This document shows, piece by piece, positions 1 through 64,000 of a DNA stretch of 64,000 nt (within the stretch, counting starts at the first letter, position 1; the number at the start of each line of letters is the position of its first letter). Below the pieces are notes generated by a model. It was not told the origin of the DNA and did no database searches. It saw only the letters and a list, made by a program, of their open reading frames with translations. A program made the translations under genes and the position numbers. Source of the stretch: Minisyncoccia bacterium (lineage in GTDB: Bacteria > Patescibacteriota > Minisyncoccia > Phycocordibacterales > GWA1-40-21); contig JBAQFI010000012.1 of NCBI GenBank assembly GCA_049287185.1, positions 54,659 to 118,658 of the forward strand, given 5' to 3'.

Positions 1-927
1 TCCGTCAATAATTATATTATCTCTATCTTTTTTATTAATACGCGAAAAGAGAAATATAAACAAAAGTTCATCCTCGATGCCTTCTATTACTGTATTTGGT
101 GATAAAGTCATACCATTTTCATCTTTCACAAATGATACAATCTTCTTTTTTATTCCATCAAAGTTTGGAAATACAAAATATGAATCATGAGTGGTAATTA
201 TGACTTGATGATTAGGCAAATTAGAAATTTTCTCTAAAGTGTCATTCAAAGTTCTTTTTAATCTGGGATGCAAATATATCTCAGGCTCTTCAAATAGAAT
301 CAATACTGGTTTATCGATGTAATTCTTTCTATCAACTAAAATATCTAGGTAGGCCTTAATAATTGACGCAATAATTAACCTTTGTGTACCCTGTCCTAAA
401 TTTTCAAGCTTCCTGTTTTCCTTATTATCCTCACTAATATATTCGTCAACAGTAATAGAATTAATTAATTCTTTTATTATCGTCTTTGAATCTAGATTTT
501 CCTGATTCGAATCAATTAAAACTTCGTGTTTTTTATTTCCCGAAAACTCATTTAAGTTTTTGTTTGCCTTACTTTTAATATCATTAATAATATTTAAAAA
601 GCCTTCTTTATCTTTTAACACAAATTCAAACCCTAGATTAGAAAAAAGTTCTGCTAAATTCGTTACCAGATTAGTCGATGTGGCTGAAAATTTTAATTCA
701 TTATCCGATGGTCTTATATTTTCCGCAGCAATATAAACTATCTTTGGTGTTGTTACTTTTAGCCCCTTATCATCAGTAAACTCAGAATTTTTACCTCGAA
801 CAGCATTGATAAAGTTAGTTTTACCTGCGTTATTTTCTCCAGTTATGACTGTCATATTTTCTAATTCAAGTGTAAAACCTTCTGGAACGGTTTTTTCTTT
901 TTTTGGTATTTTTATTATTTTAATCAT
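1..927 (-). CDS. OLD-family-like AAA_15/ABC-type ATPase, N-terminal 309 aa only (gene runs off window start); a TOPRIM-like segment begins at the window edge
   Basis: Own translation from ATG (complement of 925-927): MIKIIKIPKKEKTVPEGFTLELENMTVITGENNAGKTNFINAV... Walker A GENNAGKTN, ABC-signature-like LGQGTQRL, Walker B/D-loop LILFEEPEIYLHP, H-loop ITTHD, then VIEGIEDELLF (TOPRIM-like Glu motif). Absent from ORF track because the frame is open at the window edge. Confidence 0.6.
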   Translation of the reverse strand, partial: MIKIIKIPKKEKTVPEGFTLELENMTVITGENNAGKTNFINAVRGKNSEFTDDKGLKVTTPKIVYIAAENIRPSDNELKFSATSTNLVTNLAELFSNLGFEFVLKDKEGFLNIINDIKSKANKNLNEFSGNKKHEVLIDSNQENLDSKTIIKELINSITVDEYISEDNKENRKLENLGQGTQRLIIASIIKAYLDILVDRKNYIDKPVLILFEEPEIYLHPRLKRTLNDTLEKISNLPNHQVIITTHDSYFVFPNFDGIKKKIVSFVKDENGMTLSPNTVIEGIEDELLFIFLFSRINKKDRDNIIIDG

Positions 928-1058
928 TAGATTTTGTTTGTCTCAGAGAGATGATTTTGTTGGCTGGCCGACTCGGGCTGGGACTCTTGGGTTCGTTACC
1001 CTGTAAGGCTATTCTAGCATATTTTTGGATTAAAAATCGACGCGACTTGAGCGCTACA

Positions 1059-1712
1059 CTAATAAATACAAAAAGATTTAACGGGTTCCGCAGTAAGCCT
1101 AAATGGTTTAACATAGTTTCCCCCTTTTAATGTCCGCCATTTTCCATCCCACGAGATATTCAGTAAAAAACGTGCTGGTCTTAAACCATTATCACTCACA
1201 ACGTGAATAATAAAAATATAATCCCCTGGTAATAATTCATTTTTAATACTACCACTAGGAAAAGCTTGTGCCATTATTCGCAAAATCTGTTCTCCCTCAC
1301 ATATATAACATACATCTAACCTTCTTTTATGTTTAGGTAAAACGTCTACGGGAGCTATTTGGGCTTCATGCGCCCATTTTAATTTCACTGGAGCTCTAAA
1401 TTCATCAATTCTAGAATAGTTCAGCCCTTTTTCGTTTTTGATCCAAATCTCCGTAAGATATGCCTCCGTATTTTTTGATATTTCAAACCCCCTATTCTTA
1501 GCCATTAGGTGTATCCAATAAGATTGTGGCCTAGAGGGGTGATCTAAAAGTTTGACCTCATAGTACGTCTCTTTTGGAGAAAAAAATATTTTGAATTTTG
1601 CCTTATAAAAAATAAGTTTAAACAATGCATATGGAATAGCGATAATCGTTAAAAAAGCAGCAACTTGTGGTATTACAGGAGATTTTATTAAATTTATTAT
1701 AGAATCCATCAT
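1059..1712 (-). CDS. membrane-anchored hypothetical protein (N-terminal TM helix, unknown soluble domain)
   Basis: ORF track 217 aa; hydrophobic stretch VAAFLTIIAIPYALFKLIF; no recognisable motif; co-directional with neighbours. Confidence 0.45.
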   Translation of the reverse strand: MMDSIINLIKSPVIPQVAAFLTIIAIPYALFKLIFYKAKFKIFFSPKETYYEVKLLDHPSRPQSYWIHLMAKNRGFEISKNTEAYLTEIWIKNEKGLNYSRIDEFRAPVKLKWAHEAQIAPVDVLPKHKRRLDVCYICEGEQILRIMAQAFPSGSIKNELLPGDYIFIIHVVSDNGLRPARFLLNISWDGKWRTLKGGNYVKPFRLTAEPVKSFCIY

Positions 1713-1746
1713 ATTTGTAAATTAAAGTCGACTCGACTTGAGTATA

Positions 1747-2364
1747 TTAACTTTGTGACTGATCCCCTTGTGCCGGCGGCCTTGTGGGTAAAGAAAGTGG
1801 TGGATTATTAATCATCATAATATTTATATTCTGCATTGATTCAAGATAAGGTTTATTTGGAATATCAGTTATTAAACCGTATTTTTTTGCTTCCTCAGCA
1901 GACATCACATGCCCCTGTCTCACAGTTTTTTTAACAGCACTTAATTTTTTAGAAGTTACACCAGAAATAACCTTACAGTAATCGTCAGTAATACGTTCGT
2001 TCAGATTGCCAATTTCATGAAGTTTAACTCCGTTAAATGTTCCCTGCATAGTTGTCAGAGCCTCGTGCAAAGTAAATCTGCACCCAGTCATCGCTAATCT
2101 CTGATCACCTGCACAAAAGATCATGACAGCCGCGCTATCAACATTACCCATTCCAATAACTGTCTTCTTTATGCCTAATTGTTTTAAATAATTATATGCA
2201 AGTAATCCATGATCTGAAGAACCACCCGAACTTGAAATTTGAATTATTATTTCATCCAAAGGATTCTCTGGTTTTTGTGTAGCAATTTGTTGAGTAATAA
2301 AATTAATTAAGTTATTAACCGTTATTTCAGAAATACCAGCATAAAAATTTATTAGCGCTTTCAT
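1747..2364 (-). CDS. ClpP-like serine protease (S14/ClpP-crotonase fold), divergent and not housekeeping ClpP
   Basis: ISSSGGSSDHGLLAYNYL...GMGNVDSAAVMIFCAGDQRLAMTGCRFTLHEA aligns to ClpP INSPGGVITAG...GQAASMGAFLL...RVMIHQP, with the Ser (VDSAA) and His (TLHEA) positions conserved; C-terminal SAEEAKKYGLITDI resembles ClpP SAPEAVEYGLVD. No clpX adjacent. Confidence 0.6.
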   Translation of the reverse strand: MKALINFYAGISEITVNNLINFITQQIATQKPENPLDEIIIQISSSGGSSDHGLLAYNYLKQLGIKKTVIGMGNVDSAAVMIFCAGDQRLAMTGCRFTLHEALTTMQGTFNGVKLHEIGNLNERITDDYCKVISGVTSKKLSAVKKTVRQGHVMSAEEAKKYGLITDIPNKPYLESMQNINIMMINNPPLSLPTRPPAQGDQSQS

Positions 2365-2371
2365 TTTAATG

Positions 2372-2746
2372 TTACTTTATTAATTTTTTAAAGGCGTCAG
2401 GGTTAGCTTTTGCTGTATCTAAAATTGATTTAAAATCAAACCTGCCATATCCATAAGTTTGTTCCTCAGCATTTTCGCCTTTTTCTTTGTTTAAATAGTT
2501 AATTAGATCTAGGATAGAGTTTATTATATTACCAGCCAGTTGAATGGGTTTCCCATATTTTTCTATTGAATATTCCTGTCCAAACTTATCCTTTTCATGT
2601 TCTGGTCTAAAGGTTTCAGCTATTAAATCAGCTCGCTGATAAATGTTTTTCCAGAGATACCTAATAATAGTCTCCCAACGAAAAAAATTCTTTTCTGCCC
2701 ATTTGATCACAATTATAAAAATGACTATTAGTACTAGATACCACAT
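2372..2746 (-). CDS. small membrane-anchored hypothetical protein
   Basis: 124 aa; N-terminal TM MWYLVLIVIFIIVIKW then a charged soluble domain; first gene of the minus-strand cluster next to the tRNA. Confidence 0.4.
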   Translation of the reverse strand: MWYLVLIVIFIIVIKWAEKNFFRWETIIRYLWKNIYQRADLIAETFRPEHEKDKFGQEYSIEKYGKPIQLAGNIINSILDLINYLNKEKGENAEEQTYGYGRFDFKSILDTAKANPDAFKKLIK

Positions 2747-2817
2747 ATGATTGTTATATTAAATTATTAATTCCAATGAAATTTAACGCGACCTGAGTAC
2801 TCGAACCTCGCTCAAGT

Positions 2818-2891
2818 TGGCTGCCAGACTTGGAATCGAACCAAGATACCGAGCTTCAAAGGCTCGTGTCCTACCGTTAGACGATCTGGCA
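2818..2891 (-). tRNA. tRNA-Gln (anticodon UUG), CCA encoded
   Basis: Reverse complement folds as a cloverleaf: acceptor UGCCAGA/UCUGGCA with U1-A72 (typical of Gln), D-arm GUCU-AACGGUA-GGAC, anticodon stem CGAGC/GCUCG, loop CUUUGAA giving anticodon UUG, T-arm CUUGG-UUCGAUU-CCAAG, discriminator G, CCA. Confidence 0.85.
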
Positions 2892-2922
2892 ATATAACTA
2901 ACCGCTTTAATTTACTATAAAA

Positions 2923-3564
2923 ATGCCACAAAAACAACCTTTTGAATATAAAATATATTTGTGCTACCATTTAAAAATGGACGAAAAAATAGCAAAAGAT
3001 TTAACGAAAAATACAAATAACGTACCTAAAACATCACTACACCAGTATTTAAAGGATAAAGGAATACTTATTTCCTCAATTGGAGCAATGTTAGGTCTAG
3101 GTAGTTTTTTGGGTATTATTGGCTTAATCTCTGTAAAAACACTTACAATATGGCCGTTAATTTTTGTTTATTCATTTATATTTTTACTTGTACTTGGTGT
3201 GGTAATCATTTGGTCTGAAATAATATATACTTTTCCACCTAATCCGGAAATTAGACTTAGGTTATTCAAATATATTCTTGTTGCTCTATATATTCTAACG
3301 ACAATTATTGCATGCTTAGTTTATAGAAATTTATCTAATATATTAATGCCAGTCATTATGTTTTTTATGGTGGGTTTACCACTCGTGAAATTTTTAGAAG
3401 ATACCATTTTATTTAGATTTATAATATGGATTAAAAAGAAATTTAATAATAAGATTAAGATATTGTTTATAATCATTGCTGTAGTAATATCATCTTTAGT
3501 AACACTTTTATTATATGAATTAACAAATTTCGTTAACCTTTTTATAAATAAGATGGTAATTTAA
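2923..3564 (+). CDS. polytopic membrane protein, hypothetical
   Basis: 213 aa ORF with five or six hydrophobic helices; alternative start at Met 2977 (MDEKIAK) is possible. Confidence 0.4.
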   Translation: MPQKQPFEYKIYLCYHLKMDEKIAKDLTKNTNNVPKTSLHQYLKDKGILISSIGAMLGLGSFLGIIGLISVKTLTIWPLIFVYSFIFLLVLGVVIIWSEIIYTFPPNPEIRLRLFKYILVALYILTTIIACLVYRNLSNILMPVIMFFMVGLPLVKFLEDTILFRFIIWIKKKFNNKIKILFIIIAVVISSLVTLLLYELTNFVNLFINKMVI

Positions 3565-3646
3565 TTTTTTCACAAAGGGAAAAACGTATATAGTCTCTAT
3601 CAAAATTATAAACTCTTCAGCAATCAATTTCCTGTATAATTAACTC

Positions 3647-4897
3647 ATGACCGCCTCACCCAAAACTCGCAAACCCAAAGTAATTTTTCACATGGATGGT
3701 GATGCTTTTTTTGTTGGAGTAGAAGTGGCTAAGAATCCTAAATTGCGAGGATTGCCAGTGGTGACGGGAGAAGAGCGAGGCATTGTTTCCGCTCTGTCTT
3801 ATGAAGCCAAAGCCCTTGGTATTACGCGCGGTATGCCAACCTACAAAGTTAAAAAAGAATATCCTAAGGTAATTATTTTGCCAGGTGATTATAAAGCTTA
3901 CGCTAAATATTCTAGTGCTATGTTTGATATTGTCCGTCGCTATGCCGATGATGTTGAAGAATATAGTATTGATGAATGTTTTGCAGATCTCACTGGTTTG
4001 GATAAGCCACTCAAGATGACGTACAGGCAAATTGCCGAGCGAATTAAAAGTGAAGTGAATAAGGAATTAGATTTATCAATTTCTATTGGTTTAGCACCAA
4101 GCAAAGTTCTGGCCAAGGTTGCCTCCAAATTTGTTAAGCCCAATGGTCTGACAATTATTGAGAAGGAAACCATCCCAAATTTTCTCGGGAAGACGCCAAT
4201 CGAGAAAATTTGGGGTATTGGTCCGCAGACTGCTTATTTGCTGAAAGATAAGAAAGTTTATTCGGCCTTGGATTTTGTGAATAAAGATTTAAATTGGATT
4301 AAACAAAATCTTTCCCAGCCTTATGAAGTACTGTGGCGAGAAATGAAAGGTGAGTATTTAATGGAAATAGATCCGAAACCTAAAACAGTATATTCTTCCG
4401 TGCAGAAAACTCGTTCATTCAATCCTTTTACCAATGATAAAGTTTTTCTCTTGTCACAACTGTCAAAACATATTGAGGAAGCTTGTACCAAAGCGCGACA
4501 TTACAATCTAATGCCAAGAAAGTTTTCCATTTTTCTCAAAACTAAAGATTTTAGATATTTTACGGCTTCGGCCAATCTGCAATCACCAACCAATGCTCCA
4601 GAGATTATTATTTCTCAAATGCACAAAATGTTTAAAGTGATTTATACCAAAGATGTGCTATACCGCACGACCGGTGTAACTTTATTGTCTCTAGTTTCTG
4701 ATTCAGTGACCCAAAGTGATTTGTTTGGAGATAATGCTCAGGCGAACAGGTTTGAGATTATCCACAAGCAAATTGACTCGCTAGAAGAGAAATTGGGCAA
4801 AAGGGTAGTGTATCTGGCTTCTACTCAAAAAGCCCTCAAACGCAAGGTTAAAGGCACTGAGGCTGATGATTTGGATAGAGATTTGTTGTTTTTGTGA
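3647..4897 (+). CDS. dinB: DNA polymerase IV (Y-family, DinB)
   Basis: VIFHMDGDAFFVGVEV (HVDMDAFFASVE-like), SIDECFADLTG, little-finger region; TGTATAAT extended -10 ends 6 nt before the ATG. Confidence 0.85.
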   Translation: MTASPKTRKPKVIFHMDGDAFFVGVEVAKNPKLRGLPVVTGEERGIVSALSYEAKALGITRGMPTYKVKKEYPKVIILPGDYKAYAKYSSAMFDIVRRYADDVEEYSIDECFADLTGLDKPLKMTYRQIAERIKSEVNKELDLSISIGLAPSKVLAKVASKFVKPNGLTIIEKETIPNFLGKTPIEKIWGIGPQTAYLLKDKKVYSALDFVNKDLNWIKQNLSQPYEVLWREMKGEYLMEIDPKPKTVYSSVQKTRSFNPFTNDKVFLLSQLSKHIEEACTKARHYNLMPRKFSIFLKTKDFRYFTASANLQSPTNAPEIIISQMHKMFKVIYTKDVLYRTTGVTLLSLVSDSVTQSDLFGDNAQANRFEIIHKQIDSLEEKLGKRVVYLASTQKALKRKVKGTEADDLDRDLLFL

Positions 4898-4921
4898 GCA
4901 AAGACTTGTCTTACTCACGAT

Positions 4922-5058
4922 TGTCATTCCCGCGCAGGCGGGAATCCAGCCTTTTTGATTTAAGACTATTTAAGATTCCTGGATTCCCGTCTTCACGGGA
5001 ATGACAGAGGGGAAAACTTAATCCTGGATTGCTTCGCTTCGCTCGCAATGACGGAAGG
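4922..5058. repeat. composite MITE-like repeat cluster with palindromic ends
   Basis: tgtcattcccgcgcaggcgggaatccag (4922-4949), spacer ttttgatttaagactatttaagatt, inverted cctggattcccgtcttcacgggaatgacagagg (4978-5010), plus a third degenerate half-site to 5058. Same composite recurs at 49832-49923. Confidence 0.8.
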
Positions 5059-5113
5059 TGAAGGTGGATGGTAGAGAGGGGTGCAAATAGCACATAATCT
5101 AAATTGTGATAAA

Positions 5114-5515
5114 ATGTTGAATATGAAAAATAATATTGAAACTAAAAAGAATTTCTCGATTTTTAAACGGGCCAAGAGTTTTGCCCATGCTGGTAGGGGA
5201 ATTAAAATATTTTTTAAAACTACCCACAATGCCTGGATTGAACTGGCCCTGTTCATTCTCGCCATTTTTCTCGCTTTTTATTTTAATATCACCGTTTATG
5301 AATTATTGATGCTAATTTTGGTCAGTGGTTTAGTTTTTGTGGCTGAGGCCTTTAACACAGCGATTGAAATCGATATGAACCTCACCTCACCAGAATTTCA
5401 TCCTTTTGCTCGCGACACCAAAGATGTCGCCGCTGGTGCCGTCCTCATTTCGGCTATCACTGCCACTGTTGTTGGTGTGGTGATTTTTATTCCTTATATT
5501 TTAATGTTAATATAA
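5114..5515 (+). CDS. dgkA: diacylglycerol kinase family protein (DgkA/undecaprenol kinase-like)
   Basis: AEAFNTAIEIDMNLTSPEFHPFARDTKDVAAGAVLI matches the DgkA core (NTAIE...KD.AAGAV). ORF-track start 5081 lies inside the repeat; ATG 5114 is more plausible. Confidence 0.65.
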   Translation: MLNMKNNIETKKNFSIFKRAKSFAHAGRGIKIFFKTTHNAWIELALFILAIFLAFYFNITVYELLMLILVSGLVFVAEAFNTAIEIDMNLTSPEFHPFARDTKDVAAGAVLISAITATVVGVVIFIPYILMLI

Positions 5516-5519
5516 AAAT

Positions 5520-5837
5520 ATGGAAAAATTTATTCAACCAGAATACATACCCGCAAAGGAAGAAGTTATTGAAATCATTAAACGCCATGCAGAAAATGCG
5601 ATAGTCACTCGCGAACTGTCTGACGAAAATGGAATCTATTTACTTGAACTAAAAGAAGAAGGAGAAAAACCCGGTAAATTTAATGAATACACATACGTTA
5701 GAAAAGGAGATTTTCCCAATAAACAACAATCACTTTCAACTACAATTTACGTTACATATTATGAGGATGATATTCCTTTCAGTGGCACTAATATTGCCGA
5801 GTATTCTACAGCTGAAGGTTGGAAGGAAATAAAATAA
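5520..5837 (+). CDS. hypothetical protein
   Basis: 105 aa ORF directly after dgkA; no motif recognised. Confidence 0.35.
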   Translation: MEKFIQPEYIPAKEEVIEIIKRHAENAIVTRELSDENGIYLLELKEEGEKPGKFNEYTYVRKGDFPNKQQSLSTTIYVTYYEDDIPFSGTNIAEYSTAEGWKEIK

Positions 5838-5844
5838 AATTTAA

Positions 5845-6408
5845 ATGAACTACACAAAACGAGTAAAGGAATTAAATCAAACATTTAAAGAAATACTGGA
5901 TAAATGTCCAGAACTTACTTTCATAGGCAATCCAATTCTTAGACAAAGGACAGATGATGTTATTCTTGAAGAAGGAATAAAAATTGCGTCTAAGTTAAAG
6001 AAGACACTAGAAACATACAGAGATATAACTGGATTTGGACGTGGACTAGCTGCACCTCAGATTGGTGAATCTAAATCAGTCTTTGTTACTTATGTCGGAG
6101 AAAAATTTAATACATATATTAACCCAAGAATTATTGGAAATTCTTCTAAGTTAAATTATTACCGTGAAAATTGCTTAAGCTGCGGATTTGTTTCGGTAGA
6201 TGTTAGACGACCAATTTCGATTATCATTGAATATACTAATGAAGAAGGAAAGTTACAGAAAGAAAATTTAGATAGCTTTTCTGCACGTTTAATTCAACAT
6301 GAATACGATCACTTAATTGGAATTGTTAACGTTGATAAAGCAGAACAAAATTCAATCGATTTCATGATTAACGATCCTCTTAAAGAAATTTTGAGAGATG
6401 ATAAGTAA
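5845..6408 (+). CDS. def: peptide deformylase
   Basis: Three PDF motifs: GRGLAAPQIG, ENCLSCGF (EGCLS), QHEYDHLIG (HExxH). Confidence 0.85.
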   Translation: MNYTKRVKELNQTFKEILDKCPELTFIGNPILRQRTDDVILEEGIKIASKLKKTLETYRDITGFGRGLAAPQIGESKSVFVTYVGEKFNTYINPRIIGNSSKLNYYRENCLSCGFVSVDVRRPISIIIEYTNEEGKLQKENLDSFSARLIQHEYDHLIGIVNVDKAEQNSIDFMINDPLKEILRDDK

Positions 6409-6502
6409 GCGTACAGGAGTATTTTGCTAGAACTATTCCATTTTATTAATTTCTATGTTAATCTACATTATCAGTTTTCAAATTAATAATTAATCAACCC
6501 AC

Positions 6503-6580
6503 AAAAAGAAGATTAACTGACTGGATCCCCGCCTACGCGGGCACGACAATCAGAATTATCGACTTTACCGGGTAAATAAT
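6503..6580 (+). repeat. 75-nt repeat, copy 1 of 2
   Basis: aaaaagaagattaaCtgactggatccccgcctAcgcgggCacgacaatcagaatTAtcgactttaccgggtaaataAt; near-identical copy at 9891-9967. Both end immediately before an ATG. Confidence 0.85.
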
Positions 6581-6724
6581 ATGGCAAAAAGAGCAGCTCA
6601 GGATATTAAAAATAAGACTTCACGTTCACATAAAACTACCAAACGTTTAGCAATCAAAAAAGCTCGTTTAGCAGCTTTGAAAGTAAAACGTGGGGGGAAG
6701 TACGGAAAGAATAAGCAAAAATAA
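6581..6724 (+). CDS. 47-aa highly basic small protein (ribosomal-protein-like composition, unassigned)
   Basis: Own translation MAKRAAQDIKNKTSRSHKTTKRLAIKKARLAALKVKRGGKYGKNKQK; starts at the end of the repeat, followed 10 nt later by a strong terminator; below the ORF-track length cut-off. Confidence 0.45.
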   Translation: MAKRAAQDIKNKTSRSHKTTKRLAIKKARLAALKVKRGGKYGKNKQK

Positions 6725-6733
6725 TCATTTTAA

Positions 6734-6775
6734 GAAAGCTGGGCTAAGCTTATGCTTAGCCCAGCTTTCTTTTGC
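6734..6775 (+). terminator. rho-independent terminator
   Basis: gaaagctgggctaagc-ttat-gcttagcccagctttc followed by tttt. Confidence 0.8.
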
Positions 6776-6791
6776 GGGTAGTATTAAAACC

Positions 6792-8252
6792 ATGGCTAAA
6801 GACGAAACAATATTAAGATTTGATAAAGTATCATTCGGATACGGTGAAAATTACCCTCTGCTCACAGAGGTAGATTTTTCTGTGCGTCGGGGTACCAAAA
6901 TCACTATCATGGGACAAAATGGTTCTGGTAAAAGTACCATGTTCGGCTTAATTACCAAACGTTTATTGCCAGATGATGGAATTGTAAATATTGTAAACGG
7001 TGTGTCTATTGCCATCTCTCGCCAAGTAATTCCCCGAGACGAGCTCGATCTTTCTGTTCGCGATTTTTTTCAAAAATGTTTTCCAGCCAAGGTTTATGAC
7101 ATTGACCCACGAATTGATGATGTTTTGGAAGTAGTCAATCTCAAAGGTCACGTAAAAGTCCACGATCGAATTGTCAGAACTTTTTCCGGTGGTCAGCAAG
7201 CTCGACTTCTTTTGGCTTCCGCGTTGATTCAAGACCCAGATTTACTTTTGCTTGATGAACCGACCAATAATTTGGACAAAGCTGGTATTGAGCACCTCAC
7301 AGACTATTTGATAAATTACAAAAAAACTTTAATGGTGATTTCTCACGATGCCGACTTTTTGAATAGTTTTACTGATGGAGTTTTGTATTTGGATGTTTAT
7401 ACTAAAAAAATCGAGCAATACGTCGGTAACTATTTTGATGTGCGCGAACAGATTATTGTTCGTCAAGAAAAAGAGAATCGTAAGAATGCTCAACTAGCTA
7501 AAGAAATTCAGGAGAATAAAGACAAAGCCAACTTTTTCGCCAACAAAGGTGGACAAATGCGTCTCGTAGCCAAAAGAATGCGTGAAAAAGCCGAGGAACT
7601 CGAAGAGGAAAAAGTAGATACTAGAAAGGAGGATAGAACCATCCGACCGTTTATTATTCCCGTGCAGGAAAACATTATCGGTGATTTGGTGCATATTACT
7701 CAATATAAAACTTTCGTAAACCACAAGGTGAACAAACGCAAAACCGAAGTTAAACTTCGACGCAAAGAGCATTTGCTTCTCCGTGGTCCAAATGGGATTG
7801 GTAAAAGTACACTGCTGGAATCAATTGCTAAAAACACGGCTGAAGGAACTTTTATTACTCCCGGAGTAAAAATTGGTTATTATCGTCAGGATTTTTCCAC
7901 TTTAAATTTTGAAGACACGGTTTATGATTCCTTGATGGAAGTAATGGACAAAAAGATTGAGGAAACCATGCGAGCGACCGCGGCGAGCTTTCTTATTACT
8001 GCGGATTCCATGTTTACTAAAATCGGAGACTTGTCGGAAGGACAGAAGGGACTAGTAGCTTTCGCACGTTTAGTTTTAGAGAAACCAGGATTACTGATTT
8101 TGGATGAACCAACTAACCACATAAACTTTCGTCATATTCCGATTATTGCTGAAGCATTGAATAAATATGAAGGGGCGATGATTATTGTTAGTCACGTGCC
8201 GGACTTTGTGGCGAAGATTCGAATTGACCAGATTTTGGATTTGGAGAAATAA
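6792..8252 (+). CDS. ABC-F family ATPase (two NBDs, no TMD; EttA/Uup-like translation factor)
   Basis: NBD1 GQNGSGKST, FSGGQQARLLLA, LLLLDEPTNNLD; NBD2 GPNGIGKSTLL, LSEGQKGLVAFA, LILDEPTNHI. Start at MAKDETILRF (6792) rather than the ORF-track 6690. Confidence 0.8.
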   Translation: MAKDETILRFDKVSFGYGENYPLLTEVDFSVRRGTKITIMGQNGSGKSTMFGLITKRLLPDDGIVNIVNGVSIAISRQVIPRDELDLSVRDFFQKCFPAKVYDIDPRIDDVLEVVNLKGHVKVHDRIVRTFSGGQQARLLLASALIQDPDLLLLDEPTNNLDKAGIEHLTDYLINYKKTLMVISHDADFLNSFTDGVLYLDVYTKKIEQYVGNYFDVREQIIVRQEKENRKNAQLAKEIQENKDKANFFANKGGQMRLVAKRMREKAEELEEEKVDTRKEDRTIRPFIIPVQENIIGDLVHITQYKTFVNHKVNKRKTEVKLRRKEHLLLRGPNGIGKSTLLESIAKNTAEGTFITPGVKIGYYRQDFSTLNFEDTVYDSLMEVMDKKIEETMRATAASFLITADSMFTKIGDLSEGQKGLVAFARLVLEKPGLLILDEPTNHINFRHIPIIAEALNKYEGAMIIVSHVPDFVAKIRIDQILDLEK

Positions 8253-8269
8253 GTCTAACCATCTACGTT

Positions 8270-8352
8270 TGTCATTCCCGCGCAGGCGGGAATCCAGATT
8301 AATAATTTAAAAAGAAAGACTGGATCCCCGCATTCGCGAGGATGACAGAGGG
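8270..8352. repeat. composite MITE-like repeat
   Basis: tgtcattcccgcgcaggcgggaatccag, spacer attaataatttaaaaagaaag, inverted actggatccccgcattcgcgaggatgacagagg. Confidence 0.8.
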
Positions 8353-8362
8353 GAAAAATTAA

Positions 8363-8399
8363 AACACCTCGAGAGACTCACTCTCGAGGTGTGTTTGTG
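8363..8399. terminator. hairpin terminator between convergent genes
   Basis: acacctcgagag-actcact-ctctcgaggtgt followed by gtttgtg. Confidence 0.55.
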
Positions 8400-8401
8400 A
8401 T

Positions 8402-8839
8402 CTAAACTATATTTAGATCAATGGTCCCTGTGTAGCGGAAACCTTTGGTTGTATCGATGGCTAAAGTGACACCTTTCATATCACTAAGATCCATAATTAG
8501 GCCCAGACCGATACCGTAATTTTCTGGATGATTTAGTTTATCACCCGCGAATTCGGATTTCCTCAGACACTCCTCAAAATCATAGCGGATGGTTCCTTCA
8601 TCAAAAACAACAAAGTCGAAAATGTTTGGTTCATCCTGTCTTTCAGTTAATTTCGCTTCACCATAACCATCAGCATGGTCGTAAATGTTTTTAATTATTT
8701 CCACTAAAAACATCGCTACGTAATTTGCATTATCACAATCTAAACTTCCCATTATTGTGTCTTTTACTTTGCGTAAGAATTCGGAGCGAATATCTTTTTT
8801 CCCCTCAAACTTGAGATGAAAACCTCTCACTTTTTTCAT
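8402..8839 (-). CDS. small GHKL/HATPase_c-like ATP-binding protein (anti-sigma-factor serine kinase-like)
   Basis: N-box-like EIIKNIYDHAD and G-box ENYGIGLGLIMDL; 145 aa. Confidence 0.45.
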   Translation of the reverse strand: MKKVRGFHLKFEGKKDIRSEFLRKVKDTIMGSLDCDNANYVAMFLVEIIKNIYDHADGYGEAKLTERQDEPNIFDFVVFDEGTIRYDFEECLRKSEFAGDKLNHPENYGIGLGLIMDLSDMKGVTLAIDTTKGFRYTGTIDLNIV

Positions 8840-8896
8840 TTTCTATTCTCCTTACTATAATGAACAAATTTTTACTCTTCTGTTATACTAAAACAG

Positions 8897-9250
8897 ATGA
8901 AAGCTAAAATCAAACCTAAATCTAGAAAGTATTATGTCTATGTGCTAGAGTGTGCAGACAAGACACTATACATTGGCTATACCACTGATTTGGGAAACCG
9001 AGTTTTAGCTCACAATAGTTTAAAAACTGGTGCTAAGTATACTAAAGCGAGAAGACCAGTGAAGTTGGTTTATTCAGAAAAGTTTAAGACCTTGAGTCAG
9101 GCACTGAAAAGAGAGTTCGCTCTAAAACAGATGACTAGGCTAGAAAAATTGGAGTTAATCAATAAAAATGCGCGAGAACAGTCCGCGTACAAAAATTCCT
9201 CGTCATTGCGAGCGAAAGCGAAGCAATCTAGACCTAAGTCTAAAATTTAA
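8897..9250 (+). CDS. GIY-YIG nuclease family protein (UPF0213-like)
   Basis: YYVYVLECADKTLYIGYTTDLGNRVLAHN gives the GIY-x10-YIG motif with conserved R and H; Lys-rich tail. Confidence 0.75.
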   Translation: MKAKIKPKSRKYYVYVLECADKTLYIGYTTDLGNRVLAHNSLKTGAKYTKARRPVKLVYSEKFKTLSQALKREFALKQMTRLEKLELINKNAREQSAYKNSSSLRAKAKQSRPKSKI

Positions 9251-9254
9251 TTAA

Positions 9255-9296
9255 ATCCTGGATTGCCACGGATGAAATACATCCTCGCAATGACGG
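9255..9296. repeat. solo palindromic repeat (variant family)
   Basis: cctggattgccacggatgaaatacatcctcgcaatgacgg is the reverse-oriented copy of the family seen at 37576-37614. Confidence 0.7.
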
Positions 9297-9317
9297 AGAA
9301 AATGATAAAAAAGAAAT

Positions 9318-9884
9318 ATGAAAATTACTACAGCAACATTTATGAAGGGAATAATAGGTGACGATGCTATTTTAGCCGATGGAAAACCACAGGTAGCTTT
9401 TATTGGCCGTTCCAATGCTGGTAAGTCTAGTCTCATCAATTCTCTCACTGGTATCAAGGATTTAGCTCGGACTAGTAATACGCCCGGCCGAACTCAGGAA
9501 CTGAATGTTTTTTTGATTAACAAAACAAAATATTTTATTGACCTACCTGGTTATGGTTTTGCTAAAACTGGTGGGGAAATCTGGCAAAATATAAACAAGC
9601 TAGTTTATTGGTATCTATTTGAGTCACAATATAATCCGCTAGTTGTTTTAATTGTTGATGCTGAGATTGGTCCAACCAAGGACGACCTAGGAATGTTAAA
9701 ACTTTTAGAATTGCGAGGGAAGGAAATTGTGATTGTTTTAAACAAAGTTGATAAAATTAAAAATTCTCACTATCAAAATCAGATCAAAAAACTCAGAGAT
9801 ATCTTTAATGGTCACAAAGTTATTCCTTTCTCCTCCAAGTCTAAAGTCGGAACTGGAGAATTATCAGAAGAATTAATGAAATAG
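9318..9884 (+). CDS. engB: ribosome biogenesis GTP-binding protein YsxC/EngB
   Basis: GRSNAGKSSLIN (G1), TPGRTQ (G2), DLPGYGFA (G3), NKVDK (G4). Confidence 0.85.
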   Translation: MKITTATFMKGIIGDDAILADGKPQVAFIGRSNAGKSSLINSLTGIKDLARTSNTPGRTQELNVFLINKTKYFIDLPGYGFAKTGGEIWQNINKLVYWYLFESQYNPLVVLIVDAEIGPTKDDLGMLKLLELRGKEIVIVLNKVDKIKNSHYQNQIKKLRDIFNGHKVIPFSSKSKVGTGELSEELMK

Positions 9885-9890
9885 CCTGCT

Positions 9891-9967
9891 AAAAGAAGAT
9901 TAATTGACTGGATCCCCGCCTCCGCGGGGACGACAATCAGAATCGTCGACTTTACCGGGTAAATATT
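9891..9967 (+). repeat. 75-nt repeat, copy 2 of 2
   Basis: aaaagaagattaaTtgactggatccccgcctCcgcgggGacgacaatcagaatCGtcgactttaccgggtaaataTt, directly followed by ATG at 9968. Confidence 0.85.
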
Positions 9968-10237
9968 ATGAAAAGAATTTGGTTTAGAAGAAAATTGTAT
10001 GGTTGGGGTTGGTACCCGGTTACCTGGGAAGGCTGGTTAGTTATTCTTGTATATATCGCGCTCATTTTGACGCTCGCTTTAACAAGGGAAGAATATATAC
10101 CTGGAAATCCTGATTCAGGAAGCAATTTCCTGGTATTCGCCCTGCCAATTATTGTGCTGACTATTCTTCTAATAACCATCTCTTATAAGAAAGGTGAGAA
10201 ACCACGTTGGCAGTGGGGGAAGAGAATTGAAGATTAA
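9968..10237 (+). CDS. small membrane protein, hypothetical
   Basis: 89 aa; Trp-rich N-terminus and two TM helices; starts at the end of the repeat. Confidence 0.45.
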   Translation: MKRIWFRRKLYGWGWYPVTWEGWLVILVYIALILTLALTREEYIPGNPDSGSNFLVFALPIIVLTILLITISYKKGEKPRWQWGKRIED

Positions 10238-10252
10238 AAATGTTGTCTACCA

Positions 10253-10292
10253 AAAGTCATTCGCCAAAAATGGCGAATGACTTTTATATTTG
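10253..10292 (+). terminator. rho-independent terminator (hairpin related to the repeat stem)
   Basis: aaagtcattcgcc-aaaaat-ggcgaatgacttt followed by tatatttgtgtttt; a similar TCATTCGCC hairpin recurs at 47208. Confidence 0.7.
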
Positions 10293-10327
10293 TGTTTTCT
10301 GTTTTAAAAATAGGCTATAATAGACAA

Positions 10328-11908
10328 ATGTCAGCTCAAACGAATCGAAACAACCTTATTTGTAGTGTTTCAGACCTAAACAAAAATTTTGTTAATTTTG
10401 TGGCGCTCAAAAACGTTAATTTGACCATACTAGAAGGTGAAAAGATTGGACTAGTTGGTGCTAATGGCTCTGGCAAGACGACCTTACTCAAAATATTAGC
10501 CAAACTGATGCCAGCAGACAGTGGGGTGATAAATATTCCAAAGAGCCTGAAAGTTGCTTATATTCCTCAGGAATTTCATGTTCATCATGATTCAACAGTT
10601 AAGGATTTTATATATTCACTTGGTACTGTAGCTGAAGGGGAACTTTTTACTTTGCTCGGACGATTAGAACTTAATCCCAACCTACTAGAGCGACAAATGT
10701 CTAACTTGTCTGGTGGTGAAAAAACTAAAATCGGACTATTACGAATTTTATTATCCGATTTTGATTTCTATCTGCTAGACGAACCAACCAATAATTTAGA
10801 TTTGAAAGCTCTGGCAATTTTAGAAAAATTTGTGAAAGATAGTGCAAAAACTTTTTTGATTATTTCTCATGACCGTGAATTTCTGGATCAAACTGTTGGG
10901 AAAATTGCCGAGATTAATGAGCACAATCACTCACTGAAAGTTTTTGCTGGAAACTTTACAGCCTATCGTGAACAACGAGAAGCCGATATTGAGCGTGAAT
11001 GGAGTAAATATAATGACAAGATGCAACAGGCTGGAAAAATGGAAATAGACATGGATAACAAGTTTTCCTGGATGAAGAAAATTGAAAAAGTTCGTTTCGG
11101 TATTCGTGATTTGCCGAAGAATGAAAAAGAAAAGGGTTGTGCCGCTTATCTTCGTGATAAGGAGGCTAAGGCTGGACGCCGACTTCGAGTAGCAAAAGAC
11201 CGCCTAGAGAAATTTGAAGAAGATACAGAGGATATTGAAAAGCCAAAAGAACTGCTGCCACTACATGTAAATTTTGAAATTGATAAAAGAAGTGGTGACA
11301 AAGTATTTGAAGTTAAAGATGTTACTAAAAAATTCAAAAATCACAGTTTAGGTCCAATAAACCTGGAAGTTACTTATGGCGACAGAATTTTAATCACTGG
11401 CAATAATGGCTCCGGCAAAACCACACTCCTAAAAATAATTCTTGGGCAAGTAAAGCCTGATGCCGGAGAAATAAAAACTGGTCAAAGTATTCAGCTGGGC
11501 TATTTACCACAGACTGAAGATTTTTTGCCAGAAAATACTTTACTTGAGGAATTTATGAAACATACAGAAATCGAGGAGGGAACAGGACGCAAGTTGCTCA
11601 ATCGTTTTCGTTTGACCGTTGATGATGTTCATAAGAAAATTTCACAACTAAGCTCTGGTGAAAGATCACGTTTAACTTTGGCGATTATTATGACGAGAAA
11701 AGCTAATTGTTTGATTTTGGATGAGCCATCAAACCATTTAGATTTGGAGGTTTTAAGCGAATTAGAAAAAGCTCTTAAGGACTATAAAGGCACTTTGATT
11801 GTAGTCAGTCACGACCGCTATTTTGTAAAACGAGTGGGGTTTGATATTATGTTGGAACTACAGGATGGTGAATTAACTCATTTTAGGCACAGACATTTGG
11901 TGGTTTAG
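10328..11908 (+). CDS. ABC-F family ATPase, second paralog
   Basis: GANGSGKTTLL, LSGGEKTKIGLL, YLLDEPTNNLD; second NBD GNNGSGKTTLL, LSSGERSRLTLA, LILDEPSNHLD. Start at MSAQTNR (10328). Confidence 0.8.
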   Translation: MSAQTNRNNLICSVSDLNKNFVNFVALKNVNLTILEGEKIGLVGANGSGKTTLLKILAKLMPADSGVINIPKSLKVAYIPQEFHVHHDSTVKDFIYSLGTVAEGELFTLLGRLELNPNLLERQMSNLSGGEKTKIGLLRILLSDFDFYLLDEPTNNLDLKALAILEKFVKDSAKTFLIISHDREFLDQTVGKIAEINEHNHSLKVFAGNFTAYREQREADIEREWSKYNDKMQQAGKMEIDMDNKFSWMKKIEKVRFGIRDLPKNEKEKGCAAYLRDKEAKAGRRLRVAKDRLEKFEEDTEDIEKPKELLPLHVNFEIDKRSGDKVFEVKDVTKKFKNHSLGPINLEVTYGDRILITGNNGSGKTTLLKIILGQVKPDAGEIKTGQSIQLGYLPQTEDFLPENTLLEEFMKHTEIEEGTGRKLLNRFRLTVDDVHKKISQLSSGERSRLTLAIIMTRKANCLILDEPSNHLDLEVLSELEKALKDYKGTLIVVSHDRYFVKRVGFDIMLELQDGELTHFRHRHLVV

Positions 11909-11931
11909 TTAATAATTATTTAAATGAACAT

Positions 11932-12630
11932 ATGAACTTATTGATTTATGGTGAGCGTGCATCTGAAGTGGGAGACTTGGCTAAAGCCAATGGGTTTAAT
12001 TTGGTAAAATTTAATCCAGAATTTGTTGCCAGTTGTGGAGGTGATGGTACCTTAATGAAAAGTGAATGTGATTTTCCTGGAGTGCCTAAAATAATTCTTC
12101 GTTCCAGTCGTGTCTGTAAAAAATGTCATCAAATGACAAATGAGGAGGTGTTACAAAAGGTTATAAAAGGAGAGTATATGATAGAAAATTATTTTAAGGT
12201 GGCGGCTAAAGTTGATAATAAAGAAATAATTGGTTTGAATGAAATTATTGTTCATAATAAAGATCCGCGTCAGGCTATACGCTACGAAATATTTATTAAT
12301 AATATTAGGGTTGGGGGTGAAATAATTGGTGATGGGGTAGTGATATCAACTCCTTTTGGTTCCACTGGCTACTATCGCTCGATTACTGATAGTTTCTTCG
12401 AAGTTGGAATAGGCGTGGCTTTTAATAATAGCACTGAACAGTCTGATCATATGGTTTTAAGTGAAAATTCTGAAGTTAAAATTAAAATAATGCGTGGGCC
12501 AGCTTTTGTTTATGCAGATAATCAGGATGAGTTTATAGAGGTTAAGACGGGAGAAGAACTTATTGTTAAAAAATCTAAACACATAGCTAAGATAGTTAAA
12601 ATAAAACAAGTGAGCGGTTTTTTAAATTAA
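11932..12630 (+). CDS. nadK: NAD+ kinase
   Basis: CGGDGTLM, NEIIV, GDGVVISTPFGSTGYYRS. Confidence 0.8.
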   Translation: MNLLIYGERASEVGDLAKANGFNLVKFNPEFVASCGGDGTLMKSECDFPGVPKIILRSSRVCKKCHQMTNEEVLQKVIKGEYMIENYFKVAAKVDNKEIIGLNEIIVHNKDPRQAIRYEIFINNIRVGGEIIGDGVVISTPFGSTGYYRSITDSFFEVGIGVAFNNSTEQSDHMVLSENSEVKIKIMRGPAFVYADNQDEFIEVKTGEELIVKKSKHIAKIVKIKQVSGFLN

Positions 12631-12662
12631 AAAAGCGCGGATTTTGTTCCGCGCTTTTCACA
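12631..12662. terminator. bidirectional rho-independent terminator
   Basis: aaaaagcgcgg-attttgtt-ccgcgctttt between convergent nadK and 12686..13417. Confidence 0.8.
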
Positions 12663-12685
12663 AATATTCTCCTTTCGTCTTTTTT

Positions 12686-13417
12686 TTACTGAGTGCAACC
12701 ATAAGTACAATTTCCTTTGCAGGGCATGCTTCGAATGGTACAGGCCCGCCAGTGATGTTCCACATGAGTAACTTTACAAAATTTTCTCAGACCGCATTCA
12801 TCGTAAGTATCGCAGATTGGATCAAGAAATTCCTCCCGGCGTTTTTTGAATTCTTCAGTTCCTCCATTTTTGCTGAAGTGATCCAGTAGCCAGTCGGGAT
12901 TTTCAAAAAGGGCGAAGTCATCACAGAGACGTTCACGACGCGTGCAGTCTCTGTTGACTGGACAGGTGAGAGCAATGATAGCTTCTTCCAAGTTGAACTT
13001 TTCACTGCACAAACCAAAGAGCGAACTCTGTTTCGTGCGTGATTGAATCGTTTGTCTCTTCAAAACCTCAATAGTTTCAGCAGGTGGACATCTGCCCATG
13101 CATTTCAAACGCGGAAGTGGACAGTCCTTCCAGTAGTGAACAACGCGATAAATCATACAGTTATTGGCCTGAGGGCAGGACTTGTAATAACTGCAAATTT
13201 TCTCAACGTAATCACCATGTTTCTTCATGAAGGCCTCGACACCACCATTTGACTTCAGATGATTCACCAAAAATTCTGGATGTTCAAACAACATCAAATC
13301 GTTACAGCGATGTTCCTCCCTCGTACCATTGCGGTTTAAGGGACAAGTAAGAGAAAAGGCAATAAAATCCCAATTCTCTCTACCAGCCTGTAACTTTTTT
13401 ACCATCTGAGTGATCAT
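12686..13417 (-). CDS. Cys/His-rich protein with an internal tandem duplication (putative metal-binding, unassigned family)
   Basis: Two ~95-aa repeats: TCPLNRNGTREEHRCNDLMLFEHPEFLVNHLKSNGGVEAFMKK... and TCPVNRDCTRRERLCDDFALFENPDWLLDHFSKNGGTEEFKK..., each with 8-10 Cys. Confidence 0.5.
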   Translation of the reverse strand: MITQMVKKLQAGRENWDFIAFSLTCPLNRNGTREEHRCNDLMLFEHPEFLVNHLKSNGGVEAFMKKHGDYVEKICSYYKSCPQANNCMIYRVVHYWKDCPLPRLKCMGRCPPAETIEVLKRQTIQSRTKQSSLFGLCSEKFNLEEAIIALTCPVNRDCTRRERLCDDFALFENPDWLLDHFSKNGGTEEFKKRREEFLDPICDTYDECGLRKFCKVTHVEHHWRACTIRSMPCKGNCTYGCTQ

Positions 13418-13650
13418 AACCCCTCCTTGACCAATCTGGTCCTTGTTAAAGAATTAATTTGTGATTTAAAAAAACATCTCCTTCCTAAAATAGGAACAGG
13501 AGAAATCTTCATTAATAATATTCCTTTTGTGGCGACTTAGTACTTTTCATATTGCAAAACTTGTGTTTTAGTAATATTAGTGTTATGATTAGAATATTAG
13601 TAAGTAATAGTAGTAGAGTCTAATTCGCTTTAAGCGTAAAAAATATAAAT

Positions 13651-14190
13651 ATGGGAAATTTTAGAGGCGGTGGTGACAGAGGAGGTTTCGGAGGAAAACC
13701 CCGATTCGGAGGTGGTAGAAGTTTTGGTGGAGGACGCCCAGATTTCCGTGGTGGAGACAGAGGAGGCGATAGAGAAAATATGATGCACTCTACTACTTGC
13801 TCAGAATGTAAAAAAATCTGTGAAGTACCTTTCCGTCCAACAAGTGGTAAGCCAGTTTATTGTAAAGATTGTTTTGGTCGTCGTGAACCAGCTAGAGAAG
13901 ATCGTGGTGGTTCTTACGCTCCAAGACGTGATTTCAATGATCGTCCACGTCCAAGTTTTGATCAACCTCGTAGATTTGAAAGTGCACCACATGGCGCACC
14001 AGTAAATGCTAACGCTGATATCAAGAAACAATTGGATGTTCTTACTTCCAAAATTGAAAAATTAGCAAGTATTGTTGAAGCCTTGGCCAAGAAAGAATTG
14101 CCAGCTACACCAGTTAAAGCTAAGGTAGAAGCTCCAGTAAAAGTTACTGAAGAGAAACCAAAGAAAGCTAAGAAAGCTGCGAAGAAATAG
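13651..14190 (+). CDS. RGG/RG-rich zinc-ribbon protein (zf-trcl-like CxxC...CxxC) with Lys/Ala-rich histone-H1-like tail
   Basis: N-terminal GNFRGGGDRGGFGGKPRFGGGRSFGGGRPDFRGGDRGGDR; CSECKKICEVPFRPTSGKPVYCKDCF; C-terminal EEKPKKAKKAAKK. Confidence 0.6.
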   Translation: MGNFRGGGDRGGFGGKPRFGGGRSFGGGRPDFRGGDRGGDRENMMHSTTCSECKKICEVPFRPTSGKPVYCKDCFGRREPAREDRGGSYAPRRDFNDRPRPSFDQPRRFESAPHGAPVNANADIKKQLDVLTSKIEKLASIVEALAKKELPATPVKAKVEAPVKVTEEKPKKAKKAAKK

Positions 14191-14194
14191 AGAT

Positions 14195-14262
14195 AACTCA
14201 AATCTGACCTAATTTTCTTGAGCGAAGCGATTAGAAAATGGAAATACCCTTGTGGTACAAAA
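14195..14262. repeat. ~50-nt RS-like repeat (inverted copy)
   Basis: gacctaattttcttgagcgaagcgattagaaaatggaaatacccttgtggt is the reverse complement of the caccacaagggtatttccattttctaatcgcttcgctcaagaaaattaggtc family (copies at 18567, 37633, 42425, 49715). Confidence 0.75.
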
Positions 14263-14290
14263 TTCAAAGCTCAAAAGTTAGAGAAATAAG

Positions 14291-14330
14291 AAGCCGCGCA
14301 AGGGAATACCTTGCGCGGCTTTTTTGTTTG
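14291..14330 (+). terminator. rho-independent terminator
   Basis: aagccgcgcaagg-gaatacc-ttgcgcggctttttt. Confidence 0.8.
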
Positions 14331-14465
14331 ACACAGTTCACAATTAGATATAGTTTAAGAACATCATACCGTTATGGTCTGATAGTCATTTGTACTGGTA
14401 GTACAGGTGATTAAGTGCCAAGTGCTTGCACCTAAAAGCACAGTTCTTTAAAAAAGGAGGGCGTT

Positions 14466-14858
14466 ATGTCCAGAGAAATGAAGATTAAAAACGGTCCATG
14501 TTTTAGACATTTGGCGTTTGAAACAAATGTTCTAAAGTCAAACGGATTAGATTCACTGTTCACAATGTCGGAAAAAAGACCAGCCGATATGACATCATGT
14601 TTTGGTTTTGATCAATTTATATTTCAAATCAAACTTTTTGGTATCAATAGAATAATTGGTTCCAAAGACGAGGAAGATGATTTTATTCTCCTTGGATTTG
14701 ATGGTAATTGGGCTGGACCCGGGATTAGAATGAAAAATTCCAAAACTTGGTATTATATTCTCCACTATAATACTAAAACGAGAAAAGGCTCATGTAGAGA
14801 ATACAATGAAGAAGAATTTTTTTCTTCAAATATTATCCAGGAAATGTTCGAAACATAA
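14466..14858 (+). CDS. hypothetical protein
   Basis: 130 aa with strong RBS aaaaaggaggg 6 nt upstream; structured ~100-nt leader (14350-14460). Confidence 0.4.
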   Translation: MSREMKIKNGPCFRHLAFETNVLKSNGLDSLFTMSEKRPADMTSCFGFDQFIFQIKLFGINRIIGSKDEEDDFILLGFDGNWAGPGIRMKNSKTWYYILHYNTKTRKGSCREYNEEEFFSSNIIQEMFET

Positions 14859-14932
14859 CCCACAATTTTATAACCACCAACTTGGATAGTTGGTGGTTTT
14901 TCTATTGCAACATGTTAATATAGATACCAATT

Positions 14933-15430
14933 ATGCAAATAAAATCAAAATTAACTAATCATTCGGGACAAGTCTTTGATTACGTATATTATGAGAATGA
15001 AAATCCAATGGAAAATTTAGAGGGAAAAATTTTGAAGGGTGTTCATGGTTTTTGTTTTTGTGGTGGAAAATTGGTGGTGGTATATTCGGATAAAAAAGGT
15101 TACTGGACCCCACCAGGCGGTGGAATAGAGTCTGGTGAAAGTTATGAAGAAGCCTTAATTCGGGAAATAAAAGAAGAGTCAAATATGAGGGTTATAAGTC
15201 ATCAACTTATTGGACACATTGATATTACAGAACCAAATAGAATAGTTAGACAAACTAGATCATTTTGTCTTGTTGAACCATATGGGGACTTTGTTACTGA
15301 TCCAGATGGAGATATTAATAAGATTGAACTTATTGATCCCAAGGATTATAAGAAATATTTTGATTGGGGTGAAATCGGGGATAGGCTTATGGAACAAGCA
15401 GTAGACATGTTTAATAAAAATAAGAACTGA
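14933..15430 (+). CDS. NUDIX hydrolase
   Basis: Nudix box GGGIESGESYEEALIREIKEESNM (GX5EX7REUXEEXGU). Confidence 0.8.
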   Translation: MQIKSKLTNHSGQVFDYVYYENENPMENLEGKILKGVHGFCFCGGKLVVVYSDKKGYWTPPGGGIESGESYEEALIREIKEESNMRVISHQLIGHIDITEPNRIVRQTRSFCLVEPYGDFVTDPDGDINKIELIDPKDYKKYFDWGEIGDRLMEQAVDMFNKNKN

Positions 15431-15491
15431 TGTGAAGGGGAACCCTCCACAAATGCCTTAAAATAAGGGTTTGTGGAGGGTTCCCCTTCAC
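15431..15491. repeat. perfect 23-bp inverted repeat with 16-nt spacer (spacer itself a 5-bp IR)
   Basis: tgtgaaggggaaccctccacaaa-tgccttaaaataaggg-tttgtggagggttccccttcaca directly after the NUDIX stop; GC-rich; no U-tract. Confidence 0.8.
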
Positions 15492-15505
15492 AGAGTAAAC
15501 TAGAT

Positions 15506-15535
15506 ATAAAGCTTGACAAAATTAGCATAGTATGC
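15506..15535 (+). promoter_or_regulatory. sigma70-like promoter
   Basis: TTGACA-17nt-TATCAT (cttgacaaaattagcatagtatgctatcat) upstream of RBS aaaaaggagg and ORF 15589. Confidence 0.55.
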
Positions 15536-15588
15536 TATCATTAACTTAGATAGTAATTAAACAATAAATATTAAAAAGGAGGCATTCA

Positions 15589-15798
15589 ATGCCAAAAGCC
15601 ACAAAAAAAGACAAATTCTTTTTTTACGCGAAAAACAAAACTGGTTATCTCAAGGATAAAATCCTTTTTGGAGAAAACAGTAAGTACACCGGAGGACCAC
15701 TGACTTTGCAGGATGTTATCGATTTCTTGAAGGAAAAAGGAATTGATCCTTCAAGAGTTGAACTCCCAAGAGGTTACAGTGCATTTGCCAAAAAATGA
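15589..15798 (+). CDS. small hypothetical protein (69 aa)
   Basis: Own promoter, strong RBS, own terminator. Confidence 0.5.
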   Translation: MPKATKKDKFFFYAKNKTGYLKDKILFGENSKYTGGPLTLQDVIDFLKEKGIDPSRVELPRGYSAFAKK

Positions 15799-15825
15799 AT
15801 TTGTACGTTAAACAATAACCGCCTC

Positions 15826-15862
15826 AATAAGAGAAACCAAATCTTATTGAGGCGGTTTTTCT
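15826..15862 (+). terminator. rho-independent terminator
   Basis: aaccgcctcaataaga-gaaaccaaa-tcttattgaggcggttttt. Confidence 0.8.
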
Positions 15863-15865
15863 ATT

Positions 15866-15895
15866 GGGAGCTTGACAAACTATAATCACTTATGC
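15866..15895 (+). promoter_or_regulatory. sigma70-like promoter for the DEAD-box helicase
   Basis: TTGACA-18nt-TATATT (cttgacaaactataatcacttatgctatatt); shares gcttgacaaa...tgctat with the promoter at 15506. Confidence 0.5.
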
Positions 15896-16006
15896 TATAT
15901 TAGTGAAGTAAATTATCTCACTGAGCAGCGTTAAAAGTCGCAATATCCTCCGTGCGGCTTTTTACTTAATCGACCACGACACAACTGTTGGTCAAAAATA
16001 AAATAT

Positions 16007-17446
16007 ATGTATCAAAAACATAACAACTTCTCTGGAAGCGGTTCTTCTCGCGGAAGTTTTTCAGGAAAACCAGCTGGTGCCAAGCACTCAAGCTACGTTC
16101 ATCCTAAGACTACACACGGAAAGTTTCCAGGTGCAGTAAAACCAAAACAAGCTGAACAAAACAAACCGTCTTTTCAGCGTCCCGCTAGTGCTTATAGCTC
16201 AGGCGGACACAGTGGTGGATATCGAAGTGGACCTCGTCGCTCTGGTGGTTTTAGTGGAGGTGGTTCTCGTCGCCCAGGTTTTAGTGGTGGCGGTCAAAAC
16301 CGTTTTCGTGGAAATTCTCGCCCTCGTTTTGAAGGTGAAAAAATGCACTACTCTCGTTTTATTAATAAAGCTGTTGTTACTGAACAAACAGAAGTGTTTG
16401 TCCCAGTTAACAAGTTTGCCGACTTTGCTATTGATGAAAAATTAAAAGCCAATATTATCGCTCACGGTTATGTAACACCGACTCCTATTCAGGATAAAAT
16501 TATTCCGCATATTTTAGGCGGAGCTGATGTGGTTGGTATTGCTAATACGGGAACTGGTAAGACAGCCGCTTTTCTTATTCCTTTGATGCAAAAGGTTATT
16601 CTAAATCCTCGTGAAAAAATCATGATTATTGTTCCAACCAGAGAGTTGGCGATTCAGATTGATCAAGAGTTTAGAAGCTTCCGCGGTTCAATGGAAATAT
16701 ATTCAGTTTGTTGTGTTGGTGGTGCACCTATCGGTCGCCAAATGTCGGAACTCCGATATCACAATAGCTTTGTTATTGGTACTCCAGGACGTCTGAAAGA
16801 TTTGATGCAACGTGGAATGATTAAAACTCCACAGTTTAGCACCATTGTTTTAGATGAAGCTGATCGTATGCTCGACATGGGTTTTATTCATGATATGAAA
16901 TTTATTATGGAGAAGATGCCAACCAATCGCCATACTTTATTCTTCTCTGCTACCATGGACAAACAAATCGAAGTTCTAATTAAAGATTTTCTACGAAATC
17001 CAGTCACAGTTTCTGTAAAGACGGGTAACACCGCACAGTCAGTTGAACAGGATATTGTAAAAGTTTTAGCTGGGACAAATAAGATTGATGTTCTACATGA
17101 TTTACTAGTCGACAAGGCTTTTTCTAAAGTTTTGATTTTCGGACGAACTAAACATGGTGTAGAAAAACTATCTAATGAATTAGAAAAACGTGGTTTCAAA
17201 TCCCAGTCAATTCACGGTGACAAAAATCATAATGGACGACAACGTGCTCTTGGATTGTTTAAAGACAATCTAGCCCAAGTTCTTGTTGCAACTGACGTTG
17301 CCGCTCGAGGTCTAGATATTCCGAATGTTAGTCACGTTATCAACTATGATTTACCTGCCACCTATGAAGATTATGTACACCGAATTGGTCGTACTGGTCG
17401 CGCTGGTAAGAAAGGCATGGCTCTAACTTTTGTCGATCACAGATAA
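16007..17446 (+). CDS. DEAD-box ATP-dependent RNA helicase with N-terminal Gly/Ser/Arg-rich low-complexity extension
   Basis: Q-motif GYVTPTPIQ, motif I ANTGTGKT, Ia PTRELA, II VLDEAD, III SAT, V ATDVAARGLDIP, VI HRIGRTGRAG; first ~110 aa are RGG/SGG-rich. Confidence 0.85.
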   Translation: MYQKHNNFSGSGSSRGSFSGKPAGAKHSSYVHPKTTHGKFPGAVKPKQAEQNKPSFQRPASAYSSGGHSGGYRSGPRRSGGFSGGGSRRPGFSGGGQNRFRGNSRPRFEGEKMHYSRFINKAVVTEQTEVFVPVNKFADFAIDEKLKANIIAHGYVTPTPIQDKIIPHILGGADVVGIANTGTGKTAAFLIPLMQKVILNPREKIMIIVPTRELAIQIDQEFRSFRGSMEIYSVCCVGGAPIGRQMSELRYHNSFVIGTPGRLKDLMQRGMIKTPQFSTIVLDEADRMLDMGFIHDMKFIMEKMPTNRHTLFFSATMDKQIEVLIKDFLRNPVTVSVKTGNTAQSVEQDIVKVLAGTNKIDVLHDLLVDKAFSKVLIFGRTKHGVEKLSNELEKRGFKSQSIHGDKNHNGRQRALGLFKDNLAQVLVATDVAARGLDIPNVSHVINYDLPATYEDYVHRIGRTGRAGKKGMALTFVDHR

Positions 17447-17486
17447 TTTAACTCTGTATAGGCTAAGCCTATACGGAAAAGAAAAA

Positions 17487-17515
17487 CACCTACCAAGATG
17501 GGTGTTTTTTTGTTG
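17487..17515 (+). terminator. rho-independent terminator
   Basis: aacaccta-ccaag-atgggtgttttttt. Confidence 0.65.
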
Positions 17516-17558
17516 TATCATAGACAATTTACGCATCGAATAGTCATTTATAACTATT

Positions 17559-17849
17559 TTAAATAGATAGTTGAATCATTTCATAGGAAAATAATACAAA
17601 TAACAAACAAATTAATATACAAAAAATAATATATAGATACTTTATAAACATTTTTTGTGTAGAGAAACTCTTAAATATTATTACCAAACAAATAATGTAA
17701 ATACTAATTGTTAAAATATATGATGATAGGTTGTCAGTGTAACTGGCATATGCTATATCAGCGAAAGATGCGGCGGAACCAAAAATAAATAATAAAAAAA
17801 CAGTAATTGTTAATAATATTCCGTGAGATTTATTTAAATCATTTTCCAT
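17559..17849 (-). CDS. possible small membrane protein
   Basis: 96-aa ORF in a very AT-rich stretch; hydrophobic; weak support. Confidence 0.2.
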   Translation of the reverse strand: MENDLNKSHGILLTITVFLLFIFGSAASFADIAYASYTDNLSSYILTISIYIICLVIIFKSFSTQKMFIKYLYIIFCILICLLFVLFSYEMIQLSI

Positions 17850-17895
17850 TACAAAATTATATCATAAAATTATATTTGTTTTGAAATCTATTATG

Positions 17896-17932
17896 ATTCC
17901 TGGATTCCCGCCTGCGCGGGAATGACAAGAGG
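17896..17932. repeat. solo palindromic repeat
   Basis: attcctggattcccgcctgcgcgggaatgacaagagg, near-identical to 18654-18690. Confidence 0.8.
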
Positions 17933-18023
17933 GTTGTAAAACCTCTAGAAAGGAGTAGTATTCAAAAAGAGCAAAACTAGTAATTTAAACAACAAAAAAG
18001 ACTAAAAAGTCAGGGAGGTTCAA

Positions 18024-18500
18024 ATGACTGAGCATCTTTACTATTTAGATGAAAAATTGTGTTTACATTTAGGAATAGATGCAAATACAATGCGATTCTT
18101 CGCTTTTCTTTTGATTCTTGTATTTGCTTCGATTTGCTTCTTGATTTACAATTTTGCAAAAAATCGTAAATTTAAGATCAATCAAATCAGATACTTTGGT
18201 CGACTACTGACCAAAAAATCAGAGGAAGATGACCTGGTCATCAAGAAACTAATAGCAGAAAGGCTAATCTGTATCAGTTGCGAAAGATGTGAAATAGAAA
18301 AGATTTTGAGGCGGAGGAGAAGAGAGTATGAGGAATTGGCCATAAAGAAACATCCGGAAATACCCTCAGATAGATTTAAAATGATTAGTCTGACGATCAA
18401 AATATTTGATTGTGAGACTGAACTCAAGAGAGTAACAAATAATTATGAGGAAGCTCTGAACTTGGTCTATGAAGCTGGCTTTGATCCAGAAAAATTTTAG
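18024..18500 (+). CDS. membrane-anchored hypothetical protein with CxxCxxC
   Basis: RBS agggagg; TM FFAFLLILVFASICFLIY; CISCERCEIE; Arg-rich RRRRREYEE. Confidence 0.4.
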   Translation: MTEHLYYLDEKLCLHLGIDANTMRFFAFLLILVFASICFLIYNFAKNRKFKINQIRYFGRLLTKKSEEDDLVIKKLIAERLICISCERCEIEKILRRRRREYEELAIKKHPEIPSDRFKMISLTIKIFDCETELKRVTNNYEEALNLVYEAGFDPEKF

Positions 18501-18523
18501 TATGTATAAACACAACAGGGGCG

Positions 18524-18550
18524 AGTATTACTTGCCCCTGTTTTTTCTTT
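18524..18550 (+). terminator. rho-independent terminator
   Basis: acaggggc-gagtattactt-gcccctgttttttc. Confidence 0.8.
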
Positions 18551-18551
18551 T

Positions 18552-18690
18552 TCTGTCATCCTCGCGCACCACAAGGGCATTTCCATTTTCTAATCGCTAT
18601 GCTCAAGAAGATTAGGTCATTGCGGGGATCTAGAGATTATATTTATATGCGAATAATCCTGGATTCCCGCCTGCGCGGGAATGACAAAAT
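18552..18690. repeat. repeat cluster: half-palindrome, RS-like 52-nt element, half-palindrome, solo palindrome
   Basis: tgtcatcctcgcg, caccacaagggcatttccattttctaatcgctatgctcaagaagattaggtc, attgcggggatc, then aatcctggattcccgcctgcgcgggaatgacaaaat. Confidence 0.8.
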
Positions 18691-18707
18691 ATGTTAGAAT
18701 TACTCGC

Positions 18708-20354
18708 ATGACTCAATCTGAAGCGCTAGAAATATTGAAAAGCGGGCACAATGCTTACGTGACTGGACCGGCTGGATCTGGTAAAACTTATTTGTTAAAT
18801 AAGTATATTAAATTTTTGCGTGATAATAATGTTGAGGTGGGGATTACTGCTTCAACCGGTCTTGCTGCCACGCACATGGGTGGAGTGACTATCCATGCCT
18901 GGTCTGGACTAGGCATTCGAAATGAACTAACTGAATATGATTTAGATAAGCTAGAAGAACGACAATATCTTTGGCGTCGGTTTGAAAAGGTAAAAGTTTT
19001 GATTATTGATGAAGTTTCGATGCTTCACCACTATCGCTTGGATTTGGTGGATAGAGTTTTGCGACATTTTAAACGTAATGAAAAACCTTTTGGCGGAATC
19101 CAAGTAGTTTTGTGTGGAGATTTCTTTCAATTACCACCAGTGGTCCGGGCAGGTGAGCCGAAGGCCCAGTTTGCCTATAATTCTGAGGCTTGGAAAAGTC
19201 TAGATTTGCGAATTTGTTATCTAGAAGAACAACATCGTCAAACTGATAAAGATTTTATTGGAGTTTTGAATGCTATTCGCGAAGCCCGAGTAAATGAAGA
19301 AACATTAAATTTGCTACGCAATTGCTATGGCAAAAAATCTAAGTGCGATATTGAACCGACTAGGCTTCACACTCATAATGAAAATGTCGATACTATAAAT
19401 GCTGCCGAACTAAAAAAAATTACCGGGGATACTTATACTTATAAAATGTCTGACAAGGGAGCGGAAAGATTGGTAGAACTTTTAGAAAAAAGTTGTTTGG
19501 CTCCGAGAGAACTGCATCTTAAAGTTGGGGCCAAAGTGATGTTTGTCAAAAATAATAATGAACAGGGTTTTGTAAATGGAACTCTAGGTGTAGTCGAAAG
19601 TTGTGACCACTTTGGACCAATCGTTAGAACTACTACTGGTCAGATAATTAAGGTGGAACCGGCTACCTGGATGATTGAGGAAAATGGCAAGCTAAAAGCT
19701 GAAATCAAACAGTATCCACTCCGCCTGGCGTGGGCTATAACAGTCCACAAGAGCCAAGGGATGAGTTTGGACTCGGTAGAGGTAGATTTGTCTAAATCCT
19801 TTGAAAAGGGTATGGGTTACGTGGCCTTGTCTCGTGTGCGTACTTTAGCCGGTTTGAAGCTCCTGGGACTCAATAAGAACGCCCTGGAAGTTAGTGAGGA
19901 GATTTTGAAATATGACGGGGAGATGAGGAGAATCTCCATGGAACAAACTGCTGAGCAAAATCAACTGGCTGTTGAAATTAAAAACAGGGAACAAGCGGAA
20001 TTTTTAACTAAAATAAAATCTAGCAAGAAAGATAAAGTGAAGAAAAAGACGGCGGCGGAAGAGATCAAAGAACTGCTGCGCGAAAAGAAAAGTCTAAAAG
20101 AAATGGCCAAGATTCGCGGGGTTAAAGTAGAATCAATACTTGATAATCTTGAGAAAATTGCCGATGTCGAAGGTCATGCCAGTATGAGCCATCTTAAGAA
20201 GGAAATTTCGTCTGTAAAGTTTAAAAAAATTTATTCTGCTTTCAAAGATATGTTTAGTGAGAATCGGGATTATCGCTTATCTCCTATAAAAAACAAGTTA
20301 GGGTCAGGCGTAACTTTCGAAGAAATACGTTTGGTGAGGTTATTTGTTAAATAA
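18708..20354 (+). CDS. Pif1/RecD-like SF1B DNA helicase with ~150-aa Lys-rich C-terminal extension
   Basis: GPAGSGKTYLL, LIIDEVSM, GDFFQLPPV, TVHKSQGMSLD, YVALSRVR. ORF-track start 18681 is inside the repeat; 18708 (MTQSEALEIL) preferred. Confidence 0.75.
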   Translation: MTQSEALEILKSGHNAYVTGPAGSGKTYLLNKYIKFLRDNNVEVGITASTGLAATHMGGVTIHAWSGLGIRNELTEYDLDKLEERQYLWRRFEKVKVLIIDEVSMLHHYRLDLVDRVLRHFKRNEKPFGGIQVVLCGDFFQLPPVVRAGEPKAQFAYNSEAWKSLDLRICYLEEQHRQTDKDFIGVLNAIREARVNEETLNLLRNCYGKKSKCDIEPTRLHTHNENVDTINAAELKKITGDTYTYKMSDKGAERLVELLEKSCLAPRELHLKVGAKVMFVKNNNEQGFVNGTLGVVESCDHFGPIVRTTTGQIIKVEPATWMIEENGKLKAEIKQYPLRLAWAITVHKSQGMSLDSVEVDLSKSFEKGMGYVALSRVRTLAGLKLLGLNKNALEVSEEILKYDGEMRRISMEQTAEQNQLAVEIKNREQAEFLTKIKSSKKDKVKKKTAAEEIKELLREKKSLKEMAKIRGVKVESILDNLEKIADVEGHASMSHLKKEISSVKFKKIYSAFKDMFSENRDYRLSPIKNKLGSGVTFEEIRLVRLFVK

Positions 20355-20360
20355 TTTTTT

Positions 20361-20492
20361 TGTCATTCCCGACTCGATCGGGAATCCAGGAATCAATATG
20401 TAGTCTTAATACAAAAAGACTGGATCCCCGTCTTCACGGGGATGACAAAGAGTGGGGAATAAAAAATTGATATATACGGGAATGACAGAAAT
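20361..20492. repeat. composite MITE-like repeat plus extra half-site
   Basis: tgtcattcccgactcgatcgggaatccagg, spacer, gactggatccccgtcttcacggggatgacaaagag, then acgggaatgacagaaatg. Confidence 0.8.
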
Positions 20493-20518
20493 GAGTAAAA
20501 TACGCTATAATATTTACT

Positions 20519-22396
20519 ATGAAGACTGTTTTTCGCTATGTAAATCTGTTTGACGTTATTCTGGTCCCGCTACTTTTGGCTACTTTAATTTTAAATATTT
20601 TTTTCTTAGATAAAAATAATTTAAATTATGAATATTTCTATAATTATTTTGTTCTGTTCGTGGCTATTATTGGTACTATCCCAGTCGTTTACAGCGCTTA
20701 TAAGGCTTTAATTAATCGACGTTTATCTGTTGATTTATTGGCTAGTGTGGCCTTGATTTTTTCTCTTTTAGCTAATGAATGGACCTCAGCTATTTTTATT
20801 AACTTGATGCTCACCTCCGCCCGTATATTTATGTCTTACAATGAAGGTAAGGCTAGAAGAAATATTGATAGTTTACTGAAACTGAGACCAATACAAATTA
20901 AAGTTAAGCGCGGGTCAGACATTATTGAACTACTACCAAAAGAAGTTTTAATTGGTGATATTGTCATCGTTGATTTAGGTGAACGGCTACCGATTGATGG
21001 AGTGGTGATTTCAGGTGAAGCTGACGTTGATGAGTCATCACTGACAGGTGAATCTATGCCAGTTTTGAAAAAGAAGGACAGTCGAGTTTTTGCTTCAACA
21101 CTTATTAAAACAGGTCAGCTCGAAATTCGCGCAGAAAAAGTTGGAGGTGAGACTACTCTAGAAAAAATAATTAAAATGGTAGAAGCCGCTCAACTGGAAA
21201 AGCCGGATATTCACACCACCGCGGAAAAGTTCGCCAATTGGTATTTAGTTACAGTTTTCATTGGGGCGGTTTTGGCTTACGTTTTCACTGGTAACCTTTT
21301 ATTTGTTCTAGCTATCATGCTGGTAGTTTGTGCCGATGATGTGGCGGTGGCCGTACCTTTAACCTTTTTGACCGCCATAAGCTATGCTGCTAAACGCGGA
21401 ATAATTATTAAAGGAGCCAGTTACTTGGAGGTGCTTCATAAAGTTAACACTATTTATTTTGATAAAACTGGAACCCTAACTGAAGGGAAATTGAATATTG
21501 AAAGATTTGAATGTAGTGACGGAGTTAAATGTGATGATTTTATGCGTTATGCTGGAACACTGACTGCGTTGTCAGACCATCCAGTATCAAAGGCAGTCTT
21601 TATTTTTGTTAAAACTAAATTTGGCATTTATTCACAGATTCCCAATAAAATACAGGAGATACCAGGCAGGGGCTTAATTGGAGACATGGACAATATTAAA
21701 ATTCTACTTGGCCGTCTGAGTTTTGCCGAGAATAACAATTTTTCTATTAAGGAAAGTATAAGAGAAAAAATTATTAAGGAAGAGGAACAGGGTTTTAATG
21801 TAACGGTGGTTGGTATTAATGGAGTAGTTGAAGGATATTTTGTTATTGCTGATAAGATTAAAGATAATATTGCTGAGGCTATCGCCAAAATGAAGGAGGC
21901 GGGCATAAAAGAATTAGTAATGCTAACTGGGGACAATGAAAGAATAGCTAAAAGAATAACTGCTACTTTAGGTCTGACAGGATACCACGCTAATTTATTG
22001 CCAGAACAAAAATTGGAATTCATAAGAGCAAAAATCAAATTGGGACAAAAAGTGGTGATGATTGGCGATGGGGTTAATGATGCGGCGTCTCTAGCTTTGG
22101 CCGATGTTGGCATTGCTATGGGAGCGATTGGAATGGACACCGCCATAGAATCGGCCGATATTGTTTTAATGAAAGACGATCTATCAAAAGTGCCTGAACT
22201 TATGGATATTGCCAAGTATTCTCTGCGGATTGCTAATCAAGATTTTCTTATCTGGGGTTTTACAAATGTTGTTGGTCTATGGCTGGTACTCATATCCGTT
22301 TTTGGACCGACAGGCGCTTCTATGTATAATTTCTTGACCGACTTCTTACCACTGCTTAACTCCACTAGAATTTTTGGTTTATATTTGAGAAAATGA
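20519..22396 (+). CDS. P-type cation-transporting ATPase, P1B-like topology, no N-terminal metal-binding domain, TM motif CAD instead of CPC
   Basis: TGES actuator, DKTGTLT, TGDN, GDGVNDAASLALADVGIAMG; four TM before A-domain; MLVVCADDVAVAVPLT where CPCAL is expected; TATAAT 7 nt before ATG. Confidence 0.75.
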   Translation: MKTVFRYVNLFDVILVPLLLATLILNIFFLDKNNLNYEYFYNYFVLFVAIIGTIPVVYSAYKALINRRLSVDLLASVALIFSLLANEWTSAIFINLMLTSARIFMSYNEGKARRNIDSLLKLRPIQIKVKRGSDIIELLPKEVLIGDIVIVDLGERLPIDGVVISGEADVDESSLTGESMPVLKKKDSRVFASTLIKTGQLEIRAEKVGGETTLEKIIKMVEAAQLEKPDIHTTAEKFANWYLVTVFIGAVLAYVFTGNLLFVLAIMLVVCADDVAVAVPLTFLTAISYAAKRGIIIKGASYLEVLHKVNTIYFDKTGTLTEGKLNIERFECSDGVKCDDFMRYAGTLTALSDHPVSKAVFIFVKTKFGIYSQIPNKIQEIPGRGLIGDMDNIKILLGRLSFAENNNFSIKESIREKIIKEEEQGFNVTVVGINGVVEGYFVIADKIKDNIAEAIAKMKEAGIKELVMLTGDNERIAKRITATLGLTGYHANLLPEQKLEFIRAKIKLGQKVVMIGDGVNDAASLALADVGIAMGAIGMDTAIESADIVLMKDDLSKVPELMDIAKYSLRIANQDFLIWGFTNVVGLWLVLISVFGPTGASMYNFLTDFLPLLNSTRIFGLYLRK

Positions 22397-22422
22397 TTAG
22401 ATCAGTTAAAATTTAAATAAAT

Positions 22423-23454
22423 ATGGAAGATAGTCACAAAATACACAGAAGAGCAGATTTACTAAAAAAGTTTGAAAAGGGAGCTTATTATTTTATGCTG
22501 ACCTTCGTAATTGTATTTGTTGTTTACAGTGTGACAACAGAAACAGTTTGGTGGCAAAAGGTACAAAATCGTTTTTCTCCGGTAAGTTGTGTAGCTCCGA
22601 TTATGTACAGAATCGATAAGATAGATGAAAGATTTAATTTGGAAAGGGAAGAATTGGAGTCTTTAGTTACCGAGGCCTCAGAATATTGGAATGATGGTTT
22701 TTCAAAATACATACTCTTTGCTTCTTCAACTGAATCTAATGCTATAACCATTAATATGGTTTATGACTTGCGTCAGGAGGCCACTCACACTCTTCAGGTC
22801 CTCGATACAAATATTTCAGAAAATAAAGTCGTTTATGATGCGCTAAAAAATCAGTATTCAACAAAAAAAGATGTCTATGATTCATTGATGGTTGAGTACA
22901 ATAATTTAGTTGCCAACTACGAGAAGAAATTAAATGAATATACTACCGGAGTGGAATATTGGAATGCTAGAGGTGGGGCGCCTGAAGCAGAATTTAAAAA
23001 ATACGAGAATTTGAAGAGTGAAATATCTGATATGTCTAAGATTGTGAGTAGTAAACTAAGGGTTTTGAACTCACTGGTTGATGAATTAAATCTTCTCGGT
23101 GAAAAAATTCAAAAAGAGGCGGTAGCGGTGAATAAGGATATCGAAAATTATAATAATTCTGGTCTGGTCGGAAAAGAGTTTGAACAGGGTTTATATTCTT
23201 CACGTGGTTTTACTAAAGAAATAAATATTTATCAATTTGATAGTAAGGAAAAATTACTTAATATTATTAAACATGAACTTGGTCATGCTCTAGGAATAGA
23301 ACATAATCTGGATGTAAATTCGATAATGCATAAGATTAATCTAGATACCGCTAAAAACATTTTGCCAGATGATTTGAAACAAATTGTGGTAAATTGTCGA
23401 CAACAAGATAGAATTGATATAGTTTTAGATTGGGTTCAAGCTATTTTGAAGTAG
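22423..23454 (+). CDS. membrane-anchored metzincin-type zinc metalloprotease with coiled-coil region
   Basis: HELGHALGIEHNLDVNSIMH = HExxHxxGxxH plus Met-turn; N-terminal TM FMLTFVIVFVVYSV. Confidence 0.6.
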   Translation: MEDSHKIHRRADLLKKFEKGAYYFMLTFVIVFVVYSVTTETVWWQKVQNRFSPVSCVAPIMYRIDKIDERFNLEREELESLVTEASEYWNDGFSKYILFASSTESNAITINMVYDLRQEATHTLQVLDTNISENKVVYDALKNQYSTKKDVYDSLMVEYNNLVANYEKKLNEYTTGVEYWNARGGAPEAEFKKYENLKSEISDMSKIVSSKLRVLNSLVDELNLLGEKIQKEAVAVNKDIENYNNSGLVGKEFEQGLYSSRGFTKEINIYQFDSKEKLLNIIKHELGHALGIEHNLDVNSIMHKINLDTAKNILPDDLKQIVVNCRQQDRIDIVLDWVQAILK

Positions 23455-23608
23455 ATTTACTTAATCAATTTATGTATATTGAACGGGGAGTTTACCCTTG
23501 ATTTTTTACCATAAATATGGTAGTATAGTGTGAGAAAAGTAAATTAACAAATAACAATAAGGGTAAATACGTAACTTTATACGTATTTGCTGAAAAAGGG
23601 AGGTTTTC

Positions 23609-24442
23609 ATGGCTGCAATATTTGATAAAGCAAAGGAACTAGCTGAGAAGCTGGTTAGTAAAGCAAAAAAAATTAAAGAGCAAGCTAGTAAGAAACGACG
23701 TGAACTTTCGGAACGACATAAGGCTACTTTAGATTTTCCTGAACCGGGTTTCGGTTTGAATACCTGGGATGAACTCTATAAAATCTGCGATATTAAAACA
23801 GATTTTGTTGGAGCAAAAATTCCATATATTCCTAAACCATACAACTCAAAAAAGGAATTAAAAAAACCTTGGCGACGTCATTTTCTTGCGGTTCCGGGTC
23901 AGATTGATTTAAAGTTTGCCTTGGAATTAACGAAAGTAATAGCCGAAAAAGTCCTGGATGCAGATTTCGAAATTGATGAAAGAATTTTGGAATATGCTGA
24001 AGAGTATCACGGTCGACGTTTTGGTGGATCATACTACGTTCGGTATTTGGATGAAGCAGCACGAAACAATTCCTTTACTGATTATGGTGTCAAAGCTATA
24101 TTAGAAAAAGGAAATCCGAAAGTAATGAGCTTACTGGAGACCCTGATACTTTTCTGTTATTACATTCTTTGTCACGACAGAATGACCTGGAATAGATTAA
24201 AGGATGTTGTTTGTCCGGAGACAAATATCAGGAGTGGCTCTGATGATGTGTCTGAAGTTGCCGTTTTTGCGGTCAACAATATTGCCTTTAATGGACCAAA
24301 CATAAAGCCGGAAGTATGTTCACTTAAGGATTTTAAAGGAATCAAAGTACATACTTATGCCAAAATCAAAATTTCCATTAAGTTCATCCCTGTCAGTGAA
24401 CTTAAGTGGAATCAATGGCCGAGACAAGTCCTGGTCAAATAA
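23609..24442 (+). CDS. hypothetical protein
   Basis: 277 aa; RBS aaaagggagg; followed by terminator. Confidence 0.4.
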   Translation: MAAIFDKAKELAEKLVSKAKKIKEQASKKRRELSERHKATLDFPEPGFGLNTWDELYKICDIKTDFVGAKIPYIPKPYNSKKELKKPWRRHFLAVPGQIDLKFALELTKVIAEKVLDADFEIDERILEYAEEYHGRRFGGSYYVRYLDEAARNNSFTDYGVKAILEKGNPKVMSLLETLILFCYYILCHDRMTWNRLKDVVCPETNIRSGSDDVSEVAVFAVNNIAFNGPNIKPEVCSLKDFKGIKVHTYAKIKISIKFIPVSELKWNQWPRQVLVK

Positions 24443-24451
24443 ATGAAATCA

Positions 24452-24486
24452 TAAGCCGCGATTGGAAATCGCGGCTTTTTTTTATT
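24452..24486 (+). terminator. rho-independent terminator
   Basis: aagccgcgatt-ggaa-atcgcggcttttttttt. Confidence 0.85.
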
Positions 24487-24514
24487 TATACTAAGTGTTA
24501 AGATTACTCGCAAT

Positions 24515-25012
24515 ATGATGTTGTTTACTCACACGATTATTGGAACGGCGGCTGCGGGGCTAGTAGCGGGCAATCCTGTTTTAGGCTTTGGGCTAGCACT
24601 CGGTAGCCATTATTTATCTGACGTGGTGCCACATTGGGAATATAAATTGATAACCAAATCTCTCGATCCTGACTTTGAGGAAAAAATATTGTGGACCGAC
24701 AAAAATCTTTGGATGGATATTTTAAAACTCGGTGTTGATTTTGGTTTGGGTATCGTCGTTTCAATATTGTTATTTAAGTTTTATTTTAATGTTGATTGGC
24801 TAACTATCATTGTTGGTATTATTGGAGGTGTTTTGCCTGATATTTTACAATTTGCTTATGCAAAAATTAAAAAAGAACCTTTTCTGTTATTTCAAAAGAT
24901 TCACAATTTTTTCCATAGTGATATTAAATGGTCAAAACAACCAATTAAAGGAATATCAATACAAATAATATCTATCGCATTATTTATCAGCCTTTTTTAC
25001 TGGAGCTTTTAG
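24515..25012 (+). CDS. membrane-bound metal-dependent hydrolase-like protein (YdjM/DUF457-like)
   Basis: MMLFTHTIIGTAAAGLVAG...SHYLSDVVPHWEY pattern of His/Asp in TM segments; four TM. Confidence 0.35.
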   Translation: MMLFTHTIIGTAAAGLVAGNPVLGFGLALGSHYLSDVVPHWEYKLITKSLDPDFEEKILWTDKNLWMDILKLGVDFGLGIVVSILLFKFYFNVDWLTIIVGIIGGVLPDILQFAYAKIKKEPFLLFQKIHNFFHSDIKWSKQPIKGISIQIISIALFISLFYWSF

Positions 25013-25726
25013 ACCGATAAGATTAAGAAAAATATCCTTTTCCTCATTTTTTATAGGTTTGAAATCACCAGGTTGCAATCCCCGCAAGGTTATATTTGCC
25101 AGTCGTTCTCGTTTGATTTGGTCAGCCTCACTTTTATAGGAACTCAACATCTTTTTTATCTGATGGCTTTTTTCCTCGTATAAGGTCAAGGATAGTGTTT
25201 TTTCGTCTATCTCCTTAACTTTTGCTGGTATGGTTTTTTCGTCGTCAAGAAAAATACCCTCCTTGAACTTTTTGATCATTAGAGGTTTAAAGGGTTCTCT
25301 AGTTTTAATCAAATATTCTCGTTCATAGTTGTAGTGTAAGAGTTGAGTGGTCAGACGGCCATCATTGGTAACTATAATTAGTCCAGAAATATCTCTTTCT
25401 AGTGAGTTGGCTACAAACGTTTTAGTTTTCTTGAGAAAATCCATCAAAACAGTGTCGTCATCGTTGACGGTTTCACCCTCGGGTTTGTAATAGGCAAAAT
25501 AGTCATGTTGAACCATTTTATTCTGATCAAGTAATTCCACCTTATCATCACGCATTACTTTGTCTCCAAGTTCAGCCACTTTACCGTTTATCAAAACTTT
25601 TTTACGTAAAATATATTCATCAGCTTGGCGACGAGTAGTCCAACCTTGATGGGCAATATACTTGTTGATTCGCATCGGAAAAGTATTATTGTTAGGTATT
25701 GCTTCACGTTTCTTAAAATGTAACAT
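24980..25726 (-). CDS. rRNA pseudouridine synthase, RsuA/RluB family (S4 domain + PseudoU_synth_2)
   Basis: S4 RINKYIAHQGWTTRRQADEYILRKKVLINGK; catalytic RDISGLIIVTNDGRLTTQL. Confidence 0.8.
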   Translation of the reverse strand: MLHFKKREAIPNNNTFPMRINKYIAHQGWTTRRQADEYILRKKVLINGKVAELGDKVMRDDKVELLDQNKMVQHDYFAYYKPEGETVNDDDTVLMDFLKKTKTFVANSLERDISGLIIVTNDGRLTTQLLHYNYEREYLIKTREPFKPLMIKKFKEGIFLDDEKTIPAKVKEIDEKTLSLTLYEEKSHQIKKMLSSYKSEADQIKRERLANITLRGLQPGDFKPIKNEEKDIFLNLIGLKAPVKKADK

Positions 25727-25838
25727 GGCCTAAGTCTAACCTTTTTTCGTTAAAAACAAAAGGATTTAGTTTGGAATCGTAATATGCTATAATAATTTAA
25801 ACCGTTATAAGCGGTTTTTCTGTTGAACGGACAAATAT

Positions 25839-26471
25839 ATGGAATATTTACAGTTAATTTTCGGATATTTGGATAGTTTTTCATACTTAGCCCTTTTTGT
25901 GTTGGCTTTCTTTAGCGGTATTGTTGTTCCAGTGCCTGAGGAAATAATAATCATTGCCGCCGGGTGGTTTGTTAGTAGAGGTTTTATGAATTTACCAATC
26001 TCCTGGTTTATAATTATTCTAGCTATTTTTATCAGCGATAATTTGATTTTTAGACTCTGTCGTACCGACAATCACCTAATAAATAAATTTCGTAATCGAG
26101 TTCTGGCAATGAAAATAATGAAGCACCGGGATTATATGGAGAAGCACATTGATAAAACAATTTTTTTATCGCGTTTCATTCCCTTTATGCGTTTTGTGGG
26201 ACCAATTTTAGCGGCTACCATCAAAACTCCTAAGAAGGATTTCTTTATTTTTAACACCTTAGCTATAGTAGTGTATACCACACTCATACTTTCTGTCGGC
26301 TATTTCTTCAGTGACCAGATGAATTATATTGCTCATAGTATAAAAGAATTTGACGATGCTATGTTTTGGTTACTAGTCTTTATTTTTGGTTTTTTAATTA
26401 TTAATCACATTAATAACAAATTAGACGTTTCGGCAAAATCCTGTCAGACGGATAATAATCTAATAAAATAA
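25839..26471 (+). CDS. DedA/SNARE-associated family membrane protein
   Basis: VPVPEEIIIIAAGW and FIPFMRFVGPILAATIK DedA core. Confidence 0.6.
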   Translation: MEYLQLIFGYLDSFSYLALFVLAFFSGIVVPVPEEIIIIAAGWFVSRGFMNLPISWFIIILAIFISDNLIFRLCRTDNHLINKFRNRVLAMKIMKHRDYMEKHIDKTIFLSRFIPFMRFVGPILAATIKTPKKDFFIFNTLAIVVYTTLILSVGYFFSDQMNYIAHSIKEFDDAMFWLLVFIFGFLIINHINNKLDVSAKSCQTDNNLIK

Positions 26472-26472
26472 A

Positions 26473-26979
26473 ATGACAACAATTTTCTTAATTTGGTTTC
26501 TATATGCCGTGATTTCGTTTTTAATGTTGCCAGGTGTGGCCTTAGTTTTTTTTCCAATTTTTCCGGCTATGTTTTATCTGTGGGTTCTGGCACTAACTTA
26601 TGGTTTTGTTGATGGTTGGCAACATTTGAGCTTAACCATTTTTGCTGTATTGTCAGCAATCTTTATAATTTCATTTGCTATCGATTTCTTTAGTGGTTTA
26701 CTCGGAGCCAAGCTTTTTGGGGCCTCAAAGAAGGCAATTCTTGGTGCAATCTTTGGAGGTCTCGTCGGAATAATAATCCTTCCGCCCTTTGGTGCCTTGC
26801 CGGGAATTTTTTTGGGAGTATTAATAGTTGAATTATTACAAGCTAAAGATCACGCAAACTCCTTGAAGGCCGCTAGTGGGGCGATGCTTGGTGCCATGAC
26901 CGGTATGATAATCAATTTCTGCCTAGCTCTGAGTTTTCTCCTGCTATTTACCATTTCGGTTCTACTTGAAATTTTATAA
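26473..26979 (+). CDS. small polytopic membrane protein (DUF456-like)
   Basis: 168 aa, four TM, Gly-rich loops ILPPFGALPGIFLG. Confidence 0.35.
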   Translation: MTTIFLIWFLYAVISFLMLPGVALVFFPIFPAMFYLWVLALTYGFVDGWQHLSLTIFAVLSAIFIISFAIDFFSGLLGAKLFGASKKAILGAIFGGLVGIIILPPFGALPGIFLGVLIVELLQAKDHANSLKAASGAMLGAMTGMIINFCLALSFLLLFTISVLLEIL

Positions 26980-26987
26980 CACAAAAT

Positions 26988-27022
26988 TAAAAACCTCTTT
27001 AGAAAATTCTAAAGAGGTTTTA
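26988..27022. terminator. bidirectional terminator
   Basis: aaacctctttag-aaaattc-taaagaggtttt. Confidence 0.75.
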
Positions 27023-27035
27023 ATATGGTTAAAAT

Positions 27036-27518
27036 TTAGAAAGGTAATCTTTGAGTTAGACTATTTTGAATGACGAAGTCAATCACACCAGGCTTCGTGG
27101 CAGTATAAGTTAAAACTCTATCCATAACCACAACAGAGAGAATGACCAGTAAACTTAATAAGGTAATGGCGATGGCTTTCTTGTCGAACTTCCATTTTTT
27201 GAGAGAAATTTCGTAGGGAACAGCTAGGGCATAAAGACTAACAGAAAATGGAACTACAAGACTTAAAGTAAAAATTAAACCCCAGAAAACTTCGTTTAGA
27301 CCAACTAATTGTTTAGAAATAGTGATGGTGTACCAGATAAACTTGAGAGCAATAATAATGTAATAAAAATGTGAGACAACTAAATAACCATAAATTAATA
27401 AAAAGATGGTTGTAAATAATGAGGTCCAGCTAGGTGATAAATAAAAATTAATAATTTTCTTGAGATAAGATTCGTTTTCCATAAGCCCCATTCTATCATT
27501 ATTTGCTAAGTTTGACAA
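27036..27518 (-). CDS. polytopic membrane protein, hypothetical
   Basis: 160 aa, four or five hydrophobic helices. Confidence 0.4.
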   Translation of the reverse strand: MSNLANNDRMGLMENESYLKKIINFYLSPSWTSLFTTIFLLIYGYLVVSHFYYIIIALKFIWYTITISKQLVGLNEVFWGLIFTLSLVVPFSVSLYALAVPYEISLKKWKFDKKAIAITLLSLLVILSVVVMDRVLTYTATKPGVIDFVIQNSLTQRLPF

Positions 27519-27658
27519 TGTTTATATAATAGGTTGCATATTGGTACGGTTTGTGACATACTTTAAGGGTCGGAGATGTTTCTCGCAGGGGTTAGGTTTT
27601 CTTAGCCAAGGTGCGAAGGTCGCTTCTTACGATATTTAGAAGATTATGTTTCGCAAAA

Positions 27659-27976
27659 ATGGCAAAGAAATTATACGTTGGTAACCTATCTTATGGTACT
27701 ACTGACGAAGCCTTAAATGCAGCTTTTGCTCAAATTGGTGCTGTTGAATCAGCTTCTGTCCTTAAAGACAAGATGACTGGTCGCTCACGTGGTTTTGGTT
27801 TTGTTACCATGACTAACGATGATGAAGCTACCAAAGCAATTGACTCATTGAATGGTACTGAGCTTGATGGTCGTAAATTGACTGTCAATGAAGCTAAGCC
27901 TATGACCGAACGTCCTCCACGTCGTGACTTCAACAGTCGCGGTGGAAATGACTACGGTTCTAGAATGAGCTACTAG
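27659..27976 (+). CDS. RRM-type RNA-binding protein with C-terminal RGG-like tail
   Basis: RNP-2 LYVGNL, RNP-1 RGFGFVTM; tail RRDFNSRGGNDYGSR; GC-rich 80-nt leader upstream. Confidence 0.85.
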   Translation: MAKKLYVGNLSYGTTDEALNAAFAQIGAVESASVLKDKMTGRSRGFGFVTMTNDDEATKAIDSLNGTELDGRKLTVNEAKPMTERPPRRDFNSRGGNDYGSRMSY

Positions 27977-27984
27977 TTGTTCAG

Positions 27985-28017
27985 AAAAAAATCGCACCAC
28001 TCGGTGCGATTTTTTTG
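27985..28017. terminator. bidirectional rho-independent terminator
   Basis: aaaaaaatcgcacc-actc-ggtgcgatttttttg. Confidence 0.85.
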
Positions 28018-28028
28018 TTGTTATTTTT

Positions 28029-29825
28029 TTATATATTTCCCTGAACTTTTCTTTCTGAACGAACGCGATCATTTTTGGTCAAATACTTTGAACGCAATCT
28101 GACACATTCAGGAGTAATTTCTAGATATTCAGTATTGGCCATAATTTCCATACCACGTTCAATACTAAGTTTGAACGGTGGAGTCAGGTAAATTGCTTCA
28201 TCAGAACAAGTCTGACGCACATTACTTTGAACTTTTCCTTTAGTCGGATTTACCTCCATTTCTTCGCCTTTACTGGTGTTACCAACAATCATACCTTCAT
28301 AAACCTCGGTACCTGGTTCAATATAAACAACTCCACGGTCTTGTAGTCCCCAGAGAGCAAAGGCGAGAGCCTTGCCGTCGGCCATAGAAATCATTGAGCC
28401 AGTTTCTTTTTTCTTTATTTCACCAACGTAAGGTTTGAAACCAATCACTCGAGAACAAATAATACCTTCACCTTTGGTATCAATAATAAATTGACCGCGG
28501 TAACCCAGGAGACCTCTGGTAGGAATTTCAAAAACAACACGAGCTTGTCTGTCATGGATTTTCATATTAGTCATAATGCCACGACGTTTATTTATTTGTT
28601 CAATCACAGCACCAGAATAAACTTCCGGAACATCAATAGTGAGTTCTTCAAAAGGTTCGTGATCAACACCATCAACATTTTTAATAATAACGTGCGGTTG
28701 AGAAATCTGTAGTTCAAAACCTTCACGACGCATATTCTCAATTAAAATAGCGATATGTAGTTCACCACGTCCAAAGACTTTAAAACCATCAACATCATCA
28801 AAATCAACTCGTAAACCGACGTTAATTTCTAGTTCCTTTTCTAGACGTTCTCTGATTTGACGACTGGTAACAAATTTACCTTCGCGACCGGCAAAAGGGG
28901 AATCATTGATAAGAAAATTTAAAGAAATAGTTGGTTCGTCAATGTTAATAGATGGTAAAGCTGGTTCATCGGCATTATCAGTTATCGTTTCTCCAATATA
29001 AGCATCATTGATACCGGCGATCATTACGATGTCTCCAGCAACAGCTTCATCAACTTCCTTTTTGGTCATACCGTAAAAAGTAAAAAGTTTAGTAATCTTT
29101 TTTTGACGAATAGCTCCGCTTTCATCTTTAATAAAAATTTGAGACAAATTATTTATTTTTCCAGAATAAATACGGGCAATAGCTAAACGTCCCATGAAAT
29201 TATCATAACCAAGGTTAAAAATTTGAGCACTTAAAGACTTGGTGGTGTCACTGCTAGCCGGTGGAACTTTTTCCAGGATTAAATCTAAAAGGGGATTTAA
29301 ATCTTTCTTTTCATCCGTTAGATTTTTCATGGCGACACCTTCGCGACCGATAGCATAAATAGTTGAGAAATCTAATTGTTCGTTGTTAGCCCCAAGTTCC
29401 ATAAATAATTCTAAAACTTCTTCGTGAGCTTTTTCTGGGTTAGCCGCTGGTTTATCAATTTTATTGATAACGACAATTGGCTTGAGACCAAGTTCAAGAG
29501 ATTTCTTTAAAACGAAACGAGTTTGGGGCATTGGACCCTCCTGAGCATCAACCACGAGGAGTACAGTATCGATGGAACGAAGTACGCGCTCAACTTCTGA
29601 GCCGAAGTCAGCGTGGCCAGGTGTATCAACAATATTGATCTTTGTATCTTTGTAAAAAATAGAAGTATTTTTGGCATATATAGTAATACCACGCTCTTGT
29701 TCGAGTTTGTTGGTGTCCATGGTAAAACCAAGCTCAGCCATTCCAGACTGTTGCATCAAAGCATCAGTAAGAGTGGTTTTACCATGGTCAACGTGAGCGA
29801 TTATTGCAATATTTCGTATTTCCAT
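28029..29825 (-). CDS. typA: translational GTPase TypA/BipA
   Basis: [41 protein letters not shown]. Confidence 0.9.
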
Positions 29826-30113
29826 ATAATTTGTTACTTAACTTAGTTTTGAAAAACAGTTGCTATACTTGCCCGGCGAAAATTTATTCTGATAAATTTT
29901 GACGGGTTTCTAATTTCCATATGTTTATTTTTCACTAGGTCTCCAAGGTAGAAACGAAAAAGGGATAAAACCCTTTTGATTTCGCACTCTATTGTATAGA
30001 CTGTAAAACGTTGAGAATTATACATTTTTTTGAATTCGAAGTCAACTTATCTTTTAAATAAAACAATTAAAAAACCCTCTTTTCAGGAGGGTTTAGTAGT
30101 TTTTTGTTAAAAT

Positions 30114-30458
30114 TTAAAGATCAGAACTGCCCAGGTGGTAGCGTTCCAAAACATTTTTATCCACCGACCACCTGTTCTCAAGTAGGTGATTGATAAATTC
30201 GTCATGGATCAGGGGTGCATTACCTTTGGCCACCGTAACAGTTTTTTCGCGTTTGTAGCAATCATCTTCCTCGAACAAGCTGGCCGTGATGCCAAACTTC
30301 TCAAAAGAAAGATCATAGCTAATTTCCTTCTTAAGAATAGTCTTGTCTTGTTTGACAAGATTACCTTTCGGGATAAGAGCTTTGGCAAATTCCTCTTGAC
30401 CATGAATTGTCGGGACGCAAAGCGAAACCCACACCTTTCCACTAAAATCAGTGAGCAT
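30114..30458 (-). CDS. hypothetical protein
   Basis: 114 aa; no motif recognised. Confidence 0.35.
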   Translation of the reverse strand: MLTDFSGKVWVSLCVPTIHGQEEFAKALIPKGNLVKQDKTILKKEISYDLSFEKFGITASLFEEDDCYKREKTVTVAKGNAPLIHDEFINHLLENRWSVDKNVLERYHLGSSDL

Positions 30459-30621
30459 AGAAAATCTCCGTTTTTACCCGTTAAGGTTTTAGCTAGTAGA
30501 AAATCAAAGTTTTGATTTTCCGCATTATACTTCCCAGTATAATGTACTAGCTAAAATTTTCTCGGGTGAATTGTTATTGTTCGTTCTATTTTTATCCTAA
30601 CAGACTTTTTGAGTATGTCAA

Positions 30622-31341
30622 TTACAATTCGTAGACCACATCTTTTCTCTCTACCACTACCTTCCATTTGTTGATTTTGGCATAGCGAAAAAGTTTTTGA
30701 TTAGGATTAAAACAAATTGGTTTATCAACTAGTTCTAGCATCGGTATATCTCCTTCTGTATCACCAACAGCCACTGAACCTTTTAGAGTCAGGTTTTCTT
30801 TCTCTACCGCCCGGCGAACGATATTGCCTTTATTCGAAATAATATGCTCATCCATAGTCTTCCCGGTTAATTGATCCTCTGGGCCTAGCTCATAAATGCG
30901 ACCGTAAACTTTGTCAAAACCAAAATGTTTACAGAATTTGTCCAGAATACCTTTTGGTGATTGGGAAATAGCAATAATAAAATAATCCTTGTCTTTCAAT
31001 TTTTTAACTAAATCTTTGGTATATATATAAGTTTTCTTGTAATTTTTTTCCACCATTTCCTCAGCAATATCCATGAAAGTTTTATAAGGCACTCCCTTGA
31101 TATGTTTCTCAAAGGAATGAACAACCGCCATAATATAATCTTCATACTGACCACGGCGATTAATCCAGTCTTCCTTTGTTTTTAAAAATTCAGCAGCACT
31201 TTCCTTAGAAAAAACATTTCTTTTAATAAGTTCCTCGACAATCTCGATGAGAAGGGAAGAACGAAAGATAGTACCGTCAACATCAAAAAATGCCACTTTT
31301 CTTTTGGTCAATTTATTCCTGCTTGGTTCGGATTTAAACAT
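30622..31341 (-). CDS. HAD-superfamily hydrolase (HAD-IB/phosphoserine-phosphatase-like)
   Basis: Motif I FFDVDGTIF, motif IV AVGDTEGDIPM. Confidence 0.75.
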   Translation of the reverse strand: MFKSEPSRNKLTKRKVAFFDVDGTIFRSSLLIEIVEELIKRNVFSKESAAEFLKTKEDWINRRGQYEDYIMAVVHSFEKHIKGVPYKTFMDIAEEMVEKNYKKTYIYTKDLVKKLKDKDYFIIAISQSPKGILDKFCKHFGFDKVYGRIYELGPEDQLTGKTMDEHIISNKGNIVRRAVEKENLTLKGSVAVGDTEGDIPMLELVDKPICFNPNQKLFRYAKINKWKVVVERKDVVYEL

Positions 31342-31415
31342 AGTAATATTTTATCATAAAGAATGAAAAAAGCGGACCAGGTAGTTTGGGTCCGCTTTGT
31401 GAGTTAATTACTAAC

Positions 31416-31823
31416 TCATTTTGTTACTGAGACTAGCTTGCCGGAACAGATATAATCACCAATCCTAGATTTGATGACCATTTCGTCACAGCCGGCAGTC
31501 ATTAGCACCTCATTAGTTTCATTGCTACCTGAAATAGCAATAATCTTTCCATTAAACACTCCCTTTTTGCGCTGCTCCATAATTAGAGCAATGATGGGTA
31601 ATGTTTCCACCTGACTGTGACCTAAACTACCATCAACCATAATGGCGTTCAGGTTAGAAGATTTTTGGAGAATAATTCTCTTGGCATCATCAACGGTTTT
31701 AGCCACCATCAAATCCACTTTTTTAGGATTGTACATGGCCATGATAATTTCGGTAACTCCAGCAATTATGCCCGGATAGTCCTCAACTAAAAGAAAAGAA
31801 TAATTTGCATTATCTTTTTTCAT
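31416..31823 (-). CDS. single-domain response-regulator receiver (atypical)
   Basis: FLLVEDYPG, AIMVDGSLG (Asp present but DxxMP replaced), IIAISGSNE, AGCDEMVIKS. Confidence 0.55.
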   Translation of the reverse strand: MKKDNANYSFLLVEDYPGIIAGVTEIIMAMYNPKKVDLMVAKTVDDAKRIILQKSSNLNAIMVDGSLGHSQVETLPIIALIMEQRKKGVFNGKIIAISGSNETNEVLMTAGCDEMVIKSRIGDYICSGKLVSVTK

Positions 31824-31963
31824 AAGAACTCCTTTGTTAGACGAACATGATTAGTGTTTTAGTCTTGTTTTATTTTCTTTCAATACATTAATACAAAAAA
31901 TAGTATTTGTCAAATAAAATAGCGGCATCAAATAAATTTGATGCCGCATATAGCATTGAAATG

Positions 31964-32398
31964 TTAGTCCTTTCTTTTGAGAGTAAAAAGTTTTTCCTCT
32001 GTAATCATTGATGATAGACCACAGGGCTTTTTGAAAGCAAAGTCACAACCGGCATGGAGAAGATCTCTGTTCGAATAATCATCTCCAGAAATTGCAATGG
32101 CAACACCTTTGAAAGTATTGTTTTTTCGTTTTTCGACGATCTTCTCCATTATTGGCAATGTCTCGAGAATAACTTCACCGCCTTTTCCTCTTTTCCCGAG
32201 ATTACCGTCGACGAGAACGATATCAATTTTCGAGTGGTGTTCAGAAAATTTTTTTTCTGCTACCTCAAGGTTGTTGGCTTCAATTATCTCCACCATGATG
32301 TTTTTGTAGAAGCACTTAATCGAACAACGAATTAGTCTAACGATACTCTCATCATCCTCAATTATCATCATTACGTAGTGTTTCTTCTCACTCTTCAT
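31964..32398 (-). CDS. single-domain response-regulator receiver (atypical), paralog of 31416..31823
   Basis: MMIIEDDESI, IVLVDGNLGKRGKGG, AIAISGDD, AGCDFAFKKP. Confidence 0.55.
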   Translation of the reverse strand: MKSEKKHYVMMIIEDDESIVRLIRCSIKCFYKNIMVEIIEANNLEVAEKKFSEHHSKIDIVLVDGNLGKRGKGGEVILETLPIMEKIVEKRKNNTFKGVAIAISGDDYSNRDLLHAGCDFAFKKPCGLSSMITEEKLFTLKRKD

Positions 32399-32553
32399 GA
32401 TATGTCCCTTTCGTAATTTTTGCTATTTTAAAGATCAAATATTTATATAAAATACTACATAATTATGTATAACCTGTCAAGTTAATATGAATTGTGCAGT
32501 ATATTGTCTAACTAGGATTGTAAATAAGTTACAAAATCTGGTATAATTTCTGA

Positions 32554-34920
32554 ATGAAGTTGGAAATTGAAAAGTTAAAAAAGTACGTTCGAGCGACAAA
32601 CTATTTGTCTGTCTCACAGATCTATTTAAAAAATAATTACTTACTTAATGAGCCACTAAGTTTTGGAGACATTAAACCCAGACTTTTGGGTCACTGGGGA
32701 ACTTGTCCAGGCATTAACTTTGTTTATGCAAATCTCAATAATTTAGCCATAAAAAAACAAGCCAAGATTATTTTTCTTCTTGGACCTGGCCATGGTTTTC
32801 CGGCTCTTCAAGCCAACTTATTTTTAGAGGGTACTTTAGAAAAGTATTATGACAAAGCGGTTCGAGATCAATTTGGCATTGCCTATATTTCTAAAAACTT
32901 TTCTTGGCCATATGGTTTTCCAAGTCATAGCTCACCGGTCACTCCAGGAGTTATATTAGAAGGTGGAGAACTTGGTTATTCTTTGTCCACGGCTTTTGGG
33001 GCTGTACTTGATAATCCAGATCTCATTGCCGCGACTCTAGTCGGTGATGGTGAAGCTGAAACTGGCCCGACCGCCACAGCTTGGCACTTGAGTAAACTCT
33101 TAAACCCAGCTGGTGATGGAGCCGTCTTACCGATTTTACATTTAAATGGTTATAAAATTTCTGGACCAACTATTTTTGGTCGGATGGATGACAAGGACTT
33201 GTTAAAACTTTTCTATGGTTATGGTTATTTACCGATGATTGTTAGTGGCCATGATGACAAAGTTTATAAGCAAATGATTAAAGCTCTGGAAACATGTTAT
33301 GAAGAAATTCGAGCCATTCAAAAACAAGCTCGCGCTGGAAAGAAAAATCCGAACAAATTTCCACGTTATCCGATGATAATAATGCGGACACCAAAGGGTT
33401 GGACTGGTATTAAAACCCTCAAGCATGAAAAAATGGAGGGCAACAATTTGTCCCACCAAGTGGTTGGCAAGGAAGCCAAGACTGATAAAGAAGAAATGTA
33501 CGCTCTAGAAGCCTGGCTGAAGAGTTATAGGTTCCATGAATTATTTTCTCCACGTAAGGGCTGGCACAAAGATATTGTCTCCCTTATTCCAGATGAGGAA
33601 CTGTTAATGGGTAATAATCCTGTAACCTTTGGTTTAAAAAATAATCACCGGGATTTAATCTTGCCAGATATTTCAGAAATACAGATTGATGAAGTTGAGC
33701 CAGGTTCTCAAGAAAACCTAGTTAGCGCCATGCGCAAAATTGGCAGTTACTTTAATCAAATTTTTAAACTTAACTCTGCGAGTAAAAATTTCCGCATTAT
33801 GTCACCAGATGAAACTTACTCCAATAGATTGGATGAGGTTTTTCAAACAGTCGGACGAGTGTGGTCAGGAAAACTTGAAAAATGGGATAAAGATTTTTCT
33901 ACCGATGGCCGAGTGATGGAGATGTTATCAGAACACTCACTCCAAGGTTTACTCCAGGGTTATGTTTTAACTGGACGTTTTGGAGTGTTTGTTTCTTACG
34001 AATCTTTTGTTCAGATTGTTTCCAGTATGGCTGATCAATATGCCAAGTTTCTAAAAATTTCTCGGGATGTTTTTTGGCGAGGGGATTTACCATCATTTAA
34101 TTACATTTTAACCAGTACTGGTTGGCGCCAAGAACATAATGGTTTTTCTCACCAGAATCCAGGCTTTATGGATTCATTACTACAAAAACATAATAATTTT
34201 GTCAGTGTCTTTTTCCCTCCAGATGCCAACTCGGCCGTTGCTGTAATGGAAAGATGTTTAAAAGGTAGGAATGAAATGAATATTATTGTGGCCGAAAAAA
34301 CCCCTGAGGTTATGTGGCTCACACCAGAGGAGGCTCAGAAAGAGTTGCAAGAAGGTTTGATGATCTGGTCCTTCGCGAGTGATGAGAATCCGGACATTGT
34401 TTTATCTGCGGCTGGACAATATTTAACCATCGAGACATTGGCTGCCGTTGATTTGATTAAAAAGGAAGTGCCAAAGGCTAAGATTCGTTTTGTAAACATA
34501 TTAGAACTATCAGCCAACACTTTAGGTAGTTCAACGACTAAAATGTCTCAAGCTGAATTTGAGAGTTATTTTACCTCAGATAAACCGGTCATTATTAATT
34601 TTCATGGTTATCCAGAGACGCTAAAGCAAAGTCTTTTTGACTACCAAAACCAGCTAGGCAGGATTATCATTCATGGTTATAATGAACGTGGCTCGACTAC
34701 GACACCTTTTGATTTACATTTACGTAATAGCAATAGTCGCTATAATTTGGCTATAGAAGCATTTGATAAGTTGTCCGCGTCCGATGTTATAACAAAAGAT
34801 GAGGCAGAAAAACTAAAACATAAATATTATACCAAAATTTTTGAAGCCATCGCTTATGCTAAAGAAAATGGTGTTGATAAGCCAGAGATAGTGGAATGGA
34901 AGTGGAAAGGTAAAAAATAA
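32554..34920 (+). CDS. xfp: xylulose-5-phosphate/fructose-6-phosphate phosphoketolase
   Basis: GHWGTCPG, GPGHG, EGGELGYSL, 788 aa; extended -10 TGGTATAAT 6 nt before the ATG. Confidence 0.9.
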   Translation: MKLEIEKLKKYVRATNYLSVSQIYLKNNYLLNEPLSFGDIKPRLLGHWGTCPGINFVYANLNNLAIKKQAKIIFLLGPGHGFPALQANLFLEGTLEKYYDKAVRDQFGIAYISKNFSWPYGFPSHSSPVTPGVILEGGELGYSLSTAFGAVLDNPDLIAATLVGDGEAETGPTATAWHLSKLLNPAGDGAVLPILHLNGYKISGPTIFGRMDDKDLLKLFYGYGYLPMIVSGHDDKVYKQMIKALETCYEEIRAIQKQARAGKKNPNKFPRYPMIIMRTPKGWTGIKTLKHEKMEGNNLSHQVVGKEAKTDKEEMYALEAWLKSYRFHELFSPRKGWHKDIVSLIPDEELLMGNNPVTFGLKNNHRDLILPDISEIQIDEVEPGSQENLVSAMRKIGSYFNQIFKLNSASKNFRIMSPDETYSNRLDEVFQTVGRVWSGKLEKWDKDFSTDGRVMEMLSEHSLQGLLQGYVLTGRFGVFVSYESFVQIVSSMADQYAKFLKISRDVFWRGDLPSFNYILTSTGWRQEHNGFSHQNPGFMDSLLQKHNNFVSVFFPPDANSAVAVMERCLKGRNEMNIIVAEKTPEVMWLTPEEAQKELQEGLMIWSFASDENPDIVLSAAGQYLTIETLAAVDLIKKEVPKAKIRFVNILELSANTLGSSTTKMSQAEFESYFTSDKPVIINFHGYPETLKQSLFDYQNQLGRIIIHGYNERGSTTTPFDLHLRNSNSRYNLAIEAFDKLSASDVITKDEAEKLKHKYYTKIFEAIAYAKENGVDKPEIVEWKWKGKK

Positions 34921-34925
34921 TAAAA

Positions 34926-36104
34926 ATGAAAAAATATTTAATCGTCAATACTGGTAGTGCCTCAAAAAAATACGCTTTATATGAAGGGGACAAGAGACTT
35001 TTCTTTTCGCATTTTGAGACTGAGAACGGCGGGTATATTCTAACCAATTTTTACGGAGATTCGATTGAGAAAAAAAATATTACTCAAGATAGTTTTAATG
35101 ATTCTCTAAATTTTGTTTTAGGCGAACTCGTTAATCATAAAAGAATATCTGACTATAGTGACGTTATGGCTATCGGAGTCAGAGTGGTTGCTCCCGGAAA
35201 TTATTTTCTTGAACATAGATTGCTTGATGAAAAATATTTATCAGAACTTCAAATCGCCAAGGAAAAAGCGCCACTTCATTTGACCTCAATTTTAATTGAA
35301 ATTGAAAAGATTAAAAAGATGTTTCCAAGTACTGTGCTTTACGGTATCTCGGATAGTGCTTTTTATAAGGATTTACCAACTGTGGCAAAAACATACGGTA
35401 TTTCTACCGATATAGCGGAGAAGTATGGCATTTATCGTTTTGGTTATCATGGTCTCTCACTGCAATCACTAGTATCAAAGATACCAAAAGTTTTTGGACG
35501 TTTACCTTCAAAAACAGTGGTTTGCCACATTGGTGGTGGTGTTAGTTTGGTGGCGATTAAAGATGGTCAAGTGGTTGATACTTCAATGGGTTTTACACCT
35601 CTCGAGGGACTACTAATGGCTACACGAGTTGGAGATATTGATTCCGGAGCTATTCTTTATTTGCAAGAAAAAACTGGTATGAGTATTTTGGAAGTTCGTA
35701 AATATTTAAATTCGGAGTGCGGTCTGCTTGGAGTGAGTGAGAAGAGCGCAGATGTTCGTGATCTTATTGATCTGGAAAAGCAGGGAGACAAATTGGCTAC
35801 TTTAGCTTTAAATTTATATAGTTATAAAATTAAAAAATACATTGGTGCTTATACTGCAGCTATGAATGGTCTAAATGGGATTGTTTTCTCCGGCACGATT
35901 GGAGAAAGATCCTTTATTATGCGTGAGAGAATTCTCAGAGATTTGGAATGTTTTGGTGTTAAATTAAATCTAGATAAGAATGACCTCGCTATTGCGGAGG
36001 ACAAAGTGATTAGTAGTTGGCTTAGCAAAGTAAAGGTGATGGTTGTCCCAACAGATGAGATGAAACAACTAGCAGTAGAAACGTTAAATCTTGCAAAAGA
36101 TTAG
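34926..36104 (+). CDS. ackA: acetate kinase
   Basis: LIVNTGSASKKYALY, acetate/propionate kinase length; 5 nt after xfp stop. Confidence 0.85.
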   Translation: MKKYLIVNTGSASKKYALYEGDKRLFFSHFETENGGYILTNFYGDSIEKKNITQDSFNDSLNFVLGELVNHKRISDYSDVMAIGVRVVAPGNYFLEHRLLDEKYLSELQIAKEKAPLHLTSILIEIEKIKKMFPSTVLYGISDSAFYKDLPTVAKTYGISTDIAEKYGIYRFGYHGLSLQSLVSKIPKVFGRLPSKTVVCHIGGGVSLVAIKDGQVVDTSMGFTPLEGLLMATRVGDIDSGAILYLQEKTGMSILEVRKYLNSECGLLGVSEKSADVRDLIDLEKQGDKLATLALNLYSYKIKKYIGAYTAAMNGLNGIVFSGTIGERSFIMRERILRDLECFGVKLNLDKNDLAIAEDKVISSWLSKVKVMVVPTDEMKQLAVETLNLAKD

Positions 36105-36111
36105 TTAAATT

Positions 36112-36145
36112 AAAACCGACACTCAAATGAGTGTCGGTTTTTTTA
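36112..36145. terminator. bidirectional rho-independent terminator
   Basis: aaaaccgacactc-aaat-gagtgtcggttttttt. Confidence 0.85.
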
Positions 36146-36154
36146 GTTCTGTTA

Positions 36155-36847
36155 TTACTCTTTTCTGAATGGAGCTTTTTTGATAATCTGCACAATTTTA
36201 TCCATGTCATCGGTTGTAACGAAAAAATCCATGTCTTCCTGACTGATAGCACCTTCCTTAATAAAATAATCAAAAAGAGGGGTCAGAGATTCATCCCAAT
36301 ATTTTTTACAGAAGAGAATTATTGGTACACGGGGTATTTTTTTAGTTTGAATTAATGTCAATATTCCAAAAAATTCATCCATTGTACCAAAGCCACCCGG
36401 ACAAATAATATAGGCCTCCGCTGAATAATTCATCAAAACTTTTCGAACAAAGAAATAATTAAAATTACGAAAATCAGAAACATATTTATTAAAGGTTTGT
36501 TCATGGGGAAGTTTGATACCATATCCGATGGTAGTACCGCCAGCTTCTATAGCCCCTCTATTAACTGCCTCCATTATGCCCGGCCCTCCACCAGAAACAA
36601 TCGTATAACCGGTTTCTTTGGAGATTTTATTTGATAAGGATCGACATTTTTCATACCATTCGCTACCCTCACCAAATCTGGCAGATCCAAAAAAAGTAAC
36701 TGATTTCGGATGTTTGGCAGTAAGTTCAAAACCCTTGAGAAATTCCTCATTAATTACTCTATATTTTCTCACAAAATGAGAAATCATTTCATCTCTCGAG
36801 AGAGGACCACTCTGATGTGGTTCTTTCGTCTTTTTAAAATTAAACAT
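36155..36847 (-). CDS. LOG family protein (cytokinin riboside 5'-monophosphate phosphoribohydrolase-like, TIGR00730)
   Basis: SGGGPGIMEAV and PGGFGTMDE. Confidence 0.8.
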   Translation of the reverse strand: MFNFKKTKEPHQSGPLSRDEMISHFVRKYRVINEEFLKGFELTAKHPKSVTFFGSARFGEGSEWYEKCRSLSNKISKETGYTIVSGGGPGIMEAVNRGAIEAGGTTIGYGIKLPHEQTFNKYVSDFRNFNYFFVRKVLMNYSAEAYIICPGGFGTMDEFFGILTLIQTKKIPRVPIILFCKKYWDESLTPLFDYFIKEGAISQEDMDFFVTTDDMDKIVQIIKKAPFRKE

Positions 36848-36926
36848 ATATTTATTTTAGCACGATGATAAAAATCATGCGAGTATGCTATAATATAGTC
36901 ATTATAAATTTAATTATTTTGAGGCG

Positions 36927-37427
36927 ATGTCAAAAGAATATAAAACACAAATAGCTGTCGCAGTTGCTGTTGTTGTGGCAGTCTTATTTTTTTCTGGCGC
37001 GGTTACCTGGCTAAATATAGGAGGCGATATTTCAGCTTCATCAGTCAATGAACAGTCTATTAATAATGCAAACAATATTTCACAAGAAAATACAATGGAA
37101 AATAGCAATGAATTAAAAATTGAGGATGTGGTGGTAGGTACTGGGGCAGAAGCAACTGCGGGTAAAAGTGTAACAGTAAATTACACTGGTAAATTTACTA
37201 ATGGTACAGTTTTTGATTCCTCAATTCCTAGAGGAACTCCGTTTACCTTTACTCTGGGCGCTGGCATGGTTATTCCGGGCTGGGATATGGGTGTAGCTGG
37301 AATGAAAGTTGGAGGTAAAAGAATTCTAACTATTCCATCAGATTTAGCCTATGGACCAAACGATTATCAATCTATTCCTGGCGGTTCAACTTTGATTTTT
37401 GAGGTTGATTTGTTGGAGGTCAAATAG
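36927..37427 (+). CDS. FKBP-type peptidyl-prolyl cis-trans isomerase with N-terminal signal/anchor
   Basis: VTVNYTGKFTNGTVFDSS...FTLGAGMVIPGWDMGVAGMKVGGKRILTIP. Confidence 0.85.
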   Translation: MSKEYKTQIAVAVAVVVAVLFFSGAVTWLNIGGDISASSVNEQSINNANNISQENTMENSNELKIEDVVVGTGAEATAGKSVTVNYTGKFTNGTVFDSSIPRGTPFTFTLGAGMVIPGWDMGVAGMKVGGKRILTIPSDLAYGPNDYQSIPGGSTLIFEVDLLEVK

Positions 37428-37490
37428 AAATAATTCAAAAGTTAGAACTCAAATCTCAAAATTGAATCTAAAAAGTGAAAAGTTTGGGAG

Positions 37491-37520
37491 AAGCCGGCAC
37501 CCTACGGGTGCCGGCTTTTG
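37491..37520 (+). terminator. rho-independent terminator
   Basis: aagccggcaccc-tac-gggtgccggcttttg. Confidence 0.8.
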
Positions 37521-37575
37521 ACTACAATTTTTCAAAATGCTATTGTTTAGCTGTTTTATATCAATAATCTTTTTT

Positions 37576-37716
37576 CGTCATTGCGAGGATGTATTCATCC
37601 GTGGCAATCCAGGATTTTTTTAGGATTAGGTCTTACCACAAGGGTATTTCCAATTTCTAATCGCTTCGCTCAAGAAATTTAGGTCTGGATTGCTTCGCAA
37701 GGCTCGCAATGACGAA
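37576..37716. repeat. repeat cluster: variant palindrome, RS-like element, half-site
   Basis: tcgtcattgcgaggatgtattcatccgtggcaatccagg; accacaagggtatttccaatttctaatcgcttcgctcaagaaatttaggtc; ctggattgcttcgcaaggctcgcaatgacg. Confidence 0.8.
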
Positions 37717-37743
37717 AAGGGTGAGTATAACTTTATACATAGT

Positions 37744-38967
37744 ATGGATTCCTCAATTAAATTTAAAATAGAAAAAAAGTTGGGCGGAAAAATGGGACGA
37801 GCTGGAATAATTTCTACCCCACATGGCGTCATTGAAACGCCAGCTTTTGTGGTAGTGGGCACCAAAGCTACAGTTAAGTCCGTAAATCCTGATCAAGTGA
37901 AAGCCGCTGGTGCTCAAGTGGTATTATCAAACACCTATCATTTATATCTTCAACCAGGGGATGAAACCGTAAAAAAACTTGGCGGTCTAAACAAAATGAT
38001 GAATTGGGCGGGACCATCTATGACCGACTCTGGAGGTTTCCAAGTATTTTCTCTCGGTGCTGCTTACGGCAAGGGAATTTCTAAAGTCTTAAAGATTACC
38101 GATCCATCACTACTTATTCCTGAAAGATTTGATGACTCTGATGCACCAAGACTCGCTAACATCGGCGCTGATGGAGTTTCTTTTAAATCTCATCTTGATG
38201 GTTCGATGCATTACATTACTCCAGAAAAATCTATTCAGATTCAACATAATATTGGAGCGGATATAATTTTTGCTTTTGATGAGTGTACCTCACCAAATGA
38301 AGATTTACGTTATCAAGAAGAAGCTCTAGAGCGAACCCATCGCTGGGCCAAAAGAAGTTTGGAGGAACATATAAAATTAAACACTGAAAACAAGGTGGCG
38401 CTTTTCGGGATTGTTCAAGGTGGTAGGGAAGAAAGACTAAGAAAAGATTCGGCTAAAATTATTTCTGAAATGAAAGTAAACGGACAAGGTTTTGACGGAT
38501 ACGGCATTGGTGGTTCCTTTGCCAAAGAAGACATGTCTACCGCAGTAAAATGGGTCAATGAAATTTTACCAGAAGAAAAACCTCGGCATCTCCTGGGAAT
38601 TGGAGAGCCAGAAGATTTATTTATGGGTATTGAAAATGGTATTGATCTTTTTGATTGTGTCTTACCAACTAGACTTGGTAGAAATGGAACAATTTATACT
38701 AAAACAGGGAAGATACATATCACCAATACAACATACAGAGACGACACTTCACCAATAGAAGGTGATTGTGAATGCTACACTTGTAAAAATTATAGTAAAG
38801 GCTATTTGGCCCATCTTTTTCACGGTAAAGAAATGCTTGGTGGCACCCTAGCTTCAATTCATAACATTTATTTTATTGTTAATTTAGTGAAGAAAATCAG
38901 ACAAAGTATTATTGATGATACTTTTGTTGAATTCAAAGAGAGCTTCCTTAATAATTACGTTAAATAG
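37744..38967 (+). CDS. tgt: queuine tRNA-ribosyltransferase
   Basis: ETPAFVVVGTKATVK, DSGGFQVFSL, LFDCVLPTR, zinc site CECYTCKNYSKGYLAHL. ORF-track start 37690 is inside the repeat; start at MDSSIKF (37744). Confidence 0.85.
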   Translation: MDSSIKFKIEKKLGGKMGRAGIISTPHGVIETPAFVVVGTKATVKSVNPDQVKAAGAQVVLSNTYHLYLQPGDETVKKLGGLNKMMNWAGPSMTDSGGFQVFSLGAAYGKGISKVLKITDPSLLIPERFDDSDAPRLANIGADGVSFKSHLDGSMHYITPEKSIQIQHNIGADIIFAFDECTSPNEDLRYQEEALERTHRWAKRSLEEHIKLNTENKVALFGIVQGGREERLRKDSAKIISEMKVNGQGFDGYGIGGSFAKEDMSTAVKWVNEILPEEKPRHLLGIGEPEDLFMGIENGIDLFDCVLPTRLGRNGTIYTKTGKIHITNTTYRDDTSPIEGDCECYTCKNYSKGYLAHLFHGKEMLGGTLASIHNIYFIVNLVKKIRQSIIDDTFVEFKESFLNNYVK

Positions 38968-39036
38968 TATACTTGCTAACTCCTTGTTTTTGTAGTATAA
39001 TAGTTTTAGAAATAGAAACTTAAAAAGGAGTTTGTT

Positions 39037-39414
39037 ATGGCAAAATTGTCTGTAAGTAGTAACAAGGAATACATTTGTAACAATGTATTAATCATCATAA
39101 AAGAAGGTAACGAGCAAATTATTGATGAATCGATGAAGGATTTCATGGAAAAGTTTTTTGATGATAAAGCAGTTAATATTTACACAAAGAGAGCCTTTAT
39201 CTTCAGAGAAAAGTTCCAACTATCATTCAAGGATTTATCAAAGGCCTATTATGAACTTGGTGAAGAAATTAACTTCATCATTGCTGATGATGAAATTCCT
39301 GTCATGATTATGGAACAGGTTCAACGACATTTGATCAGAATTGGCTTTCGAAAAAAAATCTTAGTGAATTCACTTTCGGGAACCAACACCTGGAGTTACT
39401 TAGCTCTAGAATAG
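39037..39414 (+). CDS. hypothetical protein
   Basis: 125 aa, RBS aaaaggag; followed by two hairpins. Confidence 0.4.
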   Translation: MAKLSVSSNKEYICNNVLIIIKEGNEQIIDESMKDFMEKFFDDKAVNIYTKRAFIFREKFQLSFKDLSKAYYELGEEINFIIADDEIPVMIMEQVQRHLIRIGFRKKILVNSLSGTNTWSYLALE

Positions 39415-39512
39415 AAGCAGTTCAAAATAATAACAACCGGTATACATTAATTTGTGTACCGGTTTTAAAGTTAGAAAAATACCCCGATTGCTCGGGGTAG
39501 TTAAGGTTAAAT

Positions 39513-40103
39513 TCATTTTAAACTCTTGTAAAAAATACTTGGAAGGGTTGACTGACCGACATATTTTTCAATAATCGCGGTATTCTTGTAAATATAATTG
39601 AAGATGTTCTCGCGACTGGAAAAACCAACAATCTGAAGCTCTGAAGACAAATTTATGTGCATCGGTCCGATCAGTCTAGCCTTATTACCGAAAAAGAAGT
39701 TTCTGACCTCGTTTTCCATAATTCCAGCCTTTGACTTTGGTTGAAAATGCCAGCCAGCTTTGGTAATGTCATTAATTGAAATTTTTCTTGAAAGATTAAA
39801 TTTCTTAATCACAATTCCGTCGGCATACTTTGCATCTTCAATGACGCAACTAATAAAAAGATATGATATCTTACGCTTCATATTTCCCAGCAATATGCAG
39901 TAGTTGCCGGCTGGGAAAATGATGTTGTTAGATGTAACTGATGCTCTCTGTTTTTTGTCAGTCGCACTTGCGTTAACATAAATCACATTTGCACCCCCTG
40001 GCTTTTCTCCAGTAAATTTTGCTGCTGGGATTTCGCATACACTACTTTTTGAAAACAACTCATTTGTTGTAATTCTATAAAGTTTTTCTTTTTTCATAGT
40101 CAA
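39513..40103 (-). CDS. hypothetical protein
   Basis: 196 aa; no motif recognised. Confidence 0.35.
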   Translation of the reverse strand: MTMKKEKLYRITTNELFSKSSVCEIPAAKFTGEKPGGANVIYVNASATDKKQRASVTSNNIIFPAGNYCILLGNMKRKISYLFISCVIEDAKYADGIVIKKFNLSRKISINDITKAGWHFQPKSKAGIMENEVRNFFFGNKARLIGPMHINLSSELQIVGFSSRENIFNYIYKNTAIIEKYVGQSTLPSIFYKSLK

Positions 40104-40176
40104 AATCTCCTTTTTTCTTTAATTTTGTATATAGTACTTGCTTTTCTCTCCAGACTCTAACATAATCTTTAAAACG

Positions 40177-42384
40177 ATGTCAAAGAATACCTTTAAATTA
40201 GTTGATGGCTATAAACCAGCTGGCGATCAGCCGCAAGCGATTGCGTCTCTTTTGCGTGGAATAGAAAAAGGTGAAAGATATCAAACCTTGCTCGGTGTTA
40301 CAGGTTCTGGTAAGACATTTACTGCAGCCAATATTATTGCTCAGGTGCAAAAGCCAACCTTGGTTATTGCCCACAACAAAACCCTAGCCGCTCAGTTAGC
40401 TCAGGAATACAAGGAATTCTTTCCCAACAATGCCGTGCATTATTTTGTTTCCTATTATGACTACTATCAACCTGAGGCCTATATTGCCGTTACAGACACT
40501 TATATTGAAAAGGAGGCCATGATTAACGAGGAGATAGATCGCTTGCGCCACGCGTCCACCCAGGCCCTTCTGACACGTCAAGACGTTATAATTGTGGCTT
40601 CCGTGTCCTGTATTTATGGTTTAGGCTCTCCAACTGAATATAAAAAGGTTAACTTAAACATTAGTCGGGGCGATAGTTATACTCGAGCAGAAATGATTCG
40701 AAAACTCATTGAAATTCATTTTGAAAGAACTTCGGCAGACTTGGTGCCAGGAGCTTTCCGAGCCCTGGGTAATTCAGTGGAAATTATGCCAGTCAATGAC
40801 AGAATAATTTATCGTCTAGAATTTTCTGGTGATAAAATAGAAAAAATTACTAAACTTGATGCTATTACCAGAGGAATTATTGCCGAGGAGGAAGTGATGT
40901 TCTTGTTTCCAGCTAAACATTTTATCACTGACAAAGATAGTCAAGCCAAAGCTATTAAAAGTATTCAGAAAGAATTAGAAGAGCGTTTAGAAGAACTGAA
41001 AAAGGCTGGGAAAAATCTTGAAGCTGAAAGATTGAAACGCCGGACAAATTATGATTTAGCCTTGATTCGGGAGGTTGGCTATTGTAATGGTATTGAAAAC
41101 TACTCTAGACTTTTTTCTGACAGAAAAGCTGGCGAAGCCCCAGATACCTTATTGTCATATTTTCCACATAAAGCTGATGGTAGCGCTGATTTTCTAACTA
41201 TTATTGACGAGTCACATGTTACTGTGCCACAAATTAATGGTATGTATGCTGGGGACGCCTCTCGAAAAAATAATCTGATTGATTATGGTTTTCGTTTGCC
41301 AAGTGCTCGAGACAATCGGCCATTAAAATTTGCAGAGTTTGAAAAAAGTATTGGTCAGGTGATTTATACTTCGGCGACTCCAGGACCTTATGAACTAGAA
41401 GTTTCTAAAAATATTGTTGAACAAGTTATCCGTCCAACCGGTCTCATTGACCCACTTTTAGAAATTCGCGGTGTGGTGGAAAAGAAAGGAGAATATCCAG
41501 GGCAAGTCAAAGATTTCATTGCTGAAGCAGAAAAAGTTATTAAGGGTGGTGGCCGAGTTTTGGCAACAACTTTAACAAAAAAAATGGCCGAGGATTTGAG
41601 TGAATATTTAATTAAGAAAAATATTAAGACCAATTACCTACATAGCGATGTTAAAACGATGGACCGCATCCAAATTTTAACAGAATTTAGAAAAGGAAAG
41701 TTTGATTGTTTAGTCGGTGTAAACCTCTTGCGTGAAGGACTCGATCTACCGGAAGTAGAATTTATTGGCATTCTTGATGCCGACAAGGAAGGTTTTTTAC
41801 GTTCCCAAACCGCTCTAATTCAAACTATCGGTCGCGCTGCGCGCAACGTTAAAGGTAGAGTAATTTTATATGCAGACCAAATTACTGGTTCTATCGACCG
41901 GGCAGTTAAAGAAACTAACCGTCGCCGAGAAAAACAAGTAGCCTATAATACTGAACATAATATTACCCCAAAGACTATCATTAAAAATATTAAGGATATT
42001 ACCGAACACATGCAAAGTGACCACTCTAAAGCGGTCAGTGAGCTGCTGCGTTTAGATGCTAATATGTTGAATAAGAAGCCAAGAGTACTAATTAGACAAA
42101 AAGAAATTCAAATGGAAGCTGCCGTCAAGATGCTAGATTTTGAAACAGCAGCTATTTTGCGCGATGAAGTTTATGCTATTAGGCGAAAATTGGGTGAAGA
42201 CCCAGAATTTGGTCAGGTTAAGCGCTTAAAAGCTAAAAAGAAAAGGGAAGAAAGGCCAATGCCATACAAGCAGGAAGATCCAAAAGACAAAAACCTTAAG
42301 AAGTATTGGGGAAATAAGCTCAAAAATCAAAAATCAAAGCTACCCGTCCTGCCCATAAGCAGGGAAAAATTAAACTCAAAATAA
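40177..42384 (+). CDS. uvrB: excinuclease ABC subunit B with Lys-rich C-terminal tail
   Basis: KLVDGYKPAGDQPQAI, GVTGSGKTFT, helicase motifs, C-terminal UVR domain AAILRDEVYAIRRKL. Confidence 0.9.
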   Translation: MSKNTFKLVDGYKPAGDQPQAIASLLRGIEKGERYQTLLGVTGSGKTFTAANIIAQVQKPTLVIAHNKTLAAQLAQEYKEFFPNNAVHYFVSYYDYYQPEAYIAVTDTYIEKEAMINEEIDRLRHASTQALLTRQDVIIVASVSCIYGLGSPTEYKKVNLNISRGDSYTRAEMIRKLIEIHFERTSADLVPGAFRALGNSVEIMPVNDRIIYRLEFSGDKIEKITKLDAITRGIIAEEEVMFLFPAKHFITDKDSQAKAIKSIQKELEERLEELKKAGKNLEAERLKRRTNYDLALIREVGYCNGIENYSRLFSDRKAGEAPDTLLSYFPHKADGSADFLTIIDESHVTVPQINGMYAGDASRKNNLIDYGFRLPSARDNRPLKFAEFEKSIGQVIYTSATPGPYELEVSKNIVEQVIRPTGLIDPLLEIRGVVEKKGEYPGQVKDFIAEAEKVIKGGGRVLATTLTKKMAEDLSEYLIKKNIKTNYLHSDVKTMDRIQILTEFRKGKFDCLVGVNLLREGLDLPEVEFIGILDADKEGFLRSQTALIQTIGRAARNVKGRVILYADQITGSIDRAVKETNRRREKQVAYNTEHNITPKTIIKNIKDITEHMQSDHSKAVSELLRLDANMLNKKPRVLIRQKEIQMEAAVKMLDFETAAILRDEVYAIRRKLGEDPEFGQVKRLKAKKKREERPMPYKQEDPKDKNLKKYWGNKLKNQKSKLPVLPISREKLNSK

Positions 42385-42424
42385 TAAGGCAACAATTCTA
42401 TATTTAGTCCTAAATTTTGCTTTA

Positions 42425-42490
42425 CCTTTTGTACCACCAGGGCATTTCCATTTTTTACCACGGAGTACCGTGAAGAAAATTAGGTCAACT
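42425..42490. repeat. RS-like repeat variant
   Basis: accaccagggcatttccattttttaccacggagtaccgtgaagaaaattaggtc. Confidence 0.6.
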
Positions 42491-42529
42491 TTGAATTTTG
42501 AGTTAGTTATATGTTATAATATTTGTAAC

Positions 42530-43303
42530 ATGTTTGATTTTCTTTTTGGCAAAAATAGTAAAAATACTTCATCCGCTGACTGCCAAGGTAAAATGTCCGA
42601 AAAGGAACTATTTGATTTTATTTCTGTTTCCGCTCATCAATTAAAAACTCCACTCTCATCAATAAAATGGTCTTTGGAAACTCTGCAAAACGGTTCAATA
42701 AAGAATGATGAAGAAAAAAATGATTTATACAAAAAAATGTATGAAATTTCCGTTCATGCTATTCACCTTGTGGATGAAATGCTAAGTGCGTATAAATTGG
42801 AAACAAAAAGTATCGCCTTCGATTTTGAACCAGGTGATAATATTGCTGATATTTTGAATCAAGAAATTGAGGAAGTTCGCCCATCAGCTGAAAAGAAAAA
42901 TATTACTCTTGATGTAAAATTATACGGCGGTGTACCAACGGGTTTATATATTGATCATTCTAAAATCCAGGACGTTTTTCAGAATCTTTTGGAAAATGCT
43001 ATTCGCTATACCAAGGATAGTGGAAAGATATACATATCATACATTTTTGATAATAAAACTGCGGAATTTATGATATCGGACACAGGTATCGGTATTCCAG
43101 CCGAAAGTCAATCCAAAATTTTTACCAAGTTCTTCCGAGCACCAGGTAGTGAAAAAATGGAGAACAGAGGTAATGGCTTGGGACTATTTATTTCCAAAAG
43201 TATTGTTGAGGCACATGGTGGCAAAATTTGGTTTGAAAGTGAAGCCGGAAAGGGAACTACTTTTTTTGTAAGTTTGCCAATGGGTGAAAAGAAAAATAAA
43301 TAA
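42530..43303 (+). CDS. cytoplasmic sensor histidine kinase (HisKA + HATPase_c)
   Basis: H-box ISVSAHQLKTPLSSI; NLLENAIRYT, DTGIGIP, GNGLGLFISKSIVEAHGG. Start uncertain (42530 or 42593); TATAAT 9 nt before 42530. Confidence 0.75.
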   Translation: MFDFLFGKNSKNTSSADCQGKMSEKELFDFISVSAHQLKTPLSSIKWSLETLQNGSIKNDEEKNDLYKKMYEISVHAIHLVDEMLSAYKLETKSIAFDFEPGDNIADILNQEIEEVRPSAEKKNITLDVKLYGGVPTGLYIDHSKIQDVFQNLLENAIRYTKDSGKIYISYIFDNKTAEFMISDTGIGIPAESQSKIFTKFFRAPGSEKMENRGNGLGLFISKSIVEAHGGKIWFESEAGKGTTFFVSLPMGEKKNK

Positions 43304-43309
43304 TTATTT

Positions 43310-44278
43310 ATGCAAAAACTAAGAGTGGGAATAGTTAGAGGAGGGCCGAGTAGTGAATACGATGTCTCACTAAAGACTGGACAAACTGTTCTGCGTCATT
43401 TACCTGAAAAATATATTGCTTCTGATATTCTAATTGATAAGGCTGGAGATTGGTATAAAGATGGCTGGAAAACACCACCAGGTGAAATATTTCGCAATGT
43501 TGATGTAGTTTTTAACGCTCTACACGGAGAATATGGCGAGGATGGTAAAATACAGCAGTTAATGGATAGTTTTGGTGTCCCTTATACCGGTTCAAATGCT
43601 CTGGCTTCTGCTATTGGTATGAATAAGTCACAATCTAAAAATATTTTTAAACAAAACAAAATCAAGACACCCGCTCATCTTTTATTTAGAAAACATGAAG
43701 GCACAGCTCAAGAATTAGCCAAGTCAATATTTCGTCTACTGCCAATTCCTCTAATTGTTAAACCTGTTGACCGGGGTTCATCTGTTGGAGTATCTAAGGT
43801 AATGAGTTTCGCTGATTTAGCCCCAGCTCTAGAAAATGCCTTTTCTTTTTCTGATACTATTTTAGTTGAAGAATATATTAAAGGTAGGGAAGCCACCTGC
43901 GGAGTGATTGATAATTATCGCGATCAGAGTGTCTATCCATTATTACCAATTGAAATTATTCCGTCCAAAAATTCTTTTTTTGATTATAAAGCAAAATATG
44001 GTGGTGAAACTCAAGAAGTTTGTCCTGGTAACTTTTCTAAGGAAGAAAAGAAGGTTTTACAGGATTTAGCGGTGGATGTTCATAAAGCTCTTGGTTTACG
44101 ACACTATTCCAGAACTGATTTTATTATTTCTCCAAAACGGGGAATCTATGTTTTAGAAGTAAATACTTTACCGGGTCTCACCGAACATTCCTTAATGCCA
44201 AAATCCTTGACCGCGATTGGTTCAAATTTGTCTCATTTTATTGACCATATTATTCAATTAGCAGTTAATAAAAGGTAA
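43310..44278 (+). CDS. ddl: D-alanine--D-alanine ligase
   Basis: VGIVRGGPSSEYDVSLKTG, HGEYGEDGKIQQLMD, EVNTLPGLTEHSLMPK. Confidence 0.85.
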   Translation: MQKLRVGIVRGGPSSEYDVSLKTGQTVLRHLPEKYIASDILIDKAGDWYKDGWKTPPGEIFRNVDVVFNALHGEYGEDGKIQQLMDSFGVPYTGSNALASAIGMNKSQSKNIFKQNKIKTPAHLLFRKHEGTAQELAKSIFRLLPIPLIVKPVDRGSSVGVSKVMSFADLAPALENAFSFSDTILVEEYIKGREATCGVIDNYRDQSVYPLLPIEIIPSKNSFFDYKAKYGGETQEVCPGNFSKEEKKVLQDLAVDVHKALGLRHYSRTDFIISPKRGIYVLEVNTLPGLTEHSLMPKSLTAIGSNLSHFIDHIIQLAVNKR

Positions 44279-44441
44279 TTTCTTAAGTCAAGAAAATATA
44301 AATTTTTCTATATAACTAATATTTCTCTGATATAAACTTGCTTACCCCATTTGTTAAGAGTATAATGGTAGCAAGGATGCCATTCGAGGCACTATCTATC
44401 TTTTGTTTATTAGCACTTTTTATTAACTATTTTTATTATAA

Positions 44442-47201
44442 ATGAAAAAAATCTTTTCGTATGTTTGCTTATTGGCGATAGCGTTTTTGTTTGTGGGAGT
44501 TTCTATTAATACTGCTCAAGCCGTAGCTCCTGGTGATGTTTTAATTAATGAGTTTAGACTTGATGGAACTCAATGGATTGAGCTTTTTAATACTACTGAT
44601 AGTGACATTAATTTAGCTTCTTCAACCTGGGAGCTCGTATCAACTGTATCTGGACCAGGATCAGCTACTTCAACATTGTCAGCTGGTTTAATCCCTGCCA
44701 ACGGATTATTAACTGTTGCTGCTAGTGGTCTTCCAACTACGGCACCGACTATGCTAGCCCTAAATGAAGGTGCGGTGAATATTTATACCATGTCCTATGG
44801 TACTCCAGCCTTCGGTGCCGAACCTCATTTTACTGGAAATTTACCTTCTGGTCAGTCTGCCGTTTTAACTGGTGGAACAACTTGGAGTGCCACTTCTACC
44901 GCTAATATAACTCGCGGCTGGTATAATGAATCACCCGCACCAACTATCACTAGTATTGTTTCTGATATAAATACTTCTAATGTGGCTACCAACATGAGTA
45001 CCTCCAGTGATAACACTGCGGTTACTGGTTTGTATTTTGAAAAAAGAACCACACTTGGTAACCCAGCTACAGCACTGGGTAGATTAACTTTTGCAGGACC
45101 CTTAAATCTTACAAACGCTTCAACCACTGCGCTTCTTCAAGACCTTGGTACAAAGATGGAGGCTGCTGCCGGTAGTTTGTCATTTGATGCTCGTACCGCC
45201 ACTGATCTAAGAAACGCTGGTGCTTCAATATCCATGTACAATGTAGAAAACATTGGATACGATATTGATGATTTAGACATTTCTGACCTAACCGTTGTGG
45301 ATGATTTAGGTGTAGAAATCGCAACTTCTTCAATTGATTACCCAAGTTTTTCTAGTATATCAACTAGTACTGATAACAGTGGAACATTTACATTTACCAC
45401 CAGTCACTTTACTGGGTTTGAATTTGATCCAATTGTAACTGAAGTAACTCCAGTTACAACACCAACTGCTTCAACTAGTCCATATTATACTTTTAGTTCA
45501 AATGTGGTCGGTACAGTTATCTATGGTGGAGATTGTGCTACTACCTCTGCTTCAACTACAGTCGGAAATAATATTGTTCAATTTGGACCATTGGCAACAT
45601 TTACCACTTATTCAAATTGTACCGTTAAAGTGATTGATGGAGCTGGAGCATCTACTACTTTAGCTGTTACACCATTTACAATTTCTACTCTTTCAGCAAA
45701 TCCAGCTGCCGTTGATTTGGGCACTGCTGGCAATTATGTTGTTTTAGCAAAATCAGGAATTACTACTACTGCCGGTAGCTCAATTACAGGAGATATAGGA
45801 GCTAGTCCGATTAGTGCGACTGCTATAACAGGATTTGATTTATCAATGCATTCTTCAAATACATATTCAACCTCAGCTCTCATAACTGGAAAAGTTTACG
45901 CTTCCAATTACACTTCTCCGACTCCGGATATTTTAACAACTGCCATAGGTGATATGGAAACTGCCTATACCGATGGAGCCGGAAGATCAGCTGATGTCAC
46001 AGAATTGGGGGCTGGAAACATCGGTGGAATGACTCTCACTCGTGGTGTTTATAACTGGACTACTGGAGTAACAATCCCTACCGACCTCACTCTTTCTGGT
46101 AGTGCTACAGATGTCTGGATTTTTCAAATCGCTGGAGATCTTGATATCAGTAGTGCCACCGATATTATTTTGAGTGGAGGAGCATTAGCAAAAAATATTT
46201 ATTGGGTAGTTGCTGGTCAGACATTCATCAATACCACAGCTGTATTCAATGGTAATATTATTTGTACTAATAGTTTAGGCCTTCATCTTTACACTGGTGC
46301 TACTTTAAACGGTAGAGCTTTATCAACATTCAATGTTACATTACAATCTAACATCGTTACTTTTCCGGCTGAAAGTTCTGCCAAAGATATCACCGCCTTT
46401 ACTGTTCCTGGTCAAGATGGTTCAACTACAATTAGTATAGCTAGTAGTACTGTGAATTTAACTGTTCCATTTGGAACAAATGTAACTGCTCTTGTACCAA
46501 CAATTACGATTACCGGTGCATCAGTTAGCCCGGCTTCTGGTATTGCCCACAACTTTACAGCTTCTAGTACCTATACCGTCACAGCTGATGATGCTTCAAC
46601 CCACGATTATACTGTTAAAGTTACAATTACTTCAGGTTTGACTGATGCTACAATCACTTCCGCAACTTACACAATAAACAATACTGATTCAACAATCACT
46701 AGTATTGCCAGAAACACATCGATGGCGTCCTTTTTAGCAGCTATAGCTACTTCAACTGGACAGAATTGGAATACCTCTGGTCTTTCAAGTACAATAAACA
46801 CAGGAGATACCTTAGTAGTTACTGCTCAAGACGGAGTAACAACAAAGACATATACCTTAACTGTTCGTACTTACAGTGGTAGTTCATCACATACTAGTAC
46901 TGAAACCCCTGCAACAACCACTACTACAACAACTACACCTTCCACCACAACTACAACTACCACTACATCTACTACCCACAGATTTAATACTGATCTAACT
47001 TTGGGTTCAACTGGAAACGATGTAGTAGAATTACAAAAAGCTTTGGTTGCAAAAGGACTACTTGTTATGCCAGCCGGAGTGTCAATGGGTTATTTTGGAA
47101 ATTTGACTAGATTAGCTCTAATTAATTATCAATTAGAAAATGGTATTACTCCAGCTGTCGGTTACTTTGGTCCATTAACTAGAACTAGTCTAAATAAATA
47201 A
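44442..47201 (+). CDS. secreted surface protein: signal peptide, lamin-tail domain, Thr/Ser-rich regions, ice-binding-like DUF3494 domain, poly-Thr linker, C-terminal peptidoglycan-binding domain
   Basis: SP MKKIFSYVCLLAIAFLFVGVSINTAQA; LTD PGDVLINEFRLDGTQWIELFNTTDSDINL; DUF3494 AVDLGTAGNYVVLAKSGITTTAGSSITGDIGASPISATAITGF...VWIFQIAGDL...NIYWVVAGQT; PGBD GNDVVELQKALVAKGLL...GYFGNLTRLAL. Confidence 0.7.
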   Translation: MKKIFSYVCLLAIAFLFVGVSINTAQAVAPGDVLINEFRLDGTQWIELFNTTDSDINLASSTWELVSTVSGPGSATSTLSAGLIPANGLLTVAASGLPTTAPTMLALNEGAVNIYTMSYGTPAFGAEPHFTGNLPSGQSAVLTGGTTWSATSTANITRGWYNESPAPTITSIVSDINTSNVATNMSTSSDNTAVTGLYFEKRTTLGNPATALGRLTFAGPLNLTNASTTALLQDLGTKMEAAAGSLSFDARTATDLRNAGASISMYNVENIGYDIDDLDISDLTVVDDLGVEIATSSIDYPSFSSISTSTDNSGTFTFTTSHFTGFEFDPIVTEVTPVTTPTASTSPYYTFSSNVVGTVIYGGDCATTSASTTVGNNIVQFGPLATFTTYSNCTVKVIDGAGASTTLAVTPFTISTLSANPAAVDLGTAGNYVVLAKSGITTTAGSSITGDIGASPISATAITGFDLSMHSSNTYSTSALITGKVYASNYTSPTPDILTTAIGDMETAYTDGAGRSADVTELGAGNIGGMTLTRGVYNWTTGVTIPTDLTLSGSATDVWIFQIAGDLDISSATDIILSGGALAKNIYWVVAGQTFINTTAVFNGNIICTNSLGLHLYTGATLNGRALSTFNVTLQSNIVTFPAESSAKDITAFTVPGQDGSTTISIASSTVNLTVPFGTNVTALVPTITITGASVSPASGIAHNFTASSTYTVTADDASTHDYTVKVTITSGLTDATITSATYTINNTDSTITSIARNTSMASFLAAIATSTGQNWNTSGLSSTINTGDTLVVTAQDGVTTKTYTLTVRTYSGSSSHTSTETPATTTTTTTTPSTTTTTTTTSTTHRFNTDLTLGSTGNDVVELQKALVAKGLLVMPAGVSMGYFGNLTRLALINYQLENGITPAVGYFGPLTRTSLNK

Positions 47202-47207
47202 TTAAAA

Positions 47208-47275
47208 AGTCATTCGCCAAAAAAGGCGAATGAAGTTAAAACAAAAACCATCTCAGTAAGGTGGTTTTTGTTTGC
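47208..47275 (+). terminator. tandem hairpins, second with U-tract
   Basis: gtcattcgcc-aaaaaa-ggcgaatga then aaaaacca-tctcagtaagg-tggtttttgtttg; a further hairpin aagaagagg-ggattgg-cctcttctt (47297-47321) serves the minus-strand gene. Confidence 0.6.
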
Positions 47276-47334
47276 TTAAAATTTGCATTAAAAAAGAAGA
47301 GGGGATTGGCCTCTTCTTAAAATCAAGTTTTCCT

Positions 47335-48450
47335 TTAGTTTGTTAACACCGGAAGGGGATCATATGGCACGTGCCCAAATGTGATTTCCTTCCGTGGCAA
47401 GCAGATGACCGCAAAACAGCGATCAGTATTTGCGTCTCCAGGGTTAATAGTTGTGACCAGCTGTCCTTCCACCAGTAGTGCTTCGCGAGTAAACCCGCAA
47501 AGTACAAACTGGGTTTCTGGATGCTTTCGGCGAATTTGCATGGCCATAGTGTCCATACCAACTTCACTGACAGTCATGAACTTCAGACCCAGATCAAGTT
47601 GAACGAAGAACCTATAGTTGTTTATGACAACCGTTGCTCCCTCATCCAAATCCTTTTCGGCAATAACCTTCCAGTTGCCTGGAATTGCCGATGACTTCGA
47701 AAGTTTATCATGATCCGCTTTCTGGTCTGCTCGAATAGCATAATAAACTGTGGAAAAATGGCTGAGTTCCTTTCGACCTATGTCTTCCAATGACAGATTA
47801 CCACAGTGAATTATATGCTGGACACCACGCTTATCAAATTCCTGGGCTAATTTCAGCCAAAAATTCTTGTCTTGATGGCTAACATCTAGACTGTCGGAAA
47901 TTACTCCAACACTAAATGTTGGTCTGTCATCTGGCATGGGTAGAACTCGGCTGAAAACCACTTGCTCGATGGCTGTATCAATTACAGCAAACTCATAACC
48001 CCAACCCAGTGCATCTTGCACAGCTCCAGGATTAATGAAACTGACTAAGTGACCTTGTTTGTAAGTTTGAAAATGCAGATGACCACCGAAGACCATCCGC
48101 AAACCATCAAACTTATGACGCAGGTCAGTTAGTATCTCATTAAATTTTTCTTCAGTCGCCTTGAGAAATTCAAGGTGTTTTTTATGTCCGATGTAAACTA
48201 CCGTTCCATCTGAAAGAGTATGAACTCTTTTTTCTGGAAAGGTAAATTTCCATTTGACAGGACAGCCATCATTAAATGCTGGATCACTGAGATTTTGACC
48301 ATCCACTAGGGCGCAAACCACAGGCAAGTCGCCAAATAGTTCGCTGGAGACATGTTTTGATTCAATGTCCCCACAGTGGACAATCATTTCTACCTCACGT
48401 TTTTTAAACTCCTTAATAATGTGAGGAATGGCATTTTTTTTTATCACCAT
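47335..48450 (-). CDS. tandem-domain metallophosphoesterase (YfcE/MJ0936-type)
   Basis: Two MPP motif sets: MIVHCGDIES and HIIHCGNLSLEDI, plus GHLH/GHKH His motifs. Confidence 0.65.
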   Translation of the reverse strand: MVIKKNAIPHIIKEFKKREVEMIVHCGDIESKHVSSELFGDLPVVCALVDGQNLSDPAFNDGCPVKWKFTFPEKRVHTLSDGTVVYIGHKKHLEFLKATEEKFNEILTDLRHKFDGLRMVFGGHLHFQTYKQGHLVSFINPGAVQDALGWGYEFAVIDTAIEQVVFSRVLPMPDDRPTFSVGVISDSLDVSHQDKNFWLKLAQEFDKRGVQHIIHCGNLSLEDIGRKELSHFSTVYYAIRADQKADHDKLSKSSAIPGNWKVIAEKDLDEGATVVINNYRFFVQLDLGLKFMTVSEVGMDTMAMQIRRKHPETQFVLCGFTREALLVEGQLVTTINPGDANTDRCFAVICLPRKEITFGHVPYDPLPVLTN

Positions 48451-48686
48451 GTGTGTCTGACATTACTCCAATAATCATAACTACCTCCCTTAGCCATATT
48501 TCAGGCCATTTTGTTAACTAATTTGTGACAAATAGCTTGGTACTCAAAAGAGTACGTTTCTAATAAAATACTATACCTCTACTTAACAAAAGTAAAGTAG
48601 AGTTTTGTCAAGTACTAATAGGAGTATCATACGCAATCATTTCTTTACCATTAGCTTATAGTATAAAAAATAATTATGTTTTTGAT

Positions 48687-49637
48687 CTAGTCAAAAATAT
48701 TTACCAAATATTTGTCTATCTCACGTTGTTCCATGTCAGAAAAATTAATTCCCAAGTCGTGTAGTTCTGTAGCCAACTCAACACCAACAAATCTCCAGTG
48801 CCACGGTTCATATTGGTAATAAATATTGCCCTTAGGATAGGAAAGAACGAAACCATATCTATAGGCATTTTCTGTTAGCCATTTAAAGGCCGGAGTCGTT
48901 TCAAACTTAATTACTAATTTAGTATCTACACTATCAGTGGCAATATCAACAGTGGTACCAAGTTGATGTTCGGAATAGCCCTGGTCTGCCGAAAATCTGT
49001 TTGCTCCAGTACCATAAGAAACAAGGTAAGCATCTTTTAGAGATGACTGTTCACCAAAAGAGCGATAGGCTGAAGCTATTTTTAACGTTATGTCATCATT
49101 GCTAGCTCGCCTAACCATTCTTTCTAAAAATGATAGAGCTGAAGCGTGAAATTTTAATTCTTTATTTGGATCTGATAAATATCTTTCATCAATTGTGTCC
49201 AGACTCATTGGAACATAGTTGTCACTCAAAAAATATACTTTAGAATATTTTTGTAACAATTCTTTGTCTGTTTTGGAGAGTTTTTCTAGAGTACCGACGG
49301 TACCGGAAATGTCCTCAAGGTTTGACTGAATATCTTCATTTTGTGATTGTTGCTCTTGTAAGCGTTGGGCCAGTTCTGCACCTGTGAGAGTTGTAGTGGC
49401 AAGGGCAGCCTCTAAGATTTCTAGTTTTTGAGACAATTTTTCAGTGGTGGCGGTCACATTATTATCAAGAGCCTCAATATCATTTGAGGTTTTTTGAGCC
49501 AGAAAATAGACTATGAAACCAAGAATGAAGATATTAATAATGGCAATAACTGCTAGAGTATGTGGTAGTCTCGCTTCGTCAAAATGTTTATTGATGAATT
49601 CTCTCATATTCGTGAAGTATAGCAAAAAACTATCCAA
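48687..49637 (-). CDS. membrane-anchored D-alanyl-D-alanine carboxypeptidase (VanY/peptidase M15B) with coiled-coil stalk
   Basis: ASAYRSFGEQ, SEHQLGTTVDI, EPWHWRFVG; N-terminal TM IAIINIFILGFIVYFLA. Confidence 0.8.
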   Translation of the reverse strand: MDSFLLYFTNMREFINKHFDEARLPHTLAVIAIINIFILGFIVYFLAQKTSNDIEALDNNVTATTEKLSQKLEILEAALATTTLTGAELAQRLQEQQSQNEDIQSNLEDISGTVGTLEKLSKTDKELLQKYSKVYFLSDNYVPMSLDTIDERYLSDPNKELKFHASALSFLERMVRRASNDDITLKIASAYRSFGEQSSLKDAYLVSYGTGANRFSADQGYSEHQLGTTVDIATDSVDTKLVIKFETTPAFKWLTENAYRYGFVLSYPKGNIYYQYEPWHWRFVGVELATELHDLGINFSDMEQREIDKYLVNIFD

Positions 49638-49705
49638 AATTCAAAGCAAATCAAATAATATGCATATAGACTTTGAATTACGAAATATCAATTTTATCTC
49701 TACTA

Positions 49706-49923
49706 TCATTCTCGCGCACCACCAGGATATTTCCATTTTCTCCACTCGCTCTCCCTTCTGTCATTCTCTCTTATTTTCCGTCATTGCGAGAAAGTATTCT
49801 GACGAAGCAATCCAGGATTAATTTTTTCCCTCTGTCATTCCCGCATAGGCGGGAATCCAGTTTTTTGGTTTTAAGACTGATTAAGATTCCTGGGTTCCCG
49901 TTGTCACGGGAATGACAGAAAGA
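49706..49923. repeat. large repeat cluster: RS-like fragment, variant palindrome, composite MITE-like element
   Basis: caccaccaggatatttccattttc; ccgtcattgcgagaaagtattctgacgaagcaatccagg; ctgtcattcccgcataggcgggaatccag, spacer ttttttggttttaagactgattaagatt, inverted cctgggttcccgttgtcacgggaatgacagaaag. Confidence 0.8.
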
Positions 49924-49951
49924 AGGTATTTCGTAATTTACAGATATAGAC

Positions 49952-50836
49952 CTATTTATTAGCAAAATAACTAAATAAAGCTTTAATACCAGCCAGATTC
50001 TTCTCCCACTCTATCGTTTCGTGGGTCTTGAGTTCCACAGTTATAGCCGGAATGTTTATTGAAGCCAACCAACCCTCAGCGTCACCAGTGACCGGGTAAC
50101 TATTAAAGGTATCAATGGCTGGATAACCCGCGGCCTTGGCGAAGATATTCATAATATTTGAAGTTTCAAAGAGAATACCGGATTCACATTCTGAAGCGTA
50201 AACGGCATTTGATTGACTGTGCCAAAAAATTACAGCTTTAGGTTTGCTTTGTAAAACAAAATCTCTGATCGCCTTGGCTTCTGGTTCAGAAAAGGCTTCT
50301 GTTCCAGCACTGACAATTTTTGCTCTCCAGGTACTGGTTGCTTGCCATTTACAATTAAAGTTTCGATTTAAATCAACATTATTAGCATTAAAGCGACCAA
50401 TAGATTCATCTGTACCAGTAGGAATGTCAGTTAATTCAAAGCGACCCTCTTTACCGATTACTTTATAAACTCCATCTGGATTAGCAGAAGGAATTATTGT
50501 AACAGTTAATTTCTCCGGAATAACGCTTGGATTTGCTTTTAAATAGTCCAAAAATTTATAAGCTAAAAGTACACTGTTCCATTCGTAACCACCGTGAATA
50601 CCGCCAACGAAAGCAATATGAGTTGGACCATTTCCAAAAGTATAAGCCTCGATTGATCTATTTTCGACAGATTTTCCAATAGTTGTTTGACTAAAAACTG
50701 GGCTGTTTGTCTCCGTGACAATCGGTTCTATTTGTTTTGACTTATAATTTAGAAAAATAACAAAGGCAACTACAACAATAATCACAGTTACGATTGTAAC
50801 TGTGATTATTGTTTGTTTAGTAAAAAACAATTTCAT
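49952..50836 (-). CDS. membrane-anchored M14-family zinc carboxypeptidase
   Basis: FVGGIHGGYEWNS, NANNVDLNRNF (M14 NRN motif); N-terminal TM. Confidence 0.65.
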   Translation of the reverse strand: MKLFFTKQTIITVTIVTVIIVVVAFVIFLNYKSKQIEPIVTETNSPVFSQTTIGKSVENRSIEAYTFGNGPTHIAFVGGIHGGYEWNSVLLAYKFLDYLKANPSVIPEKLTVTIIPSANPDGVYKVIGKEGRFELTDIPTGTDESIGRFNANNVDLNRNFNCKWQATSTWRAKIVSAGTEAFSEPEAKAIRDFVLQSKPKAVIFWHSQSNAVYASECESGILFETSNIMNIFAKAAGYPAIDTFNSYPVTGDAEGWLASINIPAITVELKTHETIEWEKNLAGIKALFSYFANK

Positions 50837-51759
50837 TATTTTGCGTAATTGTTAAGGACAGCCTTAATACCTGCCAAGTTCTTTGTCCATTCAGTATCTT
50901 TATGATTGGTGAGTAGAACGCTAATAGCTGGAACATTTTGTTTAGCTAACCAGTTAACCATGTCTCCAGTGATAGCGTAGTAGTCAAATTCTTCATAGGC
51001 AGGGTAACCAGAGGCTTTAGCAAAGAGGTTAGTTAATTTTGCGGTTTCTGTTGACACTCCATTGTGACAACTGGAAGAATAAACACCACCAGCGGCACTG
51101 TACCAAGCCACCACTGCTTTTGGTCCTTTCATATCAACATAAGTTTTTATGGCTAGACTTTCTGGCTCAGAAAAGGCGGCTGATCCACCACTGACTGTTC
51201 GGCTTTGCCATTTACCGGTTGTTTGCCAGTCACAATCAAAGTTACGATTTAGGTCAACAGTATTAGCATTAAAGCGTCCAGGAATAGTTGCAGTTTCGGA
51301 AGTTGGGATGTCAGACATACTAAAACGAGAAGAAGTGCCGACTACTTTGTTTAAACCATCAGGATTCAAAACTGGAATCACAGTAACCTTAACATTTGAC
51401 GGGATTACATTTGGATTAGCTTTTAAATAATCCATTGCTTCGAAAGCAACGAGTGATGTATTCCATTCATAACCACCGTGAATACCGCCAACGAATAAAA
51501 TCTCATCTGCACCAGTACCATAGTGATATGCGGTGATTGGCAGACCATTAACTGAGGTACCTATAATAGTTTCGTCTTTATTGATAGGTTTTGAACTGGT
51601 AGCAATATAGGGATTGTTGATATTTTTTTGGATATCAGTCGCTGTATTTGTATTTTCAGGAATAGCAGAATTTTTTGGAGATGAGCTAGTAAAATAATAA
51701 ACACCAACACCTAAAAGAACGATAACTACGACTAAGATAATTATATTATTTCTTTTCAT
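50836..51759 (-). CDS. membrane-anchored M14-family zinc carboxypeptidase, paralog
   Basis: FVGGIHGGYEWNT, NANTVDLNRNF; abuts the previous gene. Confidence 0.65.
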   Translation of the reverse strand: MKRNNIIILVVVIVLLGVGVYYFTSSSPKNSAIPENTNTATDIQKNINNPYIATSSKPINKDETIIGTSVNGLPITAYHYGTGADEILFVGGIHGGYEWNTSLVAFEAMDYLKANPNVIPSNVKVTVIPVLNPDGLNKVVGTSSRFSMSDIPTSETATIPGRFNANTVDLNRNFDCDWQTTGKWQSRTVSGGSAAFSEPESLAIKTYVDMKGPKAVVAWYSAAGGVYSSSCHNGVSTETAKLTNLFAKASGYPAYEEFDYYAITGDMVNWLAKQNVPAISVLLTNHKDTEWTKNLAGIKAVLNNYAK

Positions 51760-52050
51760 AATGCATCTATTATACCATAGATAATATTTTGTTTACATTA
51801 TTCTGTTCCAGGTGTAAAATGGTAAGTAATAGATTCCCGAGAGGAATAGACGCGCCTGTTCGATATTTCTAATAATACAATTAAAAATATAAATTGAGTC
51901 TGGTAAAATCAGAATTTTTGTTTTTACGTGCTCAAAAAAATGACGAGTGTTCTGCCTGAGATCATTTTGCAGATTTAATCAATGTTTTAGATTATTAGAA
52001 AACCTTAATAAAGGTCTGAACATTAATAATTTTAATAATAATTTATATAT

Positions 52051-54354
52051 ATGATGAAAAATAAGTTGATGGTCGTTATCGTTCTAGTAGCTTTTTTTAT
52101 TAGTATTGCTGGTTCAGTCTTTGCCGCAACCTTCATCGATCTTAATACGGCTGATGACTTTGCTGTTTTAGCTGGCTCCACAATAACCAACTCTGGTTCC
52201 TCCGTGATTACTGGTGATTTAGGATTAAGTCCAGGTCTTTCTGTTACTGGTTTTCCACCTGGTACTGTCAGTGGAACACAACATATAGCTGATGCAGCCG
52301 CTGTACAGGCAAAGGTGGATCTCACCTCAGCCTATAATGACGCAGCAGGACAGACACCGGTTTCTACTGTACCGACTGAACTTGGTGGAACTACAAAAAA
52401 TGCCGGTATTTATGATTCTGCAGATGGTACATTTGAAATTACTGGAACATTAACACTTGATGCTCAAGGAGATCCAAATGCTGTTTTTATCTTTAAGACA
52501 GCCACCACTCTTAATACAGCTGGCGCAAGTAGTATTGTACTTGCTAATGATGCTCAGGCCTGTAATGTTTTTTGGCAGGTAGGTAGTTCTGCCACTCTCG
52601 GTGCCAATTCAACCTTTAAAGGAAATATTTTAGCTTTAACTTCAGTTACATTAACAACTGGTGCTGATGTGGAAGGTAGAGTCTTAGCTAGAAATGGTGC
52701 TGTGACATTGGATACTAATGATATAGCCATTGCTACTTGTGCAGCCTCACCTCAACTTACTGTCACTAAAACAGTTGATAATACTGGTGGTGGAACCAAA
52801 CTAATTTCCGACTTTCCACTCTTCATCGATGGTAGCAGTGTGACTTCAGCAGTAGCTAGTACAACCACCATTGGTTTACACACAGTTACTGAAACTACCG
52901 ATCCAAATTACACCTCAACTATTGGTGGTGATTGTGCTGCCAACGGTACTATTACATTGGCAATGGGTGAGGAAAAGACTTGTTCCATTACTAATACTTA
53001 TGTTCCTGCTTCACCAGGTACACTTCATATAATTAAACAAGTTACAAATAATAACGGTGGAACAGCTATTGCCAGTGACTTCACCTTAAATGTTACAGGA
53101 ACCAATGTTTCCTCCAGTTCATTTTCTGGTTCTGCAGCCGGAGTGGATATCACTTTGGACGCTGGTTCATATACTGTCACTGAACCAATCATTCCAACAG
53201 GTTATTTACAATCAGGTTCTGGTACTTGTTCTGGAACAATAGCTTCCGGTGAAACTATTACCTGTACTATTACTAATGACGATGTCGCCCCACAACTGAT
53301 AGTGAACAAAATTGTTATTAATGACAACGGCCGAACCAAACTAATTTCCGACTTTCCACTATTTATCGACGGCAGCAGTGTTGTTTCTGGAGTCGCTAGT
53401 ACTACAACTATCGGAAGTCATACTGTCACTGAAACTACTGATTCAAATTATACTTCAGCCTTCGGTGGCGATTGTGCAGCTGATGGTACGGTTAGTTTAG
53501 CCTTAGGTGAAGTGAAGACATGTACTGTTACTAATGATGATGTGACCCCACCTTCTTCTGGTGGTGGTTCCCGTCATTATGCACCACCATTAATAGATAT
53601 AATAAAAATACCAAGTCCCTTAGCTCTACCTAAAGGTCCTGGCTCTGTAACATATACCTATACACTCAGTAATATTGGAACAGTTCCTGTGTCAGATATC
53701 ACTATGGTTGATGATTCCTGTAGTCCGGTATCCTTAATTTCTGGGGATACAAATGCGGATAATATGTTAGATCTTGATGAAGCCTGGATTTATCGCTGTT
53801 CAAAAATTATATCAAAAACCAGCACAAACATTGTCACAGCAACTGGTTGGTCCCATGGTGTAAGTGCGACAGATATAGCCAATGCCACAGTCGTAGTGGG
53901 AGTTTCGGTAGTGCCACCATTAATTCACGTCACAAAAATTCCGAACCCTCTTACTTTACCAGCTGAGGGAGGAATAGTTACCTATACAAATAAGGTTACT
54001 AATCCTGGAACAGTATCATTAAGCAACGTTCGTCTCACCGATGATAAATGTAGTCCAGTAAAATATATTTCAGGTGATTTAAACAATAATTCAAAGCTAG
54101 AAACTACAGAAACCTGGATTTATACTTGCCAGTCTAAACTCACTAAAACCACTGTAAATACTGTTACCGCGAGTGGTGATGCAAATAGTTTAACAGCAAA
54201 GGATTTTGCTATTGCCACAGTTATTGTAGCGGCACCAAAATTACCAAATACGGGAATTGGTTCTGACGAGGGAAGTCTTCTCTGGTATATTATTGCATTA
54301 GCTGGAATATTTTTGGTTCTACTATATTTTTATTTTATTCGAAGAAAAAAATAG
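52051..54354 (+). CDS. LPXTG-anchored surface protein: signal peptide, ice-binding-like DUF3494 domain, repeated DUF11/Ig-like domains, sortase signal
   Basis: SP ...SVFA-ATF; FAVLAGSTITNSGSSVITGDLGLSPG...AVFIFKTATTL...NVFWQVGSSATLGANSTFKGNILALTSVTL; repeated TVDNTGGGTKLISDFPLFIDGSSV modules; C-terminal LPNTG + TM + RRKK. Confidence 0.8.
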   Translation: MMKNKLMVVIVLVAFFISIAGSVFAATFIDLNTADDFAVLAGSTITNSGSSVITGDLGLSPGLSVTGFPPGTVSGTQHIADAAAVQAKVDLTSAYNDAAGQTPVSTVPTELGGTTKNAGIYDSADGTFEITGTLTLDAQGDPNAVFIFKTATTLNTAGASSIVLANDAQACNVFWQVGSSATLGANSTFKGNILALTSVTLTTGADVEGRVLARNGAVTLDTNDIAIATCAASPQLTVTKTVDNTGGGTKLISDFPLFIDGSSVTSAVASTTTIGLHTVTETTDPNYTSTIGGDCAANGTITLAMGEEKTCSITNTYVPASPGTLHIIKQVTNNNGGTAIASDFTLNVTGTNVSSSSFSGSAAGVDITLDAGSYTVTEPIIPTGYLQSGSGTCSGTIASGETITCTITNDDVAPQLIVNKIVINDNGRTKLISDFPLFIDGSSVVSGVASTTTIGSHTVTETTDSNYTSAFGGDCAADGTVSLALGEVKTCTVTNDDVTPPSSGGGSRHYAPPLIDIIKIPSPLALPKGPGSVTYTYTLSNIGTVPVSDITMVDDSCSPVSLISGDTNADNMLDLDEAWIYRCSKIISKTSTNIVTATGWSHGVSATDIANATVVVGVSVVPPLIHVTKIPNPLTLPAEGGIVTYTNKVTNPGTVSLSNVRLTDDKCSPVKYISGDLNNNSKLETTETWIYTCQSKLTKTTVNTVTASGDANSLTAKDFAIATVIVAAPKLPNTGIGSDEGSLLWYIIALAGIFLVLLYFYFIRRKK

Positions 54355-54415
54355 TTTAGTCTAAATATTTACCTAATTGGCTTATAAGTACCAGTCGTAA
54401 ACTTATCTGGTACTT

Positions 54416-55051
54416 ATGTCTTTTAGTCTAGAAAATATGCATCAAAAAATATTATCAAAAAAATTATTGCAGCCATTTGTTATTCTTTTTGGGATGATCA
54501 TTTTCGTAATTCTACTTCTTTATATTATTCCACAAATATCAATTGAAAATGGTGACAGGAATGTCCTTAATGGTAATAATATAGTTGAAGAAATTGATAA
54601 TAGTTTGGCATTACCTATTCGACTCAAAATTCCAAGTTTAGGTATCGACGCTCCCGTGGAGTCACTTGGCCTCACAACAGATGGATCAATGGACGTCCCA
54701 AAGAGTCCAGACAATGTTGGTTGGTTTGAACTCGGACCATATCCAGGAGAAATTGGAAGTGCTGTCATTGCCGGGCACTATGGTTGGAAGGATAATCTAC
54801 CTGCGGTGTTTGATAATTTATCTAAACTAAAGAAGACAGACAAAATATATGTTGAGGATAAAGAGGGAATAATCACTACTTTTGTCGTCCGCGAGATTCG
54901 TTCATTTGGTGAGAACGATGAGACATTAGATGTATTTAATTCTACAGATGGAAAAGCACACCTTAATCTAATCACTTGTGAAGGTATTTGGAATGCGTCA
55001 AATAAAAGTTATTCCAAAAGACTTATAGTGTTTACTGATAGGGAATTATAG
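54416..55051 (+). CDS. sortase (transpeptidase)
   Basis: N-terminal TM; LKIPSLGIDAPVE; catalytic His in AGHYGW, Cys in LITCEG, Arg downstream; immediately after its LPNTG substrate. Confidence 0.8.
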   Translation: MSFSLENMHQKILSKKLLQPFVILFGMIIFVILLLYIIPQISIENGDRNVLNGNNIVEEIDNSLALPIRLKIPSLGIDAPVESLGLTTDGSMDVPKSPDNVGWFELGPYPGEIGSAVIAGHYGWKDNLPAVFDNLSKLKKTDKIYVEDKEGIITTFVVREIRSFGENDETLDVFNSTDGKAHLNLITCEGIWNASNKSYSKRLIVFTDREL

Positions 55052-55062
55052 ATAAAACTTAA

Positions 55063-55092
55063 AAAATCTCTCCTAAGGAGAGATTTTTTAAT
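55063..55092 (+). terminator. rho-independent terminator
   Basis: aaaatctctcctaagg-agagattttttaat. Confidence 0.8.
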
Positions 55093-55110
55093 ACCCATTG
55101 CTTTATTATT

Positions 55111-55301
55111 GTGGACCGCACCGGACACGCTTTGCATTCTCCCTCGACTAAAACCTCGTCGCCACTCGGTTTTGTCTGGTCACGCCCTCACATAATTTTC
55201 TACTAAAAATCATTGGCTCCGGGCTTCGAGTCCGGACACGAGTGATGCCTATCACTCGCTTGCAGTCCATACAAAAAAATCGCTAATCGCGATTTTGTTT
55301 G
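55111..55301 (-). other. conserved ~190-nt tRNA-Ala(GGC) 3' trailer element ending in a direct repeat of the tRNA 3' end (att-like); possible ncRNA or integration remnant
   Basis: Minus-strand reading: terminator-like hairpin aaatcgcgattagcgattttttt, hairpin gagtgat-aggc-atcactc, conserved blocks ggactcgaa, cggagccaat, agtaga, atgtgag, ccagac, gacga, agtcgagggaga, then aagcgtgtccggtgcggtccac repeating tRNA positions 59-73. Confidence 0.5.
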
Positions 55302-55374
55302 TGGACCGCACCGGACTCGAACCGGTCACCTCTTCCATGCCATGGAAACGCTCTACCAGATGAGCTAGCGGCCC
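55302..55374 (-). tRNA. tRNA-Ala (anticodon GGC), no encoded CCA
   Basis: Reverse complement GGGCCGC-UA-GCUC-AUCUGGUA-GAGC-G-UUUCC-AUGGCAU-GGAAG-AGGUG-ACCGG-UUCGAGU-CCGGU-GCGGUCC-A; G3-U70 Ala identity pair. Confidence 0.85.
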
Positions 55375-55719
55375 TTAATTTGGAACTTCGACATTATATT
55401 ATTTTTTCATAAAAAAAGCCACCAGATGACTTTTTCTGCTTCACAGGTATACTCTCAACCGTGTGTGTAGGATTTTTCACCTACAAGTAAGCATTTTTTT
55501 CATCGTGTGCATTTCTGCAATCACGAGGAAGCTTTTCGCTCGCCACTACTAAGCTCCGGAAAATTTGTCTGGTGACTACACTATCTCTTGTGTTCGAAAC
55601 ACTAGACGACCCTTGTTAATCTAATCATCGAGATAAAAATATCTTAACAAGATTTTAGTGAAAATTCAATATTAATCTATTTACTTATATCTATTTTATG
55701 CTAATCTTATGTAGTTATT

Positions 55720-55792
55720 GGGCCCTTAGCTCATCTGGTAGAGCACCTGCTTTGCAAGCAGGGGGTGGCAGGTTCGAGTCCTGTAGGGTCCA
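55720..55792 (+). tRNA. tRNA-Ala (anticodon UGC), no encoded CCA
   Basis: GGGCCCU-UA-GCUC-AUCUGGUA-GAGC-A-CCUGC-UUUGCAA-GCAGG-GGGUG-GCAGG-UUCGAGU-CCUGU-AGGGUCC-A; G3-U70. Confidence 0.85.
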
Positions 55793-55976
55793 CAAATTTA
55801 AAACACCGAAAGGTGTTTTTAATTTGTGGACCCTAAGTAAGTGCTGGGCAGCACTTACGTCAGGACTCGAACAGCGGAGCCAATTTTTGTCAGTAGACAA
55901 AAATGTGAGCTGGTGCCCAGACTAAATTTTGTGACGACAAAATTTAAGTCGAGGGAGAGACTCCTGTAGGGTCCAC
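55793..55976 (+). other. conserved ~185-nt tRNA-Ala(UGC) 3' trailer element, homologous to 55111-55301
   Basis: Terminator hairpin aaaacacc-gaaa-ggtgttttt nested in a 23-bp stem pairing the tRNA 3' end (agggtccacaaattt...aatttgtggaccct); hairpin aagtgct-gggc-agcactt; same conserved blocks; ends cctgtagggtccac copying the tRNA 3' end. Confidence 0.5.
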
Positions 55977-56068
55977 TACGTTTTTAACTAATATTTTTCA
56001 AAGGATATTCTGGGTATCTAAAATATGATATACTATTTTTTATTGTTTTATTAATTTAATTAAATATA

Positions 56069-56374
56069 ATGTTTGAGTTTTTAAAATTTGGAAAAAGAGA
56101 AGAGAAAGAAGCAATAATTGTTGAAGATGGATTATTAAAACCAGAAATGAGCTTGGAAGAAATGAAGAGTATCGCTGACCAGCTTGAAAAGCTACAGTCT
56201 TCCGAAAATGAGGGACGAGGAGTTTCTTGTGTCAGAACAGCAATCTTTTATTTAAGAGGGGGTGATTTAGATGGAGCAAAAGCTGTCTGTAAAAATGACC
56301 ATGATAAAATTCAAAACTATCCAGATATTGAAAAATTTCTTGAAAAATACGGTTTAGCTTTTAAATTTGATTAG
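56069..56374 (+). CDS. hypothetical protein
   Basis: 101 aa acidic ORF; no motif. Confidence 0.35.
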   Translation: MFEFLKFGKREEKEAIIVEDGLLKPEMSLEEMKSIADQLEKLQSSENEGRGVSCVRTAIFYLRGGDLDGAKAVCKNDHDKIQNYPDIEKFLEKYGLAFKFD

Positions 56375-56621
56375 GTTATTGTATTTAATATCTGATACCT
56401 AGACTGATTAAATTCCAAGTTTAGTTACACCCTCTCAACCTGCACATCTCCCCCAAGCTCTCTTTTACTAAATGGCATGACCAGCCTAAAATTTCTGACG
56501 AGAAATTTTAAGGTGAGGGTGAGATTGGGATAAGGGACCCAATCGCAAGATCTTTTGAGATAGAGTCGAATGATTATAAGATTATATCCAAAAGGTGTAT
56601 TGTTCCTGTAAGGAAAATTCG

Positions 56622-56643
56622 AAGCGTGTCGGTGCGGTCCACA
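56622..56643 (+). repeat. third copy of the tRNA-Ala(GGC) 3'-end repeat, inverted relative to 55111-55132
   Basis: aagcgtgtcggtgcggtccac versus aagcgtgtccggtgcggtccac; lies in a 580-bp non-coding stretch. Confidence 0.65.
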
Positions 56644-56957
56644 AAAACATAGTGAGATGTAATTGTGCGCTAGCCTTTATTTGCTAAATATATTAAACTA
56701 GAATTACTATACCCTTAGGCAAGGAAAAATATAGTGTCGGTGCCTAACCACCCGTGTTCTAGATAGGAAAAGAGATTGCCAAGTAGTGGTGAACGAAAAG
56801 CAGTACGTGGGCATCTGCTACGGCCCACCGAAGCAAGAATCTCAAATTCTATAAAGGACTATACCTCAAAGGTAATCGGGTGGTTCTTTATTTATACATT
56901 TAATAACATAAGTTATTTAATTAGTCTTTTCTCCTCAAAAATGATACTTTATATTGA

Positions 56958-58193
56958 ATGAAGAAATACGACGTTATTGTTATCGGTGGTGGTCCAGCTG
57001 GCCTAATGGCAGCCAATACAGCAGCTAAAAATGGCGCTAAAGTTTTGGTATTGGAAAAAAACTCTGAACTAGGTAAAAAACTTCTCTTAACTGGCGGTGG
57101 AAGATGTAACCTTACTAATGCGGAAATGGATGTCAGAAAGTTTGTCAGTAAATTTGATAAAAAAGGACAAGTTTTGTTTTCTCCATTCTCAGTATTTGGA
57201 GTGAAGGAAACAATCGAATATTTCAATGTGCGAGGATTGGAGACCAAAATTGAGCCAGGTAATAGGGTTTTTCCGGTGACTGACAAAGCCATAGACGTAC
57301 TAAACATATTAATAGCTGAGGCTAAAAAGTATAAAGTTGAGTTTATTTTTGGTGTTGAAGTAACCGGCTTTGAATATAAAAAGGGAAGTATTACTGGTAT
57401 AAAAAGTAATCGAGAAATTTATCACGCAAATAATTATATTTTAGCCACTGGAGGCATGTCACATCAAGAAACCGGTTCCACTGGAGATGGTTTTAACTGG
57501 CTCAAAGAAATTGGTCATAATGTGATCACTCCACAGCCATCACTGGTACCGGTTAAAGTTTTAGAAAAATGGGTTAAGAATTTATCTGGTGTCGGATTAG
57601 ATATGGTTGGAATAAATTTGTATCAAAATAAAAAAGTAGTAGCAAAAAAAACAGGGAAAATATTATTTACACATTTTGGATTAAGCGGACCAGCTATTTT
57701 AAATTTTAGTAAAACTATTCGTGATTATCTGGCAGGCGGCAATGTTTTACTCAAACTTGATTTGTTTCCTGGAGTTGGACTAGACAAACTTGAGGATGAC
57801 TTCCAAAATTTAATTAAGGATAATTTAAATAAATTAATTAAAAATTTAACTTGGGAAAAGCTTCCAACTAATCTTTTACAAACTGTATTTGAACTGGCAA
57901 AAATTGATACTGATAAACAATTAAACTCCTTAACTCGCGAGGAGAGATTGACTATTCTAACCTTATTTAAAGCCATGCCACTCACTGTTATTGATTTACT
58001 AGGTTTTGAACACGCCATTATCTCTAGTGGTGGAGTTGATATAAACGAGGTTGAATTTAAAACTATGCAATCAAAAATTTATAAAAATTTATTTTTAGTT
58101 GGTGATGTACTAGACTTTGATAGACCATCAGGTGGATTTAGTTTACAACTTTGTTGGACGACAGGGTATGTCGCTGGAAATTCTATAAAATAA
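56958..58193 (+). CDS. HI0933-like FAD-binding flavoprotein (aminoacetone oxidase family)
   Basis: YDVIVIGGGPAGLMAA, GKKLLLTGGGRCNLTN, C-terminal GDVLDFDRPSGGFSLQ. Confidence 0.75.
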   Translation: MKKYDVIVIGGGPAGLMAANTAAKNGAKVLVLEKNSELGKKLLLTGGGRCNLTNAEMDVRKFVSKFDKKGQVLFSPFSVFGVKETIEYFNVRGLETKIEPGNRVFPVTDKAIDVLNILIAEAKKYKVEFIFGVEVTGFEYKKGSITGIKSNREIYHANNYILATGGMSHQETGSTGDGFNWLKEIGHNVITPQPSLVPVKVLEKWVKNLSGVGLDMVGINLYQNKKVVAKKTGKILFTHFGLSGPAILNFSKTIRDYLAGGNVLLKLDLFPGVGLDKLEDDFQNLIKDNLNKLIKNLTWEKLPTNLLQTVFELAKIDTDKQLNSLTREERLTILTLFKAMPLTVIDLLGFEHAIISSGGVDINEVEFKTMQSKIYKNLFLVGDVLDFDRPSGGFSLQLCWTTGYVAGNSIK

Positions 58194-58317
58194 TTTTTTT
58201 AAATTTGTATTTTTTTACAAAATAGGAAAAAATTGACAAAAATCATTGCATTCTGGAATGCAGGGTGTACAATTAATGTAAGGTCGATTTAATAATCGCT
58301 AAAAGATCTTTAAGAAA

Positions 58318-58401
58318 ATGGCAAAAGCAAAGAAGTCAAAAAAAGTGTCAAAGAAGAAAGTTGCTAAGAAAGGCAAAAAGAAAGCTGGAAAAAAGCGTTA
58401 A
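58318..58401 (+). CDS. 27-aa Lys-rich micro-ORF (possible small basic protein or leader peptide)
   Basis: Own translation MAKAKKSKKVSKKKVAKKGKKKAGKKR; inverted repeat tgcattc-tg-gaatgca upstream; strong terminator downstream. Confidence 0.3.
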   Translation: MAKAKKSKKVSKKKVAKKGKKKAGKKR

Positions 58402-58419
58402 TCTTTTTTCAGTTCGACA

Positions 58420-58455
58420 CTTGAAAACCGCCGCTCGGCGGTTTTCGTTTTTTCA
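58420..58455 (+). terminator. rho-independent terminator
   Basis: aaaaccgccg-ctcg-gcggttttcgtttttt. Confidence 0.8.
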
Positions 58456-58477
58456 TAATTTAGTTTATAATATTATT

Positions 58478-58957
58478 ATGAAAATCAAAAATATTGTTTT
58501 AATGATTAAATTCGTGGTCATGTCAGAATTTGCAGGTCTAATCGGCTCAATTTTTACAGCACCGGCCATAGATGGTTGGTACGCTTCTTTAGAAAAACCT
58601 TTATTTAACCCACCAAATTGGGTTTTTGGTCCAGTGTGGACAACCTTGTTTCTACTCATTGGTGTAGCAGTATATTGGATATATATAAATACCGATGCTA
58701 CTTCAATTAAAAAGAGAATTGCCTTCATTGTTTTTGGTATCCAATTTATTTTGAACATTATTTGGTCATTATTATTCTTTAAGTTACAAAGTCCTTTTCT
58801 GGCCTTTGTTGAAGTAATTATTCTTTGGATTTTTATTTTATTAACAATTATTTTGTTTTATAAAATATCCAAAAAAGCTGGTATTATTTTACTACCATAC
58901 ATTTTGTGGGTGAGTCTGGCGGCATATTTAAACTGGCAGCTTTGGTTGTTAAATTAA
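58478..58957 (+). CDS. tspO: TspO/MBR family (tryptophan-rich sensory protein)
   Basis: LFNPPNWVFGPVWTTLFLLIG, five TM, Trp-rich. ORF-track start 58361 spans the terminator; start at MKIKNIV (58478). Confidence 0.75.
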   Translation: MKIKNIVLMIKFVVMSEFAGLIGSIFTAPAIDGWYASLEKPLFNPPNWVFGPVWTTLFLLIGVAVYWIYINTDATSIKKRIAFIVFGIQFILNIIWSLLFFKLQSPFLAFVEVIILWIFILLTIILFYKISKKAGIILLPYILWVSLAAYLNWQLWLLN

Positions 58958-59004
58958 ATATATTTTTGTATAGTTTGCAGATTATAAATAATAAATAAAC
59001 ATAA

Positions 59005-59232
59005 ATGGGATTTTTTAAAAATATGGCTATGAGGGCGGTACTTAAGAATCAAATGAAAGGAGTCCCCACTGACCAACAGGATAAAATATTGAATGCTTTT
59101 GAGGCAAACCCAAAACTTTTTGAGGATATAGCTAAAGAAGTACAAGAGAAAATGAAAAATGGTAAAAGCCAGATGGACGCCACAATGGAAGTAATGACCA
59201 AACACCAAGATGAACTGAGAAAGATTATGTAA
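59005..59232 (+). CDS. small hypothetical protein (75 aa)
   Basis: Charged helical; followed by terminator aaaaagcccc-actg-gggcttttt (59241-59266). Confidence 0.4.
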   Translation: MGFFKNMAMRAVLKNQMKGVPTDQQDKILNAFEANPKLFEDIAKEVQEKMKNGKSQMDATMEVMTKHQDELRKIM

Positions 59233-59265
59233 ACAAACTAAAAAAGCCCCACTGGGGCTTTTTGA

Positions 59266-59688
59266 CTAATTCTTTGGTGACTCACCTTTAGCAAAAAGGT
59301 AGTATTGCTTATCAACATTTCCGATATGATTGATCCACCACTCACCAATGTATTTCTCAGCCTCTGCCAGTAAAAGATTCTTGTCCACACCAGCTGCCAC
59401 CTTTTCTCTATATCCAGTAAAATATTTTATAAAATCGTGGTGCTTTTCTTTGTGCTCTGTAATATATGGATACTGGATACTTTCCATGTATTTTTCCTCA
59501 TAAGCAAGGTGATCGTTGATGTAGTCGTTAAAGAAACTCAAAATTTCAAGGAGAATAGAATTGTCAATTTTTTGATTAACTAAGGCATCTATAACTTTAT
59601 TTAATTGTGCTAGCAAATGTTGATGTTGGGAATCAATATGTTCTTCACCGACAGACATCTCTTTTGTCCATTCAAATTTGTATTGCAT
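59266..59688 (-). CDS. bacteriohemerythrin
   Basis: FEWTKEMSVGEEHIDSQHQHLLAQLN, HLAYEEKYM, EHKEKHHDF iron-ligand His/Glu pattern. Confidence 0.8.
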   Translation of the reverse strand: MQYKFEWTKEMSVGEEHIDSQHQHLLAQLNKVIDALVNQKIDNSILLEILSFFNDYINDHLAYEEKYMESIQYPYITEHKEKHHDFIKYFTGYREKVAAGVDKNLLLAEAEKYIGEWWINHIGNVDKQYYLFAKGESPKN

Positions 59689-59832
59689 AAATCTAATTTA
59701 ATCTAATAATATATTTAAATATTAGCACATATTTAGATATTTTGTCTGTTATAGCATGCCCACTATACATATATAATATATATGTTATTGTTATGGTAGA
59801 AGTGGCTCCTGAAGCTCGTTTGTTTTATTATA

Positions 59833-60678
59833 ATGACCAAATTATTTTTAAATGAGCACCGTTGTCAGTGTAATAAACTCTTATTTAAGGGTGTCATTTT
59901 GGATGGATCACTGGAAATTAAGTGTAAAAGATGTGGACGGATGAATGAAATAGGCTCTATTAAATCTTGCGATGATACTAATAATTATCTACTAATTATT
60001 AATGACAGTGGACAGATTTCAAATGCCAGTGATTCAGCCTGTAAAATTTTGAATTACAGTCGGGAAGAACTGATTGGAAAGAGTTTTACAATCATTAACC
60101 CTACTTTGCCAAAAGAAATTGGTGAGAAATTTTTTGGTCCAAGGTCAATTCTAAATGAAAAAAATTATTTAAAATTAGATACTTTTCATCAGACAAAAGA
60201 CGGAATTATGTTGCCAATTACTGTTTTGTTAAAATTACACAAAACAGGTGGTAATAGATTTGTTTTGTTGACTGCCGAGCTCAAAAATCCGGTATTAGAA
60301 ACCGAATCAAATAAACAGAATCTTGTAAAATCGGAATTTTCAAAAAATGCATGTGATTTTTATTTTGACCTGGATAAAAGTGGTACAGCCGAGTTCATTT
60401 GCCCGGCGATGAGAAATTTCTTTGGATTTTCCCTAAATGAAAACATCGGTACTAATTATATGAACTATATTCCCATCATGATGATAGAAGAGGTTGAAAA
60501 AACATTTAGATATTTTTCATCTAAAAAACTACCTTACAAAATCAATGACATGATCATTTTTAATTCAAAGAAGGAAAAAATCCATTGCGAGCTATATTTT
60601 ACGCCGAATTTTAACGGCTATAGTGAATTTATTGGCTATAGGGTAATAGGTTGGGTTAAAAAAGATGTGGATAAATAA
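59833..60678 (+). CDS. Com-type (Mu Com-like) zinc-ribbon fused to tandem PAS-like domains
   Basis: N-terminal EHRCQCNKLLFKG...LEIKCKRCGRMNEI (CxC...CxxC); then SNASDSACKILNYSREELIGKSFTIINP and a second PAS-like region. Confidence 0.55.
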   Translation: MTKLFLNEHRCQCNKLLFKGVILDGSLEIKCKRCGRMNEIGSIKSCDDTNNYLLIINDSGQISNASDSACKILNYSREELIGKSFTIINPTLPKEIGEKFFGPRSILNEKNYLKLDTFHQTKDGIMLPITVLLKLHKTGGNRFVLLTAELKNPVLETESNKQNLVKSEFSKNACDFYFDLDKSGTAEFICPAMRNFFGFSLNENIGTNYMNYIPIMMIEEVEKTFRYFSSKKLPYKINDMIIFNSKKEKIHCELYFTPNFNGYSEFIGYRVIGWVKKDVDK

Positions 60679-60778
60679 TAGCTTTTCTTGACAATAATAC
60701 TCTGATATAATTAACCTATAAATTTTGAGACTCCTGAAGTCCGTAACCTTTTTGGTTCGGATTTTTTAATATAATTTA

Positions 60779-63700
60779 ATGTATCAATATTTTTATAGCA
60801 AAAATTTACTTATTGTTTTTTTCCCACTCGCATTATTTTTCCTTGTACCGCACCTAGCTCAAGCAGCAACTTGTACTGCCAGTAACGGAAACTGGAGTGC
60901 AATTGGTACTTGGTCTTGTGGGCATGTACCTTTGGCAGTAGATGATGTCGTTATTCCAAATACCAACGGTCTAAATGTCATCGTTGATACTACCGCGGTG
61001 GCATCTTCAACAACTTTTACGGGTGGAAACCGAGCTAATGCTATAAATATTAGTGGAACAAATTCCTTAACTGTAACAAATGCTGTTAGAATAAACGCTC
61101 CAACTGGAAATGTTACAAAAGGAATAACGGTTGGAACAGGGACTTTAACGGCTGGTAGTATATATATTACCTCTGGAAGCGCTGGTGGAAGAATTTCACA
61201 AATTTCAGTCTCAACTGGAACAATAAATTGTTCAGGAAATATTACATTTGCTGGTACTGCCTCTGCAGCGAGAATTACTTTTACTGGCGCAGGTATACTC
61301 AATATTGACGGTGCTAATGGTATTGGTCCGGGCGGAACTTTTACTGCTGGAAATAGTACAGTTAACTTTAATTCTGCTAGTGCTCAGATAATCGGTCCTT
61401 ATAATTATTATAAATTAACTACATCTGGAGGTAATACTAAAACTACTTCAGCGGCTATGACAGTTAGTAATAATCTAAATATAGGCTCAGGTACTAACTT
61501 TGTCACGGGAGTAACAAATACCTGGACCTTATCAGTTACTGGCACAACGACTATAGCTGGAACACTTACACTAGCAAACACAGGTAATAAAACTTTTTCA
61601 AATGACGTTATATTAAATTCTGGTAGTGTTTGGAATGAGACAGGTAATGCGTCCATTACTATCAATGGCAACATTGTAAATAATGCCACTACTTTTACTG
61701 CCAATGCCGGTAGTCATACATTTAGTGGGTCAAATAAAACTTTTAGTGGATCAACTCCTATTTCAATCCCCGGCACTGTTATTTTTGCTGGAGGAGCTTA
61801 CACAAATAATGGAACATTTTCAGCAATCACCTTGACCACAATGACTGCTGGAGCAGTTTTTACAAATAACGGTACTACCACTGTTTCTACAGCTTTGTCA
61901 GGTAATGGTGGATTTACTCAAGGTTCAACAGGTGTTTTAAATTTTGCTAGTACAACGATTGCTATCACAACTTTTTCAGCAAATGTTCCTAGTAACACGG
62001 TGAACTACAATGCCAATGCACCACAAACAGTTAGAGCAACAACTTATAATAATCTTACGTTGAGTGGAGGTGGTGTCAAAACTCTTACAGGCGTCACAAC
62101 TATTGGAGGTAACTTTACTTTAACAGGATCATCTACAGCCACAGCTTCTTCCGGTTTAACAATTGGAGGAAATGTTTCTATTGGTACAGGAACAACTTTT
62201 AATGGTGGAACAGCACTCGACCATAATGTGGCAGGAAATTGGTCCAATAGCGGAACTTTTACGCCATCAACATGTACGGTTAATTTTAATGGGGCAAATC
62301 AATCAATAAATAATGCAAATACCTGGTACAATCTTTCAATAACTGGAACTTCTTCCCGAACCGTTACTTTACAAAGTGGCGCACTTCAGACAGTTTTAAA
62401 TGGTTTAACTTTGTCAGGAGCTTCTGAACAACTTTTAACTCTTGTTCCGTCAATCTCACTGACAAAATGGCAACTTAGTGCACCTATTATCCAAAGTGTA
62501 ACTTATACTTCTCCGTCATATTCTGATGCTAGTAGTGGAACCGCTGTTAATGCCACTAGTACAACTAACTCTGATGGCGGAAATAATGTTAATTGGAATT
62601 TCGCTTCGAACCCAGTTCCAACAATAGTCTCTATTTCTCCAACTTCTAAGTATGTTGGTGATGCTGAATTTACCCTAACTGTTTATGGAAGTAATTTTTT
62701 AGCTAGTTCGACGGTAAAAATAAATGGAAATGATAGAACAACAACTTATTATTCCTCATCTACAATTTTGACTGCTATCATTCCATCCTCGGATTTATTG
62801 TCTTCTACCACTCTTATAGTCACGGTTTACAACCCAACTCCAGGCGGTGGTGAAAGTAATTCACAAAATTTATATGTCAGTCCAGTTCCTTTGATTCCGA
62901 CCAAGATAGTTATTGCTAGTGCCACTGACGGAACTATTGATTCGCCAAGCTTGGTAACAATTGAGGTTAGAAACGTTGACGATCTATTAGTTAGTAGCTT
63001 TCAGGAAGATGTGACTCTGCAAGCGTCTGGTTTAGCCACTGGTGATGGACTTATAAATATTATTAGTGGTATTGGCACCACAACGATTTCTGATGAAAAT
63101 ATTGAAACAGTAAGTTTGTCATTGGAAGATACTGAAGGCACAGGATTAAATGTTTCATCAACTGATAGCATTGATTTTGGACCAGGAAATTCCGCAACAT
63201 TAAATATTGTAAGCTCCAGTACAGAGATGGTGGCTGGAACACTCCTACCCGTGACCGTGTCTCGTGAGGACCGTTTGGGGAATATGGTAACTACTGGCAG
63301 TGAGACATTTTATTTATATAGTAACTCATTAAGTCCAGCACATAAATTTTATAATGCTGCCAGTGGAGGAGATATTGTTACAACAATAATTATTCCTGAT
63401 GGAACTTCGACAGCCACAACTTGGTACTATGACGATAAAGTGGGCACACCAGGCATTGAAATTTCCGATAGTGATATAGCGCCAGATGGTAATACAGGTA
63501 TTGATGATGCAATTCAAGAAGTAACAGTAACCAGTGCTCCGGCTTCAACCTTATTTATAAGTAATCCAGGTGATCTGATAGCTGGAGAAAGACTTGGTTA
63601 TGAAATTAGTCGTCAGGATCAGTTTGGTAATGAATCTGATAACGGAACACTACCTGTTTACCTTTATCATTCCGGAATAGCAACATCAACAATTTTTTAT

Positions 63701-64000
63701 AATGCGAGTACCAGTGGAGATCAAATTACTTCTTTGACTATGACTCCTGGTGTGTCATCATCAAGTTTTTGGCTTTATGGTGAAAAAGCTGAAAGCATAA
63801 GTGTGACTGTTTCAGATAACGATGATTCACCTGATGGCTCAAATGGAGTGAATGATGCCACAGACAATTTGTCTATTAGTCCAGGATCAGTCGCTATTCT
63901 TGCCTTAAATAATCCTGGGGATATGGAAGTTAACACGCGCATTGGATATACAGCTACTAGGCTAGATATTTACAATAATTTAGTTACAACCGGTGATTTA
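60779..64000 (+). CDS. giant secreted surface protein (partial; more than 1070 aa continue past the window), beta-helix/G8-like Gly/Thr/Asn repeats then Ig/TIG-like repeats
   Basis: Own translation from ATG 60779: MYQYFYSKNLLIVFFPLALFFLVPHLAQA-ATCTASNGNWSAIGTWSCGHVP... one open frame to window end. The minus-strand ORFs 60859, 61408, 62044 are its antisense shadows. Confidence 0.7.
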   Translation, partial: MYQYFYSKNLLIVFFPLALFFLVPHLAQAATCTASNGNWSAIGTWSCGHVPLAVDDVVIPNTNGLNVIVDTTAVASSTTFTGGNRANAINISGTNSLTVTNAVRINAPTGNVTKGITVGTGTLTAGSIYITSGSAGGRISQISVSTGTINCSGNITFAGTASAARITFTGAGILNIDGANGIGPGGTFTAGNSTVNFNSASAQIIGPYNYYKLTTSGGNTKTTSAAMTVSNNLNIGSGTNFVTGVTNTWTLSVTGTTTIAGTLTLANTGNKTFSNDVILNSGSVWNETGNASITINGNIVNNATTFTANAGSHTFSGSNKTFSGSTPISIPGTVIFAGGAYTNNGTFSAITLTTMTAGAVFTNNGTTTVSTALSGNGGFTQGSTGVLNFASTTIAITTFSANVPSNTVNYNANAPQTVRATTYNNLTLSGGGVKTLTGVTTIGGNFTLTGSSTATASSGLTIGGNVSIGTGTTFNGGTALDHNVAGNWSNSGTFTPSTCTVNFNGANQSINNANTWYNLSITGTSSRTVTLQSGALQTVLNGLTLSGASEQLLTLVPSISLTKWQLSAPIIQSVTYTSPSYSDASSGTAVNATSTTNSDGGNNVNWNFASNPVPTIVSISPTSKYVGDAEFTLTVYGSNFLASSTVKINGNDRTTTYYSSSTILTAIIPSSDLLSSTTLIVTVYNPTPGGGESNSQNLYVSPVPLIPTKIVIASATDGTIDSPSLVTIEVRNVDDLLVSSFQEDVTLQASGLATGDGLINIISGIGTTTISDENIETVSLSLEDTEGTGLNVSSTDSIDFGPGNSATLNIVSSSTEMVAGTLLPVTVSREDRLGNMVTTGSETFYLYSNSLSPAHKFYNAASGGDIVTTIIIPDGTSTATTWYYDDKVGTPGIEISDSDIAPDGNTGIDDAIQEVTVTSAPASTLFISNPGDLIAGERLGYEISRQDQFGNESDNGTLPVYLYHSGIATSTIFYNASTSGDQITSLTMTPGVSSSSFWLYGEKAESISVTVSDNDDSPDGSNGVNDATDNLSISPGSVAILALNNPGDMEVNTRIGYTATRLDIYNNLVTTGDL

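What the first reader, a model, noticed from the sequence alone, without database searches (positions are those of the whole stretch)
1..2891. tRNA-Gln-adjacent minus-strand cluster: OLD-like AAA_15 ATPase, ClpP-like protease and two membrane proteins (candidate defence or abortive-infection island)
Directly 3' of tRNA-Gln(UUG), the usual insertion side for islands, lie four co-directional genes. In order they are a small TM protein, a divergent ClpP-fold Ser-His protease without ClpX, a TM-anchored unknown protein, and an ABC/AAA_15-type ATPase with a complete Walker A, signature, Walker B/D-loop and H-loop. After the ATPase domain the protein reads VIEGIEDELLF, the signature start of a TOPRIM nuclease domain, and then runs off the window, so it resembles an OLD-family nuclease. 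OLD/AAA_15 ATPases are the motors of several anti-phage systems (Gabija, PARIS, Septu). I know of no described system pairing one with a ClpP-like protease and membrane proteins, so this may be an undescribed membrane-coupled protease/nuclease system. A GC-rich 40-nt segment (961-1000) sits in the ATPase leader.
Basis: partly seen in the sequence, partly recalled or inferred. Interest (0 to 1): 0.75.

Follow-up and report, generated by a model that had tools for sequence, protein, structure and literature searches.

The report
Mosaic accessory-gene island beside tRNA-Gln
Beside a glutamine tRNA gene of an uncultured ultra-small (CPR/Minisyncoccia) bacterium lie four accessory genes that look separately acquired rather than one new defence machine; the ATPase lacks the predicted nuclease domain, and it and the ClpP-like protease belong to families that elsewhere sit in or next to restriction-modification loci.

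Summary
The sequence features are real: tRNA-Gln(UUG), two single-pass membrane proteins, a ClpP-fold Ser/His protease, an AAA_15/AAA_21 ABC-type ATPase and a GC-rich patch in the ATPase leader.

The interpretation mostly fails. The full ATPase is 401 aa. After the ATPase head come about 110 residues with an invariant R-x4-H, and there is no TOPRIM, so it is not an OLD-type nuclease.

The four genes co-occur nowhere else among 136 fetched loci from other assemblies. Each family travels alone.
- ATPase relatives lie beside DNA methyltransferases, PD-(D/E)XK nucleases (DUF2130, DUF2779), serine recombinases and tRNAs.
- The protease family is embedded, often with overlapping stop and start codons, between type III Mod and Res or type I HsdS and HsdR.
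- The small membrane gene follows a tRNA-Gln in four of five independent contexts.

The GC-rich patch belongs to a roughly 100-nt non-coding module found in three other loci. It ends in a 15/18 copy of the tRNA-Gln 3' end. This suggests a 1.84-kb insert (three genes) stacked in front of an older ATPase insert.

Verdict: a mosaic, defence-flavoured integration hotspot. It is not a new membrane-coupled protease/nuclease system. The protease's embedding in restriction-modification operons is the most interesting by-product.

The parts
2818..2891 (-). tRNA-Gln(UUG). Its 3' end (2816-2833 including 2 flanking nt) is the reference copy of the putative att-type repeat.
   Evidence: ARAGORN; Rfam tRNA 62 bits; repeat D9.
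2779..2797 (-). D2 motif copy c (AAATTTAACGCGACCTGAG on the + strand; CTCAGGTCGCG on the - strand), 20 nt after the tRNA end.
   Evidence: The three copies are the only ones in the 64 kb.
2372..2746 (-). g4: 124-aa protein with one N-terminal transmembrane segment. It belongs to a small CPR-specific family that follows a tRNA-Gln in 4 of 5 independent contexts.
1747..2364 (-). g3: 205-aa ClpP-fold Ser77/His100 peptidase. It has Gly at the canonical Asp171 position and lacks the N-terminal axial-loop region. The family is embedded in type III and type I restriction-modification operons elsewhere.
1724..1742 (-). D2 motif copy b, in the 34-nt g3/g2 spacer.
1059..1712 (-). g2: 217-aa N-terminally membrane-anchored protein with no known domain. 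The family has 46 CPR members and occurs alone in varied contexts.
954..1055 (-). Conserved non-coding module of about 100 nt. It comprises D2 copy a (1033-1051), a TGnTAnAAT-like box, the 'CCTTACAGGGTAACGAAC' motif (991-1008), the GC-rich patch, and a tRNA-Gln 3'-end-like 18-mer (959-976; 15/18 match).
1..927 (-). g1: first 309 of 401 aa of an ABC-type (AAA_15/AAA_21) ATPase. The C-terminal R-x4-H domain begins at about residue 280 and runs off the window.

Best explanation
The region is the tRNA-Gln-proximal end of an integration hotspot in a Minisyncoccia (Patescibacteria/CPR) genome. It holds separately acquired accessory genes, not one four-gene machine.

Inferred layout, read on the minus strand:
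- the intact tRNA-Gln;
- a 1.84-kb insert carrying g4 (small membrane protein), g3 (ClpP-fold Ser/His protease) and g2 (membrane-anchored protein);
- a conserved non-coding end module of about 100 nt, which finishes in a decayed copy of the tRNA-Gln 3' end;
- an older insert that begins with the 401-aa ABC ATPase.

Shown:
- The gene identities.
- The absence of TOPRIM from the ATPase.
- The independence of the four families in other genomes.
- Their neighbourhoods elsewhere.
- The repeats.

Inferred:
- g1 is a stand-alone, NTP-driven sensor of the OLD/Gabija/PARIS/Septu-type ABC head. Its effector is either its own small C-terminal Arg/His domain (PrrC/RloC-like logic, possibly an RNase) or a neighbouring nuclease that lies beyond the window.
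- g3 is a self-compartmentalised peptidase whose normal partner is a restriction-modification enzyme. It would either trim or alleviate the restriction subunit or back it up. Here it is orphaned from any restriction-modification genes.
- g4 and g2 are cargo or lead genes of tRNA-Gln-targeting elements. Their biochemical roles are unknown.
For: 1. No TOPRIM.
- The protein is 401 aa in full.
- In the C-terminal region (residue 276 onward) only L293, R333 and H338 are invariant in 31 relatives.
- OLD and GajA profiles stop by about residue 286.

2. Independence of the four families.
- tblastn and profile HMMs of the four families find co-occurrence only in L001, which is the window itself. The sample covered 29 ATPase loci, about 35 protease loci, 6 g2 loci and 11 g4 loci.

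3. ATPase neighbours (95 proteins from 28 loci).
- DUF2130 x6, N6_N4_Mtase x5, DUF2779 x4, C5 methylase x3, D12 methylase x2.
- Also Tsp45I, EcoO109I, ResIII, RloB, integrase and resolvase.
- ATPase genes abut tRNA genes and large serine recombinases in L017, L020, L023, L024 and L027.

4. Protease neighbours.
- The gene sits between type III Mod and Res in L094/L115, L095, L099, L104 and L121. In L089 it overlaps Mod upstream, but the 424-aa downstream gene has no Pfam hit.
- It sits directly after type I HsdS in L091 and L092. HsdR follows in L092, and L091 ends at the contig edge.
- Intergenic gaps range from -10 to +8 nt.
- The closest homologue (80% identity, L082) sits beside a C5 methylase, an Eco47II endonuclease and a DpnI-like gene.

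5. Island borders.
- An 18-mer at 959-976 matches the tRNA 3' end at 15/18. The chance expectation is 0.02 matches per window.
- L127 replicates the architecture: tRNA-Gln, then a g4 homologue and two other genes, then a 23/27 direct repeat of the tRNA end 2.0 kb away.
- g4 homologues follow tRNA-Gln in L127, L130-133 and L134-136. In L134-136 a serine recombinase and a rolling-circle Rep gene are also present.

6. The right flank is housekeeping.
Against: - The four genes are co-directional and closely spaced (7, 34 and 131 nt).
- Three spacers share a motif found nowhere else in the 64 kb, so co-regulation in this genome is possible.
- The 15/18 repeat is only moderately significant by local alignment: 6 of 2000 shuffles reach its score, and other window segments score as high.
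- No recombinase is visible in the window, and the left flank beyond 72 extra nt (L001) could not be recovered.
- The defence roles rest on guilt by association. No PADLOC model matches g2, g3 or g4.
- The HEPN-like reading of the C-terminal domain is not supported by fold search.
- ORFs in the comparison loci were called with a simple longest-ORF rule.
Confidence: 0.6

Rival explanations
1. One reading: one four-gene, membrane-coupled system in which an OLD-like ATPase-nuclease works with a ClpP-like protease and two membrane proteins.
For: - The genes are co-directional with short spacers.
- A D2 motif sits in three spacers and nowhere else in the 64 kb.
- The ATPase head resembles the PADLOC Old, AriA and GajA profiles.
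Against: - There is no TOPRIM.
- The families do not co-occur in any other locus.
- A tRNA-end-like repeat and a conserved end module separate the ATPase from the other three genes.
- Membrane-protein neighbours are not a general feature of the protease family: 3 of 16 other loci have one, and none is homologous to g2.
Confidence: 0.07
2. A cassette array: D2 repeats are recombination sites of a tRNA-Gln-specific system that stacks single-gene or few-gene cassettes ([g4-g3], [g2], then the end module), analogous to integron-like accretion.
For: - Three direct D2 copies sit exactly at cassette junctions.
- D2 followed by the tail motif, with the same 29-30-nt spacing, is conserved in L127. The module also occurs in L021 and L032.
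- Each gene family occurs alone elsewhere.
- g4-led inserts carry variable cargo: protease here, SNase in L128, and unknown genes in L127.
Against: - No recombinase is present in the window.
- D2 is absent from the other 113 loci at exact match, and only four module copies were found in 0.9 Mb.
- The module contains a TGnTAnAAT-like box, so it may simply be a promoter or operator.
- n = 2-4.
Confidence: 0.15
3. A prophage remnant: g3 is a ClpP-related head-maturation protease and g4/g2 are leftover phage membrane proteins.
For: - g3 hits PHROG phrog_94 (head maturation protease) at 1e-17.
- g3 hits NCBIfam Clp_rel_HeadMat at 1.7e-14.
Against: - The NCBIfam score of 54 bits is below the 120-bit cut-off.
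- Among 50,697 phage records there is one weak hit (30% identity, E = 9e-6).
- Neighbours of protease loci scanned against Pfam gave restriction-modification genes and no capsid, portal or terminase family among the hits seen.
Confidence: 0.04
4. Ordinary housekeeping: g3 is a lineage-specific ClpP paralogue and the other genes are core CPR genes that happen to lie by a tRNA.
For: - The protease family is well conserved: 50-80% identity across Parcubacteria, WWE3 and Peregrinibacteria.
- Some g2 and g4 homologues sit among housekeeping genes (L113; L130).
Against: - The context changes from genome to genome, with transposases and recombinases nearby.
- The gene is embedded inside restriction-modification operons.
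- It falls below every NCBIfam ClpP cut-off.
- The canonical Asp and the N-terminal region that docks ClpX are missing.
Confidence: 0.1

Closest known systems
OLD-family nucleases and the related ABC-ATPase defence motors (GajA of Gabija, AriA of PARIS, PtuA of Septu, the HEC-01 to HEC-04 ATPases)
   Same: - g1 has the same type of ABC ATPase head: PADLOC Old 5e-26, AriA 8e-24, GajA 1e-16, HEC-01A 4e-13.
- Foldseek matches SMC, Rad50, RecF, OLD, PtuA and AriA heads.
- Relatives live among methyltransferases and nucleases. This matches the described theme of ABC ATPases coupled to varied effectors (bioRxiv 10.1101/2024.01.29.577857).
   Different: - There is no fused TOPRIM (401 aa against about 570-640 aa).
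- No GajB, AriB or PtuB partner is visible in the window.
- The common partners in relatives are DUF2130 and DUF2779 (PD-(D/E)XK) instead.
PrrC / RloC anticodon nucleases (ABC ATPase fused to a C-terminal HEPN RNase; PrrC is embedded in type I restriction-modification loci)
   Same: - Size (about 400 aa) and order of parts are similar: an ABC ATPase followed by a small C-terminal domain.
- R-x4-H is invariant and lies at the end of a helix, as described for HEPN helix 3 (PMC3710099).
- Relatives are frequently adjacent to restriction-modification genes.
   Different: - There is no Pfam AAA_13 hit even at E<=10.
- In this window it is not embedded in a restriction-modification locus.
ClpP (peptidase S14) and ClpXP-mediated restriction alleviation of type I HsdR
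   Same: - g3 has the ClpP fold and aligns colinearly with solved ClpPs, with the Ser and His in register.
- A Clp protease acting on a restriction subunit is established biology for EcoKI (PMC4231737). That makes a protease inside restriction-modification operons mechanistically plausible.
   Different: - The family lacks about 20-45 N-terminal residues of solved ClpPs and has Gly where ClpP has Asp171.
- It scores 52 bits against the 308-bit TIGR00493 cut-off.
- No ClpX or ClpA gene is adjacent.
- It is genetically embedded in type III and type I operons, a placement I did not find described.
tRNA-targeting integrative islands and tandem accretion at tRNA genes
   Same: - The cluster lies on the 3' side of a tRNA.
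- An imperfect direct repeat of the tRNA 3' end lies 1.86 kb away, and L127 replicates this.
- Relatives of the cargo genes lie beside tRNAs with large serine recombinases.
- Core genes lie on the other side.
   Different: - No integrase or recombinase is present in the visible part.
- The insert is very small (1.84 kb).
- The repeat is degraded (15/18).
- The distal junction carries a conserved 100-nt module of unknown role.

Membership tests
OLD-family nuclease | N-terminal ABC-type ATPase with Walker A, signature, Walker B and H-loop | tested here: met
   AAA_15 7e-21; PADLOC Old 5e-26; the motifs are invariant in 31 relatives.
OLD-family nuclease | C-terminal TOPRIM domain (conserved Glu plus DxD metal site) | tested here: not met
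   The protein ends at residue 401. There is no OLD-like TOPRIM Pfam hit. OLD and GajA profiles align only to about residue 286. In the C-terminal region (residue 276 onward) only L293, R333 and H338 are invariant. There are no TOPRIM structural matches.
Gabija / PARIS / Septu | Adjacent partner gene (GajB helicase, AriB TOPRIM, PtuB HNH) | tested here: inconclusive
   The upstream neighbour is g2, with no domain. The downstream neighbour lies beyond the window and could not be fetched. Among relatives, one locus has an HNH neighbour (L005); the others have DUF2130 or DUF2779.
PrrC/RloC (ABC ATPase-HEPN anticodon nuclease) | Sequence membership (Pfam AAA_13) | tested here: not met
   No AAA_13 hit at E<=10 for P0001, P0048 or P0094.
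PrrC/RloC (ABC ATPase-HEPN anticodon nuclease) | C-terminal nuclease domain with a conserved R-x4-6-H | tested here: inconclusive
   R333-x4-H338 is invariant. Nuclease activity and fold are not established.
HEPN superfamily | Four-helix up-down bundle with R-x4-6-H at the end of helix 3 | tested here: inconclusive
Canonical ClpP (S14, ClpXP/ClpAP partner) | Ser-His-Asp triad in register | tested here: not met
   Ser77 and His100 align. The Asp171 position is the nearly invariant Gly151.
Canonical ClpP (S14, ClpXP/ClpAP partner) | Scores above curated equivalog cut-offs; N-terminal axial loops; ClpX/ClpA linkage | tested here: not met
   TIGR00493 scores 52 bits against the 308-bit cut-off. 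The alignment starts at ClpP residues 39-49 in most solved ClpPs. No AAA+ unfoldase family appears among the Pfam hits of neighbours in 22 loci.
Pfam CLP_protease superfamily | Profile match above the gathering score | tested here: met
   78.8 bits against the 20.2-bit cut-off.
ClpP-related phage head-maturation protease | Curated model score; adjacency to capsid, portal or terminase genes | tested here: not met
   NF045542 scores 54 bits against the 120-bit cut-off. There is one weak hit in 50,697 phage records. The neighbours are restriction-modification genes.
tRNA-integrated genomic island | Lies at the 3' end of a tRNA gene with a direct repeat of the tRNA 3' end at the far border | tested here: met
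   The match is 15/18 at 959-976, with 0.02 expected per window. Significance by local alignment is only moderate. L127 replicates the arrangement with a 23/27 repeat.
tRNA-integrated genomic island | Integrase or recombinase within the island | tested here: not met
   The window has no homologue of the large serine recombinase found in related loci, tested with L020's copy, and Pfam scans of the four cluster genes, the ORF at 2923-3564 and ten right-flank ORFs show no recombinase domain. The left flank is unavailable. Related loci do carry large serine recombinases.
Integron-like cassette array | Repeated recombination sites between cassettes plus a cognate integrase | tested here: inconclusive
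   Three D2 copies lie at junctions. No integrase was found. D2 may be regulatory.

The most novel reading that the evidence does not exclude
Two linked novelties are not excluded.

1. The CPR-specific ClpP-like peptidase may be a dedicated accessory of restriction-modification systems. It is often translationally coupled between Mod/HsdS and Res/HsdR. It could be a built-in restriction-alleviation protease that degrades the restriction subunit, or a PrrC-style second-line effector released when restriction is blocked.

2. The window may show such genes being shuffled as small cassettes by a tRNA-Gln-specific recombination system. That system would use the D2 repeat and the conserved 100-nt end module, which ends in a tRNA-Gln 3'-like sequence.
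Probability: 0.25. Interest if true: 0.7.

Novelty: new variant of a known kind. Interest (0 to 1): 0.42.

Why it matters
- As proposed, the finding would have been a new class of membrane-coupled protease/nuclease immunity. That reading is not supported, which saves follow-up effort.
- What remains is a small, readable example of how ultra-small CPR bacteria stack accessory genes at a tRNA-Gln site.
- It also gives two leads for immunity in a poorly studied phylum. One is an ABC ATPase family with a new Arg/His C-terminal domain in place of TOPRIM. The other is a ClpP-fold protease built into type III and type I restriction-modification operons.
- The protease lead makes the old question of how restriction enzymes are restrained or backed up by proteolysis testable with a genetically linked protease.

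Tried and rejected
- **Extending the contig leftwards.** The protease look-up returned only a 2.5-kb Logan contig, adding 72 nt. P0001 is not indexed.
- **TOPRIM.** Rejected.
- **A truncated ClpP handle region with D128 as the third triad residue.** This was my first reading. I rejected it after the colinear alignment to solved ClpPs.
- **The ATPase leader as a structured RNA, riboswitch or tRNA.** Rfam finds nothing. The single-sequence fold has z = -0.39. The four-sequence consensus fold is -1.26 kcal/mol.
- **The leader as a full decayed tRNA-Gln copy.** A global alignment is suggestive, but only the 3' 18-mer is statistically supportable.
- **Looking for more module copies.** None in viral contigs. 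No copies beyond the four known in 0.9 Mb of CPR loci.
- **Membrane-protein neighbours as a general feature of the protease family.** Rejected.
- **Restriction-modification partners elsewhere in the 64 kb.** None.
- **The afdb50 fold library.** Unavailable.


Full report
**What is in the sequence**

ARAGORN and Rfam place tRNA-Gln(UUG) at 2818-2891 on the minus strand. Downstream of its 3' end lie four co-directional genes:
- g4, 2372-2746, 124 aa;
- g3, 1747-2364, 205 aa;
- g2, 1059-1712, 217 aa;
- g1, 927 to 1, with 309 codons visible.

The spacers are 71, 7, 34 and 131 nt. A hydropathy scan gives one N-terminal membrane segment in g4 and one in g2, and none in g3.

g3 matches Pfam CLP_protease (6e-22). 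g1 matches AAA_15 and AAA_21 and the PADLOC Old, AriA and GajA profiles. g2 and g4 match nothing in Pfam, NCBIfam, PHROGs or PADLOC.

The patch 961-1000 is 65% GC in a 33% GC neighbourhood. The raw observation is therefore sound.

The other side of the tRNA holds a multi-pass membrane ORF and then housekeeping genes: DinB, diacylglycerol kinase, peptide deformylase, two ABC-F proteins and NAD kinase. Source names attached to identical proteins place the window in a Minisyncoccia (Patescibacteria/CPR) MAG, on a contig of 255,939 bp.

**The ATPase is not an OLD-type nuclease**

A protein 100% identical over all 309 visible residues (P0001) is 401 aa long. A Logan contig extends the window's reading frame by 24 codons and agrees with it.

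The family has 119 detectable members. Nearly all are 340-400 aa and nearly all come from Patescibacteria. In an alignment of 31 of them, the ABC motifs are invariant. In the C-terminal region (residue 276 onward) only L293, R333 and H338 are invariant. There is no conserved Glu plus DxD.

OLD, GajA and AriA profiles align only as far as about residue 250-286. Pfam and PADLOC find nothing in the last 123 residues.

**The four genes are not a conserved unit**

I fetched the following loci:
- 31 loci around ATPase relatives from species-representative genomes (L002-L032), 29 of which contain a recognisable ATPase ORF;
- 27 loci around protease relatives from metagenomes, plus 12 from look-ups;
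- 6 loci around g2 relatives;
- 11 loci around g4 relatives.

tblastn and profile HMMs of all four families find two or more of the families together only in L001. L001 is the same sequence as the window. The one other overlap, L071, is a Bacillus locus carrying an unrelated AAA_15 protein and a canonical ClpP.

**What each family does keep company with**

*ATPase.* Among 95 proteins within two genes of it in 28 loci, the commonest Pfam families are:
- DUF2130 (6, always directly upstream);
- N6_N4 methylase (5);
- DUF2779/Cas4-like (4, always directly downstream);
- C5 methylase (3) and D12 methylase (2).

Tsp45I, EcoO109I, ResIII, an RloA/RloB-like pair, an integrase and a resolvase also occur. 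DUF2130 is listed as a PD-(D/E)XK family (PMC3424549). Several ATPase genes abut tRNA genes and large serine recombinases, in L017, L020, L023, L024 and L027.

*Protease.* The family is a tight CPR-specific group: about 95 clusters, 50-80% identity, all about 200-206 aa. Similarity then drops sharply to canonical ClpP at 27% identity.
- It sits between a type III Mod methylase and the Res subunit in L094/L115, L095, L099, L104 and L121. In L089 it overlaps Mod upstream, but the 424-aa downstream gene has no Pfam hit.
- It sits directly after the type I HsdS gene in L091 and L092. HsdR follows in L092, and L091 ends at the contig edge.
- The intergenic gaps range from -10 to +8 nt, so several genes overlap or nearly touch.
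- The closest homologue (80% identity, L082) lies beside a C5 methylase, an Eco47II endonuclease and a DpnI-like gene.
- Other loci show PDDEXK_1, Mrr_cat, DUF3800, a KAP NTPase, an IS110 transposase and serine recombinases.
- Roughly half of the loci with enough flanking DNA are embedded in restriction-modification operons.

Against solved ClpPs the family aligns colinearly. Ser77 and His100 are in register. The Asp171 position holds a nearly invariant Gly, and about 20-45 N-terminal residues of solved ClpPs are absent. It falls below every NCBIfam ClpP cut-off and below the head-maturation-protease cut-off. It has one weak hit in 50,697 phage records. I found no paper describing a ClpP-like gene inside restriction-modification operons.

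The nearest precedents are two:
- ClpXP degradation of HsdR during restriction alleviation (PMC4231737);
- the general finding that genes embedded in defence operons are often themselves defence genes (bioRxiv 10.1101/2024.01.29.577857).

In this window no homologue of those partner restriction-modification genes exists within the 64 kb. The protease here is orphaned.

*g2.* It has 46 relatives. They occur singly, beside PDDEXK_3, Translin, Mrr_cat and DUF1828/1829, or beside housekeeping genes.

*g4.* The family is small, with 12 representative clusters. Its downstream partner varies: the protease here, a 246-aa protein plus an SNase nuclease in L128, and unknown genes in L127. A tRNA-Gln lies just upstream in four of five independent contexts: the window, L127, L130-133 and L134-136. 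In L134-136 a large serine recombinase overlaps the tRNA and a rolling-circle Rep gene is present.

**Borders and the GC-rich patch**

The patch is part of the g2-g1 spacer. Its 18-mer at 959-976 (CCGAGTCGGCCAGCCAAC) matches the tRNA-Gln 3' end (2816-2833) at 15 of 18 positions on the same strand. Such a match is expected 0.02 times per window. A local-alignment test is less impressive: 6 of 2000 shuffles reach the score.

Independent support comes from L127. There, tRNA-Gln is followed by a g4 homologue and two other genes. A 27-nt repeat of the tRNA end plus flank then occurs 2.0 kb away, matching at 23/27.

The whole spacer (954-1055) is a conserved non-coding module.
- It aligns without gaps to L127 5667-5770 at 69 of 104 positions.
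- It aligns at 59-60 of 104 positions to sites in L021 (directly upstream of an ATPase relative) and L032 (upstream of a methylase gene in an ATPase-bearing island).
- The background maximum elsewhere is 48-51.
- A sequence model finds just these four copies in 0.9 Mb and none were found in viral contigs.

The module contains, in order:
- the D2 motif;
- a TGnTAnAAT-like box;
- the most conserved core, 'CTTAC(A/T)(G/T)GG';
- the GC-rich part, ending in 'GGCCAGCCA'.

It has no conserved RNA fold and no Rfam match.

The D2 motif (CTCARGTCGMG) occurs exactly three times in the 64 kb. All three copies are on the minus strand: after the tRNA, in the g3/g2 spacer, and after g2.

The simplest reading is as follows:
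- A 1.84-kb insert (g4-g3-g2) landed at the tRNA-Gln 3' end, in front of an older ATPase-bearing insert.
- The module is either the element end or att site, or a promoter/operator that such elements carry.

No recombinase is visible, and the left flank could not be retrieved.

**Mechanism, with shown and inferred steps separated**

Shown:
- the domain content of the four genes;
- the absence of TOPRIM;
- the lack of co-occurrence;
- the neighbourhood statistics;
- the repeats.

Inferred:
- The ATPase is an ATP-driven sensor like other defence ABC heads. It acts through its own Arg/His domain or through a neighbouring nuclease.
- The protease family works with restriction enzymes, either restraining Res/HsdR or acting as a back-up. 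In this window it is decoupled from them.
- The membrane proteins are element cargo of unknown role.

The tight spacing and shared D2 sites leave open co-regulation of the genes in this particular genome.

**Verdict**

The region is a new variant of a known kind, a tRNA-linked mosaic of accessory and defence-type genes. Two by-products are worth following up: the protease embedded in restriction-modification operons, and the tRNA-Gln-linked cassette and module architecture.

**Limits**
- ORFs in the comparison loci were called with a simple longest-ORF rule.
- Sample sizes for g2, g4 and the module are small.
- The genome collection holds one genome per species.
- All functional statements are by association.

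Noticed in passing
L094/L115 5001-5627, L099 5992-6609, L104 4176-4766, L095 4394-5047, L089 2434-3042, L121 5001-5621, L092 1172-1789, L091 3017-3625: The CPR-specific ClpP-like protease gene is embedded between type III Mod and Res, or directly after type I HsdS (HsdR follows in L092). In several loci its start or stop overlaps the neighbouring gene. I found no description of this arrangement in the searched literature.
   Followed up: partly
window 1033-1051, 1724-1742, 2779-2797 (minus strand): A 19-nt direct repeat (core CTCARGTCGMG) occurs exactly three times in the 64 kb. Each copy lies in a spacer of this cluster. A related copy lies at the equivalent place in L127 (5673-5687).
   Followed up: partly
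window 954-1055(-); L127 5670-5771; L021 1132-1234; L032 4422-4524: A conserved non-coding module of about 100 nt (D2, a -10-like box, CTTACWGGG, then a GC-rich tRNA-Gln-3'-like end) lies at island junctions or upstream of ATPase or methylase genes. It has no conserved RNA fold and no Rfam match.
   Followed up: partly
L012 8465-12647; L020 8478-12637: A recurrent three-gene block, DUF2130 then the ABC ATPase then DUF2779/Cas4-like nuclease. In L020 it is next to a large serine recombinase and tRNA-Met. This may be the native system of the ATPase family.
   Followed up: no
L134 2615-6324 (also L135, L136): A g4 homologue sits on an apparent integrative element: tRNA-Gln overlapped by a large serine recombinase gene, small ORFs, g4, and a rolling-circle Rep (REP_ORF2-G2P/RepSA).
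   Followed up: no
L128 3216-5226: A g4 homologue is followed, 1 nt later, by a 246-aa unknown protein and then an SNase-domain nuclease. The small membrane protein may therefore lead operons with interchangeable effectors.
   Followed up: no
window 2923-3564 (+): A 213-aa multi-pass membrane ORF with no family match lies in the lowest-GC stretch of the neighbourhood (26-27%), between the tRNA-Gln 5' side and dinB. It may also be accessory.
   Followed up: no
window 55301-55374(-) and 55720-55793(+): Two divergently oriented tRNA-Ala genes (GGC and UGC) lie about 350 nt apart.
   Followed up: no
L006 8089-11152: In a 'Woesearchaeota' assembly the ATPase relative lies directly after an AAA_21 ATPase plus RloB-like pair, and another relative of the family lies 1.5 kb further on.
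   Followed up: no

Follow-up and report, generated by a model that had tools for sequence, protein, structure and literature searches.

Hairpin repeats of the dRS3/NTS type in a Patescibacteria genome: mostly tag-outward pairs and putative targets of a single-stranded DNA nuclease

The 64-kb stretch of a Minisyncoccia (Patescibacteria) genome analysed here, referred to as the window, contains short palindromic repeats between its genes, which raises the question of what family these repeats belong to and what acts on them. In an earlier note, four composites (4922-5010, 8270-8352, 20361-20453, and 49832-49923) were read as Correia- or NIME-like MITEs. All four exist with the structure described. 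We identified a total of 19 full copies of the underlying hairpin module plus fragments in the window, organized in 10 clusters with a density of about one module per 3.4 kb. Our main reading, to which we assign a probability of roughly 0.6, is that these are CGTC-tagged REPs of the dRS3/NTS type, arranged mostly as tag-outward pairs and putatively targeted by a single-stranded DNA (ssDNA) nuclease.

The module is oriented and has the layout (C/T)GTC-stem-loop-stem-CCAG. It is composed of an unpaired (C/T)GTC tag, an 8-bp stem beginning with AT, a loop of 4 nt in class 1 and of greater length in class 3, and an unpaired CCAG tail. Exact ATTCCC-N8-GGGAAT sequences occur six times in the window (0.00 expected), and GTCAT-N12-34-ATCCAG gives 15 matches (0.59 expected), 14 of which are true modules. 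The similarity to the Neisseria dRS3 repeat to which the earlier note had pointed turned out to be closer than claimed: compared with the 28-nt Neisseria NTS consensus (CGTCATTCCCGCGMAVGCGGGAATCYRG, taken from PMC11893778), four copies match at 27 of 28 positions, including the module TGTCATTCCCGCGCAGGCGGGAATCCAG, and two further copies match at 25. The same note's remark that DUS sequences are lacking holds for the window. The published SRM pattern, HGTCWYN(0-2)YYVSBRHN(0-5)WNVSBRGN(0-2)RNCYNB, fits eight window copies (0.08 expected). The 11 remaining modules are variants which this pattern does not cover, and two stem classes, ATCCCCG and ATTGCGAG with long loops, lie beyond it. Three stem classes, including long-loop class-3 units, coexist in this one genome, and heterodimers occur as well. 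Alignment, pair counts and the fold of 4919-4953 revealed the features that define CGTC-1 REPs: a CGTC or TGTC tag, an 8-bp stem starting with AT, a 4-nt loop, and a CCA tail. The 27/28 match to the Neisseria dRS3/NTS sequence indicates that the repeats belong to an already described pan-bacterial superfamily, known from several phyla (PMC3733652, PMC11893778). Judged from sequence, the modules are CGTC-tagged REPs of family CGTC-1 (Neisseria dRS3; Di Nocera, De Gregorio and Rocco, 2013, PMC3733652), which are the same as the NTS/SRM sequences. The repeat is neither new nor a Correia-like transposon, but a member of this superfamily.

A covariance model (R1) was built on 17 hand-aligned window modules (alignment A2). 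R1 recovered its 17 training modules and two on which it was not trained, 6517-6551 on the minus strand and a split copy at 18551-18637 on the plus strand (Table 1). A looser scan for GTC followed by any hairpin, with G:T pairs allowed, was noisy (110 matches); a stricter scan and then R1 were used. All 17 aligned modules have the same G5, T6, and C7 in the tag and the same C and AG in the tail, and the reverse strand of the modules scores just about 16 bits with R1, providing a signal for orientation. The compensatory stem changes reported earlier were confirmed: one stem pair switches between U:A and C:G (three copies) and another between C:G and G:C (six copies). Stem cells are paired in 89.7% of cases vs. 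76% in shuffles, and the covariation score of 0.328 (0.149 in shuffles) was reached by none of 500 shuffles.

Table 1. Hairpin modules, accompanying repeats, and the GIY-YIG gene in the window.
Feature	Position	Strand	Evidence or remark
Class-1 module TGTCATTCCCGCGCAGGCGGGAATCCAG	4923..4949	+	Left half of HH pair; NTS 27/28; SRM fit; R1 46.5 bits
Class-1 module	4979..5005	-	Right half of HH pair 4922-5008; R1 50 bits
Class-3 short-loop module CGTCATTGCGAGCGAAGCGAAGCAATCCAG	5024..5052	-	R1 39.3 bits; z 0.04 alone
Class-2 variant module, GTCGT tag	6521..6547	-	R1 27.8 bits, untrained; inside 104-nt direct repeat 6487-6590
Class-1 module	8271..8297	+	Left half of HH pair; pattern, R1, NTS comparison
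Class-2 module GTCATCCTCGCGAATGCGGGGATCCAG	8320..8346	-	Right half of HH pair; SRM pattern, R1
117-aa GIY-YIG gene, putative UPF0213/YhbQ type	8897..9250	+	Pfam GIY-YIG 5.5e-15
Class-3 short-loop module, CTAG tail	9202..9231	+	Left half of HH heterodimer 9202-9294; R1 30.9 bits
Class-3 long-loop module	9258..9294	-	Right half of heterodimer 9202-9294; pattern, R1
Class-2 variant module, GTCGT tag	9908..9934	-	Second copy of 104-nt repeat, 9874-9977; R1 38.8 bits, in training alignment
Symmetrical tagged hairpin GTCATTCGCC-AAAAAT-GGCGAATGAC	10256..10281		Perfectly symmetrical; second copy 47209-47231
RS-like repeat, further copy	14200-14256	-	
Class-1 module, pair remnant with spacer kept	17900..17926	-	17875-17927 79% identical to 4954-5006
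Split class-2 module: GTCATCCTCGCGC, ~52-nt RS-like repeat, GCGGGGATCTAG	18555..18633	+	R1 24.9 bits over 18551-18637
RS-like ~50-nt repeat ACCACMAGGRYATTTCCA...TTAGGTC	18568..18618	+	Alignment of copies
Class-1 module	18659..18685	-	R1 52.7 bits; AATGAC end gives ATG at 18681
Class-1 module, longer loop	20362..20389	+	Left half of HH pair; 7 nt past Pif1-helicase stop
Class-2 module GTCATCCCCGTGAAGACGGGGATCCAG	20420..20446	-	Right half of pair; SRM pattern, R1
Module 5'-half remnant CTGTCATTCCCG	20477..20488	-	ATGACA = -35-like hexamer
Class-3 long-loop module	37577..37612	+	Left half of heterodimer; RS-like repeat in spacer
RS-like repeat, further copy	37635-37685	+	
Class-3 short-loop module	37685..37713	-	Right half of heterodimer; 31 nt ahead of tgt start 37744
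RS-like repeat, further copy	42433-42483	+	
Two module 5'-half remnants, 49703-49717 and 49758-49770	49703..49770	+	Either side of RS-like copy
RS-like repeat, further copy	49718-49741	+	
Class-3 long-loop module	49780..49815	+	R1 39.2 bits
Class-1 module	49834..49860	+	Left half of HH pair 49833-49919
Class-1 module, degenerate CCCAG tail	49890..49916	-	Right half of pair; R1 43.6 bits

Most modules lie in inverted pairs with their tags pointing outward (HH dimers), an orientation shared by all six dimers in the window, and these pairs fold into long hairpins. Folded as ssDNA, pairs have z scores of -5 to -7.5 (4922-5008, -23.6 kcal/mol, z -7.5; 49833-49919, z -6.7; 20362-20446, z -5.0); class-3 short-loop modules alone are weak hairpins (z 0.04). 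Two pairs, 4922-5008 and 49833-49919, share 87% identity across 87 nt that include the spacer. Not all of the ends earlier regarded as solo are solitary: those at 9255 and 37576 are halves of the pairs 9202-9294 and 37577-37713, the one at 17900 is the remnant of a pair which has kept its spacer, and the one at 18659 lies beside the split copy.

Non-coding sequence makes up 18% of the window, and all 10 clusters are located in it. Eight lie between genes of the same direction, for the most part 7-25 nt past the stop codon of the upstream gene, and one between convergent genes, the location that had been ascribed to them before. Six or seven of the 10 begin 7-35 nt past a stop codon, and about 10% of the window genes carry a module at their 3' end. 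Reported overlaps with 5' ends of ORFs are mostly the result of mechanical ORF extension: the true tgt start, taken from the deposited 407-aa product, is at 37744, and the DAGK ORF starts 28 nt beyond the last module. The overlap at 18681 is real, as this ATG lies inside a module. A promoter-like site was observed at 20482-20511 (11/12 matches), the hexamer of which is the ATGACA of a module remnant.

The placement behind stop codons could mean that the modules are inert as DNA and persist as 3' UTR RNA elements. They would then have one of the roles suggested for REPs in general, namely that of hairpins which stabilize or process mRNA or that of auxiliary terminators. Apart from the stable folds, the HH pair 8271-8346 fits this explanation: it is located between the stop codon of an ABC gene and the native terminator at 8364-8392 and is therefore probably transcribed, and its site has been kept in three diverged genomes. 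However, the native terminators are separate hairpins with T-runs, whereas the modules have no T-runs, and a function in RNA leaves the unpaired tag and tail, the strict orientation, and the near-identity across phyla unexplained. Moreover, the characterized Ssn partner of these sequences does not bind RNA (PMC11893778). Three tRNAs were the sole matches in the window at Rfam gathering thresholds, and an Rfam search by E-value gave chance-level matches, none of them on a module. We consider a role as RNA elements improbable.

To follow the modules in other genomes, further loci (L-numbers) were fetched, among which L202, L204, and L205 are close relatives. All three lack the 93-nt pair 9202-9294 at the orthologous site; in L204, where the absence is precise, the empty site has the flanks CAAAAATTC...GGAGAAAGTG and the GIY ORF has another tail. 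The same short-loop/long-loop type of heterodimer recurs in L202 (841-929, 79% identity), in the window at 37577-37713, and in L208. The L208 ortholog of 37577-37713 has a different interior, and L211 has no pair. Close relatives differ in whether they carry the dimer, which moves as a unit in that it occupies different loci. Target-site duplications were found neither at the six window pairs nor in the comparison of the filled and empty site. In one case, AATGGCG at the empty site of L204 resembles AATGACG at the end of the filled site; this resemblance may be fortuitous, reflect a preferred target, or be the scar of a deletion.

Classical Correia-like MITEs, moved by a DDE transposase which recognizes terminal inverted repeats, would also give 85-100-nt composites with inverted ends and presence/absence polymorphism. 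This explanation, which was the one favored earlier, is hardly credible given that target-site duplications are lacking, that the window encodes no transposase, and that single, tandem, and split modules are common. Furthermore, the presumed terminal inverted repeat is an autonomous oriented hairpin found across phyla. The start of the Correia inverted repeat is absent. Correia elements (CREE) carry a TA target duplication as well as IHF and RNase III sites, none of which were found here. The similarity is confined to being short intergenic repeats bounded by inverted repeats; there is no sequence similarity, and the terminal inverted repeats of Correia elements are long.

The dimers show more resemblance to REPINs and BIMEs (Bertels and Rainey, 2011, PMC3116915), in which an inverted REP doublet likewise replicates, forms a long hairpin, and inserts without target-site duplication, and in which singlets are decayed doublets. 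An analogy with REPINs has also been noted for NTS/SRM sequences (PMC11893778). If a RAYT (an HUH tyrosine transposase resembling those of IS200/IS605) were present as a single copy elsewhere in the genome and copied the pairs, this would account for tag-outward pairs that move as a unit. REPINs, however, are tagged with GTAG and lie on either side of a RAYT gene, whereas the tag here is CGTC and no RAYT, Y1 transposase, or any other transposase was found in the 64-kb window; short of a dedicated scan, no Y1 transposase was noticed next to modules of the other loci either. CGTC-tagged REPs have never been found flanking RAYT genes, and RAYT-linked REPs are those with the GTAG tag (PMC3733652), making RAYT-driven copying very unlikely. 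In the survey of CGTC-1 REPs (PMC3733652), HH dimers also predominate, lie near the 3' ends of upstream ORFs, and are not accompanied by a transposase. The five phyla in that survey do not include CPR, and the present genome differs by its three stem classes, long loops, and heterodimers.

Modules are also interrupted by other short repeats. An RS-like repeat of about 50 nt has five matches in the window (0.03 expected) and is present in L133 as well; two of the five copies lie between or inside modules. A promoter function for this repeat was set aside because two of the five copies face gene 3' ends. Loop insertions were found in the window at 18551-18637 and in the left module in L208, and in three cases in total unrelated sequence lies inside module loops, indicating that insertion or rearrangement has repeatedly taken place exactly at hairpin loops. 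Having precedent in Neisseria (PMC1797815), such insertions might suggest that the mosaics are scars of integration into hairpin loops. However, the inserts are non-coding repeats of 50-95 nt rather than mobile genomes, no recombinase or prophage was found in the window, and the multiplication of the hairpins is left unexplained, so that this account has little chance of being correct. The arrangement is more reminiscent of the NIMEs (Parkhill, 2000; Bentley, 2007, PMC1797815), in line with the earlier comparison: dRS3-type hairpins flank, or are split by, RS repeats (50-150 nt in NIMEs), and array content varies at syntenic positions of related genomes. NIMEs were considered Neisseria-specific (PMC1797815). 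Their arrays contain dozens of modules compared with one to three here, and no link to surface-antigen genes was seen in the window. Some clusters have grown into small NIME- or BIME-like mosaics, next to dimers that resemble REPINs.

The site after the ABC gene (8271-8346) is rearranged in L202, which retains GTCATTCCCG followed by unrelated DNA, and collapsed to one perfect hairpin in L133. This site at least is old and vertically inherited, and a large part of the family may consist of relics that are no longer active. In L133 the collapsed pair (4624-4655) is comparable to the perfectly symmetrical tagged hairpin of the window. Of this hairpin, L205 has one copy and L202 has a copy at 7072 that keeps both tags as well as two with degenerate tags.

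In the NTS/SRM-Ssn system, small GIY-YIG nucleases of the Ssn family bind NTS/SRM sequences as ssDNA and cleave just upstream (Chenal, 2025, PMC11893778). The modules described here share with that system the oriented hairpin with conserved 5' tag and 3' C, the almost exclusively intergenic and clustered location and, in other fetched loci, their presence on either side of Ssn-type genes. The host differs: it is a Patescibacteria MAG with a GC content of about 36%, and Patescibacteria do not appear in the main text of PMC11893778. No canonical Ssn-type ORF and no NTS-ssnA-NTS unit were found in the 64 kb; the GIY-YIG gene present here appears to be of the UPF0213 type. To examine the wider distribution, other sequence collections were searched. 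Over 120 stretches of viral contigs contain the exact pattern, a second variant occurs in over 120 stretches of metagenomes with GC contents of 35-70%, and the window-built model found 230 modules in unrelated viral-contig loci. The wide distribution suggested earlier is thereby supported, whereas the alternative of convergence is not, given the described CGTC-1/SRM superfamily. In five of the first 120 viral-contig loci and eight of 120 metagenome loci, canonical Ssn-type GIY-YIG ORFs have modules at a distance of no more than about 100 nt, counted on both sides where the contig was long enough and with viral module positions available for the first 100 loci. This adjacency agrees with PMC11893778. 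Two low-GC contigs with modules, L268 and L301, encode Ssn-type genes; by their names, the relatives of the L301 protein come from Nitrospinae and Legionellaceae rather than from CPR. A BLAST comparison of the ORFs of 16 low-GC contigs with CPR proteins gave no usable taxonomic signal.

The only GIY-YIG gene in the window encodes a protein of 117 aa, the last 16 codons of which derive from an inserted module. A GIY-YIG Pfam domain (residues 11-82) is its only domain, as in the single-domain Ssn family with its size of about 80-120 aa. We take the conserved domain cd10456 to be UPF0213, with cd10448 as the Ssn family. The 117-aa protein scored 65 and 63 bits against the UPF0213 structures PDB 1ywl and 1zg2, respectively, and 23-45 bits against 13 module-flanked Ssn-type ORFs, which themselves scored 65-106 bits against the Ssn-type queries L028 and L068. 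For the ORFs from viral contigs, its scores were 32-45 bits with phmmer E-values of 1e-7 to 1e-11. The C-terminal LIE..NP.W.DL motif of the Ssn-type ORFs is absent from it. These scores point away from membership of cd10448 and suggest a UPF0213/YhbQ-type protein. Among the homologous loci, 79 of 80 have no modules or flanking repeats, and no SRM-pattern match adjoins the gene in any of the 80 homologue-bearing genomes; a general association of this gene with the modules, as expected of a canonical Ssn, was therefore rejected. The exception is L133, in which a module of a different class was inserted independently at the 3' end of the GIY-YIG gene, resulting in the tail VIPAKAGIQ. The adjacent gene may have a lineage-specific role.

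The 117-aa protein could itself be the cognate ssDNA nuclease, representing a second small GIY-YIG branch recruited to SRM sequences in CPR. Its Ssn-like size, single domain, and homology to Ssn-type ORFs are consistent with this, as are the residues conserved in the CPR family, which include Y15, Y25, R35, H39, N40, and E73. Moreover, in the window the gene overlaps an HH pair at its 3' end, and the only other homologue locus with a module, L133, acquired its insertion independently at the same end. Several observations argue against this. The close relatives L202, L204, and L205, with proteins 81-93% identical, carry the gene without a module, like nearly all homologue loci, and conservation of the family extends widely through CPR, Firmicutes, and Campylobacterota, a spread resembling that of a housekeeping gene. 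The modules lie on the 3' side only, unlike the tag-outward NTS-gene-NTS layout of L068 and L028, and a 3' module is in any case not rare among the window genes. We regard this assignment as unlikely, though worth pursuing. The broader proposal that in episymbiotic CPR, which are thought to rely on uptake of foreign DNA, a UPF0213/YhbQ-type protein rather than a canonical Ssn services the hairpins is doubtful. If true, the widespread and uncharacterized UPF0213/YhbQ proteins would form another lineage of site-specific ssDNA nucleases beside Ssn, and hairpin-guided ssDNA restriction would take place in Patescibacteria.

We return to the main reading, in which the modules probably act as targets of an ssDNA nuclease, by analogy with Neisseria and Wolbachia. 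Whenever replication, repair, or DNA uptake exposes one strand, the modules on it would be active in single-stranded form. Their hairpin would be recognized strand-specifically by a small site-specific ssDNA nuclease whose cut falls a few nucleotides 5' of the tag. Incoming or exposed ssDNA would thereby be fragmented and left with recombinogenic ends, which would account for the spread of dimers as well as for the rearrangements in loops and flanks. The cognate enzyme is most likely encoded beyond the window, or was active in the past.

In outline the repeat is already explained by the CGTC-REP/dRS3/NTS-SRM superfamily, for which a partner nuclease was described in 2025. The abundance in a Patescibacteria genome of a 27-nt sequence nearly identical to the Neisseria NTS extends this superfamily to reduced-genome, symbiont-like CPR, consistent with the published remark that symbionts are enriched among SRM-rich genomes. 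The relatives provide natural examples of insertion of a dimer as a unit without duplication, of loops as insertion hot spots, and of conversion of a dimer into a single perfect hairpin, which inform how hairpin repeats spread and decay. For genome analysis, it is relevant that the modules break short-read assemblies and cause spurious ORFs and altered C-termini (SLRAKAKQS, VIPAKAGIQ) in the annotation of CPR MAGs. Finally, with no canonical partner nearby, the finding that a UPF0213-type gene gained a 3' module twice independently offers a lead to the function of a large uncharacterized family.

We identified in the window an oriented hairpin module in which the GTC tag at the start and the C-AG tail at the end are invariant among 17 hand-aligned copies, with two stem halves enclosing a loop in between. 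The core ATTCCC-N8-GGGAAT was found six times in a pattern search of the window (0 expected), and the oriented pattern GTCAT-N12-34-ATCCAG occurs 15 times (0.59 expected), 14 of these being true modules. The stems fall into three classes, tagged TGTC in class 1 and CGTC in class 3, and differ from one another by genuine double substitutions, with U:A and C:G alternating at one stem pair and C:G and G:C at another. Stem pairing is 89.7% and the covariation score lies above all 500 shuffles and all slid controls, bearing out the compensatory stem changes described in the earlier note. A covariance model built from the aligned copies (R1) recovered all 17 of them and two others, at 6517-6551 and 18551-18637, the latter consisting of two module halves set ~52 nt apart. 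In total, 19 full modules and several half-remnants are present in 10 clusters, and the feature is real and statistically overwhelming.

The element is described exactly in two publications. CGTC-tagged REPs were defined by Di Nocera et al. (2013; PMC3733652); the CGTC-1 type has a CGTC/TGTC tag, an 8-bp stem beginning with AT, a 4-nt loop and a CCA tail, mostly forms 'HH' dimers with the tags outside, corresponds to Neisseria dRS3, and is found in five phyla without a dedicated transposase. About half of the dRS3 copies represent a longer oriented motif, NTS (CGTCATTCCCGCGMAVGCGGGAATCYRG), which was generalised to 'Ssn-related motifs' (SRM) (Chenal et al., 2025; PMC11893778). Four window copies match NTS at 27/28 positions, the sole difference being the first base, and eight fit the SRM pattern (0.08 expected); the window modules belong to the CGTC-1/NTS-SRM superfamily. 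Together with a recurrent ~50-nt RS-like repeat they give NIME-like mosaics (definitions from PMC1797815). The suspected dRS3/NIME link holds. The exact 27-mer pattern was present in >120 viral-contig stretches and the class-3 variant in >120 metagenome stretches of 35-70% GC, and the window-derived R1 recovered 230 modules in the unrelated viral-contig loci; copies are not confined to the window, and the family is therefore pan-bacterial. Of the proposal of a widely distributed or convergent family, the wide distribution stands, and the family is an already known one rather than new.

Six clusters contain an inverted pair with tags outward and CCAG tails inward. Each pair is predicted to fold as ssDNA into either two small hairpins or one long hairpin (-19 to -29 kcal/mol, z -5 to -7.5). 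Pairs 4922-5008 and 49833-49919 share 87% identity, which takes in the spacer, and the 'solo' module at 17900 still has the spacer of this pair type.

Features in the window and in comparison loci (coordinates without a locus name refer to the window)
Feature	Location	Detail
Stem class 1		ATTCCCG...CGGGAAT
Stem class 2		ATCCCCG...CGGGGAT
Stem class 3		ATTGCGAG...GCAAT; short or long loops
Inverted pairs	4923/5005, 8271/8346, 9202/9294, 20362/20446, 37577/37713, 49834/49916	
Same heterodimer type as 9202-9294	L202 841-929	unrelated locus, 79% identical
Same heterodimer type as 9202-9294	37577-37713; orthologous site in L208	
Site after ABC gene	window	full pair
Site after ABC gene	L202	GTCATTCCCG, then ~95 nt unrelated DNA
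Site after ABC gene	L133	one perfect hairpin, TGTCATTCCCGC-TTTC-GCGGGAATGACA, the outer halves of a pair joined
RS-like repeat	14200-14256(-), 18568-18618(+), 37635-37685(+), 42433-42483(+), 49718-49741(+); L133 about 6345-6385	TTGTACCACMAGGGYATTTCCATTTTCTAATCGC...GAAGAAAATTAGGTC
Symmetrical hairpins	10256-10281, 47209-47231; L202 6661-6688, 6739-6762, 7071-7098; L205 about 595-620; L133 4624-4655	e.g. GTCATTCGCC-AAAAAT-GGCGAATGAC
104-nt direct repeat	6487-6590, 9874-9977	85% identical; reaches ATG at 6583 and 9968
Native terminators	8364-8392, 18514-18542, 14872-14898	hairpins with T-runs
Module-derived ORFs or C-termini	9199-9250, 49673-49915, 4993-5265; L133 6225-6300	SSLRAKAKQSRPKSKI, VIPAKAGIQKKFRGMTSS
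Large IBP_CFB-domain proteins with adjoining sortase gene	44442-47201, 52051-54354, 54416-55051	internal DNA repeats 52729-53003 and 53269-53543, 71% identical

The window was compared with a syntenic locus of 81-87% DNA identity (L202, JGI 3300048804), with loci sharing the GIY-YIG/GTPase junction (L204, L205, L206), with loci covering the FKBP-tgt junction (L208, L211) and with a more distant Paceibacterota MAG (L133). L204, L202 and L205 lack the 93-nt pair 9202-9294, a presence/absence polymorphism of the kind the earlier note had called for. At the empty site of L204 the flanks are contiguous (CAAAAATTC-AATGGC-GGAGAAAGTG) and the GIY-YIG ORF ends in ...KNSMAEKVIKK; in the window it reads into the module (...KNSSSLRAKAKQSRPKSKI). 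This pair is a heterodimer of a short-loop and a long-loop class-3 module which recurs at three other places, and L211 has just a 65-nt spacer at the FKBP-tgt site. The dimer is the unit of spread and target duplication is absent, no duplicated target being found in the filled/empty comparison of 9202-9294. The units had been described as Correia-like MITEs, but classical MITEs are contradicted by the lack of a TSD and of the Correia inverted-repeat start; none of the three labels Correia-like element, TSD-forming MITE and new family fits. RAYT-driven REPINs are contradicted by the tag, which is CGTC and not GTAG, and by the lack of a RAYT in the window, and a role of the modules as recombinase targets by the lack of a recombinase there. 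An old and rearranged site lies after the ABC gene: the window, L202 and L133 are all occupied there but differ inside. Two modules carry loop insertions (18551-18637 and the left module of L208), and the hairpin is the site of rearrangement. Because of the presence/absence differences, the moving dimer, the rearranged ABC site and the loop insertions, we conclude that the modules are discrete and polymorphic, and that their hairpins readily break or take up insertions.

The RS-like repeat, with a variable internal hairpin, is present in five copies (0.03 expected), which stand alone or lie within a pair spacer or the loop of a module. Since three of the five are upstream of genes, it could carry promoter-like signals, although the other two face gene 3' ends. 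Perfectly symmetrical hairpins, with stems that take in the tag on both sides, occupy terminator-like positions just past genes and look like pairs collapsed to their outer halves or progenitors of pairs. Three of them in L202 surround an HTH gene absent from the window, and of these just the one at 7072 has both GTC tags intact. The 104-nt direct repeat holds a GTCGT-tag module variant and extends into the ATG start codon of a small ORF downstream, and the whole upstream region of these ORFs, including a possible ribosome-binding context, appears to be duplicated.

All clusters lie within the non-coding 18% of the window, and six to seven of the ten start 7-35 nt past a stop codon. Only one of ten lies between convergent genes, the setting proposed previously. 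Native terminators are other hairpins, and pair 8271-8346 is located between a stop codon and a T-run terminator. A promoter-like site (20482-20511, 11/12 match) directly precedes the P-type ATPase gene, which starts at 20519. Its -35-like hexamer is supplied by the ATGACA end of a module remnant, and a perfect TATAAT follows 18 nt downstream, suggesting that module ends may donate promoter elements. Gene-content differences adjoin module clusters (window 4870-6435, L202 6602-7539): the window has two additional genes, a 105-aa unknown ORF and peptide deformylase (5520-6408), in place of which L202 carries an HTH_5 gene that separates dinB from a diacylglycerol kinase gene. Modules also yield spurious ORFs and changed C-termini, and short-read contigs end within them (L001), which in practice endangers both the annotation and the assembly of CPR MAGs.

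In the work on SRMs, ssnA, a 94-aa GIY-YIG gene, is flanked by SRMs; SsnA binds the motif solely as ssDNA and in one orientation, cuts a few nucleotides upstream, and in N. meningitidis this cutting lowers transformation by NTS-bearing DNA (PMC11893778). By analogy, the window modules would function in single-stranded form: a small GIY-YIG ssDNA nuclease would recognise their hairpins strand-specifically and cut 5' of the tag. Incoming or exposed ssDNA would thereby be restricted or trimmed, and the ends so made would drive copying and rearrangement; as a side role, RNA-level effects in 3'-UTRs are plausible. Two pairs are adjoined by a GIY-YIG gene (8897-9250) for a single-domain protein of 117 aa, and there is no second GIY-YIG gene in the window. 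Among proteins of known structure, its product is closest to the UPF0213 members 1ywl (65 bits) and 1zg2 (63 bits). GIY-YIG ORFs tightly flanked by modules, found in five viral and eight metagenome loci, are a distinct type (NGTLYxGVT...GFTxxY...REKQIK...LIE..NP.W.DL) which scores 65-106 bits against two Ssn-type queries (L028, L068) and only 23-45 bits against the window protein. Among 80 genomes with homologues of the latter (CPR, Firmicutes, Campylobacterota), an R1 module was found only in L133, and 0/80 had an SRM-pattern match or any repeat beside the homologue gene; for Ssn homologues, an SRM is present in 71% of the regions (PMC11893778). The UPF0213 likeness, the low Ssn-type scores and the missing SRM association all oppose identifying the gene as ssnA. 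The corresponding gene of L133 has independently acquired a class-1 module at its 3' end, a coincidence with a chance of, roughly estimated, a few per cent, and we therefore keep the gene as a candidate partner nuclease, albeit an unlikely one. Outside the window, the genome may carry an Ssn-type gene.

The window (~36% GC) carries common housekeeping genes, for UvrB, TypA, Tgt, DinB, Pif1 helicase, a P-type ATPase, ABC-F proteins, peptide deformylase, ClpP, Ddl, phosphoketolase and acetate kinase, and no transposase, integrase or prophage genes were found within the 64 kb. The next relatives of its Tgt are labelled Paceibacterota, and the class Minisyncoccia belongs to Minisyncoccota (Patescibacteria/CPR). 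The repeats are not an artefact of one assembly, because independent short-read assemblies (Logan SRR28062869) hold the same genes and one contig breaks exactly inside a module. Phosphoketolase (788 aa) is directly followed by acetate kinase (32554-36104), a compact pentose/hexose-phosphate-to-acetate module in a reduced genome. Two large secreted-type proteins with ice-binding-like (IBP_CFB) domains, adjoined by a sortase gene, are probably cell-surface proteins of an episymbiont. An intergenic, ORF-free stretch at 14282-14441(-), with a strong hairpin of terminator type at its end (14321-14291, 13 pairs and a T-run), may be an unannotated small RNA; Rfam gave sub-threshold matches only (trpB motif 31 bits, STnc310 27 bits).

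CPR goes unmentioned in the main text of PMC11893778, and no paper dealing with REPs in Patescibacteria came up in a full-text literature search. New are CPR as a host group, the question of which nuclease serves the hairpins in this genome, and a clean natural series of insertion, collapse and loop insertion.

Follow-up and report, generated by a model that had tools for sequence, protein, structure and literature searches.

Two repeat copies and the genes that follow them

Two loci with the same layout (a repeat block, a small gene, a terminator hairpin and an ABC-F ATPase paralogue) lie within the window, that is, the whole 64-kb stretch of this Patescibacteria MAG that was analyzed. The features of these loci and of the DNA around them are as follows.

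4922..5052, unstranded: three clustered SRM-type hairpins, flanked by the genes for pol IV and diacylglycerol kinase
6454..6503, plus strand: conserved promoter-like block 5' of repeat copy 1, with TCTACA-17-AATAAT at 6462-6490
6504..6580, plus strand: repeat copy 1, consisting of a 5' A-rich flank, a hairpin, a 13-nt linker and a 19-nt motif; abuts the ATG of the 47-aa gene
6521..6548, minus strand: copy 1 hairpin, degenerate NTS/SRM type, minus-strand sequence TGTCGTGCCCGCGTAGGCGGGGATCCAG; an outer stem lengthens the hairpin
6562..6580, plus strand: 19-nt motif, copy 1, ACTTTACCGGGTAAATAAT; perfect 13-bp palindrome TTTACC-G-GGTAAA at 6564-6576
6581..6724, plus strand: gene for a 47-aa hyper-basic protein of the MAKRAAQDIKNKTSRS.KT.KRLAIK family
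6732..6774, plus strand: intrinsic terminator of the 47-aa gene, an 18-bp stem then a T run
6792..8252, plus strand: ABC-F ATPase paralogue 1, with a pair of ABC_tran domains; its NF000355 score of 321 bits falls short of the 380-bit cut-off
8270..8347, unstranded: two SRM hairpins in inverted arrangement, with ABC-F 1 on one side and a convergent 145-aa gene on the other
8897..9250, plus strand: gene for a putative single-domain GIY-YIG nuclease, a candidate Ssn homologue, with one repeat copy on each side
9202..9294, unstranded: inverted pair of SRM-type hairpins of the ATTGCGAG stem subfamily, abutting the 3' end of the GIY-YIG gene
9891..9967, plus strand: repeat copy 2, abutting the ATG of the 89-aa gene
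9907..9935, minus strand: copy 2 hairpin, degenerate NTS/SRM type, minus-strand sequence TGTCGTCCCCGCGGAGGCGGGGATCCAG
9949..9967, plus strand: 19-nt motif, copy 2, ACTTTACCGGGTAAATATT; palindrome at 9951-9963
9968..10237, plus strand: gene for an 89-aa conserved membrane protein, supported by homologues and codon changes
10252..10285, plus strand: hairpin that terminates the 89-aa gene and belongs to a second family of hairpin repeats
10328..11908, plus strand: ABC-F ATPase paralogue 2, NF000355 at 431 bits, above the cut-off; TATAAT 6 nt before the ATG

The two repeat copies align without gaps over 6504-6583 and 9891-9970, ATG counted in, with 74 of 80 positions identical (92.5%; 16/17, 26/28, 11/13 and 18/19 for flank, hairpin, linker and motif), which bears out the first-pass annotation, as does the finding that each copy ends exactly at the ATG of a downstream ORF (6581 for the 47-aa product, 9968 for the 89-aa product). 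Both copies are non-coding and lie in the leaders of these two genes, and copy 2 starts 6 nt past the stop codon of EngB. Sub-strings of the block occur at these two sites only in the 64 kb, where shuffled sequences lead one to expect 0-0.12 occurrences. The annotation also singled out the missing Shine-Dalgarno sequence as a special trait of both start codons, but a GGAG, GAGG or AGGA core was found upstream of only 8 of the 54 ORFs of at least 120 aa in the window, and its absence is thus ordinary here.

Both small ORFs proved to be real genes. The Lys/Arg-rich 47-aa ORF, as had been proposed, is conserved: 61 homologues were found, and synonymous changes exceed non-synonymous ones about 2:1 (7:3 to 19:7 in four comparisons). 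The proposed terminator 3' of it is also real; the structure at 6732-6774 is kept in L091 and L095 with a different stem sequence. Members of the family are mostly 33-50 aa long, with a helical tail rich in Lys and Arg, and lack CxxC motifs; the conserved basic family of 35-50 aa, which comprises 82 representative clusters at 50% identity, has been missed by gene callers and by Pfam. The 89-aa membrane protein ORF at 9968 is likewise a real gene, with 850 homologues, many of which have the same short MKKIWF.. N-terminus.

A suggested homology of the 47-aa protein to bL32 or bS21 could be sustained only as a weak resemblance to bL32, and no significant assignment emerged. Like bL32 (PF01783), the protein is small and very basic, DIKNKTSRSHKTTKRLA aligns with the N-terminal signature VPKRRTSKSRR..RR, and one JGI record names a homologue L32. 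Unlike bL32, it features no zinc ribbon or equivalent C-terminal domain in the 28 sequences inspected from the 82 clusters. The bL32 HMM matched the ORF at E 2.7, and hhalign gave a probability of 17-48% over 16-17 columns only. The best Pfam match had an E-value of 0.47, in only 4 of 37 members, and a PDB profile search returned no match. A ribosomal protein identity was rejected after searches of Pfam, NCBIfam and PDB, a scan of 1.84 billion representative proteins with hmmsearch, and hhalign comparison with bL32 and bL28 gave nothing significant, the hhalign probability for bL28 being 0.1% with a set of bL28 sequences that had no separate validation. In published surveys, bL32 is reported as lost from Saccharibacteria and from some Peregrinibacteria, but not from lineages of the Parcubacteria type (PMC9297842). 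A YceD-like neighbor was looked for and not found; a treble-clef zinc-finger protein is encoded there instead. From its sequence, the 47-aa protein is best described as a member of an unannotated family with weak bL32 resemblance.

The ABC-F genes downstream raise the question of whether the small ORFs could be leader peptides that sense stalling, with the terminators gating read-through into the ABC-F genes as in resistance ABC-F genes. The order small ORF, strong terminator, ABC-F gene at each locus fits such attenuation, as does the link between the 47-aa gene and ABC-F that is kept in L001, L091-L094 and L095. However, each small ORF encodes a conserved protein in its own right that is under purifying selection, and both occur without a downstream ABC-F gene in L002-L005 and L088-L090; neither is a dispensable short leader tied to ABC-F. 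No alternative anti-terminator pairing is evident, and a separate TATAAT lies 6 nt 5' of the ATG of ABC-F 2. Attenuation is consequently a very improbable explanation of this arrangement.

Hairpin repeats around a small GIY-YIG gene

The repeat block contains a GC-rich 28-nt hairpin that resembles a known class. NTS/dRS3/SRM hairpins occur in Neisseria, Wolbachia and other mostly Gram-negative bacteria, are associated with SsnA, an ssDNA nuclease of the GIY-YIG type (Nat Commun 2025, PMC11893778), and are suspected of spreading through genomes (PMC11893778); Patescibacteria are not mentioned in the text of that paper (PMC11893778). Like the Neisseria repeats, the hairpins in the window are 28 nt long, have the asymmetric ends GTCAT...ATCCAG and are built on the stem ATTCCCGCG..GCGGGAAT, and many window copies are intergenic and often form inverted pairs. 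The host, a Patescibacteria MAG, and the coexistence of several stem subfamilies (at least three among the window hairpins) set them apart.

Five window hairpins have the sequence TGTCATTCCCGCGCAGGCGGGAATCCAG, one mismatch from the NTS consensus CGTCATTCCCGCGMAVGCGGGAATCYRG; the hairpins at 4922, 8270, 17900 and 18659, and at 49833 with a loop variant, lie one or two mismatches from it. The published SRM pattern HGTCWY..RNCYNB matched eight window sites, compared with 0.04 in shuffled sequences, and a looser end-anchored pattern returned about 19 SRM-type hairpins in the 64-kb window. The two block hairpins are outliers: each has five mismatches to the NTS consensus, where at most one is allowed, and both fall outside the SRM pattern (6521-6548 and 9907-9935) with GTCGT where GTCWY is needed, copy 1 deviating at that point only. 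They keep the GTC..ATCCAG ends, and they are inverted repeats within the 20-50 nt range with asymmetric conserved flanks. As single-stranded DNA, the copy 1 hairpin folds at -9.6 kcal/mol (z -4.4) and the copy 2 hairpin at -10.1 kcal/mol (z -2.9). Because they deviate from the strict SRM pattern, we have filed them as degenerate derivatives of the family and not as strict members. The ATTCCC-N8-GGGAAT palindrome that had been described in both copies is present there as a relative only, degenerate in each (GGATCCCCGCC..GCGGG(G/C)AC), whereas the perfect form occurs at six other window sites.

The gene at 8897 makes the parallel with Neisseria closer. Its product is a single-domain protein of 117 aa, below the 150-aa limit applied, with a Pfam GIY-YIG domain at residues 11-82 (E 5.5e-15), and its best relatives of solved structure in the PDB are UPF0213 EF2693 (6e-17) and BH0048 (4e-16). 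The C-terminal tail is a read-through of an SRM. The hairpins are spatially associated with this gene: nine of the about 19 lie at 4.9-10 kb of the window, within 5 kb of it, and, as in Neisseria, they cluster around and abut a small single-domain GIY-YIG gene. From these similarities the product is a candidate homologue of Ssn (cd10448) and a putative nuclease. If so, the reach of the Ssn/SRM pairing would be extended by near-identical hairpins in an ultra-small Patescibacteria genome, again adjoining a small GIY-YIG gene.

History of the block

The block is more than a hairpin. Hairpins joined to non-hairpin segments are also known from the NIMEs of Neisseria and the REP/BIME arrays of enterobacteria, which form mosaic intergenic blocks that recombine between loci and often sit just 3' of stop codons. 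The block shares with these the joined hairpin and non-hairpin segments, the recombining mosaic and a frequent placement just past stop codons, but differs in that its 19-nt motif belongs to two particular start codons and persists across species, not being dispersed. On non-systematic inspection, no RAYT/IS200-type transposase gene came to notice in the window.

Comparison with one close relative per locus separates the parts of the block. In L001, which is syntenic at the 47-aa locus with genes 81-87% identical to those of the window, an unrelated AT-rich hairpin occupies the place of the SRM, and the motif is kept as ACTTTACCGGGTAAATAAcATG, the first 18 nt being identical to motif copy 1. 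In L087, which is syntenic at the 89-aa locus (89% identical), a canonical SRM is present in the opposite orientation, and the motif is kept as ACTTTACCGGGTAAATATTATG, identical to motif copy 2. On these alignments the motif is ancestral before both ATGs and older than the block, a conclusion drawn from two comparisons, since there is one relative per locus. L001 also has an ArsR-like gene at the place of the hairpin cluster 4922..5052.

The remainder of the block appears younger. The two block hairpins are two differences apart, whereas copy 1 differs from the other nine hairpins compared by four to six; the derived change GTCAT>GTCGT is common to the two block hairpins only, and the 13-nt linker was found nowhere else. 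The blocks differ by 7.5%, compared with 13-19% for orthologous genes of this genome and L001. We infer from these figures that the block was recently copied between the two loci in this genome. The common ancestor with the nearest relatives would already have carried the 19-nt motif directly 5' of both ATGs, and the hairpin unit, linker and motif would then have been made near-identical at both loci in this genome, likely through gene conversion or ectopic recombination, with the common motif as the anchor; direction and mechanism are both conjectural. As a whole, the 80-nt repeat is probably a composite of two unrelated adjoining parts, an NTS/dRS3-type hairpin and the older 19-nt motif, which we consider the best explanation of the observations.

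Two other histories were weighed. The block could date from an old segmental duplication of a whole module, from the leader through the small ORF and its terminator to the ABC-F gene, consistent with the identical layout at both loci and with the two ABC-F genes that are close neighbors in L091. However, the ABC-F paralogues are only 28% identical, for which reason an ancient module duplication was rejected. The small ORFs, too, have no relation to each other, in contrast to leaders that are 92.5% identical, and the orthologous loci of close relatives differ in the hairpin part. Diverged genes behind near-identical leaders mean that an old duplication would not suffice without recent copying too, and we regard it as highly unlikely.

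The first-pass annotation proposed instead a portable promoter or 5' UTR, in which the whole 75-80-nt unit would be mobile and would bring a promoter, a 5' UTR or a start signal to the genes that it precedes. Such a cassette would account for two near-identical copies that both end exactly at an ATG; its core belongs to a repeat class suspected of genome spread, and relatives gain or swap hairpins at exactly this position. Against it, the 19 nt that touch the ATG are present before the same genes in relatives that lack the rest of the block. No further full-block copy was found within the 64-kb window, leaving the unit with two copies, and the other hairpin copies are intergenic and do not abut start codons. 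Exact-match public scans, which covered the last 17-19 nt of the block, showed no further copy in GTDB species representatives or JGI metagenome contigs; matches there and in viral contigs were at chance level only. The exception is L067, which has 24 nt in common with the L001 leader, but within the opening codons of a gene for an oxidoreductase. The block is flanked by neither terminal inverted repeats nor a target-site duplication, and the combination of several dispersed copies, defined ends and unrelated genes that marks a miniature mobile element was not seen within the window. The block also lacks a suitable promoter: no sigma-70-type promoter fits inside it, and a leaderless promoter in the motif was rejected, as the sole -10-like hexamer, TAAATA, ends 2 nt before the ATG, too close compared with the TATAAT 6-9 nt upstream of the ATG in leaderless-type genes of this genome, and no -35 element is conserved across the window copies, L001 and L087. 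A portable cassette of this kind is improbable.

Candidate roles of the leader and the motif

In the composite reading, the block would be transcribed as the leader of two monocistronic small genes, each with its own terminator. For the 47-aa gene, a promoter is predicted about 90 nt 5' of the ATG, in the segment 6454..6503, which is identical to L001 at 49 of 50 positions compared with 81-87% for the genes; the promoter consensus scan gave 19 matches against 14 expected in the scanned region, the DNA being AT-rich. Transcription would start near 6497. Within such a leader the hairpin is most likely a passenger, serving at most to form a 5' stem-loop or to provide the upstream EngB gene with a 3' hairpin, and the motif would be the piece most likely to matter, with a 5' half that may in addition base-pair with the first part of the leader.

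The motif (consensus ACTTTACCGGGTAAATAwT) holds a 6-1-6 palindrome 4 nt from both start codons. The two exact palindrome sites are the only ones in the window, and near-matches with at most two mismatches are at chance level (seven window sites, 4.4 expected); in more distant relatives, the sequences 5' of the orthologous genes contained none. The motif is a candidate for either an operator or a leader RNA element. Folded alone, the 13-bp palindrome reaches -0.9 kcal/mol (z 0.1), and, since it folds poorly, recognition as double-stranded DNA fits better than a nucleic-acid hairpin. We favor a predicted binding site for a dimeric regulator that overlaps the start region. Start-proximal operators of dimeric repressors share with it a perfect 13-bp palindrome, a fixed 4-nt spacing and retention across species, but the motif departs from them in having two known sites per genome and no cognate regulator among the genes examined; the window contains no counterpart of the ArsR-like gene of L001. 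We know of no operator consensus that matches the half-site TTTACC. With gene control in this phylum almost unstudied, the palindromic motif offers a small, testable regulatory candidate.

A structured RNA leader would give the hairpin a role as well: hairpin and motif would together form a 5' stem-loop that sets stability or translation, its position selected and its sequence swappable. A hairpin does lie 3-13 nt 5' of the motif in five of five contexts (SRM hairpins in the two window copies and L087, an AT-rich one in L001, another type in L067), and in the RNA folds of copy 1 and L001 the predicted 5' end and the motif pair through ACCC and GGGU (ACCC..AAA(G) opposite (C)UUU..GGGU) around different apical hairpins, leaving AAAUAAUAUG free. 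The fold z-scores, however, are modest (-2.6 for copy 1, -2.4 for L001, -1.6 for copy 2 and -1.3 for L087), and three or four sequences are too few for covariation. No Rfam family matches the leader: at the gathering score, Rfam 15 found tRNAs only in the window, and at an E-value threshold the sole match in a block was FtrB, on the minus strand at 9895-9946, with 20.8 bits where the gathering score is 66 (E 0.54); the remaining weak matches fell in terminators and coding sequence. All intergenic regions of this genome, moreover, are rich in hairpins, and their co-occurrence with the motif may therefore be incidental. We consider a selected RNA structure unlikely, though it is the alternative to which we would give most weight.

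A broader scheme would join these elements, with hairpin and motif acting as a lineage-specific module that co-regulates the two small genes 5' of the ABC-F paralogues, the 47-aa protein being a ribosome-associated protein of Patescibacteria that had gone unrecognized and possibly a minimal bL32 relative without the zinc ribbon, and recombination among SRMs moving the leaders. We put this forward as a speculative and rather doubtful proposal. None of the findings overturns current views.

Among close relatives, the hairpin has been gained, inverted or replaced at one spot, and the locus offers a natural example of hairpin repeats reshaping gene leaders.

Composition of the repeat block and its hairpin class

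The two copies of the repeat described in the first-pass annotation are present: copy 1 (6504-6583) and copy 2 (9891-9970) are identical at 74 of 80 positions in a gapless alignment that includes the ATG into which each runs, the first belonging to a 47-aa gene and the second to an 89-aa gene. Nowhere else in the window, low-GC DNA (36%) of a Patescibacteria MAG, do sub-strings of the block turn up, with approximately zero expected by chance. The block is made up of four parts, listed from 5' to 3'.

Parts of the repeat block and identity between copies
A-rich 5' flank: 16/17
28-nt GC hairpin: 26/28
13-nt linker: 11/13
19-nt motif ACTTTACCGGGTAAATAwT, then ATG: 18/19

A literature search on the hairpin core string led to a study of Ssn-family nucleases published in 2025 (PMC11893778), where the Neisseria Transformation Sequence (NTS) is defined as CGTCATTCCCGCGMAVGCGGGAATCYRG, the older repeat dRS3 as ATTCCC-N8-GGGAAT, and the 'Ssn-related motif' (SRM) by a degenerate pattern. 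Five window hairpins have the sequence TGTCATTCCCGCGCAGGCGGGAATCCAG, with one mismatch to the NTS consensus. With the SRM pattern as published, 8 window sites match (0.04 in dinucleotide shuffles), and with the dRS3 pattern 6. A sequence search gave 12 hairpin-related sites; a less strict pattern that fixes only the conserved ends, GTCAT...ATCCAG, gave about 19 hairpins, which fall into three or more stem subfamilies. Judged by these matches, the window hairpins are assigned to the NTS/dRS3/SRM repeat class. Both block hairpins are degenerate members in minus-strand orientation, and fail the strict SRM pattern because they carry GTCGT where the family has GTCAT. They differ from each other at 2 positions and from the other nine hairpins compared at 4-6; since GTCGT is derived and common to both, they are each other's nearest relatives. 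A third stem subfamily (ATCCCCG stem) takes in both block hairpins, and a second, GTCATTGCGAG....GCAATCCAG, has ends as in the NTS-like copies and a different stem.

Window hairpins of the second stem subfamily
5024-5052
9202-9231
9258-9294
37577-37612
37685-37713
49780-49815

As in the Ssn/SRM system (PMC11893778), the hairpins cluster round a small single-domain GIY-YIG gene (8897-9250, 117 aa), which lies between the two block copies: 9 of the approximately 19 fall at 4.9-10 kb, and an inverted pair (9202-9294) directly adjoins the 3' end of the gene. The last ~17 codons (..SSLRAKAKQSRPKSKI) of this candidate Ssn nuclease gene run through the first SRM-type hairpin, which accounts for a protein of 117 aa as against 99 aa in L001, a syntenic metagenome contig. 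The pairing of NTS/SRM hairpins with a GIY-YIG gene in Patescibacteria is of modest interest. Elsewhere, an SRM hairpin (18659-18686) overlaps the first ATG (in GGGAATGACA) of a 557-aa ORF starting at 18681, so that translation may really begin at an ATG further downstream.

Age of the motif and turnover of the hairpin

L001 shares synteny with the window over 3.6-9.9 kb (genes 81-87% identical), and a second contig, L087, over 9.9-12.6 kb (89% identical). Directly 5' of the 47-aa gene L001 has ...agtcaaaACTTTACCGGGTAAATAAcATG, and an unrelated AT-rich palindrome, TTTTGACTGAAAAATCTCCGATTTTTAACTAGTCAAAA, replaces the SRM unit and linker. The 89-aa gene of L087 is directly preceded by ...aatcaaaACTTTACCGGGTAAATATTATG, with a canonical SRM just upstream of the motif in the orientation opposite to the window copy; it matches another window hairpin (20416-20445) at 100% identity. 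The motif is absent from more distant orthologues of the 89-aa gene (L088, preceded by TATAATtaaagtATG) and of the 47-aa gene (L002, L091 and L095, with plain AT-rich leaders). These comparisons place the motif before both genes already in the ancestor that the window organism recently shared with L001/L087; the hairpin beside it has been gained, swapped or flipped. The motif is older than the repeat, because L001 and L087 keep it with another or a flipped hairpin. The hot spot of hairpin turnover adjoining the motif is again of modest interest.

At 7.5%, the difference between the two window blocks is smaller than that seen when orthologous genes of the window and L001 are compared (13-19%). 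Together with the common GTCGT and the unique linker, this points to copying of the block from one locus to the other since the species separated. Ectopic recombination or gene conversion, with the common motif as anchor, would be the likely route. Old duplication of a whole module was rejected: the ATPase paralogues downstream of the two genes (ABC-F 1 and ABC-F 2) are just 28% identical, so such a duplication fails to explain the identity of the blocks. The proposal of a portable 5' UTR or promoter survives in part. The block is a leader sequence copied between two genes, but the ATG-abutting piece is ancestral, the block has only two copies, and the other window hairpins lie after stop codons or between genes rather than against start codons, an outcome that the first-pass annotation had itself named as counting against its proposal. 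Most of this has an ordinary explanation: one member of a hairpin-repeat system described only recently lies beside a short, lineage-specific, start-proximal motif, the pair homogenised between loci.

Several differences were noted nearby. The pol IV-diacylglycerol kinase gap holds three SRM-type hairpins in the window (4898-5113) and an ArsR-family gene in L001 (4963-5433). At 5520-6408 the window further carries two genes, for peptide deformylase and for a 105-aa protein, that are missing at the corresponding place in L001. A separate hairpin repeat family, AAAAGTCATTCGCCAAAAATGGCGAATGACTTTT, forms the terminator 3' of the 89-aa gene and lies on both sides of the ArsR-like HTH gene of L001, which the window lacks.

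Sites of the AAAAGTCATTCGCCAAAAATGGCGAATGACTTTT family
Window: 10252-10285
Window: 47205-47233
L087: 343-376
L001: 4994-5024
L001: 5078-5110 (approximate, from printed sequence)
L001: 5404-5431

On the minus strand of a 1.6-kb metagenome contig, L067, 24 nt (1511-1534; AGTCAAAACTTTACCGGGTAAATA) are in common with the L001 leader. They fall within the opening codons of a gene (GTG start, MSVKTLPGKYDVVIIGGGPAG) for an HI0933-like oxidoreductase, also with a hairpin upstream; the window orthologue (56958-58193) lacks such a motif.

Possible roles of the motif and leader

Within the motif, a perfect 13-bp palindrome, TTTACC-G-GGTAAA, ends 4 nt before the ATG. The window holds these two exact sites and no others, with near-matches at chance level. 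Alone, it folds at -0.9 kcal/mol (z 0.1) and forms no stable hairpin, so a dimeric protein that recognises double-stranded DNA is a better fit than a hairpin of RNA or DNA. The favoured candidate reading of the motif is an operator that overlaps the start region; as a possible regulatory site, the palindromic motif is of modest interest.

A structured leader, the less favoured reading, draws on predicted RNA folds in which the leaders from the window and from L001 both pair 5' ACCC..AAA with UUU..GGGU of the motif (z -2.6 and -2.4); the apical hairpins differ and AAAUAAUAUG stays open. A hairpin lies 3-13 nt 5' of the motif in all contexts seen (three or four sequences), and for this reason both readings are retained, with the operator preferred. 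No Rfam family matched. For the 47-aa gene, a 50-nt block at 6454-6503, upstream of the repeat, is identical to L001 at 49 positions, compared with ~84% in genes, and includes a promoter-like site, TCTACA-17-AATAAT. Transcription may start near 6497, in which case the entire repeat would be leader RNA.

A leaderless-type promoter within the motif was rejected: its sole -10-like hexamer, TAAATA, stops 2 nt short of the ATG, and leaderless-looking genes here have TATAAT 6-9 nt upstream (13/54 window ORFs, compared with 3/54 at a control offset). The lack of a Shine-Dalgarno sequence at the two ATGs, which had been set against strong ones at other genes, is uninformative, as the core occurs in just 8 of 54 ORFs. 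This scarcity, together with frequent TATAAT 5-9 nt before ATGs (for example at 3647, 10328, 20519, 32554, 42530 and 58478), suggests widespread leaderless transcripts in the window organism.

The two downstream genes and other window features

The 47-aa ORF (6581-6724) is, as claimed, a real gene: it belongs to a conserved family with the signature MAKR...(K)NKTSRS.KT.KRLAIK, and synonymous codon changes outnumber non-synonymous ones about 2:1 in four comparisons (7:3, 19:7, 14:7 and 17:9). The terminator reported after it is likewise genuine, with the structure retained and the stem sequence different in L091 and L095. A word-indexed search found 61 homologues, and an exhaustive HMM search gave 82 clusters (50% identity). 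Almost all members are 33-60 aa long; organism-named members are from Patescibacteria or unclassified bacteria. A leader-peptide role was rejected. The association with ABC-F 1 persists in L001, L091-L094 and L095, and not in L002-L005.

This basic-protein family is of modest interest for its lack of annotation. The protein has no match in Pfam or NCBIfam, the family profile found none among solved structures, and a Pfam scan of 37 members touched only Ribosomal_L32p (4 members, best E 0.47). By hhalign, with a bL32 alignment verified against PDB bL32 chains, DIKNKTSRSHKTTKRLA aligned with the N-terminal bL32 signature (probability 48% with the narrower family alignment, 17% with the broader). 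A comparison with bL28 was negative, no member inspected has a zinc ribbon, and published surveys report bL32 loss for Saccharibacteria and for some of the Peregrinibacteria, not for Parcubacteria-type lineages (PMC9297842; PMC9698310). A 'minimal bL32' is improbable, a weak lead. In L091 (2782-3411) and L002 (3980-4561) the gene directly before the small basic one encodes a lysine-rich protein of ~200 aa that contains a treble-clef zinc finger (PF23477, E about 1e-14).

The 89-aa ORF (9968-10237) also proved to be a real membrane-protein gene, with 850 family matches; many homologues have an identical short N-terminus, which identifies ATG 9968 as the native start.

On the minus strand, a Cys-rich 243-aa ORF (12686-13417) has an internal duplication, with CP.NR..TR.E..C.D..LFE.P..L..H..KNGG occurring twice. 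Long direct repeats inside large ORFs (50279-51280 and 52729-53543), of 121 nt (79% identical) and 275 nt (71%), are probably repeat domains of surface proteins.
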